Source: Planctomycetota bacterium (GTDB lineage: Bacteria > Planctomycetota > Planctomycetia > Planctomycetales > Planctomycetaceae). From it: 33,115 nucleotides of DNA. Both the position numbers and the translations under genes were made by a program. Each line of letters opens with the position of its first letter. Positions within the stretch are counted from its first letter, which is position 1. The stretch lies in assembly GCA_029977045.1 (NCBI GenBank), contig JAPOLP010000001.1, positions 1 to 33,115 of the forward strand, in the 5' to 3' direction. The notes beneath the pieces were generated by a model. It saw only the letters and a list, made by a program, of their open reading frames with translations, made no database searches and was not told the DNA's origin. This document shows, piece by piece, positions 1-33,115 of the stretch.

Positions 1-440
1 ACGATCCCCTCCATCGCCTTGCGAATCTGCTCGGGCGAGGCTCCTCCGTCGTTGACGGCGAACTCAACAAACAGCAGGTCCGGCTTGTGCCGCAGCACGT
101 CGTTCTGCAGTCGGAAGACCCCGAGGTCAGACCCGGTGCCACCGATCGCCGCATGAATCTCCTCGACGATCGCCTTGGGATACTGTGCCGCGAACCACTG
201 TCGCGACTGCACTCGCCACCCCGGAGCCGCCGTGATGCTGCCGCCGAGGTACGCGATTTTAACCGACTTGCCAGCGTCCAGCTTCGCGCGAAAGTTCGGG
301 GTGCCACCGCGAGGGTAACATTCGACCGCCTCACGTCGCGGATAGTCGTCTTGAGCTGCCGATGTTTGAACGACCGCCCCAATCAGGAGCGAGCAGAGAG
401 TCAATCGAGTGAGCGTGTGATCGATTCGAGGAAGTCGCAT
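1..440 (-). CDS. SGNH/GDSL-family hydrolase, N-terminal part only (gene runs off the left edge)
   Basis: Absent from the ORF track because it has no stop inside the window. The reverse complement from ATG at 440-438 reads [146 protein letters not shown]... It has a signal-peptide-like N-terminus, an SGNH block I-like YLGGSIT, block II GGTGS and block III FAVND. The listed + ORF 87..476 is its Arg-rich antisense shadow. Confidence 0.7.
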
Positions 441-727
441 CGGTGTTTCCGGCGAGTGGCTTGGTTCTCAGAGTAGAGTGGCGTGGGCGAACATTGGCGC
501 GTCCCATAATGAAAGCCCCAACGGGCCGGCCATATGTCAGTCCCAGGTGGCCTGGCCACCATATCGCACAAAGCCCCAACGGGGCGGCCCGAATAATCGT
601 CTCTGGGGCCGCCTTTTCAGGGCTCGCGTCCTTGTATCCACGGTTCTCCCCGGGCTGACATCGCGCCGGCCCTTCGGGCCTGAAATCCAATAATCACATA
701 GCCCGGTGGCCCGCATTTCAAAGCAGA
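441..727. repeat. Structured GC-rich intergenic spacer with REP-like units
   Basis: Direct repeat AAAGCCCCAACGGG(C/G)CGGCC at 512-531 and 570-589. Palindrome GGTGGCC-T-GGCCACC at 546-560. Hairpin GGCGGCCC (583-590) / GGGCCGCC (606-613) followed by TTTT (614-617) on the + strand. Hairpin GGCCC-TTC-GGGCC at 668-680. ORF-track entries 331..690(-), 443..658(+) and 478..693(+) are translations of this element rather than genes. Confidence 0.45.
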
Positions 728-2482
728 TTAGTTCGCCGGCTGAGGTGCCAGTGCCTGAAACTTCTTCAGCAGCTCGCGGTGTCGGGCGGTGAGTTCGTTG
801 AATTCGTCGCTGCCGCGTTTCAGGTCGGCTCGTTTGGCGATCAGAGCTTTGATCTCGACAGCCAGAGCGCGGCGTTCTTCCTGATTTCGTTGTTCGGTCG
901 GGTCGACCTGAACGACGGCGTCGTCCCAGTCGTCGGTACGGAACACGGAAGCCGGCAGGCCGGCGCTGTTGATCAGGTTGGCGCCTTCGGCGTTTGCCGC
1001 CCAGGCATAGCGCACGGCTACCGGTTTCCTGACGTTGCTGCTGCTGACCGTGACGGTGTCGGGTGCGGTGACGCGAGCGTCGGCCCAGTGCCAGACTTTG
1101 TCAGCTCCAGCAATTTCAAAGCGAGCCAGCTTGCCGCCATCGCGAACCTTCAGGCCCGACCCGGCGTGGTCGAACGTGACCTCGACGGCACCGTCTTTGA
1201 CGACGCTCGATCGGAACAGCGGGCCGCAGTAGACGAGGTCCGTCTGGCCGTAGTCCTTCGCGAGTGCCCATAACGCGAGACGTTCTCCGACATCATGTTT
1301 GTTCTTCGGATGAATGTCTTTCGCTTCGCCGATTTCGTTGATGATCGCCATGCCGGTCTTCGGAGTCGTCTGCAGAATGCGGCGCATCCGGTCCTGCAGC
1401 AGCGGCCAGGGATCATTGTTGCCCGGCTCGGTCGACGGATCCCGGTAGTTGGCGAGCTGCACGAAGTAAAACGAGAAGTCGTCGTCCCAGCGGGTTCGCC
1501 AGTCATTGATCAGCAGCAGCAGAGTCTGGTCGTACGGAACGGCTCCAGCTTTGGCGTTACCTTCGCCCTGGTACCAGATCGCTCCCCGCTGTGTGTAACC
1601 GACGAACGGGTTGATCATCGAGTTGAACAGCACGCCCGGCTGACCTTCGGTATCGAGTGCCCGTTTCGGCGCCGCCGGCTTCCGGGGACGCCGTCCGCGT
1701 TCGGCAGCTGGTTTCTTTTTCCACGCGGCGTCGGCATCTTCCCACTGCTTCAGTCGCTGTTCGTACGCGGCCTTGGCACGGACGGGATCGAAGTTCGCAT
1801 CAGAGGCGACAGCGGCATCGACGAGCTTCTTCGTGCCGGGCAGCGAGTTGAGTGCCTTGCGGCTCGTGAATGTCTCGACCGGTTTGCCGCCCCAGGCAGC
1901 CTTGATCACACCGACGGGAACTCCGAGTTCCGTGTGCAGCTTTCGGGCGAAGAAAAAGGCGACGGCCGAGTAGCCCGGAACGGTGTCAGGGCTGCAGAGT
2001 GTCCATTCGCCGGCGATATCGTCCTGCGGTTCGACCGCGGTGACAGTCGGGGCGTTGAACATCCGGATCTGCGGGAAGTCGGACTTCTCGATCACGTCGG
2101 CGTAGGCCGGCACCCGGTTCATCGTGAACACCATGTTCGACTGCCCGGATGCGAACCAGACCTCGCCGACCAGGACGTCCTGAATTGTGATTGTCTGCTT
2201 GCCAGGCAGTGACGTGATGCTCAGCGGAGCCCCCTGGGCATCAGCGGCTCCAGTCAGGATTCTGAGCTTCCAGTGTCCCTCATTGTCCGTCACGGTCGCT
2301 GCGCTTCGCCCCTTGAATGACACCGTGATCTGCGAGTTGAGATCGCCTTTGCCCCAGATGAGCACTGACTGCTCACGTTGCAGCACCATGTGGTCGCTGA
2401 AAAAGCTCGGCACCGACAGCTTGGCAAGTGCAGACACAGGTGCGAGGAGGCAGACAAGCAAAGCAGCAGACAGAATTCGCAT
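728..2482 (-). CDS. Sialate O-acetylesterase (SASA/DUF303-type carbohydrate esterase), exported
   Basis: ORF 728..2653(-). The internal ATG at 2482 gives a clean signal peptide, MRILSAALLVCLLAPVSALA, so it is the preferred start. SASA signature GEVWFASGQSNM and family-like blocks GVIKAAWGGKPVE and RGAIWYQGEGN are present. The C-terminal tail is charged and coiled-coil-like (EQRNQEERRALAVEIKALIAKRADLKR...). Stop TAA at 730-728. Confidence 0.85.
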   Translation of the reverse strand: MRILSAALLVCLLAPVSALAKLSVPSFFSDHMVLQREQSVLIWGKGDLNSQITVSFKGRSAATVTDNEGHWKLRILTGAADAQGAPLSITSLPGKQTITIQDVLVGEVWFASGQSNMVFTMNRVPAYADVIEKSDFPQIRMFNAPTVTAVEPQDDIAGEWTLCSPDTVPGYSAVAFFFARKLHTELGVPVGVIKAAWGGKPVETFTSRKALNSLPGTKKLVDAAVASDANFDPVRAKAAYEQRLKQWEDADAAWKKKPAAERGRRPRKPAAPKRALDTEGQPGVLFNSMINPFVGYTQRGAIWYQGEGNAKAGAVPYDQTLLLLINDWRTRWDDDFSFYFVQLANYRDPSTEPGNNDPWPLLQDRMRRILQTTPKTGMAIINEIGEAKDIHPKNKHDVGERLALWALAKDYGQTDLVYCGPLFRSSVVKDGAVEVTFDHAGSGLKVRDGGKLARFEIAGADKVWHWADARVTAPDTVTVSSSNVRKPVAVRYAWAANAEGANLINSAGLPASVFRTDDWDDAVVQVDPTEQRNQEERRALAVEIKALIAKRADLKRGSDEFNELTARHRELLKKFQALAPQPAN

Positions 2483-2731
2483 GGCGGTTCCCTGTTGGTT
2501 CAAATCGGCATGGCAATCGCGAGTACTCAGAATCAAATCTCTGAGCACACCGTCGCGGCGGCAGGAGGATACAAGACACGAATCCCGTGCGGATCTCAGC
2601 GGATGAAAATTCGGCGCATTGACATCTGAATTCGTGTCGTACCGGTCTCGCACGAGTATCGAAAGCCCGCTGAGGGCTCACTGCTCTCGGCAGCCAGCCG
2701 CTTGGTTCAATCGGTGTGGGAATCTGTTTGA

Positions 2732-2758
2732 CAGACTGACTTGCAAGCCGTCAGTCTG
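2732..2758. promoter_or_regulatory. Perfect 9-bp inverted repeat in the divergent esterase/DUF1501 intergenic region
   Basis: CAGACTGAC (2732-2740), 9-nt spacer TTGCAAGCC, GTCAGTCTG (2750-2758). It lies about 70 nt upstream of the DUF1501 ATG (2830), so it is a candidate operator or 5' UTR hairpin. The function is only inferred. Confidence 0.3.
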
Positions 2759-2829
2759 CTCCGCGCCTGGCGTCAACTCATCCGCCGACGGCTCCGCTCA
2801 AATCACTGCCTGTTCCAGAGGTTTCCCCC

Positions 2830-4176
2830 ATGCTGCTGCACAATCGCCGCGACCTGCTGCGAGTAGGAAGTCTTGGCCTGATGGGAGTGTCGCTGCCGCA
2901 GGTCCTTTCCGCTGAGCAGGCAAATGGCACAACGCCGGACGGCCTGATTGCCAGCGCGGACGCCTGCGTGGTCATCTTTTTGAACGGAGGACCATCGCAC
3001 CTGGACATGTGGGATTTGAAGCCCGATGCGCCCGATGGAATTCGCGGCGAGTTCAAACCGATCGTCACCAGCGTGCCGGGCTATCAGATGTCCGAGCACC
3101 TGCCGCGGCTGGCTCAGCAGGCTCACCGTTCGACGATTGTTCGGTCGATGCACCACGGCGTGAACAACGCTCACGCGGCAGCCGTTTACGCGGCAATGAC
3201 CGGGCACGATCGCGGTGAGATCGGAGGCGGAGCGCGGCCCAGCGATTACCCGACACCGGGATCGGTCGTCAGCATGATCCGCCCGCCGGAACAGAACGCC
3301 GTCTCGCACGTCGTCCTCCCGTACATCACGAAAGAAGGTGCCGCCGGACCACCTCAGCCTGGCTTCTTTGCCGGCATCCTGGGTGGCACGCACGACCCTC
3401 TATTTGTGCTCAAGGATCCCAACTCACCGGAGTTCTCTGTCCCGGAACTCACGCTGCAGACGGGCATCTCCGCCGAGCGTCTCTCGGTGCGAAAAGCTCT
3501 GTTTCAGGATCTCGATCAAAGAGTTCAATCTCAGTTCCGCGCGAAGGCAATGTCCGGTCTGCAGGGTCGCGCGATTGACCTGCTGACTTCCGAGGCTGCA
3601 CAGCGGGCGTTCCGGATTTCGGACGAACCGGATTCCGTGCGGGACGCGTACGGTCGCAACATTTACGGCCAGAGCACGCTGCTGGCACGACGGCTGATCG
3701 AGGCCGGCACGCGACTGGTCACGCTGTCCTGGGCTCCAGACGCCAACGCCACCTGGGACACGCACGGCAGCAACTTCAAGAGCCTGAAGGAACGCCTGCT
3801 GCCGGAACTCGACGCCGCGTGTTCGAGCCTCATCAGTGATCTCGCCGATCGCGGAATGCTCGATCGGACGGTCATCGCGATCATGGGCGACTTCGGTCGG
3901 ACGCCGAAGATCAACGGCAACAACGCGGGTCGCGACCACTGGAACTACTGCTACAGCCTGATGCTCGCCGGCGGCGGGTTTGCTCAAGGGCAGATCTACG
4001 GAACCAGCGACGCGACGGGAGCTTTCCCGGCCATATCACCACTGATCCCCGGCGACATCATCTCAACGATCTACCGCTGCCTGGGCATCCGCCACGACCG
4101 CCTGATCTACGACCAGATCGCCCGCCCGCACCGCCTCGTTCCGACGGGAGACGTCGTGCCCGCGCTGCTCGGCTGA
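2830..4176 (+). CDS. DUF1501 domain protein (sulfatase/alkaline-phosphatase-like fold) with Tat-type leader
   Basis: ATG at 2830. Twin-arginine-like N-terminus MLLHNRRDLLRVGSLGLMG. Typical DUF1501 blocks VIFLNGGPSHLDMWDLKPDAP, MGDFGRTPKIN and GRDHWNYCYSLMLAGGG. No DUF1549/DUF1553 partner is adjacent. Confidence 0.9.
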   Translation: MLLHNRRDLLRVGSLGLMGVSLPQVLSAEQANGTTPDGLIASADACVVIFLNGGPSHLDMWDLKPDAPDGIRGEFKPIVTSVPGYQMSEHLPRLAQQAHRSTIVRSMHHGVNNAHAAAVYAAMTGHDRGEIGGGARPSDYPTPGSVVSMIRPPEQNAVSHVVLPYITKEGAAGPPQPGFFAGILGGTHDPLFVLKDPNSPEFSVPELTLQTGISAERLSVRKALFQDLDQRVQSQFRAKAMSGLQGRAIDLLTSEAAQRAFRISDEPDSVRDAYGRNIYGQSTLLARRLIEAGTRLVTLSWAPDANATWDTHGSNFKSLKERLLPELDAACSSLISDLADRGMLDRTVIAIMGDFGRTPKINGNNAGRDHWNYCYSLMLAGGGFAQGQIYGTSDATGAFPAISPLIPGDIISTIYRCLGIRHDRLIYDQIARPHRLVPTGDVVPALLG

Positions 4177-4618
4177 CGTGTGATGAACTGAGATCGAAAA
4201 GCGACGGCGGATTGTGCTCGCCTGCCGGATGAGTCACCCGAGTCACAGTCGCGTCCATGCATAGCGACAGCGGCAAGGTCGTATTCCTGCACTGCCCGTG
4301 AGCTATATCTGAACTGCTCTGGTGTCGGTTAAGCACCAGATAATCAGCCTCATTGGCGTTATCGCCCAGGTCCCAATCCCGGACTGGCTTGATGACCGAT
4401 GTGCCCAAGCAACGGTGATACCGCCAATCAGGAGGCAAAATCAGCACGCCAATGTGCGACTGCTCCGTCTGGCACCGAAAATTCTTCAAGTTTCCCAGGG
4501 TGTCTGTCGATTTGCGTAAAGTGGGCACCGCACTGGGGACTTGAGTATGCGCATTTGCAGAGCAGGAAATACGTTCGGAAACAGCCGCCGGACGCTGTTT
4601 TCGTCGTTATCCACGAGC

Positions 4619-6085
4619 ATGAGCAGGCACGTGTCTGCCAGCGCAGCCTTGTTTGCCTTGATAAGCCTTACGTTCCCTGTACAGGCCTCGGCACTAGACG
4701 ATTCAGCGGCTTTTCAGGTTACCTCGTCCGCCAGATCTTCAACCATCACTCGCGGCGACGACGTCGCAGCCACTGCCGTCCGGACAGCGTCTCACTGGTC
4801 ACCTGCATCAAAAACCCCGCAGCCAACAACTCTGAAATCTGACCGCGGTACCCAGCATTCGTGTCGGCATCCGCAGTCGTGCCACCACAATGCGTGCTCG
4901 GCACAGACTGCCGGTTGTGGCATCCAGTGCGGGAGTCCACGAACCGCCGGCTGCTGCCAACCCAGCTCGCTCCAATGCTGTGCCTGGTACTGCGATCCCA
5001 ACGACTCACTCCTGCACTTCCGGGTCGAACACCTGCAATGGTGGAGCAGCGGGATGAATCTGCCTCCATTGGCCACGATGAGTCCGCCGGGCACTCCCGT
5101 GAATCAGGCCGGAGTCCTCGGCGCGCCGGGGACCGAAATCCTCTACGGTGGAACTCGAATCTTCGATCATTCCCTCCCCGGCGGACGCTACACAGCCACG
5201 TACTGGTGGGATGAGTGCTCTCCGCTCGCAGTCGAGGCGGAATACTTCGGCATCTTCGAGGCCGCCGAGAGATTCCAGGCAGGCTCTCCAACCGACACCG
5301 TCTCCCGTCCGTTCATCAACGCCTTGAACGATATGGAAGACGCGGAACTCGTTTCCTATCCCGGCCTGCTGGACGGCACGACGAGTGCCGTTGCTCACAC
5401 CGAACTCCATTCCGCGACTGCGAGGCTGCGGTACGACTTCAGCCGGGCCAACACGCCGACCAGTCTCGACTGGAAAGATCGCTTGTCGCGACGCTTTACC
5501 GCGAGCATCGGATACCGGTACGCCCAACTCGGCGAAGACCTGACCATTCGCGAAGACCTGACGGACCCTGCTCCCCCGTCAACTGACTTCGATATTCGTG
5601 ACACGTTCGACACCGAGAATCACTTCCACGGCAGCGAACTCGGACTCGCCTGCGAACTCGAAGACGGTCGCTGGTCTGTCGATCTGGATGCGAAACTGTC
5701 GCTGGGCAGTAACAGCCAGAAGGTCCGCATCAATGGCGAGACGACGATCACGACGATGGGAGTCCCCGCGACGTACACCGGCGGGCTGCTGACTCAGACA
5801 TCGAACATTGGAAAGTACGACCGAAGCCGGTTCACAGCGATCCCCGAACTGGGAGCCAGCATCGGATACCGCGTTCACAAGAACGCACGATTGGTCGTCG
5901 GCTACCGACTGCTCATCTGGCCGGACGTCGTTCGGCCGGGCGATCAGATCGACCGCACGGTCAATCCCAACCTGTTGCCACCCTCCACTCCGCCCGTCGC
6001 CGGACCTCAACGCCCCGAATTCGGCTTTCGCGAAGTGAACTTTGTGGCTCAGGCACTTTCGATCGGCTGCGAATTTAAGCGCTGA
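4619..6085 (+). CDS. BBP7-family outer-membrane beta-barrel protein
   Basis: ORF 4541..6085 starts at a TTG. The ATG at 4619 gives a canonical signal peptide, MSRHVSASAALFALISLTFPVQASA. A Cys/Gln-rich N-terminal segment is followed by the BBP7-like block HFRVEHLQWWSSGMNLPPLATMSPPGTPVNQAGVLGAPGTEILYGG...GGRYTATYWWDE...VEAEYFGIFE. The alternating beta-strand-like C-terminal half ends ...ALSIGCEFKR. Confidence 0.75.
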   Translation: MSRHVSASAALFALISLTFPVQASALDDSAAFQVTSSARSSTITRGDDVAATAVRTASHWSPASKTPQPTTLKSDRGTQHSCRHPQSCHHNACSAQTAGCGIQCGSPRTAGCCQPSSLQCCAWYCDPNDSLLHFRVEHLQWWSSGMNLPPLATMSPPGTPVNQAGVLGAPGTEILYGGTRIFDHSLPGGRYTATYWWDECSPLAVEAEYFGIFEAAERFQAGSPTDTVSRPFINALNDMEDAELVSYPGLLDGTTSAVAHTELHSATARLRYDFSRANTPTSLDWKDRLSRRFTASIGYRYAQLGEDLTIREDLTDPAPPSTDFDIRDTFDTENHFHGSELGLACELEDGRWSVDLDAKLSLGSNSQKVRINGETTITTMGVPATYTGGLLTQTSNIGKYDRSRFTAIPELGASIGYRVHKNARLVVGYRLLIWPDVVRPGDQIDRTVNPNLLPPSTPPVAGPQRPEFGFREVNFVAQALSIGCEFKR

Positions 6086-6190
6086 TATCTCGAAGCACAC
6101 CCCGGTGCTTTGAGACTGCTCCTGGCCGACTCATTCGATTCCCGCTGCTGGACGCCAATCTTCGGCGCCCGGTTACGATTGAGGTGTGAA

Positions 6191-9100
6191 ATGCGACTGC
6201 GCACGTGGCTTGACGGCGTATTGAACAGACTTTCCACGTGGTGGCAGCCCGCCCGTCGACGATTTCGCAGAAACTACCTGTCTGCAACTGCGCCTCAATA
6301 TCTTGAACCTCGCCTGTTACTGACAATCGACAATCTCGCCTCAATCAGTGGAGTCGTTTACGACGACCTGACCGACAATGGCCTGACTGGCGATGACATA
6401 CGACAGCAGAACGTGCAGGTCGAACTCTTTCAGGACGGCGGTAACGGGACGTTCGATTCCGGAACCGGAGACGACACGTCGCTGGGAACGCTGATGACAG
6501 ACGCTTCCGGCGAGTATCTGTTTGAACGGCTGCAGGCCGGCCGCTACTTCGTGCAGCAGAGTGCGATCGGCGGTCTCATTCAGCGGTCCGGCGACGACGT
6601 CGCCACGATTGACATCTCCGGCACAGACGCGGAAGGCGTGGTCGGGACAATCATCGACAGGTTCGATGATCCGGATCCGCCTCCAGATCCTCCACAGGGA
6701 GCGTCAGCCTCTTCCGCTGGCTCACTGATTGGCTCATCCTCAGTCAGCACGATGGAAGTCATCGGTGGCGAGCGAGACCTCACGATCAAACTGACGTCCG
6801 CCACTGGCGGCGTGTCGCTGAATGTCAACGCCTTCAATCTGGAACTGCTCGAATTCAATTCGAGCACCACCGGGGGAGGCCGAGGGACGGTCGTGTGGGA
6901 CGGCACTGACAGCGACCCACTGACGCTCGACCCAACGGGACTCGGAGGGATCGATCTGACCGGCGGCGGAGCCAGTGACGGCTTCCGACTGACAGCGGGG
7001 GTCGACCAGAACGGCGTGACCGTCACCGTGCGGGTTCACACCGACGCCACGAGTTACTCGGAAGGCACGTGGACCGTCACGAATACCGGCGGAGGCAGTA
7101 TCGACGCTCTGTACATCCCGTTTGCGGACTTTGTGCAGGGCGCCACGGCCACTGCTCAGGTCGATTTCGCGAACGTCGGCGCGATCGAAATGCAGATCAA
7201 CGGCGTGATCGCTGCCGACGGCCAGTTCGGTGAATTCTCGACCCTGGGCCCGAACATCACCACCGCCAACTTCGCGAACTTCCAGCCACTGAGCCTCGGC
7301 AACCTGGTCTGGGACGACATCAACAACAACGGCGTTTTTGATTCCGGCACCGAAAGCGGAATCCCGGATGTCACCGTCGAACTCTACGCGGACACCGACA
7401 GCAACGGAGCGTTTACTCCAGGCACCGACACGCTTCTGACATCGACCACGACCGACGGAAGCGGCGGGTACCTGTTCTCGAATCTGTTTCCCGGTGACTA
7501 CGTTCTGAGGATTCCTCAGTCAGAGTTTGAACCTGGAGGTGATCTGGAAGAACTCTCCGCGAGCAGCTCCGGCAACGATCCAGCTCCCGACCCCGACACA
7601 GATATCAACAACGACGACAACGGGACGCTGCTGGCAGGCCAGGGCGCAGTCACTCAGGCCGTAACGCTCCTGGCGAATTCTGAACCGGCTAACGACGGTG
7701 ACGCCGACACGGACAGCAACCTCGCCGTCGACTTCGGTTTCTTCCAGCCGATCGACCTGCAGATCACGAAGGCCGACTCCGCCGACCCGGTCAACGCTAG
7801 CGCAGCCTTCTTCTACACACTGACCGTCACGAATAACGGCCCCGAAACAGCAACCGGCGTCGTGGCCACTGACGTTCTCCCCGCCGGGCTCACTTACGTC
7901 TCCAGTTCAGTAACTCAGGGGACCGTCAGCGAATCTGGCGGCACCGTCACGGCTTCCATTGGAACGCTGGCACTCGGCGCATCAGCAAACGTCACGATCA
8001 ACGTCACCGCCGACGCCAGCACGTCGGGCACAGTGATCAACAACGCGTCAATCACTGGCGACCAATTCGATGTCGACGCGTCCAACAACACGACGAACGA
8101 ACCAACGACCGTGACTCCGGTCGTCGATCTTTCGATCACGAAATCAGACAACCCCGACCCGGTCGACTCCGGAGCAACGCTTGCCTACACGATCGTGGTG
8201 ACGAACAACGGGCCGTCGACGGCAACCGGGGTCGTCATGACCGACACGCTGCCGGCAGGCGTCACCTTCACGTCCGCCAGTACGACAAACGGTACCGTCG
8301 GCGCGGCAGGCAATATCGTGACGGCCAACCTGGGCACTCTGGCAAGCGGTGCTTCAGCCACCATCCTCGTCAACGTCCGAGTCGACGATTCGACGCTCGG
8401 TTCGATCCTCAACACTGCCGTTGTCACAGCGAACGAGACCGAACTCAACCTCGCGAACAATACGGCAAACGAGCCGACGCTGGTCAATCCGCTGGTGGAT
8501 GTGAGCGTCGTCAAGTCCGACGACATCGATCCGGTGAGTGCCGGTTCTCAGCTGACCTACACGCTGGTCGTCTCGAATTCCGGCCCCTCGACCGCCACTG
8601 GTGTCACTCTGACCGACATTCTGCCGGCGGGCGTCAGCTTCAGTTCCGGAAGCGCGACGCAGGGCTCCGTCAGTGAGTCGATGGGCACGATCACCGCGAC
8701 ACTCGGAACACTCGCGTCGGGCGACAGCGAAACCATCACCGTTGTCGTCGACGTCGCGGACACAACGTCGGGGACAATACTCAACACGGCTTCAGTCACG
8801 ACGAATGAGCCGGACTCGAATCTAGCGAATAATACGGCCAACGAGCCGACGACCGTTGTTCCGGTCATCGATCTTGAAGTCACCAAGTCAGACAACCCGG
8901 ACCCGGTGAACGCCGGCGGAACACTGACCTACACGGTGCTCGTCACGAACAACGGCCCGTCACCGGCGACGAACGTCATGCTGACCGACGCTCTGCCGGG
9001 CGAGGTTTCGTTTGATTCAGCGACTCCGAGCCAGGGGACCGTGTCCGAATCCGGTGGCACCGTTACGGCAAGTCTCGGCTCGCTCGCGAGCGGTGCGTCA

Positions 9101-12100
9101 GCGACAGTGACCATTATCGCCACCGTCGCGGACTCGGCCCTGGGCACAATTACGAACACAGCATCCGTCGTCGCCACCGAGATGGAGACCAACACCGCCA
9201 ATAACGTCGACACTGAGCCGACGACGGTCACGCCGGTCATCGACCTTTCCATCACCAAATCCGATGACGTCGATCCCGTCGATGCCGGCGGGACTCTGGT
9301 CTACACGCTGACAATCGCGAACGCGGGGCCATCGACAGCGACCGGCGTCACGGTCACCGACGTTCTACCGCCCGAAGTGACCTTCAGCTCGTCAACGGCG
9401 AGCCTGGGATCGAGCAGCGAGTCCGGCGGAACGATCACGACAGACATCGGCACCCTGGCCAGTGGAGCGTCGGCGACCGTCACGATCACCGTCTCCGTGG
9501 CTGGTACCGCGATCGGCACCTTCACAAACAACGCTACGGTAATCGGCAACGAAACGGACATCGCTCCGGCGAATAACTCGACGTCTGAGGACACAACGGT
9601 GCGCCCCGTCGTCGATGTTCGGATCGACAAAACGGACAGTGCCGACCCCGTCAACGCAGGCGGATCGTTCAGCTACACGCTGACAGTGGTCAACGATGGT
9701 CCGTCGACAGCGACGAACGTCGTCGTGACGGACAATCTTCCCGCCGGAGTCACGTTCGATTCCGGCACATCCAGCCAGGGAACAGTCAGCGAATCATCCG
9801 GAACGGTAACGGCAAACCTGGGCACGCTGGCCAGCGGAGCGTCAGCCACGATCACGCTGAACGTCGACGTCGACGACTCGACAACCGGCACGTTGACGAA
9901 CACGGCAACCGTGACTTCGACGGAGCACGACGAGGACCCGTCGAACAACCGCGACACCGAACCGACGACGGTGACGCCGGTCGTCGATCTGGTCGTGATC
10001 AAGTCCGACAGCGCCGACCCGGTCAACGCGGGCGGTTCCTACGCTTACACGCTGCTCGTGACGAACAACGGGCCATCAACCGCGACCGGAGTCGTCGTGA
10101 CTGACCTGCTGCCAGCCGAAGTCGCGTTTGACTCCGGCTCAACCAGCCAGGGAATCGTCAGCGAATCGGCGGGGACCGTGACCGCTTTAGTAGGCACACT
10201 CGCCAGCGGTGCGTCGGCGACGATCACGTTAAACGTGACAGCCGCCGATTCCGCACGGGGAACAATTACGAACACTGCGACCGTCGTCGGAAACGAAACC
10301 GAAACAAACACGGCGAACAACCAGGACACCGAACCGACGACGATCATTCCGGTCGTTGATCTGGCAATTGCCAAGGCCGACTCGGTGGACCCTGCCGAGG
10401 CCGGCGGCGCGCTGACTTACACACTGACTGTCACCAACAACGGACCGTCGACCGCGACCGGCGTCATGGTGACGGACCTGCTGCCGTCTGAAGTGTCATT
10501 TGTCTCGGCAGTCGCCAGTCAGGGTTCCGTGAGCGAATCCGGCGGGAACGTCTCCGCGGACCTCGGCACGCTTCTCAGCGGTGCGACCGCCACCGTCACG
10601 CTCAACGTGACGATTTCCGACTCTGCACTGGGCGTCATCACGAACACGGCATCCGTAACCGGAAACGAAACGGAAACGAATACATCGAACAACTCAGCAA
10701 CCGAGCCGACGACCGTGACGCCGGTTGTCGACGTCCAGGTCACGAAGGTTGACGATGTTGACCCGGTGAACGCGGGCGGAGTCGTGACCTACACGCTGCT
10801 CGTCAGAAATAACGGTCCGTCAACGGCGACCGGAGTGATTGTCACGGACACGCTTCCGGCAGGTGTCACATACCGTTCGAGCAGTTCCACTCAGGGCAGC
10901 GTGACGTCTTCCAACGGAGTCGTGACGGCCAACGTGGGCACGCTGGCCAACGGCGCACAGGCGACGATTCTGCTGGCGGTCGACATTGATGCCTCAACGA
11001 CAGGCACGATTACAAACACTGTCACAGTGACCACAAATGAGCCGGACCCGGATCCCGAAAACAATACCGACGACGAAGAAACGACGGTGAACCCGGTCGT
11101 CGACCTGGCCATCACCAAGACAGACAACGTTGATTCCGTCATGCCGGGCGACTCTTTCGTTTACACGCTGCTGGTGACGAACAACGGGCCGTCGACTGCG
11201 ACTGGCGTCGTCGTGACCGACCTGCTGCCTGCGGACATCTCCTTCGTGTCCGGCTCGACTTCGCAAGGTTCGGTGACAGAGTCAAACGGTGCGGTGACCG
11301 CTTCTCTCGGCGACCTGGCGAACGGCGAGTCCGTGACGCTGACACTGACAGTCTCGGTTGGAACCACGGCGAGCGGCACGCTCACCAACACCGCAACGGT
11401 GGCCGCGAGCGAGGACGAAACCGACACCTCGAACAACTCGGACTCGGAATCGACGCCGGTCATTCCGCCTGCGTTGTCGACTCTGGCGGGCGTCGTCTAC
11501 ATCGACAGCAACGGCAACGGCCAGTTCGACAGCGGTGACACTGGACTCTCGGGAGTTCCGGTTTCCCTGATCCCGATCGACGCGTCCGGCAGCGTGCAGG
11601 GAACGGCGATCACACAGGAGACTGACGCGAACGGCGCGTACCTCTTTGAAGACCTGCCTGCGGGCCGATACCGAGTCGTTGAAACTCAGCCTGCCGGTTT
11701 CAGCCAGGGCTCTGAAACGATCGGTACCGCTGGCGGCAGTAATCCGGTTTCCAACGTCATCGACACGATCAATCTGGGCGACGATGTCGACGCGACGAAC
11801 TACAACTTCGGCGAAGCGATGCCGTCCAAGCGACGTTTCCTGGCCTCGTCCGGCTCGACGCCCACAATGAATGGCGCGACGACGCAGGCTGCTTTGTCGG
11901 GACGCGTCTACTCAGATGCCAACAGCAACGCGATGTTTGACTCGGGAGAAAGCGCACTTGCGGGAGTCACTGTTTCACTCGTGCCGATCAATGACTCGGG
12001 CCAGGCGATTGGCTCGGCGTTAATCGCGGTGACCGATTCGTTCGGTGTTTATCGCTTTGCCGAAGTCCTGCCCGGCAGGTACCGCCTTGTCGAAACTCAA

Positions 12101-12241
12101 TCACAGACGCACGCTCAGGGAATCGATCTCGTGGGATCAGCCGGCGGAATTAACTCCGGTTTGTCGGACGACACGATCGACGCCATCGTTCTCGCTTCTG
12201 GGATCGTGGCGACGGGGTACGACTTCGCTGAGGGAAGCTAA
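6191..12241 (+). CDS. Giant surface protein (2,016 aa): SdrD-B-like x2, unassigned beta module, DUF11 repeat x10, SdrD-B-like x2
   Basis: ORF 6110..12241 starts at a TTG. The ATG at 6191 is preceded by GAGG (6181-6184) and is preferred. N-terminus MRLRTWLDGVLNRLSTWWQPARRRFRRNYLSATAPQYLEPRLLLT. SdrD-B/Cna-B-like modules: VVYDDLTDNG...YLFERLQAGRYFV, LVWDDINNNGVFDSG...YLFSNLFPGDYVL, VVYIDSNGNGQFDSGD...YLFEDLPAGRYRVVE and RVYSDANSNAMFDSGE...YRFAEVLPGRYRLVE. Ten DUF11 units follow the consensus DPV.AGG.L.YTL.VTNNGPSTATGV.VTD.LP..V.F.S....QG.VSESGG.VTA.LGTLASGASAT. Confidence 0.9.
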   Translation: MRLRTWLDGVLNRLSTWWQPARRRFRRNYLSATAPQYLEPRLLLTIDNLASISGVVYDDLTDNGLTGDDIRQQNVQVELFQDGGNGTFDSGTGDDTSLGTLMTDASGEYLFERLQAGRYFVQQSAIGGLIQRSGDDVATIDISGTDAEGVVGTIIDRFDDPDPPPDPPQGASASSAGSLIGSSSVSTMEVIGGERDLTIKLTSATGGVSLNVNAFNLELLEFNSSTTGGGRGTVVWDGTDSDPLTLDPTGLGGIDLTGGGASDGFRLTAGVDQNGVTVTVRVHTDATSYSEGTWTVTNTGGGSIDALYIPFADFVQGATATAQVDFANVGAIEMQINGVIAADGQFGEFSTLGPNITTANFANFQPLSLGNLVWDDINNNGVFDSGTESGIPDVTVELYADTDSNGAFTPGTDTLLTSTTTDGSGGYLFSNLFPGDYVLRIPQSEFEPGGDLEELSASSSGNDPAPDPDTDINNDDNGTLLAGQGAVTQAVTLLANSEPANDGDADTDSNLAVDFGFFQPIDLQITKADSADPVNASAAFFYTLTVTNNGPETATGVVATDVLPAGLTYVSSSVTQGTVSESGGTVTASIGTLALGASANVTINVTADASTSGTVINNASITGDQFDVDASNNTTNEPTTVTPVVDLSITKSDNPDPVDSGATLAYTIVVTNNGPSTATGVVMTDTLPAGVTFTSASTTNGTVGAAGNIVTANLGTLASGASATILVNVRVDDSTLGSILNTAVVTANETELNLANNTANEPTLVNPLVDVSVVKSDDIDPVSAGSQLTYTLVVSNSGPSTATGVTLTDILPAGVSFSSGSATQGSVSESMGTITATLGTLASGDSETITVVVDVADTTSGTILNTASVTTNEPDSNLANNTANEPTTVVPVIDLEVTKSDNPDPVNAGGTLTYTVLVTNNGPSPATNVMLTDALPGEVSFDSATPSQGTVSESGGTVTASLGSLASGASATVTIIATVADSALGTITNTASVVATEMETNTANNVDTEPTTVTPVIDLSITKSDDVDPVDAGGTLVYTLTIANAGPSTATGVTVTDVLPPEVTFSSSTASLGSSSESGGTITTDIGTLASGASATVTITVSVAGTAIGTFTNNATVIGNETDIAPANNSTSEDTTVRPVVDVRIDKTDSADPVNAGGSFSYTLTVVNDGPSTATNVVVTDNLPAGVTFDSGTSSQGTVSESSGTVTANLGTLASGASATITLNVDVDDSTTGTLTNTATVTSTEHDEDPSNNRDTEPTTVTPVVDLVVIKSDSADPVNAGGSYAYTLLVTNNGPSTATGVVVTDLLPAEVAFDSGSTSQGIVSESAGTVTALVGTLASGASATITLNVTAADSARGTITNTATVVGNETETNTANNQDTEPTTIIPVVDLAIAKADSVDPAEAGGALTYTLTVTNNGPSTATGVMVTDLLPSEVSFVSAVASQGSVSESGGNVSADLGTLLSGATATVTLNVTISDSALGVITNTASVTGNETETNTSNNSATEPTTVTPVVDVQVTKVDDVDPVNAGGVVTYTLLVRNNGPSTATGVIVTDTLPAGVTYRSSSSTQGSVTSSNGVVTANVGTLANGAQATILLAVDIDASTTGTITNTVTVTTNEPDPDPENNTDDEETTVNPVVDLAITKTDNVDSVMPGDSFVYTLLVTNNGPSTATGVVVTDLLPADISFVSGSTSQGSVTESNGAVTASLGDLANGESVTLTLTVSVGTTASGTLTNTATVAASEDETDTSNNSDSESTPVIPPALSTLAGVVYIDSNGNGQFDSGDTGLSGVPVSLIPIDASGSVQGTAITQETDANGAYLFEDLPAGRYRVVETQPAGFSQGSETIGTAGGSNPVSNVIDTINLGDDVDATNYNFGEAMPSKRRFLASSGSTPTMNGATTQAALSGRVYSDANSNAMFDSGESALAGVTVSLVPINDSGQAIGSALIAVTDSFGVYRFAEVLPGRYRLVETQSQTHAQGIDLVGSAGGINSGLSDDTIDAIVLASGIVATGYDFAEGS
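7751..11470 (+). repeat. Tandem coding repeat: 10 units of exactly 372 bp (124 codons, DUF11 domain)
   Basis: Each unit runs from (I/V)D(L/V)..(T/K)K.D to ..EPTTVTPV and contains 124 residues, with no indels between units. The period is also visible as minus-strand shadow ORFs spaced exactly 372 nt apart (8185, 8557, 8929, 9301, 9673, 10045). Confidence 0.95.
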
Positions 12242-15200
12242 TCAGCGTTCTTCAGGCCCAATCGAAGCAGTGTTCAGCAGAATGCGATTCGGGCCATTTA
12301 TTGCAGCGAAGATGTCGAGATCGCCATCACCGTCCAGGTCTGCAAGAGCCGCATGGAACGTTTTGGAGTCGTCCAGAAGACGCTGAGGATTGCTGAAGAC
12401 TCCCTTGCCGTCGTTTCGCCAGATCGCGCTGACACCTTTGTTGCAGGTGATGATGTCGGGATGCCCATCCTGATCGACGTCGCCCGGCACGATCGAAATC
12501 GATATTTCTGTGTCGAACAACTGGCCGCTGTCGGTGAAGTTTGCCTTTCCGTCGTTCAGCCAGACTCGATTGAAGCCCATGTTGGCGGCAACCGCGTCCA
12601 GGTCGCCGTCGCCATCGACATCGAACAATGCTCCGACCTCGCTGCAACTCCCGCCGAGTAGCTGGTCCGTGTTCTCGAAGTTGCCCTGGCCGTCGTTCAG
12701 GTAGACGCAGTTCGGCTCGAACTTGTCTTCGCCACCGTTGAAGACGAACAGGTCCTCGTCACCGTCGTTATCAAGATCGTCGGCGGCCACTCCGTAGCTG
12801 CTGAAGTCTCCGAGTGCCTGGCCGCTGTCGGTGAACATGCCTTTGCCGTCGTTCAAATACACGCGGTTCGCTTTGCCGTACCAGTAGTTGGCGACAACGG
12901 CGTCCAGATCGCCGTCGGCATCGAAATCACGCAGAACGATGTCCTTGGTGCCGGATGTTCCCAGCGACTGGCCGCTGTCCTGAAACACACCGCGGCCTTC
13001 GTTGATGTAGACCGCGTTTGGTTCGCCATTCACGTTTCCGATGAAAACATCGAGGTCACCGTCGCCGTCCAGATCGCCCAGTGCCGCACTATGACTTCGC
13101 GAGTTGCCGAGTCTCTGGCCGCTGTCGGTGAACACGCCTTTCCCGTCATTCCACCAGACAGTGTCAGGGGCCTTGTAGTTGGCGACGAAGGCGTCCTGAT
13201 CGCCATCGTCATCGAGATCCGCCATGAGGACTCGCGTGCTGAGACTGCCGCCGAGCAACTGCCCGGAGTCGGCGAACGTTCGCGGGGACGACGTCTCTGG
13301 CTGCTCCAGATTGACCCAACGCGCGGACGCGATCGTTCCGTGGTGGTCGTTGCCGGAGGCATCTTCAAGACGGTCACCCTGCCCCTCATCAAAGTGGTAC
13401 AGCGCCAGGGTCTGATCGTCAGATTCAAAGCTCACGTTAGGCTCGAAGTTGCCCGTGTAGCGAGCCGTCGACGAAAGCAGGAATTCATCCATCCAGCCAC
13501 GGAAGTGGAACTCCATCCTCTCTTCATGCGGATGCGCACCTAGCCACAGGCCTTTCGGCTCAGTCTCGTCCTTCATGGCAACTTGCCGATGACTCCACGC
13601 CTGAACGCCGTTGACAAAGAGACGTACATCATTCGAGCCGGACACGATCGCAATGTGAGCCCATTGGTCAGGAACGTACCTGAGCACTTCGGGTTTCAGA
13701 TTTGGCAGGGCATCCGCCCGTGACAGTCGCCAGTCCTTGTCGATCGCCGTGAACGTGTCGCCCTTGGCGGCGGCCGTCAGCTGCAGGACAGAGTCGCCCG
13801 ACAATTTTGCGATCACACCGACTGCTCGCATCTTTGCGGGACGCACCCAGGCTTCCATTGTCAGCGGTTCGTTGCCGGAGCGTGACAACGTCGGGATATC
13901 CACGTACGACCTGGAGCCGTCGAATTCCAGGGCTCCGCCCGTGTTTCGCACGTAATTCGGTCGGACGATCTGTGCGACCTGTGGCGGAGTCTTTGTCTGG
14001 CTGATCGTGACGAGAGTCTGTTCGTCTTTTGAGACGACAACCGTGTCGTCTTTCAGGCTCAGCTGATGGTCGCCGCCGCGCAGTTTCAGCTGATACTTCC
14101 CTGCTTCGACGCGAACCTGCCAGTCATTGTCAGGACCGAGCACCGCGACGACGTTCCCGTCCTGCTCCACCTCGACTTCAATGTTTGCGTCCTTCGCGGC
14201 CTCGACAATGACTTCACCGTACGGCGTTTGGATGCGGACGACCGAAAACGCGACTGCGGCGACCGCCAGCAGTGCCAGCCCGATTGCTGCAAAGCGGGTC
14301 CGACGAGTCCGGGATGTTCGCGGTCGAAGTTTCTCTGCAGAGCCAACCTCGTCTGAATCTGCTAAGGCCCGATCAAGTGCCTCAGCCAGTTCCGCTGCGG
14401 ACTGAAAACGATCGCCCCTGTCATGCGCCATTGCCTTCAGACAGACAGCCTCAAGCGAGGGCGAAACCGCGGCGATCTGCGACGGTGGGGCCGGACGTTC
14501 TCCCGAAGAGATCTGTCCCAGGACGGACAGGCCGGCGCCTTCAAATGGCCGGCGGTCGGTCAGCAACTGGTAGAGAATCACTCCCAGAGCATACACATCG
14601 GTTTGCGGTCCGATTTTGTCGTGAGCGGCTTCGACCTGTTCGGGGGCCATGTACGCGGGGCTGCCGATGATGACTCCGCTGTGCGTGAGTTCGGCTTCAG
14701 CGACCGCGTCGCGTGAGGCGAGGCCGAAGTCCATCACGACGGGCTCGCCCTTAGCGTTCAGAAGAATATTCGACGGCTTCAGGTCGCGGTGAATGATGCC
14801 TTCGTCGTGAGCGGCCTGAACCGCTCGCGCAGTCATCGCAACAACGCGCACAGCGTCCGCCTGTGACAGAGAAGCGCCGGTCAGACTCTGACCTTCGACA
14901 TAGGCCATCGTCAGGTAGTGCTGGCCGTCAATTTCACCGACGTCGTACACCGGGCACAGGTGCGGGTGATGCAGCGTGGCCATCGAACGGGCTTCGCGGC
15001 GGAACCGTTCAATCGCGATCTTGCGGATGTCGGGCCGGTCCTCGAAGCCGGGAAACTTGATCGCGATCTTTCGGTCGAGATCGGGATCGTAGGCGAGGTA
15101 CACGCTGCCCATGCCGCCTTGCCCCAGAAGTTGCCGCAGCTCGTAGCGGCCAAACCGGCATGGCAGTTCAACGCTGCTCTGCCCGGATGCTTCAGCCGGT

Positions 15201-15724
15201 CGGAATTTCGGCGTAACGATCGTCTCGTCCAGCGGCGAGTCGTCCGCCGGCGCCTCTGATTCAGCGTGAGGCAGCTCCAGCGATTCAGTATCGAAGTTCT
15301 CGATAGTGACCGTGGCTTCCGAACTCACCATGTCTGGCAGTCCGGCAAACACGTCCTCGACGATCGCCGTGTAAGTTAGAAAGCGGTTAAGAAACTCAGC
15401 AGCAGCAACCGGCTGGCCGGACCTTCTCTGAAAAGTCAGCAGCGTTTCCAGCAGCTCACGAAAGAGTGTCGGCTGCAGCGAGGCACCTGCCCGCTTCAGA
15501 CAGGTTTCGATGGACAGACGCTGTCCGGACGCCAGCGCACCCTCGAATTCAACGCAGAGTTCATCAATCTGCTCGATCTGATCCGTCGAGAGTTCGGCAT
15601 ACTCTTGATCGTTCATCTGAGTTCTGATTCGTCGCCTGTGGTCCTTTGTCTGCGTGTTCGGCGCAGAGCGGCTGTTTGACGCTGCCCCTTTAACACTTTC
15701 CGCGTCAAGAACCGGACAGCTCAT
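12242..15724 (-). CDS. Receptor Ser/Thr protein kinase with LamG-like and 7-blade FG-GAP/VCBS propeller ectodomain
   Basis: Hanks kinase motifs GQGGMGSVY, IAIK, HRDLKPSNIL, DFGLA and SPAYMAPE (about 14375-15145). Single TM helix FAAIGLALLAVAAVAFSVV (about 14237-14296). LamG/concanavalin-like body ALEFDGSRSYVDIP...WAHIAIV...FRGWMDEFLL (about 13445-13942). Seven DxDxDGxxD blades (about 12275-13282). The ATG at 15724 overlaps the sigma stop (ATGA); an alternative ATG at 15616 (MNDQEYAELS...) cannot be excluded. Stop TGA at 12244-12242. Confidence 0.9.
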   Translation of the reverse strand: MSCPVLDAESVKGAASNSRSAPNTQTKDHRRRIRTQMNDQEYAELSTDQIEQIDELCVEFEGALASGQRLSIETCLKRAGASLQPTLFRELLETLLTFQRRSGQPVAAAEFLNRFLTYTAIVEDVFAGLPDMVSSEATVTIENFDTESLELPHAESEAPADDSPLDETIVTPKFRPAEASGQSSVELPCRFGRYELRQLLGQGGMGSVYLAYDPDLDRKIAIKFPGFEDRPDIRKIAIERFRREARSMATLHHPHLCPVYDVGEIDGQHYLTMAYVEGQSLTGASLSQADAVRVVAMTARAVQAAHDEGIIHRDLKPSNILLNAKGEPVVMDFGLASRDAVAEAELTHSGVIIGSPAYMAPEQVEAAHDKIGPQTDVYALGVILYQLLTDRRPFEGAGLSVLGQISSGERPAPPSQIAAVSPSLEAVCLKAMAHDRGDRFQSAAELAEALDRALADSDEVGSAEKLRPRTSRTRRTRFAAIGLALLAVAAVAFSVVRIQTPYGEVIVEAAKDANIEVEVEQDGNVVAVLGPDNDWQVRVEAGKYQLKLRGGDHQLSLKDDTVVVSKDEQTLVTISQTKTPPQVAQIVRPNYVRNTGGALEFDGSRSYVDIPTLSRSGNEPLTMEAWVRPAKMRAVGVIAKLSGDSVLQLTAAAKGDTFTAIDKDWRLSRADALPNLKPEVLRYVPDQWAHIAIVSGSNDVRLFVNGVQAWSHRQVAMKDETEPKGLWLGAHPHEERMEFHFRGWMDEFLLSSTARYTGNFEPNVSFESDDQTLALYHFDEGQGDRLEDASGNDHHGTIASARWVNLEQPETSSPRTFADSGQLLGGSLSTRVLMADLDDDGDQDAFVANYKAPDTVWWNDGKGVFTDSGQRLGNSRSHSAALGDLDGDGDLDVFIGNVNGEPNAVYINEGRGVFQDSGQSLGTSGTKDIVLRDFDADGDLDAVVANYWYGKANRVYLNDGKGMFTDSGQALGDFSSYGVAADDLDNDGDEDLFVFNGGEDKFEPNCVYLNDGQGNFENTDQLLGGSCSEVGALFDVDGDGDLDAVAANMGFNRVWLNDGKANFTDSGQLFDTEISISIVPGDVDQDGHPDIITCNKGVSAIWRNDGKGVFSNPQRLLDDSKTFHAALADLDGDGDLDIFAAINGPNRILLNTASIGPEER

Positions 15725-16326
15725 GCCTGGTCTTCTTCGACGACCTGCCAGTTTCTGCGGATCAGCTCGACGCGGCGGCGGATCGTGCGGTCCGAGCAGC
15801 CGAGATGTTCAGCGATTTCGACGTCGGTGTAGCCCTCGATCTTGAGTCGGGCGATTTCCTGCAGCTCGGGGCCAAGCCCTTCGACGAGCTGTCCGCACAG
15901 ATCGACGAACTCGGCCGAGTACTCCAGAGTCGGCTCGCGAGCCGGCAGGCTGCCAATCACAGAGCGGTGGCTCGTCGTGATAAAAACGCTGTCAGTCGCG
16001 GTCCGACGAATGTCTCGCTGCTCGCGTTTTTCGTAGCGGTGCCGGTTGGAAATCTTGTTTGACGTGATCGTCAACAGCAGCCGCCACAGGCTGGTGCGGT
16101 CATTCAGATCGGGATACCGGCCCGCTGACACGCCGGCACACAAAGCGTGAAACGCACTTTGAGCGGCATCCTGCTCGTCGTAAGTCCGGGCAACTCGCCT
16201 GTTGAGCTTCTTCCTGGCGGCCTCATACAGCCGCTGTACGAAGTGCTCCCAGAGCTTTCGCGCAGACGACTCGTCGCCCTGCTGCAGGCCTTCAATCCAG
16301 ACCGAGACTGGTTCGTCGCTGTCCAT
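15721..16326 (-). CDS. ECF-type sigma-70 family RNA polymerase sigma factor (kinase-associated type)
   Basis: ORF 15721..16332 starts at a TTG; ATG at 16326 (MDSDEPVSVWIEGLQQGDESSARKLWEHF...). Sigma-2-like region DEQDAAQSAFHALCAGV...LWRLLLTITSNKISNRHR. Sigma-4 HTH LQEIARLKIEGYTDVEIAEHLGCSDRTIRRRVELIRRNW. No anti-sigma-like ORF is adjacent; the downstream gene is the kinase. Confidence 0.9.
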   Translation of the reverse strand: MDSDEPVSVWIEGLQQGDESSARKLWEHFVQRLYEAARKKLNRRVARTYDEQDAAQSAFHALCAGVSAGRYPDLNDRTSLWRLLLTITSNKISNRHRYEKREQRDIRRTATDSVFITTSHRSVIGSLPAREPTLEYSAEFVDLCGQLVEGLGPELQEIARLKIEGYTDVEIAEHLGCSDRTIRRRVELIRRNWQVVEEDQA

Positions 16327-16680
16327 AGGCAAATGCCGGCTCGAAATGGTGCGATGTCAGGCAAACGCGACAGCTTCATGGCTGCGCATGTCTCGCACGC
16401 TGATGGCGTGAGTCTGCCACATCATTGCGAAGCAATTTCGATGCGTCTGCGGTTCGTCTGTTCTGTGGACTGCCGCAGCGTTTTGCATCGCTGTTGCAGA
16501 GTGCCGCAGAAATCTGCGGAAATCCTGTCCGGGATCGGAGGCTGACGGTGTTTAGGGATTTGAGGCGGACTCGCTTGCGAGTCTCTGTTCAGGGATCGTT
16601 CAGATCTGTCAGTTCGCGCGGCAAGCGAGCGGCAGGCGTCACCGTCACCTGCATTTCCATTTTTTGATCCCGAGGAATCC
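16327..16680. promoter_or_regulatory. 354-bp divergent control region between the ECF sigma gene and the mega-adhesin
   Basis: TGCCGCAG occurs at 16471-16478 and 16502-16509. Palindrome CCGCAG-AAAT-CTGCGG at 16504-16519. Hairpin GACTCG-CTTG-CGAGTC at 16567-16582. A 9-bp inverted repeat CTCGCTTGC (16570-16578) / GCAAGCGAG (16621-16629). Phased GTTCAG, GTTCAG, GTCAG at 16587, 16598 and 16608. GAGGA sits 5-6 nt before the ATG at 16681. I could not call any promoter hexamers confidently. Confidence 0.4.
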
Positions 16681-18585
16681 ATGCTCCGAAAATCTTTCCG
16701 TATCCGCGATCTGATGGCCTCAAAATTCCGCAAGAACCGCCTGGCCCGGTCGCTGAAAAGCCGACGCCCACGCCGTCAGGCCGCCGCGGCCATGGAGAGC
16801 CTGGAAGCTCGCCAGCTACTGACCACACTGTCACTCAGTGATGCCTCGGTCACTGAAGGCGACAACCTCGAATTTGTCGTCTCACTCAGCAGCGCGGTCG
16901 CTCACGATACAGTCGTCAGCTACTCGACAGCTGGTGGTTCGGCCAACAGCAGCGATTACACCGCAGCCAGTGGCTCGATCACGATCTCGGCCGGCGACAC
17001 AAGCGGCACGATCACCGTCGCGACAACGGACGACAGCACGGTCGAACTCGACGAGACGCTCAGTCTGAACGTCACTGGAGTGTCGGGCACGAATGACGTC
17101 TCAATCAGCGACGGGACCGGTGCAGGCACGATTGAAAACGATGACGTTATGTCTGTCACCGTTGATGACGCGACCGTTTTGGAAGGTGGCAACCTGGAAT
17201 TCGCAGTCACGCTCAGCAATCCGGTCGATGTGGATACAGTCCTCACGTACTCAACCGGTGACGGTTCCGCAACGACCGCCGACAGCGACTACACCGGCCA
17301 GGCGGCTCAGACAATCACGATCTCTGCGGGCGACACCAGCGGCACAATCACAGTTGCCACGACGGACGACAACAAGGTCGAACTGGATGAGACTGTCAGC
17401 ATCTCGCTCGACGGCGTCGATGCGGGTGGCCGCGAAGCAGCAACCGCTGTCGGCGGAATCCTGTATCAGAACGACTTTGAATCGCCCAACGGGTTTGTCG
17501 ACAACACAGGACGCGACGTCAGCCTCCAGTCGGTGAACTCGCTCTACGGTCAGCCCGGCTTCCTGTTCCAGCAGATCTTCACCGTCGAGACACTCGAAAT
17601 TAATGGCACCGCAGCGTTTGGCGGCGGCTATCAGGATCCGTCCGGCACCGGCGGCAACTATGCCATCGGCATGCTCTCGCACGTTCAGAATGATCATCTC
17701 TCGCTGACGTTTGACGCGGGAACTAACGCGTTTCTGAACTTTGGAATCGATGTCTCGCATATCGATCTCGACGGTGTCGGCGGGCCGTTTGGCCCTGAGC
17801 CAGGCATCGCCCCTGTGTTCGACTTCCGTCTGTACGACAGCCCCAGCGGGAGCTTCAACATCTCCTCCCCGGGCACGCTGCTGGACTCGGCGCAGATCAC
17901 GGGCACCAGCTCCGCACGGAACACGTTTGACTGGACCAGTCATGTGCTCGGCCTGTCCACCGCAAGAAGCACGGACGGCAACGTCTCGCTGGTCGTCGAT
18001 CTGGTTCAGGGCGGATACGCGGCATTCGATAACCTGGTCGTCGCGGCATCGAATACCCAGGGGAGCCTCGACAATGGTGCCACAGGCACGATCCTCAATG
18101 ACGACAGCGCGACGGTTACGGTCGACGATGCGTCGGTGACCGAAGGCGGCAGCCTGCAATTCAACGTCTCGTTGAGCAACCCGGTCGATGTCGCCACGGT
18201 CATCAACTACTCGACGGCAGACGGTTCGGCCACGACGGCTGACAGCGACTACACCGGCGGCAGTGGCTCGATCACGATCGCTGCCGGTCTGACCAGCGGC
18301 ACGATCACTGTCGCCACGACGGACGACAATACCGTCGAACTGGACGAAGTGATGAGCCTTGACGTGGTGCTTGCGGACTCTAGTGACCGCGATGTGACAT
18401 TCCCGCAGGTCGGTGCCAACATCGTCTTTGAAGATACGTTCGACAGCGAGTCGGTCGGCGTCGGCTACACATCGCTTACCAACTGGGCCGTGACGTCCGG
18501 AAATGTGGATGTGATCGGAGACGGGTACCACAATATCTATCCGGGCAACGGGCGTTATCTCGACATGGATGGCTATGTCAATTGA
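16681..18585 (+). CDS. Calx-beta domain surface protein (N-terminal 634 codons of an interrupted mega-adhesin frame)
   Basis: ATG at 16681 with an upstream GAGGA. Leader MLRKSFRIRDLMASKFRKNRLARSLKSRRPRRQAAAAMESLEARQLLT. Three Calx-beta modules (e.g. VTVDDATVLEGGNLEFAVTLSNPVDVDTVLTYSTGDGSATTADSDYTG...ITISAGDTSGTITVATTDDNKVELDET). One unassigned lectin-like module. The first half of a DUF642-like jelly-roll (NWAVTSGNVDVIGDGYHNIYPGNGRYLDMDG) is cut by TGA at 18583-18585. Confidence 0.8.
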   Translation: MLRKSFRIRDLMASKFRKNRLARSLKSRRPRRQAAAAMESLEARQLLTTLSLSDASVTEGDNLEFVVSLSSAVAHDTVVSYSTAGGSANSSDYTAASGSITISAGDTSGTITVATTDDSTVELDETLSLNVTGVSGTNDVSISDGTGAGTIENDDVMSVTVDDATVLEGGNLEFAVTLSNPVDVDTVLTYSTGDGSATTADSDYTGQAAQTITISAGDTSGTITVATTDDNKVELDETVSISLDGVDAGGREAATAVGGILYQNDFESPNGFVDNTGRDVSLQSVNSLYGQPGFLFQQIFTVETLEINGTAAFGGGYQDPSGTGGNYAIGMLSHVQNDHLSLTFDAGTNAFLNFGIDVSHIDLDGVGGPFGPEPGIAPVFDFRLYDSPSGSFNISSPGTLLDSAQITGTSSARNTFDWTSHVLGLSTARSTDGNVSLVVDLVQGGYAAFDNLVVAASNTQGSLDNGATGTILNDDSATVTVDDASVTEGGSLQFNVSLSNPVDVATVINYSTADGSATTADSDYTGGSGSITIAAGLTSGTITVATTDDNTVELDEVMSLDVVLADSSDRDVTFPQVGANIVFEDTFDSESVGVGYTSLTNWAVTSGNVDVIGDGYHNIYPGNGRYLDMDGYVN

Positions 18586-18819
18586 ACGATCCAGTCTGAT
18601 CCACTGACACTCAGTCCTGGCGTCTACGAACTGTCATTTGAAATCGGCAACAACACGTTTGGGGGCAACGGCCTGCTGGTTTCGCTTGGTTCCACATTTG
18701 TCGAACACTTCCCTGCGAGTTCGACGCTCACTCCGATCGTTCGAACGATTACCGTCACAGAGGCGACAACTGCCTCACTGGTCTTTGAAGAAACGGGGCC
18801 GTCTGACAAGGGCGGCAGT

Positions 18820-21800
18820 GTGCTGGATGATGTGCGGCTCATTCAGGTTGCGGGCGCGGGAAGCCTCACCAGCCAGAGCACCGGCACGATCGAGAACGAC
18901 GACAGCGCGACGGTTTCGATCGGTGATGCATCGGTCGTCGAAGGCGGTAACCTGGAGTTTAACGTCTCGCTGAGTAACCCGGTCGATGTCGCCACGGTCA
19001 TCAACTACTCGACCGCAGACGGCACTGCCACAACGGCAGACAGCGACTACACCGGCGGCAGTGGCTCGATCACTATCCCTGCTGGCCAGACCAGCGGCAC
19101 GATTTCCGTCGCCACGACCGGCGACAACACCGTCGAACTGGACGAAACGCTGAGTCTGAATCTGACGGCGGTCAGTGCCAGCGGACGCACCGTCTCGATC
19201 GACGACGGCACGGGTACAGGCACGATCGAGGACAATGACAGTGCAAGCCTTTCGATCGATGACGTGGTCATCACGGAAGGCGACAGCGGGACGACGACGG
19301 CAACCTTCACCGTAACCCTGAACAACGCTGTGGATACCGGCGTGAGCGTGAAGTTCGACGTGGCCGACGGCACTGCCACTGAGGCGGACGGTGATTACTC
19401 CGCAGGCAACTCCTTCGGCACCGGCGGTCTCGTCTTCGGTGGAGTAGACGCAGCACGTGGCGGTGCAACGAGCATGGCGGATGGCTACCTGATGGCGAAT
19501 ATCCGCGCGGATATCTCGGCCAATTCGCCAGCTGCGACCTTCACCAGTTCCAACACGCTGACACCGGCGTACCTCGACACTATTGATGTGCTGTTCGTGT
19601 CGAGCTGGCCGACAGTCGTGACGCTGAGTGCCGCGGAGCAGGCAGCCGTGGCGGACTTCGTACAGAACGGCGGCGGGACCATCATCTGGGGCGAGAACGA
19701 CGGGTGGGCGGGGGGAGCATCCGACATCTCGAACGAAAGCCTGATCGATCCGTTCCTGATGGATATCACAGGCACGCTGGGCGGCGGTCAGACTGTGACG
19801 GTAACTGACCCTTCCGCTCATATCGTCACCGATGGTCCCTTCGGAACCGTGACTTCGTTCGGACTCAGTTGGCCCGGATGGTTCAACAACCTTGGCCCGT
19901 ACGCCACCACGCTGGGAACGCTGAATGCCAACGGGCAGTCGGCTCTGGCAGTGATCGATCCCGGGGCGATTAATCCCGGCAGCGGTGGCGTGGTTCTGAT
20001 TTCCGATGGCAACGGCACCAGCGGTGCTCCACAGGTACGGACCCTGATTCTCAACTCGCTGTCCTTTGTGTCCACATCAGCTCCGGACACGTTGAACTTC
20101 TCCGGCGCAGCGGGCGAGACGCAAACTATCGAGGTGGAAATCAACGGCGACAACACGGTGGAGTTGGACGAGAACTTCTTCGTCAATCTTTCCAACCTGG
20201 ATGCGAATGGCCGAAACGTTACGCTGGCTGATAGCCAGGGCGAAGGCACGATCGGGAACGACGACAGCACGACGGTTTCGATCGGCGATGCATCTGTCGT
20301 GGAAGGCGGCAACCTGGAGTTCAACGTCACGCTGAGCAACCCGGTCGATGTCGACACAGTCATCAACTACTCGACGGCTGATGGCACTGCCACGACGGCA
20401 GACAATGACTATACCGGACAGACCGGCGTGCCGCTGACTCCGGCGAACATCACCGCCAGCACATCGCTCGCACCGCTCGGAAGCTTCACTGTCAACGAGA
20501 TCGTTGACGGGACCACAGCGGATGGGTCGCCGTTTAATGGTTTTGCGACCAATACGAATGTCGAATCGGGGACGATTACGCTGGACCTCGACGGAGACTT
20601 CGATCTGACGAAGTTCACCATCTGGAATGACATCAATGTCGGAGGCCAAGGGATCGAGAACTTCCGACTCGATTTCTACGCCTCAGCAAATGCCCTGATT
20701 TCGTCAACGGCGACACTGACAGCCGTCTCACAGGTCGCGGCTCAGGAGTATGCCTTCCCGACTGTCTCCGGTGTCAGCCGCGTCGATCTGGTGGTGCTGA
20801 GTTCCTACGACGGTGGCGGATACAACCGCATCGAAATCCGTGAAGTGATGCTGGAAGGTACTTCGAGCGTCACTGGGCTGACGATCCCGGCCGGTCAGAC
20901 CAGCGGCACGATCACTGTCGCCACGACGGACGACAACAAGGTCGAACTCGATGAGACGCTCGACGTAATTCTCGGCACTGTTGACGCCAGCAATCGTGAC
21001 GTCACCGCAGGTGCTGTTGGCGGAGTCGCGTTTTCTGAGTTCGATGCGTTCGACAGTACGACCGCAACGCAGTTTTTGACCGGTTCACTCGGCGACGTCC
21101 CGTTTTCAATGACGTTTGACGACGGCAATGTCGGAGCCTGGGGCGTCCGTGGCCGATACTCCACGTTCGACAACACATCCACTTCCTTCAACACTTCGAA
21201 CTTCACGCCGGCAACAAGCGGCCTCGACATGCTTTCCGGGGTCCATTTCGGTCAGAACGTCGGCGGAACGCTGACGATCGAGTTCGAGGCTCCTGTCGAG
21301 AATCCCACATTCCACTTCGTGCAGCTGGATGGAGCGGCTTGGGACTTCGGCCCGACGCCGGGCTTCACGTCGCTCACGAAACTCAGCGGAACGAGCGACA
21401 TCACCATTTCCGGCTCACTGTTGCGTGACAACAACGGCGCAAACGACCCCGGAATCTACGGCAGCATCCAGCTCGACGGCACGTTCTCAACCGTCGTCGT
21501 TTCGCTGGTTCCAATCACAACACGCGGTGACGGCTACTGCTTCCAGATGTCCGGCGCTGCAGCTGCGAGAGGCTCAGCTACCGGCACGATCTTGAACGAC
21601 GACTACGCTCCAGTTGCCAACAACGACACGAACCAGATTGACGAGCTGTTTGGGGTGGTTGATTCGACGAGCAACAACATCTCGGGCAACGTGCTGCTGG
21701 ATGTCGATCATCTCGATGGCTATGCAGACGTCGCCGACACCGATGCCGATAACGGAACGGCCGGACTTTCGGTCGCGGACGTTGACGGCAATGCAATCTC

Positions 21801-23658
21801 CGGAGCGACGAACATCGCCGGTGCGTACGGCACGCTGACGATGAACTCCGACGGCAGCTACACGTACAACCTGAACGATGCACTGGCTCTGCTGGAAGAC
21901 CTGGACGACGGCCAGACGCTGACCGAATCGTTCTCGTATACGGCGACCGACGGTGCCAACGGCAGCAATGACGCCACGCTGACGATCACCATCAACGGCA
22001 CGACGGACAACACTCCGCCGGTGGCGAATGACGACAGCGTTTCCACTGACGAAGACAACGCGGTGACGTTCGGCGTGCTCGGCAACGACACGGACGAGCA
22101 GAACAACCTCGTGGCGTCTCTGACAACGGTCCTGACATCACCGTCGGCTGGAGTCCTGACGAACCACAACGACGGCACGTTCTCGTTCGATCCGAACGGT
22201 GACTTCGAGTCCCTGCCGGCTGGGGCGTCGGCGACCGTCGGCTTCGATTACCAGATCGAAGACAGCTTCGGCGAAACCGACGACGCGACGGTTATCGTCA
22301 CGGTCTACGGCGTGAACGATGCGGCATCGATTAGCGGCGACAAGGTCGGCACGCTGACGGAAGACGAAGCGGGCGACAGCGGCGTCATGGCGGTTAGCGA
22401 CGTCGACGATGGCGAAGCGATCTTCCAGTCACAGACTGACGCGGAAGGCGACTACGGTGACTTCAGCATCGATGCTGCTGGCAACTGGTCGTACGCACGC
22501 ACGGCTGACCTGCAATGGCTGGCCGTCGGTGAATCGGTCACGGATAGCTTCACAGTGGTCTCGTTCGACGGCACGGCTACCGCGACCGTGACGATCACGA
22601 TCACCGGCGAGAACGACGCGCCGACGATCGACACGCTCGTCTCCAGCAATGACGACTTCTGTGAAGCGTCCGCTGATGGCACCGTGTCGGTCAGCGGCAC
22701 GTTCAGCGACGTCGACGCTTCGGACACTCACTCGGCAACGGTCGACTGGGGTGATGGCACTGTCGAATCTCTGACAGTGAACCAGCTCGCCGACACACTG
22801 GCTGGCGGTCACACGTACGGCAGCGGCGGCATCTACACGGTCACTGTGACGATCGACGACGGCAACGGCGGAACGGATGTCGAATCCGTGACGGCAGTTG
22901 TCTCCGGTGCGGCGGTCATCGACGGCACGCTGTACCTGATCGGCACGCATCGCGATGACGACTTCACCGTCAAGCTGGTCAATAAGAAAGACCCGCAGAT
23001 CAAAGTCGAATACGAACTGAACCAGATTGGTGGTTCGGACGGCGGCAGCGATGGCGGGTCGGACGGTGGCTCCGATGGCGGAAGCGACGAGGTCGTGCAG
23101 TACTTCGACCCGTCGAGCGTGGATCAGATCGTCGCGTACCTGTGCGACGGCGACGACCACCTCAACATCGGCGAAGGCGGCTCCGACGGCGGCCTGGACG
23201 TCCCATCTCTCGTGTTTGCCGGAGCCGGTGATGACCACATCACCACAGGTTCGGGTAACGACATCGTCTTCGGGGGAGATGGCAACGACCACATCAACGG
23301 TCGCGGCGGCAACGACATCCTCTCTGGCGGAGCCGGCGACGACAAACTCGACGGCGGCAAAGGCCTGGACGTTCTGATCGGCGGCATCGGCAAAGATCAC
23401 CTCAAGGGCGACCACGACGATGACCTGCTGATCGGCGACTCGGCGGCCAACGAAGAGGACGCAGCCGCTCTGGAAGCCGCCATTGCCGCCTGGGTCAGCG
23501 GCGACCTCGAAACTGCCCTGCTGAACCTCGGCGACATCACCGACGACGGCGACAAGGACAAACTCCAGGGCGGCAAGGACGACGACGAAGTCAAAGCCAG
23601 TGACAGCGACAAGGACACTGAAAAACAAGGAAGAAAAGGACGGCGAGGACAAGGGTAA
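18820..23658 (+). CDS. Calx-beta / discoidin-like / VCBS / cadherin-like / PKD / RTX repeat protein (C-terminal part of the same frame)
   Basis: Same frame as 16681..18585, and open from 18586; the first canonical start is GTG at 18820, which lies mid-domain. It contains Calx-beta modules; VCBS-type modules (GTLTMNSDGSYTYNLND...DGQTLTESFSYTATDG, DYGDFSIDAAGNWSYAR...VTDSFTVVSFDG); a cadherin-like module (PPVANDDSVSTDEDNAVTFGVLGNDTD); a PKD-like module (HSATVDWGDGTVE...GGHTYGSGGIYTVTVTIDDGNGG); and RTX nonapeptides (GAGDDHITTGSGNDIVFGGDGNDHINGRGGNDILSGGAGDDKLDGGKG). Stop TAA at 23656-23658. Confidence 0.75.
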   Translation: MLDDVRLIQVAGAGSLTSQSTGTIENDDSATVSIGDASVVEGGNLEFNVSLSNPVDVATVINYSTADGTATTADSDYTGGSGSITIPAGQTSGTISVATTGDNTVELDETLSLNLTAVSASGRTVSIDDGTGTGTIEDNDSASLSIDDVVITEGDSGTTTATFTVTLNNAVDTGVSVKFDVADGTATEADGDYSAGNSFGTGGLVFGGVDAARGGATSMADGYLMANIRADISANSPAATFTSSNTLTPAYLDTIDVLFVSSWPTVVTLSAAEQAAVADFVQNGGGTIIWGENDGWAGGASDISNESLIDPFLMDITGTLGGGQTVTVTDPSAHIVTDGPFGTVTSFGLSWPGWFNNLGPYATTLGTLNANGQSALAVIDPGAINPGSGGVVLISDGNGTSGAPQVRTLILNSLSFVSTSAPDTLNFSGAAGETQTIEVEINGDNTVELDENFFVNLSNLDANGRNVTLADSQGEGTIGNDDSTTVSIGDASVVEGGNLEFNVTLSNPVDVDTVINYSTADGTATTADNDYTGQTGVPLTPANITASTSLAPLGSFTVNEIVDGTTADGSPFNGFATNTNVESGTITLDLDGDFDLTKFTIWNDINVGGQGIENFRLDFYASANALISSTATLTAVSQVAAQEYAFPTVSGVSRVDLVVLSSYDGGGYNRIEIREVMLEGTSSVTGLTIPAGQTSGTITVATTDDNKVELDETLDVILGTVDASNRDVTAGAVGGVAFSEFDAFDSTTATQFLTGSLGDVPFSMTFDDGNVGAWGVRGRYSTFDNTSTSFNTSNFTPATSGLDMLSGVHFGQNVGGTLTIEFEAPVENPTFHFVQLDGAAWDFGPTPGFTSLTKLSGTSDITISGSLLRDNNGANDPGIYGSIQLDGTFSTVVVSLVPITTRGDGYCFQMSGAAAARGSATGTILNDDYAPVANNDTNQIDELFGVVDSTSNNISGNVLLDVDHLDGYADVADTDADNGTAGLSVADVDGNAISGATNIAGAYGTLTMNSDGSYTYNLNDALALLEDLDDGQTLTESFSYTATDGANGSNDATLTITINGTTDNTPPVANDDSVSTDEDNAVTFGVLGNDTDEQNNLVASLTTVLTSPSAGVLTNHNDGTFSFDPNGDFESLPAGASATVGFDYQIEDSFGETDDATVIVTVYGVNDAASISGDKVGTLTEDEAGDSGVMAVSDVDDGEAIFQSQTDAEGDYGDFSIDAAGNWSYARTADLQWLAVGESVTDSFTVVSFDGTATATVTITITGENDAPTIDTLVSSNDDFCEASADGTVSVSGTFSDVDASDTHSATVDWGDGTVESLTVNQLADTLAGGHTYGSGGIYTVTVTIDDGNGGTDVESVTAVVSGAAVIDGTLYLIGTHRDDDFTVKLVNKKDPQIKVEYELNQIGGSDGGSDGGSDGGSDGGSDEVVQYFDPSSVDQIVAYLCDGDDHLNIGEGGSDGGLDVPSLVFAGAGDDHITTGSGNDIVFGGDGNDHINGRGGNDILSGGAGDDKLDGGKGLDVLIGGIGKDHLKGDHDDDLLIGDSAANEEDAAALEAAIAAWVSGDLETALLNLGDITDDGDKDKLQGGKDDDEVKASDSDKDTEKQGRKGRRGQG
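23029..23088 (+). repeat. Five tandem GGSD tetrapeptide units (12-nt period) inside the mega-adhesin
   Basis: GGTGGTTCGGAC GGCGGCAGCGAT GGCGGGTCGGAC GGTGGCTCCGAT GGCGGAAGCGAC. The peptide is identical in all five units, but the codons differ. Confidence 0.9.
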
Positions 23659-23757
23659 GGGCAAAAAGAAGGGCAAGAATAAGTAGCCCAGAGGCACCGC
23701 ACCTCGTGCGAACGCCGCAGTAACAAAGCAGAGACTGTCGGCCATCCGATCGACGGG

Positions 23758-23791
23758 ACAGCCCGGTGAGATTTCTCGCCGGGCTGTTTTT
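23758..23791 (+). terminator. Rho-independent terminator of the mega-adhesin gene
   Basis: ACAGCCCGGTGAG (23758-23770), loop ATTT, CTCGCCGGGCTGT (23775-23787). This is a 13-bp stem with one G-U pair, followed by TTTT (23788-23791). It lies 100 nt after the stop, in a convergent intergenic region. Confidence 0.75.
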
Positions 23792-23810
23792 GTGTCTGGA
23801 GAAGGCAGCG

Positions 23811-24803
23811 TCAGTCTCGCTGACGCTCCGCCAGATGCTCATCCAGGAAAGACTCGGCTGCCTTGTACGCAGCGGCAATGTCGTCGGGGTTACCTCCGAC
23901 CAGACCGTGTTCGCCATTCCCGATGCTGATCAACCGGTGTCGCACTTTGTGATTTTGAAACTCGCGGGCCATCATCACGGACTGTTCGTGCGGCACGTCA
24001 GTATCAGTCGTGCCGTGAATCATGAGCGTTGGTGCCCAGTCGACCGACACATTCTTCACTGGCATGAAGGGGAAGAATTGTTCGGCTTCCTTGTGTGGAT
24101 CCCAGCCGCTGACGTTCTTTGGCCACAGGCCTGTCTGGCGGCAGTACACATAGAACAATCCGCCGTCGCCCTTTCGGTCTCGCGAATCAGAAATCGGAGG
24201 CCCGCTGACCTGCTGCCAGGCTTCGTTCCTTGTCGGCTTCACACGATTGTGTCGCGGATGAGGACTCGGACTGCTGTACCACGGCCCGACCAGGTCTCCG
24301 TAGCCCCAGAAGGCGACCAGTGCCTGAGGACGCGGCTTCACCAGGTAACCGGTTGCCAGCGTCAGGTAGCCACCTGCCGAGCCGCCCGTCACCGCAATCC
24401 TGTCGGTGTCAAAATGAAACCGCCGGGCTCCTTCACCGCGAATCCAGCGAAACGCGTCCTGAACGTCTTCGAGGATCAGCGGTAGTTTCGTTTCGGGTGC
24501 GAGACGGTAGTCGATCGACACCAGTGCGAAACCTCGCCCCTTCGCGTAATCGCGGACGCGACCACTGATTCCTTCCCGATGTCCGTTGATCAAAGCGCCA
24601 CCGTGAATCCAGACAACGACCGGGACAGGTTTCTCACCGGGCGGTCGATAAACGTCAGCCAGAATTTTGAGTTCGCCGACCATCTTGTATGCAACGGTCG
24701 ACCGGGCGAAGTCAGCATCCTGTGCGATGCCACTCGTACCCGCTGCCAAAACGCACGACATGCCAACCGAAAAAAGCAATGCTGATTCAATCGAGCGTGC
24801 CAT
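23811..24803 (-). CDS. Alpha/beta hydrolase (esterase/lipase, HGG + GxSxG type), exported
   Basis: ORF 23811..24818 starts at a TTG. ATG at 24803 with an upstream GGGAG. Signal-like MARSIESALLFSVGMSCVLAAGTSGIAQD. Oxyanion motif VVWIHGGALINGH, nucleophile elbow VTGGSAGGY, and probable Asp/His in HGTTDTDVP and NGEHGL. Confidence 0.85.
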   Translation of the reverse strand: MARSIESALLFSVGMSCVLAAGTSGIAQDADFARSTVAYKMVGELKILADVYRPPGEKPVPVVVWIHGGALINGHREGISGRVRDYAKGRGFALVSIDYRLAPETKLPLILEDVQDAFRWIRGEGARRFHFDTDRIAVTGGSAGGYLTLATGYLVKPRPQALVAFWGYGDLVGPWYSSPSPHPRHNRVKPTRNEAWQQVSGPPISDSRDRKGDGGLFYVYCRQTGLWPKNVSGWDPHKEAEQFFPFMPVKNVSVDWAPTLMIHGTTDTDVPHEQSVMMAREFQNHKVRHRLISIGNGEHGLVGGNPDDIAAAYKAAESFLDEHLAERQRD

Positions 24804-24845
24804 GGCTGGGGCTCCCAAACAGTGAATTCAAGCAGTCGTCTGGAA

Positions 24846-26006
24846 CTACGGCTTTGACGGAAAAAGCAACGTTCCCAGTACCTGAGCGTACACCCGGTGC
24901 CCGAAGTCGTTCGGATGATTGACGCCGTTTCCGGTCAGGTCCCAATCCAGTTTCCGCTTCAGGAACTCCGTCCAGATCGACGTCATGTCCGCCAGCGCGA
25001 TCCCCGGTTCGGAGAGTTCAGCCAGCGCGTCGCGATACTGGGGAAACAGTTCCTGTTTGAGTCTCGTCCAGTCTTTGTTGCCCAGCATCGTGGCTACGAG
25101 AATGAACTCAGCCTCGGGAAGCTGCTCGCGAATCTTCGCAATGACCGCTTTCGTGTTTGCCTGGTACTCCGCTGCAGGCCGCCCGGCGGAATCGTTCATG
25201 CCGAAGGCCACGATGACCAGGTCCGGCTGGGGCTCAACAACTTTATCGATGGCCGAGAGCACCCATCGCGTGTCTTTACCACTGACCGATGGGTTCGTCA
25301 TGCGTACCTTCGTCCCGTAACGAGCCTCCAGGTGTTCCTGCAGCAGGCCAGGAAATGAAGGTTGAAACGGAGCCTCGCCTGCCCAGCCCGACGCATTGCA
25401 GCCCGCAGAGATGCTGTCGCCGATTAAGACGATTGAGACCGGCTCCTTCTGACGGAGCTTTCGGATCGTTCGCGGCAGTGCCTTCTCATCGAACTTCGGC
25501 GAGTGAGGAGTCCAGTCTTCCGGCTCGTGCTCGTACGTGATGCACGTCTGCATGTCGTGATACTCGAGCTTTGCTCCGAAGAAGATCTCGCCGTTGCCGT
25601 CGCGGTGAGTCAGCTGGTACTTCTGAGTGCCCGCCGGGCGTCGCAATTCAGCCGGGAGCCGTGACGTAATCCGCGAATCTGGCGGCAGCGTGATCTCGCG
25701 AGAGCCCGGCTTCCAGAGATAGTCACGGCCTTCTTCGTACGTAACGTCGCCTCCTGAATTTCGGACGCTCAGGATCTTCCGGATGGTAAACAGAACAGAA
25801 GCCTTCGCCTCGCCATTCGCGGTCTCGCGGATGAACAGGACAGACTCGCCTTCGATCCTGTCTCCCTGCCAGAAGGGCCTCAGGAGTTTCGAGTCGTACT
25901 TCCAGCGCGTCTCCGTCGAAGCGTCTTGAGCATGGGCTGGAGTGGCAGCCTGCAATGCTCCCACAGCCAGCATGGTTGCAGTGGCCAGGGTGACTGTCCG
26001 TGACAT
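24846..26006 (-). CDS. SGNH/GDSL hydrolase family protein with N-terminal accessory domain, exported
   Basis: ATG at 26006. Signal peptide MSRTVTLATATMLAVGALQAATPAHAQ. SGNH block I VLIGDSISAG, block III VAFGMNDS, block V NHPNDFGH. Confidence 0.85.
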   Translation of the reverse strand: MSRTVTLATATMLAVGALQAATPAHAQDASTETRWKYDSKLLRPFWQGDRIEGESVLFIRETANGEAKASVLFTIRKILSVRNSGGDVTYEEGRDYLWKPGSREITLPPDSRITSRLPAELRRPAGTQKYQLTHRDGNGEIFFGAKLEYHDMQTCITYEHEPEDWTPHSPKFDEKALPRTIRKLRQKEPVSIVLIGDSISAGCNASGWAGEAPFQPSFPGLLQEHLEARYGTKVRMTNPSVSGKDTRWVLSAIDKVVEPQPDLVIVAFGMNDSAGRPAAEYQANTKAVIAKIREQLPEAEFILVATMLGNKDWTRLKQELFPQYRDALAELSEPGIALADMTSIWTEFLKRKLDWDLTGNGVNHPNDFGHRVYAQVLGTLLFPSKP

Positions 26007-26058
26007 GTGCTGTTCCTTCTGAGGATTTCAATCAGAGAGTGGCCGGTAGAAACCGGAC

Positions 26059-27534
26059 CTACCTCGTCAACTTGCTGACCACTTGACCGGAGACGTCGGT
26101 AATTCGGAAGTCGCGGCCCTGGAAGCGGTAGGTGAGTCGCTCGTGATCCAGGCCAAACAGGTGCAGAATCGTGGCGTGCATGTCGTGGACGTGCACAGGA
26201 TCCTTCGCGACGCCCCAGCCGATTTCGTCGGTCTCGCCGATGACCTGGCCGCCTCTGACGCCGCCTCCTGCCAGCCACATGCTGAAGGAATACGGATGGT
26301 GGTCTCGGCCCGTGACCGTCTTGAAGTTAACGCGGTTTTCACCCAGCGGCGTGCGTCCGAATTCGCCACCCCAGATGACCAGAGTTTCGTTGAGCAGGCC
26401 GCGCTGCTTCAGGTCTTTCAGCAATGCCGTCACCGGCTGATCGGCGATCTGGGTGTACCGCTTCAGCCCGCTGTCCAGGCCGCTGTGGTGGTCCCAGGTG
26501 GAGAGAAACAGCGTCACAAAGCGCACGCCGCGTTCAATCATCCGGCGAGCGAGCAGACAGTTCCGTGCGTACGAGCCTGAAAAACCGGCGGTCGTTCCTG
26601 AAGTCACGTCCTCGCGGTTGACTCCGTAAGCATCCAGCGTCGCCTGCGTCTCACCGGAAAGGTCGAGCAGTTCGGGCGCCGTCTGCTGCATTCGAAACGC
26701 CAGCTCATACGCCTTGATGCGGCTCGCGACTTCCGCATTACCGGTCTGATCGAAGCGAAATCGATTCAGCTCATTGATTGCCTGCAGGCTGCGAGCCTGA
26801 ACGTCACGCGAGATGCCGTCCGGACTGGCAAGATTCAGAACCGGGCTCCCCTGATTGCGAAACAGGGTTCCCGCGTGCTGCGATGGCAGAAAACCACTGG
26901 ACCAGCTCGACGCACCGCCCGGCAGGCCGCGACCGAGCGTTGTCATCACAACGTAGCTCGGCAGGTTCTGAGACTCACTGCCGAGTCCGTAGTTCAGCCA
27001 CGAACCGAGTGTCGGCCAGCCCTGCAGTGGAGAACCGGTGAGCATCATCAGCTGGCCCGGCAGATGGTTGAACTGCTCGCAGTGCATTGACCGGACGAGT
27101 GCGATGTCGTCAACGCAGGTGCTCAGATGAGGCAGCAGGTCCGACAACTCCATGCCGCACTCGCCGTGCGGGCGGAACGTTCGCGGGCTGCCCATCAGCC
27201 GCGCAGTTTCCTTCTGGATGAACGCAAACTTGATTTCCTTGAGCACCGACTCCGGCATCGGCTGGCCATCGAGTTCCCTGAGCTTTGGCTTCTCATCGAA
27301 CAGGTCCATCTGACTTGGTCCGCCTTCCATGAAGAGGCAGACACAGCGTTTGGCCTTCGGTGCGAAATGCGTAAGCGGCTGCGGAACAGCCCCCGCCAGC
27401 AGGCCGTCGTCACGCAGCAGCGACGCCAGTGCCAGCGTCCCCAACCCGCTGGCTCCCGATGTAAAAAAGCGTCGCCGGCTCGCCGTGGCAAGGCTCAGTT
27501 CTTCCCGAGTTGATTGATGATTCATCGCTGACAC
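26059..27534 (-). CDS. DUF1501 domain protein with Tat-type leader
   Basis: GTG at 27534 or ATG at 27525 (MNHQSTRE...). Leader SRRRFFTSGASGLGTLALASLL. Blocks FMEGGPSQMDLFDEKP, WGGEFGRTP and GRDHHPYSFSMWLAGGGVRGG. It starts 6 nt after the stop of the PSCyt gene. Confidence 0.9.
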   Translation of the reverse strand: MSAMNHQSTREELSLATASRRRFFTSGASGLGTLALASLLRDDGLLAGAVPQPLTHFAPKAKRCVCLFMEGGPSQMDLFDEKPKLRELDGQPMPESVLKEIKFAFIQKETARLMGSPRTFRPHGECGMELSDLLPHLSTCVDDIALVRSMHCEQFNHLPGQLMMLTGSPLQGWPTLGSWLNYGLGSESQNLPSYVVMTTLGRGLPGGASSWSSGFLPSQHAGTLFRNQGSPVLNLASPDGISRDVQARSLQAINELNRFRFDQTGNAEVASRIKAYELAFRMQQTAPELLDLSGETQATLDAYGVNREDVTSGTTAGFSGSYARNCLLARRMIERGVRFVTLFLSTWDHHSGLDSGLKRYTQIADQPVTALLKDLKQRGLLNETLVIWGGEFGRTPLGENRVNFKTVTGRDHHPYSFSMWLAGGGVRGGQVIGETDEIGWGVAKDPVHVHDMHATILHLFGLDHERLTYRFQGRDFRITDVSGQVVSKLTR

Positions 27535-27540
27535 GGTCGC

Positions 27541-29973
27541 TTAGTCTCGCGTAATGAACTCGTCAAGATTCATGACGATTCGGGTAACGGCGGTCATCGC
27601 GGCGGCTTCTGCCTGCTCGCCGGTTGCTTCCTTACCGCCCTGCTCTGCCGACAGCCGCACGACATCCTGATACGCGGTCGTGAGGACGCCGCGTTCCGCA
27701 TCCGTCGGGTGCCTGCCGAGGCATCTCAGAAAGAGATCGTCAATTGCCGCGGAAAGATCGGCACCGTGCTGCTCGCGAAGTTGGTCGCCGAGGTTCTGCG
27801 CACATTCGTAAAAGACCGGATCGTTGAGCAACGTAAGTGCCTGCAGCGGAGTATTGGAACGCTCGCGGCGGCTGCACGAGATCGTCGAATCCGGAGCGTC
27901 AAACGTCATCAGCATCGGGTACGGCACCGTCCGTTTGAAGAAGATGTACATGCCGCGGCGGTAACGCTCGCTGCCCTGGCTGACCGGCCACTTCACGCTG
28001 CGGCCGACTTCCGTGACGAAGGCGGGCAGCGGTGGGCGAATTCCGCGTCGACCGATAGTGCGGTCGAGCAGTCCGCTGGCGGCGAGATGCAGGTCACGCA
28101 CAATCTCGGCACTCTCGCGGTAACTGTTCTGCCGCCACAGCAGCTGGTTGCCAGCGTCCTGCTGTCCCGGCACGGCGTTCGACCTCGAAGAAAGCCGGTA
28201 CGTCGACGAGGTGACGATCAGGCGAATCATCGCCTTACGGCTCCAGCCAAGCCGGCGGTACTCGGTCGCCAGCCAGTCGAGCAGTTGCGGATGCGTCGGT
28301 CGCGCCCCCTTGTTCCCGAAGTCGTTGGGAGTGGAAACCAGTCCCGTCCCGAAGAGGTGCTGCCAGATCCGATTGACGGCGACGCGTGCCGTCAGCGGGT
28401 TCTCTTCATGGAAGAGCCACCTCGCGAGATCCAGGCGATCCGGTTCGTCACTGCGAGTTTCGAGAGCCGGCAGAACGGACGGGGTACCTGGTCCGACCTG
28501 CTCTCCATGCCGAGTGTAGACGCCACGAATATGCACGAAGGTGTCGCGCAGGTCCTTCGTGCGTTTCGCGAATGCGCGAGCCTTCGTTGACGGCTTTGCC
28601 GGTTTCGTTTTGAGCTGTGCGTCGACGCGGGTCTTCAGCTTTTCCCATCCGTCGACCTCGGTCTGAAACAGTTCGAGCACCGGTTTCCAGTCGATGGAAC
28701 TGCCGCTGAGTGCTTTCGAAATGCTTGCCTGCTGCTCTGCGGTGAGACCGTCCTTCTCGAACCTCTGCAACTCGGCGACGAGTTTCTTCCACTCCGGCTC
28801 CCATGCCTGGGTGGCCGCCTCGTACTCGGCCACTTCCCACGGGCGAGTCACCGGAACGCCGACCTCGTCCGCGTTATTGAAGAACGCATACAGCCGGTAA
28901 AACTCAGTCTGGCTGATCGGGTCGTTCTTGTGCTCGTGGCATTCCGCACAACCGAGCGTCAGGCCGAGCCAGACCATGCCGGTTGTATTCACCCGATCGA
29001 CGATCTCCTTCGTGCGGTACAGCTCAAGATCGACGCCGGCTTCGGTGTTCCGCAACGTGTTGCGATGGAATCCCGTGGCAATCTTCTGGTCAAGCGTTGG
29101 TTCATCCAGCAGGTCACCCGCCAGTTGCTCGATCGTGAACTGATCGAACGGCAGGTCGCGGTTGATGGCGTCGATCACCCACTCGCGATAGACCCAGGCG
29201 TGCGGACGCAGCGCATCACCGAGATAGCCCTCGCTGTCTGCATAGCGAGCCAGGTCCAGCCAGTAACGCCCCCACCGCTCGCCGTAATGTGGAGATTCCA
29301 GCAGCCCATCAACGACGCGTTCGTACGCGTTGGGTTCTTCATCCGCGGCGAAAGCTTCAACCGCTTCCGGCGACGGAGGCAGCCCCGTGATGTCGAGGTA
29401 CAGCCGCCGAATGAGGGTCCGCCGATCCGCTTCAGGAGCGGGCTTGAGACCGGCCTCACGAAGCTTCGCCGCAATGAACGAGTCAATCGGGTTCCGAAGC
29501 CGCAGCGAGTCCGAAGCACGCTCAACGGTCGGCACATCTGGCCGAACAACGGGCTTCAGAGACCAGAGCGTCGGCGGTTCCAGCACTACGCCTTCAGGCC
29601 ACTGGGCACCACCAGCGATCCAGCGGCGCAGGATGTCGATTTCTTCGGGCTTCAGCGGTGGCTCACCCTGCGGCATCTCCGCCTCACCGTCGACGGGAAT
29701 CACAAGGTCGAGCAGATAACTCGATTCCGGATCGCCCGCTTCAATTGCCTGGCCGCTCTCTCCGCCTCGCCTGACGGCGTCCGCCGAGTGCAGCGACAGT
29801 CCGCCGCGTTGAACTCGCTCGTTGTGACACGCCAGGCACCGCTGCTGCAGAATCGGAGCAACGTCGCGACGAAAATCGACGGGAGCTTCGGCGGCTACAC
29901 TGTTGACTGCGGGCAGCACAACCAGGAGCAAAACCGCGATCTGCTTCGTACTGCCTGGCCAGATCGAAAACAT
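27541..29973 (-). CDS. PSCyt1/DUF1549/DUF1553 (PSD1) protein with c-type haem motif
   Basis: ATG at 29973. Signal peptide MFSIWPGSTKQIAVLLLVVLPAVNSVAA. CxxCH in DVAPILQQRCLACHN. DUF1549 block NPIDSFIAAKLREAGLKPAPEADRRTLIRRLYLDITGLPPSPEAVEAF. DUF1553 block GCAECHEHKNDPISQTEFYRLYAFFNN. Confidence 0.9.
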   Translation of the reverse strand: MFSIWPGSTKQIAVLLLVVLPAVNSVAAEAPVDFRRDVAPILQQRCLACHNERVQRGGLSLHSADAVRRGGESGQAIEAGDPESSYLLDLVIPVDGEAEMPQGEPPLKPEEIDILRRWIAGGAQWPEGVVLEPPTLWSLKPVVRPDVPTVERASDSLRLRNPIDSFIAAKLREAGLKPAPEADRRTLIRRLYLDITGLPPSPEAVEAFAADEEPNAYERVVDGLLESPHYGERWGRYWLDLARYADSEGYLGDALRPHAWVYREWVIDAINRDLPFDQFTIEQLAGDLLDEPTLDQKIATGFHRNTLRNTEAGVDLELYRTKEIVDRVNTTGMVWLGLTLGCAECHEHKNDPISQTEFYRLYAFFNNADEVGVPVTRPWEVAEYEAATQAWEPEWKKLVAELQRFEKDGLTAEQQASISKALSGSSIDWKPVLELFQTEVDGWEKLKTRVDAQLKTKPAKPSTKARAFAKRTKDLRDTFVHIRGVYTRHGEQVGPGTPSVLPALETRSDEPDRLDLARWLFHEENPLTARVAVNRIWQHLFGTGLVSTPNDFGNKGARPTHPQLLDWLATEYRRLGWSRKAMIRLIVTSSTYRLSSRSNAVPGQQDAGNQLLWRQNSYRESAEIVRDLHLAASGLLDRTIGRRGIRPPLPAFVTEVGRSVKWPVSQGSERYRRGMYIFFKRTVPYPMLMTFDAPDSTISCSRRERSNTPLQALTLLNDPVFYECAQNLGDQLREQHGADLSAAIDDLFLRCLGRHPTDAERGVLTTAYQDVVRLSAEQGGKEATGEQAEAAAMTAVTRIVMNLDEFITRD

Positions 29974-30013
29974 CGAAATGATTCCCTTGCGAACTTCGCC
30001 GCGTCATTCGTTT

Positions 30014-30075
30014 GTGGGGCAGGTTTTCAACCTGCCATTCTTCCTGGGATCTGGCAGGTTGAAAACCTGCCCCAC
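30014..30075. repeat. Perfect 23-bp inverted repeat with self-complementary arms (REP-like / terminator-like element)
   Basis: GTGGGGCAGGTTTTCAACCTGCC (30014-30036), 16-nt spacer, GGCAGGTTGAAAACCTGCCCCAC (30053-30075). Each arm is itself a hairpin (GGCAGGTT-TTC-AACCTGCC and GGCAGGTT-GAA-AACCTGCC). The element begins 18 nt beyond the C-N hydrolase stop and ends 40 nt before the PSCyt start on the minus strand. No T-run follows it. Confidence 0.6.
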
Positions 30076-30093
30076 GAAGGCCTCAGACAGATC

Positions 30094-31038
30094 TCAGTAA
30101 CCAGCTTCAATCGGATCAGTCAGGCGTTTGTAGAGTTCCGGTCGGCGTTGCTGGAAGTTCCGGCTGTACGCTCGCCGCTGCCGGATGCGGTTCAGATCGA
30201 GCGTCGCCGTGATGTACGACTCGGTCTTGTCCGGACAGTGCTGCAGAATCTGAGCCCGTTCGTCGGCGATCATCGTGCCGCTGCCGTAGGCCTGGTTGGT
30301 GGCGATCATGGCGACGTGACTCTGGAACGCGATCGACCTCACGATGAAGTCCTCAATCGAGCCGCCTCGGCCATTGACCCACACAATAAACTCCGCACCG
30401 TTGAGCGACAGGATCCGAGCAGGCTCGGGAAACCAGCCGTCGTAGCAGGTCATGATGCCGACCTTGCCGAAGTCAAACTCGAAGACCGGCAGTTTCTGGC
30501 CCCGCTGCATCGTCCACTCGGGATCGTTTTCGATGAACCAGGCCCGGTCCTTGCCCTGCAGCGGCTTCGACCAGGGAGGATCGCCCTCCCACTTGTCGAC
30601 GGCCGCGTGAGTCTTGTGGTACTTGCCGACGATCTTTCCGTCCCGTCCGAAGACGAGAGCCGTGTTTGCGTACTCGCCATCGTCGTATAGCTCCCAGCAG
30701 CCGACGATCACATAGATGCGATTCTTCGCCGCCGCTACAGCGATCTTCTCGGTCGTCGGCCCGGGAACTGGAATCCGCCCCAGCACATACTCGGGGAACA
30801 CAACCAGTTGAGCCCCGTCTTTCCCGGCACGGTGAATGTACGGGACGATCGCCTCAGTTGGATCGTAACCTTCCCTGGGCACATCGCCTTTGTCGTAACC
30901 GCTGATCTGTACGGCAGCCACTTTCACCTGGCCGGACGACTGCGGGTCGCTGCCCTCGGCCCCGTACGACAATGTGCCGAACGAGCCCGCCATGAAACCA
31001 CAAAGAAGAATAAGAAGCGTCAGCCGGATTGATGTCAT
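30094..31038 (-). CDS. Carbon-nitrogen hydrolase (nitrilase superfamily) with signal peptide
   Basis: ORF 30094..31182. The internal ATG at 31038 gives MTSIRLTLLILLCGFMAGSFGTLSYGAEG. Glu-Lys-Cys triad context: VKVAAVQI...LVVFPEYVLG, GKYHKTH, VGIMTCYDGWFPE. Stop TGA at 30096-30094. Confidence 0.85.
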   Translation of the reverse strand: MTSIRLTLLILLCGFMAGSFGTLSYGAEGSDPQSSGQVKVAAVQISGYDKGDVPREGYDPTEAIVPYIHRAGKDGAQLVVFPEYVLGRIPVPGPTTEKIAVAAAKNRIYVIVGCWELYDDGEYANTALVFGRDGKIVGKYHKTHAAVDKWEGDPPWSKPLQGKDRAWFIENDPEWTMQRGQKLPVFEFDFGKVGIMTCYDGWFPEPARILSLNGAEFIVWVNGRGGSIEDFIVRSIAFQSHVAMIATNQAYGSGTMIADERAQILQHCPDKTESYITATLDLNRIRQRRAYSRNFQQRRPELYKRLTDPIEAGY

Positions 31039-31114
31039 GTTAGAACTCTCATGCTGCTTTATCGCTGCACTGAAGAAACACGTTCGCGCCGCCGTTTCGT
31101 GGCCAGCACATTCG

Positions 31115-31126
31115 CACTGCGCAGTG
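31115..31126. promoter_or_regulatory. 12-bp perfect palindrome in the divergent C-N hydrolase / mmsA intergenic region
   Basis: CACTGC|GCAGTG at 31115-31126, which is 77 nt from the hydrolase ATG and 169 nt from the mmsA ATG. An operator role is only inferred. Confidence 0.25.
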
Positions 31127-31294
31127 TGAAGTCGAAGCTGCCATCCGTCGATGAAGCCGCGAGACTTTCGCACGCCGCACATTCACAGACGTCAAGCCGA
31201 CGGCTCCTGCTTCAGCTTTATTCGGGCGGCGTCTGCGATACAAACCACGACACAACTCCGGCAGATTCTCACGTACCTCAACGAGCAGGCACTC

Positions 31295-32764
31295 ATGATC
31301 CTGAAGAATTTCATTGGCGGCCAACTGGTTCCCTCCAGCGGCTCCCAGTCCGTCCCGGTTCACAATCCCTCAACGGGTGAAGTGATTGCCGAAACGCCAC
31401 TGTCGTCGGTCGCCGACGTCGAAGCGGCAGTCATTGCCGCCAGAAACGCTTTTGCCGGCTGGAGTCGAACGCCCGCTCCACAACGGGCGAGCGTCATGTT
31501 CAGCTATCGCAGCCTGCTGGAGGGCGACTTCGAGCAACTCGCGCGACTGATCACGCTCGAAAACGGCAAGACGATCGAGGAAGCACGGGGCGACGTGCGA
31601 CGAGGAATCGAAGTCGTCGAATTCGCCTGCGGCATCGCGCATCTGCAGAAGGGCGAGAGCCTGCCGCAGGTCGCCGATCAGATCGACGCCGTCACGCTGC
31701 GTGAACCACTGGGCGTCTGCGCTGGCATCACGCCGTTCAACTTCCCGGCGATGGTACCCATGTGGATGTACCCCGTCGCGATCGCGTGCGGGAACACGTT
31801 CATTCTGAAGCCCAGCGAGAAAGTCCCGCAGACAGCACTGCGGCTGGCCGAGCTGATGAGCGAAGCCGGCCTGCCCGACGGTGTGCTGAACGTCGTCAAC
31901 GGAGCTGCCGAAGTCGTCGACGCGTTGTGCTCGCACCGCGACATCGCGGCGATCAGCTTTGTCGGTTCGTCGAGCATCGCAAAGCACGTTTATCGACTCG
32001 GCACCGAACACGGGAAGCGGGTCCAGGCAGCAGGCGGCGCGAAAAACGTCCTGCTGGTCATGCCGGACGCCGAACCGGACTCGACGCTGCGAGCGGTCAT
32101 GGGCTCGTCGTTCGGCTGTGCCGGACAACGCTGCATGGCAGGTTCAGTCCTGATGGCCGTCGGCAAGCCAACCGCCGACGAATGGCGCGATCGAGTGACG
32201 ACAGCCATCAACGAGTACAACGTCGCGGACACAAGTGCCTGCGACAAATCCGACATGGGGCCGGTCATCAGTGCCGAATCACAGAGCCGCGTTCAACGGT
32301 ATCTCAGCCAGGCAGCAGACGAAGGAGCGTCAGTCGCCTGCGATGCCAGTTCACGGGCTCCCGATCGAGGCTTCTTTGTCGGACCTGCACTCGTCGATCA
32401 GGTGCAGCCAGGGATGAGCCTCTTCCGCGACGAAATCTTCGGACCGGTGCTGTCACTCGTGCGTCCCGAATCACTCAGCGAGGCCATCGCCATGATGAAC
32501 AGCCTGACGTTCGGTAACGGTGCGACGATCTTCACTTCGAGCGGCGCCGCAGCAAGACAGTTCGTCTCTGAAATGCAGTCCGGAATGATCGGCGTCAACG
32601 TCGGCGTGCCCGCTCCCATGTCGCTGTTCAGCTTCTCGGGCTGGAACGACAGCTTCTACGGCGACCTGCACGTCCAGGGGATGGAGGGCGTGCTGTTCTA
32701 CACTCGTCAGAAGTGCGTCCTGTCCCGCTGGGACGCCAGCTACGTCCGCGCGATGGGCTGGTAG
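31295..32764 (+). CDS. mmsA: CoA-acylating methylmalonate-semialdehyde dehydrogenase (aldehyde dehydrogenase family)
   Basis: ORF 31151..32764. The ATG at 31295 gives the family-typical start MILKNFIGGQLV. ALDH blocks FNFPAMVPMWMYPVAIACGNTFILKPSEKVP and DEIFGPVLSL. MMSDH-type catalytic Cys context FGCAGQRCMAGS and C-terminal GVNVGVPAPMSLFSFSGWNDSFYGDLHVQGMEGVLFYT. Confidence 0.88.
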   Translation: MILKNFIGGQLVPSSGSQSVPVHNPSTGEVIAETPLSSVADVEAAVIAARNAFAGWSRTPAPQRASVMFSYRSLLEGDFEQLARLITLENGKTIEEARGDVRRGIEVVEFACGIAHLQKGESLPQVADQIDAVTLREPLGVCAGITPFNFPAMVPMWMYPVAIACGNTFILKPSEKVPQTALRLAELMSEAGLPDGVLNVVNGAAEVVDALCSHRDIAAISFVGSSSIAKHVYRLGTEHGKRVQAAGGAKNVLLVMPDAEPDSTLRAVMGSSFGCAGQRCMAGSVLMAVGKPTADEWRDRVTTAINEYNVADTSACDKSDMGPVISAESQSRVQRYLSQAADEGASVACDASSRAPDRGFFVGPALVDQVQPGMSLFRDEIFGPVLSLVRPESLSEAIAMMNSLTFGNGATIFTSSGAAARQFVSEMQSGMIGVNVGVPAPMSLFSFSGWNDSFYGDLHVQGMEGVLFYTRQKCVLSRWDASYVRAMGW

Positions 32765-32805
32765 GTTTGCCAGATCGCGGCAGGACGACACGTTACGATC
32801 CTGTC

Positions 32806-32948
32806 ACCTCTCCCTCTGGGAGAGGTCGGCCTCTCAGAGCCGGGAGAGGGTTTGCACGGCATATCGTCTTGAAAAGGTGCGGAGATAGAACCAGGCAGTC
32901 CCCTCACCCGCGGCTGAGACCGCGACCTCTCCCGCAAGCGGGAGAGGT
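32806..32948. repeat. Three REP-like hairpins sharing the core CCTCTC(CC)...(GG)GAGAGG
   Basis: ACCTCTCCC-TCT-GGGAGAGGT at 32806-32826. CCTCTC-N8-GAGAGG at 32830-32849. ACCTCTCCCG-CAAG-CGGGAGAGGT at 32925-32948. They lie between convergent stops (mmsA 32764; minus-strand ORF 32960). ORF-track entries 32713..32991(+) and 32740..32937(-) are translations of this element. Confidence 0.6.
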
Positions 32949-32959
32949 AACAGCCAGAC

Positions 32960-33115
32960 TCACGCCAGCTCTCCCCAGAGGATCACGTTGAGGATCGGCC
33001 AGAGCCACATACCGGCGGCGGGGACGTTGCTGGCCAGTTCGTCGAGGGCTTCTGACCGAAAGATCTCACGGGCGAACGAGCTGCTGCGAAGTGTCTCGGC
33101 AGCCCAGTCCTGCCA
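32960..33115 (-). CDS. C-terminal 51 codons of an unidentified protein (gene runs off the right edge)
   Basis: The reverse complement reads WQDWAAETLRSSSFAREIFRSEALDELASNVPAAGMWLWPILNVILWGELA*, with TGA at 32962-32960. The frame is open to the window edge and the C-terminal stretch is hydrophobic. I recognised no family. Confidence 0.4.
   Translation of the reverse strand, partial: WQDWAAETLRSSSFAREIFRSEALDELASNVPAAGMWLWPILNVILWGELA

Follow-up and report, generated by a model that had tools for sequence, protein, structure and literature searches.

The closest described systems are the ECF43 pairs EcfP/PknT of Vibrio parahaemolyticus and EcfK/PknS of Xanthomonas citri. Kinase-linked groups of planctomycetes, ECF59–ECF62 and ECF217, were reportedly described by Jogler in 2012 and by Casas-Pastor in 2021. 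In the planctomycete groups, the sigma factor is co-encoded with a kinase, the DAED-like motif is kept, and a nearby Ser is the proposed phosphosite (PMC7826278, PMC8999054, PMC8103513); for ECF59/60, a Ser switch has been proposed (PMC8103513). [quoted passage not shown]

The locus studied here lies in a 33,115-nucleotide stretch of planctomycete DNA, hereafter the window, and was compared with about 50 related loci (41 non-redundant ones and further loci from metagenomes). It is a genuine planctomycete gene pair, consisting of an alternative sigma factor and a membrane receptor kinase, and an ordinary representative of an already recognised class. The receptor kinase most likely switches on its partner sigma factor. 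As in EcfP/PknT and EcfK/PknS, the ECF sigma gene is paired with that of a transmembrane Hanks kinase and not with an anti-sigma gene, and a phosphate in sigma region 2.2 is proposed to act as the switch by supplying a negative charge for core binding. The window kinase also resembles PknS, which carries an 83-aa N-terminal helical extension ahead of the kinase domain (PMC13147305). However, the window pair is planctomycete, whereas the two ECF43 pairs are proteobacterial; its sigma factor keeps the DxxD charges; its candidate residue, a Ser, occupies the position of the “QE” Glu, whereas ECF43 has a Thr within the DAED position; and its sensor consists of a LamG module and an FG-GAP propeller instead of periplasmic TPRs.

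Gene layout and the receptor kinase

The kinase stop (12242) abuts the stop of the DUF11 gene (12241), and the ATG codons of the sigma gene (16326) and the divergent gene (16681) face each other across 354 bp, both as the original prediction had it (Table 1). The predicted absence of an adjacent anti-sigma gene was borne out by comparison with L005, the closest relative (sigma 91% identical), and by inspection of the adjacent ORFs, among which no anti-sigma-like ORF was found. The intergenic region holds a single ORF of at least 100 aa (16422–16733, minus strand), which crosses a 1-nt indel relative to L005. Other genes of the window are of the DUF1501, PSCyt/PSD, and BBP7 types.

Table 1. Coordinates of the sigma/kinase locus and its flanking features in the window.
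Feature	Position	Strand	Basis or remark
DUF11/SdrD_B giant extracellular protein gene	6110..12241	+	Convergent with kinase; leader motif
Receptor Ser/Thr kinase gene	12242..15616	-	Probable CDS from Met37, 1124 aa
Seven-bladed FG-GAP/VCBS beta-propeller	12245..13309	-	Pfam, loops, AF2, Foldseek
Extracytoplasmic LamG-like module, residues 602-754	13463..13921	-	Laminin_G_3 PF13385, E 1e-12
Single transmembrane helix, residues 478-496	14237..14293	-	Hydropathy scan
Hanks-type catalytic domain	14345..15145	-	Pkinase, E 4e-41
2.36-kb core common to L005	14385..16740	.	Single blastn block, 81% identity
N-terminal cytoplasmic helical module (N-dom), ~95 aa	15332..15616	-	Relatives, AF2
Spacer, sigma stop to probable kinase start	15617..15720	-	104 nt
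ECF sigma gene	15721..16326	-	201 aa, start MDSDEPVSVW, stop TGA 15721-15723
Sigma2-sigma4 linker T109-A-T111-D-S113	15988..16002	-	Family consensus RRTxTDSVF, alignment
Sigma region 2.2 motif D50-E-Q-D53-A-A-Q-S57	16156..16179	-	Alignment of relatives
Divergent intergenic region	16327..16680	.	354 bp, ~82% identical to L005 counterpart
Divergent giant extracellular protein frame	16681..23658	+	Candidate target gene of sigma

The two genes had been described as coupled through an ATGA overlap. This sequence is literally present at 15724–15721, and the maximal kinase ORF (12242–15724, minus strand) reaches ATG 15724; however, this ATG is probably not the kinase start. Conservation with the L005 kinase starts only at Met37 (MND...), and the preceding stretch from the sigma stop has diverged, with low identity and a 19-nt indel. 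The spacer is open in the kinase frame yet not conserved, and nine homologous kinases start exactly at the conserved N-terminal module. Because conservation among the relatives begins there, Met37 (ATG 15616), located 104 nt past the sigma stop, was taken as the probable start. The spacer showed no terminator-like site.

HMM searches returned all four families expected at the locus, namely Sigma70_ECF, Pkinase, Laminin_G_3, and FG-GAP. All five Hanks motifs of the catalytic domain are intact (Gly-rich loop GQGGMGSV 201, IAIK 220 with the VAIK-type Lys, HRDLKPSN 312, DFG 332, and APE 360), and the kinase matches PknB/StkP structures with E-values of 1e-46 to 1e-49. The anticipated single transmembrane helix was recovered, and its topology was assigned as N-in/C-out from the Arg-rich N-terminal (cytoplasmic) flank. 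The expected ectodomain, a LamG module followed by seven blades, was likewise confirmed by Pfam (FG-GAP_3 six times plus FG-GAP; FG-GAP_3 E 1.5e-45), and all seven DxDxDGxxD loops were found exactly, with a period of 47–52 aa: DLDDDGDQD 836, DLDGDGDLD 884, DFDADGDLD 933, DLDNDGDED 983, DVDGDGDLD 1035, DVDQDGHPD 1082, and DLDGDGDLD 1129. Ca binding by these loops is predicted from the motif. The AF2 model of the propeller (pLDDT 92, 28 strands) had CRTAC1 as its best PDB match in Foldseek (9etn_A, E 3e-15, TM 0.80); integrin alpha chains also matched (TM ~0.6), in keeping with the integrin-alpha-like propeller that had been suggested. With the CRTAC1, integrin-alpha, and PVL-lectin propellers it shares seven blades of four strands, each bearing a DxDxDG loop of the Ca-binding type. 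Unlike these, the window propeller forms part of the extracytoplasmic sensor in a bacterial receptor kinase and has a LamG module ahead of it.

With moderate confidence, we propose that the locus is a planctomycete signaling cassette coupling a Ser/Thr kinase to an ECF sigma factor in the following way. A ligand (protein or glycan, probably Ca-dependent) would bind the LamG/propeller ectodomain and activate the kinase, which, recruited via its N-terminal module, would phosphorylate the sigma factor. The most likely phosphosite would be Ser57, which takes the place of the core-binding Glu in “DxxDxxQE,” the canonical sigma2.2 motif, and the linker patch T109/T111/S113 may provide a second one. 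The added negative charge would enable the sigma factor to bind the RNA polymerase core and to transcribe its regulon. More tentatively, the regulon may include the divergent giant gene at 16681, because genes of this leader class are overrepresented directly beside such cassettes and because its 5′ end and promoter region were inherited together with the sigma-kinase core.

Giant extracellular protein genes next to the pair

The genome relatives all belonged to Planctomycetota (42/42), and across the related loci the sigma gene nearly always adjoins a kinase gene. The predicted linkage without an anti-sigma factor is strongly conserved, with 32/35 sigma-adjacent kinases being of the same partner type. 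The sensor part of these kinases varies freely and includes TPR, WD40, LamG, FG-GAP, and STAND/FGE.

The divergent frame encodes a Planc_extracel-type leader and LapA, Calx-beta, cadherin-like, PKD, and RTX elements. It had been taken for a Calx-beta/RTX mega-adhesin gene; the reading frame is in fact broken and consists of two same-frame ORFs (16681–18585 and 18820–23658) split by an in-frame TGA at 18583–18585. This in-frame stop in the candidate target counts against the proposed mechanism.

The core shared with L005 comprises 20 codons from the start of the divergent secreted-protein gene, the whole intergenic region, the sigma gene, and the N-dom and catalytic domain of the kinase; beyond it, the sequences of the two loci are unrelated. 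The intergenic region had neither an Rfam match nor a sigma-70-like promoter match. A shared −35/−10 dyad or other common promoter motif was not detectable in 39 upstream regions, and thus no sigma target could be predicted from sequence.

Genes with a Planc_extracel-type leader made up 7 of the 71 immediate neighbours versus 5 of the 245 others (odds ratio 5.3, p = 0.007; computed with the window excluded). This enrichment argues against a second explanation, which we regard as quite possible though not probable, namely that the cassette works as proposed while its position between giant adhesin genes is coincidental and its regulon lies elsewhere in the genome. Such a coincidence would agree with the absence of a leader-bearing extracellular neighbour in 34/41 related loci and with the heterogeneity of the other neighbours (Collar-domain genes, PSCyt/PSD with DUF1501, and unknowns), but not with the position of true homologues of the Calx-beta protein, which adjoin related sigma genes both in L037 (divergent, 601 bp) and in L050 (directly downstream of the kinase). 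The conservation of the 5′ end of the divergent gene along with the cassette in L005 also speaks against it, whereas the convergent orientation of the DUF11 gene, the missing common promoter motif, and the general abundance of giant genes in the flanks (about 9 in roughly 650 kb) speak for it. No evidence of a regulatory linkage of the DUF11 gene to the pair was found. Adjacency of targets is possible in systems of this type, as EcfK has target genes next to ecfK (T6SS).

As to conservation of the neighbourhood, leader genes are enriched next to the pairs, and about 83% of the loci lack them. Control of the neighbouring adhesins, as originally envisaged, is weakly supported: it has the enrichment on its side, and against it the small share of loci concerned (about 17%), the absent promoter motif, and the convergent DUF11 gene. 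A connection between the pair and the giant surface-protein genes beside it is suggested but not proven. The idea that a Ca-propeller senses and Ca-adhesins respond is weakly supported: the giant-neighbour loci L040, L042, and L050 have TPR kinases, and only L012 among such loci has an FG-GAP kinase like that of the window. Large leader-protein neighbours are not tied to propeller sensors.

The N-terminal kinase module and the sigma factor

The proposed mechanism assigns the recruitment of the kinase to N-dom, for which no Pfam or NCBIfam match and no significant PDB sequence match was obtained. Its AF2 model is all-helical (pLDDT 87) and had no significant PDB fold match (best E = 2, TM below 0.42). 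The N-dom profile matched 20,819 representative proteins, and all of the long ones (47/47) were kinases. The module was present in 32/35 sigma-adjacent versus 2/9 non-adjacent kinases (Fisher p 1e-4); seen from the kinase side, 3/3 N-dom kinases adjoin a PF07638 sigma gene, and one LamG kinase without the module does not. Judged by these sequence comparisons, N-dom is a hallmark of sigma-partnered kinases. The profile did not match PDB chain 9eed_A (364 residues, entry “Kinase domain protein”) even at E <= 10; because of its 364-residue length, this chain probably represents the PknS(1-364) construct. N-dom shows no resemblance to known sigma-binding folds, which counts against the proposal.

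It is unlikely that N-dom is a built-in anti-sigma domain holding the sigma factor at the membrane and releasing it upon kinase activation, in which case phosphorylation would not act simply by adding a charge for core binding. In favour of this reading, N-dom goes closely with sigma-adjacent kinases and, like class I anti-sigma domains, forms the cytoplasmic N-terminal part of a protein that crosses the membrane once; however, no such similarity was found in sequence (Pfam, NCBIfam, PDB) or fold, since no Pfam or NCBIfam anti-sigma model matched and the confident AF2 model retrieved no PDB anti-sigma structure. Retention of the DxxD charges would suit a factor that needs restraint rather than activation, whereas an invariant Ser in place of the “QE” Glu points to a charge switch, as in the mechanism we favour.

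The sigma ORF matched PF07638 Sigma70_ECF (E 5e-29, residues 6-197) and TIGR02937 (E 9e-14), and thus is of the group 4 type, with sigma2 and sigma4 domains only. Its N-terminus is kept in >40 relatives. In region 2.2, D50, D53, and S57 are invariant among 24 aligned relatives, and Ser occurs at position 57 in 46/46 unique relatives. An hhalign comparison with E. coli RpoE, which checks the register of the motif, aligned S57 to the Glu of VVQEAF; Ser57 thus occupies the position of the canonical “QE” Glu and is a candidate phospho-switch residue. Because the DxxD charges are retained, the unphosphorylated sigma factor may not be fully inactive, a point against the proposed switch. By analogy only with EcfK, whose linker has demonstrated phosphosites (PMC13147305), T109/T111/S113 of the linker may be another candidate patch for phosphorylation.

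Judged by motif and gene context, the sigma factor fits the planctomycete kinase-linked groups (ECF59-like). It shares with ECF59–ECF62 and ECF217 the planctomycete origin, the conserved neighbouring Ser/Thr kinase without an anti-sigma factor, and the DAED-like charges with a conserved Ser near the motif (DEQDAAQS); a cluster look-up connected it to none of the reference accessions of ECF59/61/62/217. The ECF43 assignment of the original prediction was not supported. Membership in ECF43 with a mechanism exactly like that of EcfP/PknT, phospho-Thr replacing the missing DAED charges, is very improbable: the co-encoded Hanks kinase (104 nt downstream) without an anti-sigma gene, the group 4 architecture, and the PF07638-type lineage are common to both, and a single origin has been reported for kinase-regulated ECFs (PMC7671368), but the uncharged QTTA/STTA with its Thr is absent, the motif reads DEQD, whose two Asp are invariant among 24 relatives, and contains no Thr, and the related NCBIfam model TIGR02999 scored 25 bits against a cut-off of 126.

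Implications for planctomycete signaling

A more far-reaching version of the proposal, which we consider rather improbable, is that the 2.36-kb core is a reusable cassette, with different sensor ectodomains and extracellular protein bodies recombined onto its two ends. N-dom, found in >20,000 representative proteins and only in kinases, would then be a dedicated sigma-docking domain, phospho-Ser at the “QE” position would represent a second, mechanistically distinct sigma phospho-switch, and the LamG/propeller sensor of the window would monitor the cell surface or the giant protein under its control.

Activation of an ECF sigma factor by a kinase has been demonstrated only in the two proteobacterial ECF43 pairs, whereas the much larger planctomycete kinase-linked groups are known from genome context alone. 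The locus and its relatives offer three handles on these groups. In the sigma factor, the core-binding Glu position of sigma2.2 is taken by an invariant Ser; in the kinase, an N-terminal module that is widespread yet unannotated goes along with sigma partnership; and the pairs show a statistically detectable tendency to adjoin giant, leader-bearing extracellular protein genes. If the link to the divergent gene is true, it would be a first clue to the regulation of the very large surface proteins of planctomycetes.

Organization of the sigma–kinase pair and its flanks

The window represents a full metagenomic contig of 33,115 bp with planctomycete gene content (DUF1501, PSCyt1/PSCyt2/PSD1, and BBP7). 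HMM searches matched all domain families named in the original prediction. Two models matched the sigma product, Pfam Sigma70_ECF (PF07638, E 5e-29) and TIGR02937, which covers ECF sigma factors in general; the kinase matched Pkinase (E 4e-41), Laminin_G_3 (residues 602–754, E 1e-12), and FG-GAP_3/FG-GAP repeats (E 1.5e-45). All Hanks catalytic motifs of the kinase were intact, and the seven loop strings quoted for it were found exactly, at residues 836, 884, 933, 983, 1035, 1082, and 1129. The single membrane helix corresponded to one hydrophobic helix (residues 478–496); the Arg-rich stretch N-terminal to it places the kinase domain in the cytoplasm and the C-terminus outside. As described before, the pair abutted the convergent DUF11/SdrD_B gene, with the two stops touching at 12242 and 12241, and was separated by 354 bp from the divergent Calx-beta gene (ATG codons at 16326 and 16681).

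Features of the window discussed in the text
Feature	Coordinates	Strand	Description
Lone DUF1501 gene	2830–4176		second DUF1501 gene
BBP7 gene	4541–6085	+	putative beta-barrel porin
DUF11/SdrD_B giant gene	6110–12241	+	convergent with the kinase gene
Kinase maximal ORF	12242–15724	-	1160 aa
Conserved core	14385–16740		aligned to 568–2941 of L005
N-terminal kinase module	15332–15616	-	kinase residues 37–131
Met37 codon	15616–15614	-	probable kinase start
ATGA	15724–15721	-	overlap of sigma stop and maximal kinase ORF
Sigma ORF	15721–16326	-	201 aa
Imperfect palindrome	16499–16524		divergent intergenic region
YTAAAYVCC site	16547–16555	-	CTAAACACC
Calx-beta/cadherin/RTX frame	16681–23658	+	divergent from the sigma gene
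Leader region	16681–16830	+	basic stretch and (E)xLExRxLL[ST]
First ORF of the frame	16681–18585	+	634 aa
In-frame TGA	18583–18585	+	splits the frame
Second ORF of the frame	18820–23658	+	1612 aa
PSCyt1/PSCyt2/PSD1 + DUF1501 pair	26059–29973		typical planctomycete gene pair

The ATGA proposed to couple the two genes was present; however, a kinase start at this position is unlikely, as the relatives point to Met37. In L005, the closest related locus, the sigma factor was 91% and the cytoplasmic part of the kinase 78% identical to those of the window. Protein conservation of the kinases began exactly at MND… (Met37), and the DNA between the sigma stop and this codon was poorly conserved, with a 19-nt indel that would break the reading frame. 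In addition, the conserved N-terminal module of homologous kinases begins no more than a few residues from their start Met, and nine homologous kinases aligned position 1 to position 1 with it. Judging from these alignments, the kinase probably starts at Met37 rather than at the ATG that overlaps the sigma stop, and the two genes would therefore lie 104 nt apart. No terminator-like site was found in this spacer, and the genes are most likely still co-transcribed. A search of 15500–16800 against Rfam gave no match.

The divergent gene had been described as one mega-adhesin. The region holds two ORFs in one frame, split by a single in-frame TGA. The TGA is followed by 78 stop-free codons, and the second ORF is devoid of its own leader. 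The GC3 of the 234-nt stretch past the TGA (0.59) was intermediate between coding (0.74) and intergenic (0.54) values, and no Pfam domain spanning the TGA was found. It could represent a nonsense mutation (pseudogene), a sequencing or assembly error, read-through, or two separate genes.

Conserved core and variable sensors

The pair was compared with 11 metagenome and 42 species-representative genome loci, all from Planctomycetota. The window and L005 shared one sharp-edged block of 2.36 kb with 81% nucleotide identity, beyond which no homology was detected. One edge of this core lay just after the kinase catalytic domain, and the sensor ectodomains beyond it were unrelated. The other edge fell after the first 20 codons of the divergent secreted-protein gene, beyond which the protein bodies were unrelated. 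Across the related loci, the sigma factor and the cytoplasmic kinase half stayed constant, and the sensor half varied freely. The sensors comprised TPR (L008, L011, L025, L040, L042, L049, and L050), WD40 (L007), LamG alone (L006), STAND NTPase with FGE-sulfatase (L036 and L055), and FG-GAP (the window, L009, L012, L013, and the kinase-anchored loci L001, with kinase P0040, and L002, with kinase P0009). The sigma factors of the two kinase-anchored loci were more distant from that of the window.

A search of 5.8 billion proteins found no close full-length orthologue of the window kinase; the best matches other than itself showed 43–53% identity and covered less than half its length. In Planctomycetota, FG-GAP repeats are commonly found on kinases, in a few cases together with LamG (proteins P0020, P0040, and P0100). 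The exact sensor combination of the window is new and built from common modules. The propeller was modelled with a pLDDT of 92, its 28 strands forming seven four-stranded blades. Its best PDB match was the Ca-binding propeller of CRTAC1 (E 3e-15, TM 0.80), followed by ITFG2, LGI1-EPTP, PVL lectin, and integrin alpha chains. Thus, the earlier description of the ectodomain as integrin-alpha-like is fair at the fold level.

Neighbouring genes as candidate targets

The Calx-beta giant of the window and the divergent gene of L005 begin with a basic stretch followed by LExRxLLT, the "Planctomycete extracellular" motif, and the DUF11 protein likewise has this leader. The match of PF07595 to the L005 product was weak (19.3 bits, under the 25.5-bit cut-off); in the two window giants and the other loci, the pattern was identified by regular expression. 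The form (E)xLExRxLL[ST] after a basic stretch opened all giant neighbours (the window, L012, L017, L019, L037, L042, L046, and L050). To our knowledge, the role of this motif in secretion or processing is uncharacterised.

Leader genes accounted for 7/71 immediate neighbours of the pair versus 5/245 farther genes in 41 related loci, a non-redundant set from which the window was left out (odds ratio 5.3, p 0.007); counting the window as well gave 9/73 and 5/257. Homologues of the window Calx-beta protein were located divergent from the sigma gene at 601 bp in L037 (2652 aa, E 3e-301) and directly downstream of the kinase gene in L050 (1859 aa, E 4e-226). A Calx-beta/cadherin/malectin giant of >4200 aa lay upstream of and divergent from the sigma gene in L012, and a 1559-aa leader protein was encoded divergently at 173 bp in L019. 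The association of the pair with genes of leader-bearing extracellular proteins is real and concerns a minority (~17%) of loci. It extends to such proteins in general and was specific neither to Ca-binding adhesins nor to propeller sensors, as had been suggested; the kinases of L040, L042, and L050 have TPR sensors, not propellers.

The divergent giant gene would be a plausible target of the sigma factor. The adjacency of adhesins to the pair may instead be coincidental, which concerns the target step only; we consider this a serious possibility, albeit the less probable one, given the neighbour counts on one side and the minority of loci on the other. The DUF11 gene is convergent, and its sole tie to the cassette is proximity. 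The BBP7 gene lies 24 nt upstream of it on the same strand, and the two look like an operon for a porin and a giant surface protein. Gene pairs similar to the PSCyt1/PSCyt2/PSD1 and DUF1501 pair of the window adjoin related sigma genes in L009 and L011. In L007 (10948–12943), three small phage-tail-collar genes (PF07484 Collar) lie in tandem after the sigma gene, a candidate regulon of quite a different kind.

A shared ECF-type promoter was sought by dyad enumeration (5-mer/14–19 nt/4-mer) in 39 non-redundant upstream regions and rejected: the best dyad occurred in 6 sequences versus 4–6 in shuffles. The best 7-mers did not exceed shuffled sequences, and a blastn-short comparison of the window intergenic region with its counterparts in L012, L019, L037, and L050 returned chance words only. 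No common promoter motif was extracted; therefore, no sequence-based target prediction was made. The motif YTAAAYVCC occurred in 5/39 regions (L005, L009, L012, L013, and L019; shuffle mean 0.94), 170–290 nt upstream of the sigma start, and once in the window. It was present in three of the four regions with FG-GAP kinases (L009, L012, and L013); L005, whose own sensor is PD40-like in appearance, represented the window in this set. The motif was chosen by eye, post hoc, so that its significance is overstated and it was not counted as evidence. The imperfect palindrome (GAGTGCCGCAGA / TCTGCGGAAATC; core CCGCAGAAATCTGCGG) was conserved in L005, had no Rfam match, and could serve as an operator or form a 5'-UTR hairpin.

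Kinase module, sigma2.2 motif, and proposed mechanism

The N-terminal module of the kinase is helical and ~95 aa long (AF2 pLDDT 87). It matched no Pfam or NCBIfam model and had no significant PDB match in sequence or fold, including any anti-sigma domain; a hidden anti-sigma domain in the kinase N-terminus was rejected on these grounds. A profile search of 1.84 billion representatives recovered 20,819 proteins with the module (E ≤ 1e-3), nearly always at the N-terminus and in some cases in 2–4 tandem copies. All of the scanned long proteins (47/47) were protein kinases with varied C-terminal modules. In sigma-anchored loci, the module was carried by 32/35 kinases located ≤500 bp from the sigma gene versus 2/9 farther ones (Fisher p 1e-4), and these two were the only kinases near their sigma genes. 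In kinase-anchored loci, module-bearing kinases adjoined a PF07638 sigma gene in 3/3 cases, and one module-less LamG kinase did not. Two kinases flank the sigma gene in L030, L032, and L048, the upstream LamG kinase being without the module and the downstream kinase with it, an arrangement suggesting that a single sigma factor may integrate two inputs or be reached through a kinase relay.

PknS, a characterised ECF43 partner, likewise carries an N-terminal helical extension, of 83 residues and unknown role (PMC13147305). No sequence similarity was detected between the module and PDB chain 9eed_A, a chain of 364 residues and hence probably the PknS(1–364) construct. We infer that the kinase recognises its sigma factor through the module. 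Its presence beside the sigma gene would also suit a tether acting in an anti-sigma manner; given the database results, we consider such a role unlikely.

The original prediction assigned the pair to ECF43, a group defined by a co-occurring Hanks kinase and a sigma2.2 region that has lost its negatively charged DAED/DxxD motif; the motif is replaced there by QTTA/STTA, with the phosphorylated Thr in 88% of members (PMC13147305; PMC8999054). An alignment of 24 relatives (29–91% identity) gave the sigma2.2 consensus Y-D-E-[EQ]-D-A-A-x-S-A-F with invariant D50, D53, and S57. Since D50 and D53 are kept, the ECF43 assignment was rejected, and a true ECF43 Thr switch is contradicted by this motif and highly improbable. 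The position of S57 was Ser in 46/46 unique relatives recovered from the loci. In a profile comparison with Escherichia coli RpoE, D50 and D53 aligned with the two RpoE Asp residues, and S57 aligned with the Glu of VVQEAF. As aligned, this sigma family has an invariant Ser in place of the conserved Glu of "DxxDxxQE" that binds the core. According to reviews, the other kinase-linked ECF groups, mostly planctomycete, keep a DAED-like motif and have Ser/Thr close to it; for ECF59/60, the phosphosite has been proposed to be a Ser (PMC8999054; PMC8103513; PMC7826278). The pattern seen here agrees with this account; a cluster-accession look-up for a link with the ECF59 reference protein returned nothing. 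The sigma2–sigma4 linker contains a semi-conserved RRTxTDSVF patch (T109, T111, and S113), which recalls the linker phosphosites demonstrated for EcfK (PMC13147305). A PDB profile search with the sigma family matched an HTH fragment only.

On balance, we lean towards a mechanism in which a signal would bind the LamG/propeller ectodomain and activate the kinase, which would phosphorylate the sigma factor at S57 and possibly in the linker, enabling it to bind the RNA polymerase core. The pair belongs to a recognised planctomycete class of kinase-linked ECF sigma factors, described so far from genome context alone. Four by-products, all candidate and testable, are of more interest: a Ser that does not vary at the "QE" position, a large family of N-terminal kinase modules that lacks annotation and follows sigma partnership, a conserved core whose ends are swapped, and an enrichment of leader genes among the immediate neighbours.

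Follow-up and report, generated by a model that had tools for sequence, protein, structure and literature searches.

A single in-frame TGA within a jelly-roll domain interrupts a giant Calx-beta gene of a planctomycete

Results

One reading frame with one internal stop

The window (the whole stretch of 33,115 nucleotides that we analysed, from a Planctomycetota bacterium) has a composition of 60% GC and carries planctomycete hallmark families. When positions 16681-23658 are translated, the 2,326 codons include a single internal stop, at codon 635, besides the terminal TAA: the ORFs 16681..18585 and 18586..23658 share a common frame of 2,325 codons. A reading made from the sequence alone, without database searches, had described a single TGA splitting a frame of about this length, and the translation bears it out. 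The features of the locus are listed in Table 1. Besides the ECF sigma factor and the Ser/Thr kinase, the neighbours encode esterases, DUF1501 and PSD1 proteins and a nitrilase-type hydrolase. The 12 other genes that we checked in the window are intact, and no tRNA genes were found in it. The ORFs 17251..18531(-), 18775..19821(-), 22429..23745(-) and 18638..18973(+) have no Pfam matches and were treated as high-GC shadow ORFs.

Table 1. Features of the interrupted gene and its upstream neighbours (positions in the window)
Feature	Position	Strand	Evidence or remark
Ser/Thr kinase gene, next after the ECF sigma factor gene	12242-15724		Pfam Pkinase
ECF sigma factor gene, divergently transcribed, possible regulator	15721..16326	-	Pfam Sigma70_ECF
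5' part, 634 codons	16681..18582	+	translation; Pfam Calx-beta 1.3e-25
Leader motif AMESLEARQLLT, residues 37-48, LExRxLL-type	16789..16824	+	PF07595 Planc_extracel, weak
Calx-beta module 5' of the jelly roll	18081..18359	+	direct repeat of 18879-19157, 85% identical
Beta-jelly-roll domain, ~150 residues, bisected by the stop	18415..18849	+	six-frame hmmsearch, A2 profile, 185 bits
In-frame TGA, followed by A	18583..18585	+	Gly/Ala column, one residue ahead of a beta strand
3' part, 1,690 codons and TAA	18586..23658	+	Pfam and NCBIfam matches
Calx-beta module 3' of the jelly roll	18879..19157	+	direct repeat partner of 18081-18359
VCBS / bacterial cadherin-like / Big_9 repeats and PKD	21973..22893	+	residues 1130-1436, counted in the downstream translation
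RTX calcium-binding nonapeptide repeats	23269..23376	+	Pfam HemolysinCabind 3e-10, 40.3 bits (cut-off 23)

The 5' part begins with a basic leader, which is followed by two Calx-beta domains, a beta domain of about 215 residues, a third Calx-beta domain and the 5 N-terminal strands of a jelly roll. Its 634-aa product exists as a called protein in NCBI, and the start at 16681 was also chosen in an independent gene call on a contig from another sample (L080). The match of PF07595 to the leader motif (15 bits, E 0.02) lies below the gathering score of 25.5; motifs of the same type are also found in the neighbouring giant gene (YLEPRLLLT) and in the homologous locus of a related species (contig L084, LEDRQMLTT). 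The 3' part is made of the remainder of the jelly roll, more Calx-beta, a weak ThuA-like region and a Calx-beta domain with a nested insert, and then of another beta domain, repeats of the VCBS/cadherin-like kind, a PKD domain and RTX repeats. Recognisable Pfam domains are present on either side of the stop; Calx-beta, whose cut-off is 27 bits, scores 90.1 and 85.7 bits (3 + 3 stretches). The VCBS, cadherin, PKD and RTX domains all map 3' of the stop, in agreement with the earlier expectation that a truncated 634-aa product would lack them. The two Calx-beta modules which flank the jelly roll share an exact repeat of 38 nt (18178-18215 and 18976-19013); the stop itself sits in unique DNA, outside the repeats. 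In our view 16681-23658 is one gene, which would encode a secreted or surface multi-domain planctomycete protein of about 2,325 residues; its domain content suggests a surface or adhesive role, and the label "adhesin" is to be taken in that sense.

The stop bisects a jelly-roll domain

We built a family profile from seven homologues of the jelly roll, leaving the window sequence out. This profile matches across the stop as one hit (196 bits, profile positions 33-183), and the N and C halves, scored separately, obtain 94 bits each. The curated NCBIfam model TIGR04362 likewise runs across the stop: the whole domain aligns with profile positions 20-156 of 157, the N half with 19-58 and the C half with 71-156. 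In the alignment with the homologues, invariant family residues are found on either side of the stop, whose position corresponds to A98 of homologue P0001, just ahead of the strand 99-102 (alignment and AlphaFold model). As modelled by AlphaFold, the closest homologue folds into an all-beta sandwich that has 5 strands ahead of the stop position and 9 beyond it and that matches the CBM4, CBM16, CBM22, CBM6 and MAM jelly rolls. A six-frame hmmsearch with the A2 profile found no second copy of the domain elsewhere in the window.

The window domain scores 54.3 bits (E 1.8e-14) against TIGR04362, under the curated cut-off of 120 bits, and the best homologue obtains 65.6 bits against the same cut-off. 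Judged from these scores, the domain is related to choice-of-anchor C and is not a member of it by the curated criterion. It has no match in Pfam (for DUF642, PF04862, none at E<=0.1), and DUF642 is matched by one of the seven homologues, with E 6.2e-4. The jelly roll is distantly related to choice-of-anchor C and to DUF642, with both of which it shares the beta-sandwich fold. The sequence-only reading had guessed a DUF642-like jelly-roll or lectin module: this holds at the level of the fold, and it is only loosely right at the level of the family, as TIGR04362 is the best named relative and remains sub-cut-off. Most relatives are secreted proteins of about 200 aa with PEP-CTERM-type tails, whereas the jelly roll of the window sits between Calx-beta modules of a giant protein, a minority arrangement among family members.

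The codon at the stop position

The codons around the stop read gtc aat TGA acg atc. We aligned 183 copies of the homologous domain: the column of the stop holds G in 126 (69%), A in 39 (21%), S in 6, V in 4, D in 2, L in 1 and a gap in 5, so that a residue is present in 178 of them, and neither Trp nor Cys occurs. Among the 38 uninterrupted copies which belong to proteins of at least 1,000 aa, 20 have Gly in this column and 6 have Ala. GGA, which accounts for 39 of the 288 Gly codons of the interrupted gene, is the sole Gly codon one step from a stop, as a single G>T change turns it into TGA. Because the column holds mostly Gly or Ala and never Trp or Cys, the original codon was likely GGA. 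TGG or GGA had both been proposed for this site; the frequency of Gly favours the second, and the complete absence of Trp speaks against the first.

The argument draws solely on paralogous and family copies, because an orthologue was not found. A scan of genome contigs with a 486-aa query centred on the junction returned only Calx-beta or partial matches and no orthologue. In a whole-protein search the Calx-beta giants dominate, with a best local coverage of at most 39% and no full-length orthologue; in a BLAST of all fetched sequences the C-terminal module alone is shared, again with no full-length orthologue. The word-indexed protein search also missed the window's own 634-aa product, which is present in the collection, so that its negative results carry little weight. 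A weak match to the Ocean-VII RNA at 18577-18613(-), of 15.5 bits against a cut-off of 53.5, was regarded as due to chance.

The sequence beyond the stop

The frame of the gene has no stop between 18586 and 23655, while the other two frames have 58 each (1,689 codons), so that chance is very far from explaining the open frame; the absence of further stops, pointed out before for 18586..18819, thus extends to the whole of the downstream part. GC3 is 0.748 downstream of the stop versus 0.733 upstream, and the downstream value is as in other genes. The first in-frame start after the stop is the GTG at 18820, as the sequence-only reading had it, followed by a GTG at 18832, the next one coming only at 19264. 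The 78 codons 18586-18819 are free of starts and yet encode conserved family residues. No leader appears in the translation of the downstream part, again as first read, unlike the window's other giant gene, which has its own ATG and leader. Promoter and terminator matches around the downstream part are at chance level only, and for 11 candidate starts of the downstream ORF (two of them tried as V and as M) no gene-caller product is on record. One frame, a stop within one fold and a 3' part with neither leader nor start of its own support the view, already taken from the sequence alone, that this is a single gene.

Independent copies of the locus

Five independent short-read contigs, covering about 12.8 kb, show 0 indels with respect to the window. 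With respect to a 99.5% identical sister strain we counted 42 differences: 27 of the codons concerned are synonymous and 12 nonsynonymous, and 28 of the 40 in-gene differences fall at third positions. With respect to four near-identical samples there is a single difference, a third-position transition. The organism was traced in these four other samples, which correspond to SRR27540971, SRR21518229 and the runs behind ERZ27257200 and ERZ27275788, through the neighbouring sigma factor, whose product (P0275, 201 aa) is identical in all of them. The contigs retrieved from them end at 18207 or earlier and thus hold no copy of 18583; the furthest-reaching (Logan L080) ends at 18207, at a k=31 break exactly 30 nt into the repeat of 38 nt. 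Two scans of JGI metagenomes for the junction, with exact and with codon-degenerate DNA patterns, gave 0 matches. The stop-terminated product of the predicted next unitig (18300-19005) is not on record; neither is the 509-aa fragment of L080, the one cut contig-end product that was checked, and such negative results are weak evidence.

Discussion

A probable recent nonsense mutation

The sequence-only reading had put forward a nonsense mutation, an error or low-level readthrough. We find this to be the right set and rank the first highest: with a probability of about 0.7, the locus carries a recent nonsense mutation in a fast-evolving giant gene of the Calx-beta/VCBS/PKD/RTX kind, with at most a trace of leak at the UGA. 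A single G>T transversion would have changed a conserved glycine codon, GGA, into TGA within the choice-of-anchor-C-like jelly roll. Translation would then stop after codon 634, giving a short product made of the leader, three Calx-beta domains and a stump of 5 strands out of 14 that would be unable to fold, and lacking the remainder of the jelly roll together with all that follows it as far as the RTX C-terminus. The downstream 5 kb would not be an independent gene; it would owe its still pristine state to the recency of the event, which would amount to a strain polymorphism, and full-length protein would be made solely when near-cognate decoding leaks, unprogrammed, at UGA-A. That no second lesions are present sets a loose bound on the recency. 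The direction and recency of the mutation, and the reality of the stop as opposed to a base error, are inferred for a stop that is known from one assembly. The locus is fast-evolving between related planctomycetes: in the related species represented by L084 the leader is kept and a different passenger is carried.

Premature-stop polymorphisms and young pseudogenes of bacterial genes have been surveyed (Belinky et al. 2021, PMC7918605; Feng et al. 2022, PMC9122581). These cases resemble ours in having a single in-frame stop in an ORF that is otherwise intact, with a downstream sequence that is still coding-like; ours, too, appears to be a population polymorphism, and some low-level leak may occur. 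Our case differs from them in that the stop is known from one genome and that a gene of about 7 kb enlarges the mutational target. Multi-kilobase repeat genes are large mutational targets, as this one illustrates. In an annotation, the two ORFs are best entered as a single interrupted gene (a pseudogene or an allele with a premature stop), rather than as one protein of 634 aa and an orphan. If the stop is real and polymorphic, it would be another example of the loss of a giant surface protein at the level of strains.

A possible base error

The same sequence would result from an error of base calling, consensus or polishing, the true codon at 18583-18585 being a sense codon, probably GGA, of an intact gene. 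We hold this to be unlikely, though it is the alternative that we take most seriously. One base change is enough for it, the rest of the interrupted gene is intact, and at least one base of the window (15808) differs from the four other samples; because no retrieved independent sequence reaches 18583, where the T comes from one assembly, such an error keeps some probability. Against it, the comparison with the independent contigs reveals no indels and only substitutions which look like polymorphism, the other genes examined are intact, and the site lies in unique sequence, outside any collapsed repeat. Moreover, a random substitution would rarely create a stop: 455 of the 20,916 possible substitutions in the interrupted gene do so (2.2%). 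Most likely, the locus displays a gene disruption of an ordinary kind at an early stage; an error of base calling is the less likely reading, and neither amounts to a new mechanism.

Readthrough and recoding of the UGA as improbable alternatives

In a second alternative, which we find improbable, readthrough would be functional or regulated: the stop would be kept, and a few of the ribosomes, in a proportion that may depend on conditions, would insert an amino acid there (near-cognate Trp, or another), so that full-length protein is made beside an abundant form of 634 residues. UGA followed by A is said, from work of Poole, Brown and Tate in 1995 on E. coli, to be among the weaker termination contexts, and the 1,690 codons beyond the stop are preserved without a flaw. 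The residue usually inserted by near-cognate decoding at UGA is Trp, which occurs in 0 of 183 homologous copies at this small-residue Gly/Ala column inside a fold, and the short product would break off with half a domain. The 80 nt past the stop fold no better than shuffled sequences (z +0.83) and have no Rfam match, the fourth base, A, is the sole mildly permissive element of the context, the natural stops of the window are mostly TGA too, and no orthologue was found in the databases searched which could support conservation. In favour of this reading, PMC7918605 reports that in-frame stops under purifying selection are widespread among bacteria, and according to PMC9122581 low levels of protein can still come from disrupted genes. 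A more elaborate version, in which the TGA is maintained as an expression valve on a surface protein of 2,325 residues that is very costly to make, giving mostly the short leader-plus-Calx-beta form, rare readthrough of UGA-A giving the full adhesin and reversion to GGA giving on/off heterogeneity, is slightly more doubtful still. The locus would be of broader interest solely if readthrough were conserved and functional.

Recoding of the UGA, either as selenocysteine or under a variant code (code 4, UGA=Trp; code 25, UGA=Gly), is effectively refuted. The stop column is mostly Gly, as code 25 would insert; however, TGA terminates 6 of the 13 other genes of the window, and we therefore take the genetic code to be standard. 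One of these genes encodes a BBP7 porin, whose Pfam match reaches position 348 of 350 of the profile, two residues short of the TGA. The known lineages with code 4 and code 25 are unlike a genome of such GC content and with such hallmark families. As for selenocysteine, no SECIS-like hairpin was seen (MFE -13.5 kcal/mol versus a shuffle mean of -16.1), and Cys occupies the site in 0 of 183 copies. Finally, the idea of two separate genes, of which the second would begin at GTG 18820 or further on, is already contradicted: gene callers do give a product for the first ORF and the ORF listing has an ORF of 1,612 codons from 18820, but the split falls inside one domain whose conserved residues continue through the start-less codons, a start at 18820 would drop 8 of the 9 remaining strands, the leader which both giant genes of the window possess is missing from the second part, and the signals and recorded products are as poor as described above.

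Relation to known giant proteins

The window gene shares Calx-beta, Cadherin_4, Big_9, PKD_4 and HemolysinCabind with the giant Calx-beta/VCBS/RTX surface proteins of Planctomycetota and other bacteria, all above the Pfam cut-offs, and is also above the cut-off for the NCBIfam VCBS_repeat. The best database matches are Calx-beta proteins of 1,300-4,000 aa, many of them from Pirellulales, Planctomycetaceae and Gimesia. It scores 50 bits with the BapA/Bap/LapF model NF045619 (cut-off 180) and 43 bits with the RTX toxin model (cut-off 1000), and is below the cut-off in both cases. No type I secretion genes (ABC, MFP, TolC) are found among the neighbours within 33 kb. C-terminal RTX nonapeptide repeats are common to the window gene and to the LapA/BapA-type adhesins, but its N-terminus is a planctomycete-type leader and not a LapA retention module. 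The known giant proteins share only the C-terminal 350-540 residues of the window gene, a stretch that shows 46-59% identity with the ends of P0112, P0029 and P0054.

One frame with a single stop codon

The sequence-only reading had described one adhesin frame split by a single TGA, and translation bears this out: positions 16681-23658 of the forward strand give 2,326 codons with one internal stop at 18583-18585 (flanking codons gtc aat TGA acg atc) and a terminal TAA. Each of the two other frames of 18586-23655 has 58 stops in 1,689 codons, while the frame of the gene has none; the interrupted open frame far exceeds chance expectation. The GC content at third codon positions is 0.733 upstream of the stop and 0.748 downstream, and 0.74-0.76 in the other genes of the window. 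The first in-frame ATG, GTG or TTG after the stop is indeed the GTG at 18820, followed by the GTG at 18832 and then by nothing until 19264.

Features of the window discussed in the text
Feature	Position	Strand	Remarks
BBP7 putative beta-barrel porin gene	4541-6085	+	ends in TGA
Second giant gene, 2,016 aa	6191-12241	+	10 DUF11 repeats, SdrD_B, DUF7507; own ATG and LEPRLLLT leader
ECF sigma factor (PF07638) and 1,160-aa Ser/Thr kinase with Laminin_G_3 and FG-GAP repeats	12242-16326	-	divergent, adjoin the interrupted gene
5' ORF	16681..18585	+	634 codons, ATG start, ends at TGA
Beta-jelly-roll domain	18415-18849	+	seven-homologue profile; sole copy in window
Open stretch after the stop	18586..23658	+	in frame with 16681..18585

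The 5' ORF begins with a basic stretch and SLEARQLLT, weakly matching PF07595 (Planc_extracel). According to Pfam and NCBIfam, three Calx-beta stretches precede the stop, and more follow it before bacterial cadherin-like/Big_9/VCBS repeats, a PKD domain and RTX nonapeptides; this VCBS/cadherin/PKD/RTX end is 46-59% conserved with other giant proteins. The Calx-beta module at 20241-20969 (+) appears to hold a nested insert of about 149 residues (VPLTPANITAST…EVMLEGTSS), which has no Pfam match and resembles another small beta domain; the halves of the module's DNA repeat lie 609 nt apart rather than 162.

The stop cuts one fold

The approximately 150 residues around the stop have no Pfam match. 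A database search with this stretch returned seven homologues (42-62% identity, mostly free-standing proteins of about 210 aa), in all of which F, D, F, W, G, DV, G, P, NG, YLD and DG are invariant before the stop and I, G, Y, LSF, N, F, G, G, D, V and L after it. A profile built from the seven, the window being left out, gives one match of 196 bits over profile positions 33-183, and each half of the domain scores 94 bits. Independently, the NCBIfam choice-of-anchor C model TIGR04362 aligns over positions 20-156/157 with the whole domain, 19-58 with the N half and 71-156 with the C half, at 54 bits for the domain, under its cut-off of 120 bits. All seven homologues match TIGR04362; one matches DUF642 (E 6e-4).

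The AlphaFold2 model of the closest homologue is an all-beta sandwich with pLDDT above 90 through the domain, and its Foldseek matches are CBM4-2, CBM16, CBM22, CBM6, CBM61 and MAM jelly rolls (E about 5e-6 and higher); the domain is like the jelly-roll fold of CBM4, CBM16 and MAM. In this predicted structure the stop aligns to A98, the residue just ahead of strand 99-102; five strands precede this point and nine follow, so that the stop cuts one single fold. Together with the single profile match across the stop, this agrees with the claim that the stop lies inside a fold; the label "DUF642-like" stands for the fold and holds only loosely for the family.

The family is large: searching exhaustively by profile gave 5,237 cluster representatives at E<=1e-3, 375 of them at E<=1e-30. 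No Pfam model covers the family, and its matches to choice-of-anchor C stay below the cut-off. Its best members are mostly proteins of about 200 aa that carry a signal peptide and, in many cases, a PEP-CTERM-type tail; among the 150 best members listed, some copies form part of proteins of 1,000-3,400 aa.

The codon that the stop probably replaced

We aligned 183 domain copies, from the best 150 of the 5,237 proteins and the seven homologues. The stop column holds Gly 126 times, Ala 39, Ser 6, Val 4, Asp 2, Leu 1 and a gap 5 times; Trp and Cys occur in none of the 183 copies. None of the 38 copies that lie within proteins of 1,000 aa or more is interrupted; 20 of them have Gly in this column and 6 have Ala. 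The sequence-only reading had proposed an orthologue comparison, with TGG or GGA as examples of the sense codon. No full-length orthologue was found in the collections searched, and the family column gives Gly or Ala, never Trp. As a true orthologue was missing, we infer the ancestral GGA from the family members. Among the Gly codons, GGA (39 of 288 in the gene) alone can become a stop by one substitution, and the simplest history would be a change from GGA to TGA through one G>T transversion.

A real allele or a base error

We consider the stop to be a real nonsense allele, with a probability of about 0.7. The window is an NCBI contig in full (33,115 nt), and its organism is also present in independent assemblies. 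A contig from ENA is 99.52% identical to window positions 1-8820 (42 substitutions, 0 indels); its in-gene differences are 27 synonymous and 12 nonsynonymous codon changes, 28 of 40 at third positions. Four contigs from four samples (Logan SRR27540971 and SRR21518229; ENA ERZ27257200 and ERZ27275788) match 14247-18207 or sub-ranges of it, and the sole base separating them from the window is 15808, a third-position transition common to all four, so that the window stands for a strain slightly distinct from the other sampled populations. This base belongs to the ECF sigma gene (minus strand, 15721-16326) and is T in the window and C in 4/4 contigs. The differences look biological. Wherever a comparison is possible, the window thus proves accurate; this, the intact state of the other genes examined and the position of the stop in unique DNA between repeats favour a real allele.

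A base error at the stop is improbable, though it is the strongest of the alternatives. None of the independent contigs retrieved reaches 18583. The one that comes nearest, a Logan contig, ends at 18207, where it has run exactly 30 nt (k-1) into an exact repeat of 38 nt between Calx-beta modules; this is a break in the k=31 graph. Such repeats between modules are exact over 38 nt (18178-18215 = 18976-19013) and 39 nt (18291-18329 = 20898-20936), which explains why k=31 assemblies break up the gene and why independent sequence over the stop is scarce. JGI metagenomes scanned with exact and codon-degenerate junction patterns gave no match, and the product predicted for the unitig next after the end of the nearest contig is not on record. 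The 634-aa product of the window is on record as a singleton cluster, but the word-indexed protein search missed it, so that near-identical negatives are weak; the 509-aa cut fragment at that contig's end, the one such product checked, is absent from the protein collection.

Consequences of the stop

Under the standard code, translation reaches UGA at codon 635, within the domain. The main product would thus have 634 residues, comprising the leader, two Calx-beta stretches, an unassigned beta domain, a third Calx-beta stretch and an unfoldable stump of five strands, and would lack the remaining 1,690 or so residues, including the VCBS/cadherin/PKD/RTX end. Work in E. coli rates UGA followed by A as a rather weak terminator, and traces of the full-length protein could therefore conceivably arise; Trp, the residue usually inserted by near-cognate decoding, would be bulky at a Gly/Ala position. 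Maintained or functional readthrough is quite unlikely, and readthrough kept as an expression valve on the giant protein, the sole reading of wider interest, slightly more so.

Nonsense changes make up 2.2% of the substitutions possible in this 7-kb gene, and the window diverges from independent contigs by 0.03-0.5%; a premature stop is hence unsurprising if selection on the gene is weak. In-frame stops persisting at population level are documented in bacteria (PMC7918605), as are low expression from disrupted genes (PMC9122581) and giant genes in planctomycete genomes (e.g. PMC5177795). Event and gene are both of known kinds, and the interruption is biologically ordinary.

Two genes or recoding

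Two separate genes at 16681-23658 have a negligible chance. The downstream part has no leader, as the sequence-only reading had noted, whereas the 5' ORF carries its basic stretch with SLEARQLLT and the other giant gene its own ATG and YLEPRLLLT; promoter-like and terminator-like matches over 16000-24500 are at shuffle level. With one fold cut by the stop, a single gene is supported. Hidden genes on other strands or frames were rejected, as none of the antisense and off-frame ORFs there matches a family.

Equally negligible is recoding of UGA, even though code 25 would insert Gly, the commonest residue at the stop column. TGA is the natural terminator of 6 of the 13 other genes of the window, and the Pfam match of the BBP7 gene stops two residues ahead of its TGA; codes 4 and 25 are therefore excluded. 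The 80 nt 3' of the stop form a poorer fold than their shuffled versions do (z +0.83). Rfam gave no match at gathering thresholds and locally one sub-threshold match, taken as chance, and the window has no tRNA gene.

The locus and its neighbourhood

In a related species (sigma factor 91% identical), the leader MLRNSFRIRDLMAAKFRK…LEDRQMLTT is kept at the same divergent position with a different passenger. This locus (L084:1-627, minus strand, a contig of JGI sample 3300072910) was compared with window 16681-16830; it is divergent from the sigma gene, and the protein body after LEDRQMLTT is wholly different and not Calx-beta. Judged from these sequences, the locus is one that turns over fast, and the passenger seems to have been swapped between close relatives.

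The neighbouring families (PSCyt1/PSCyt2/PSD1, DUF1501, BBP7, ECF sigma factor with Ser/Thr kinase) are typical of planctomycetes. The sigma factor and the kinase may be a regulatory pair for the surface-protein locus, and the pairing of porin and giant protein may be functional. The BBP7 gene and the second giant gene are in the same frame with 0 stops between them, and the latter contains tandem units of 372 nt.
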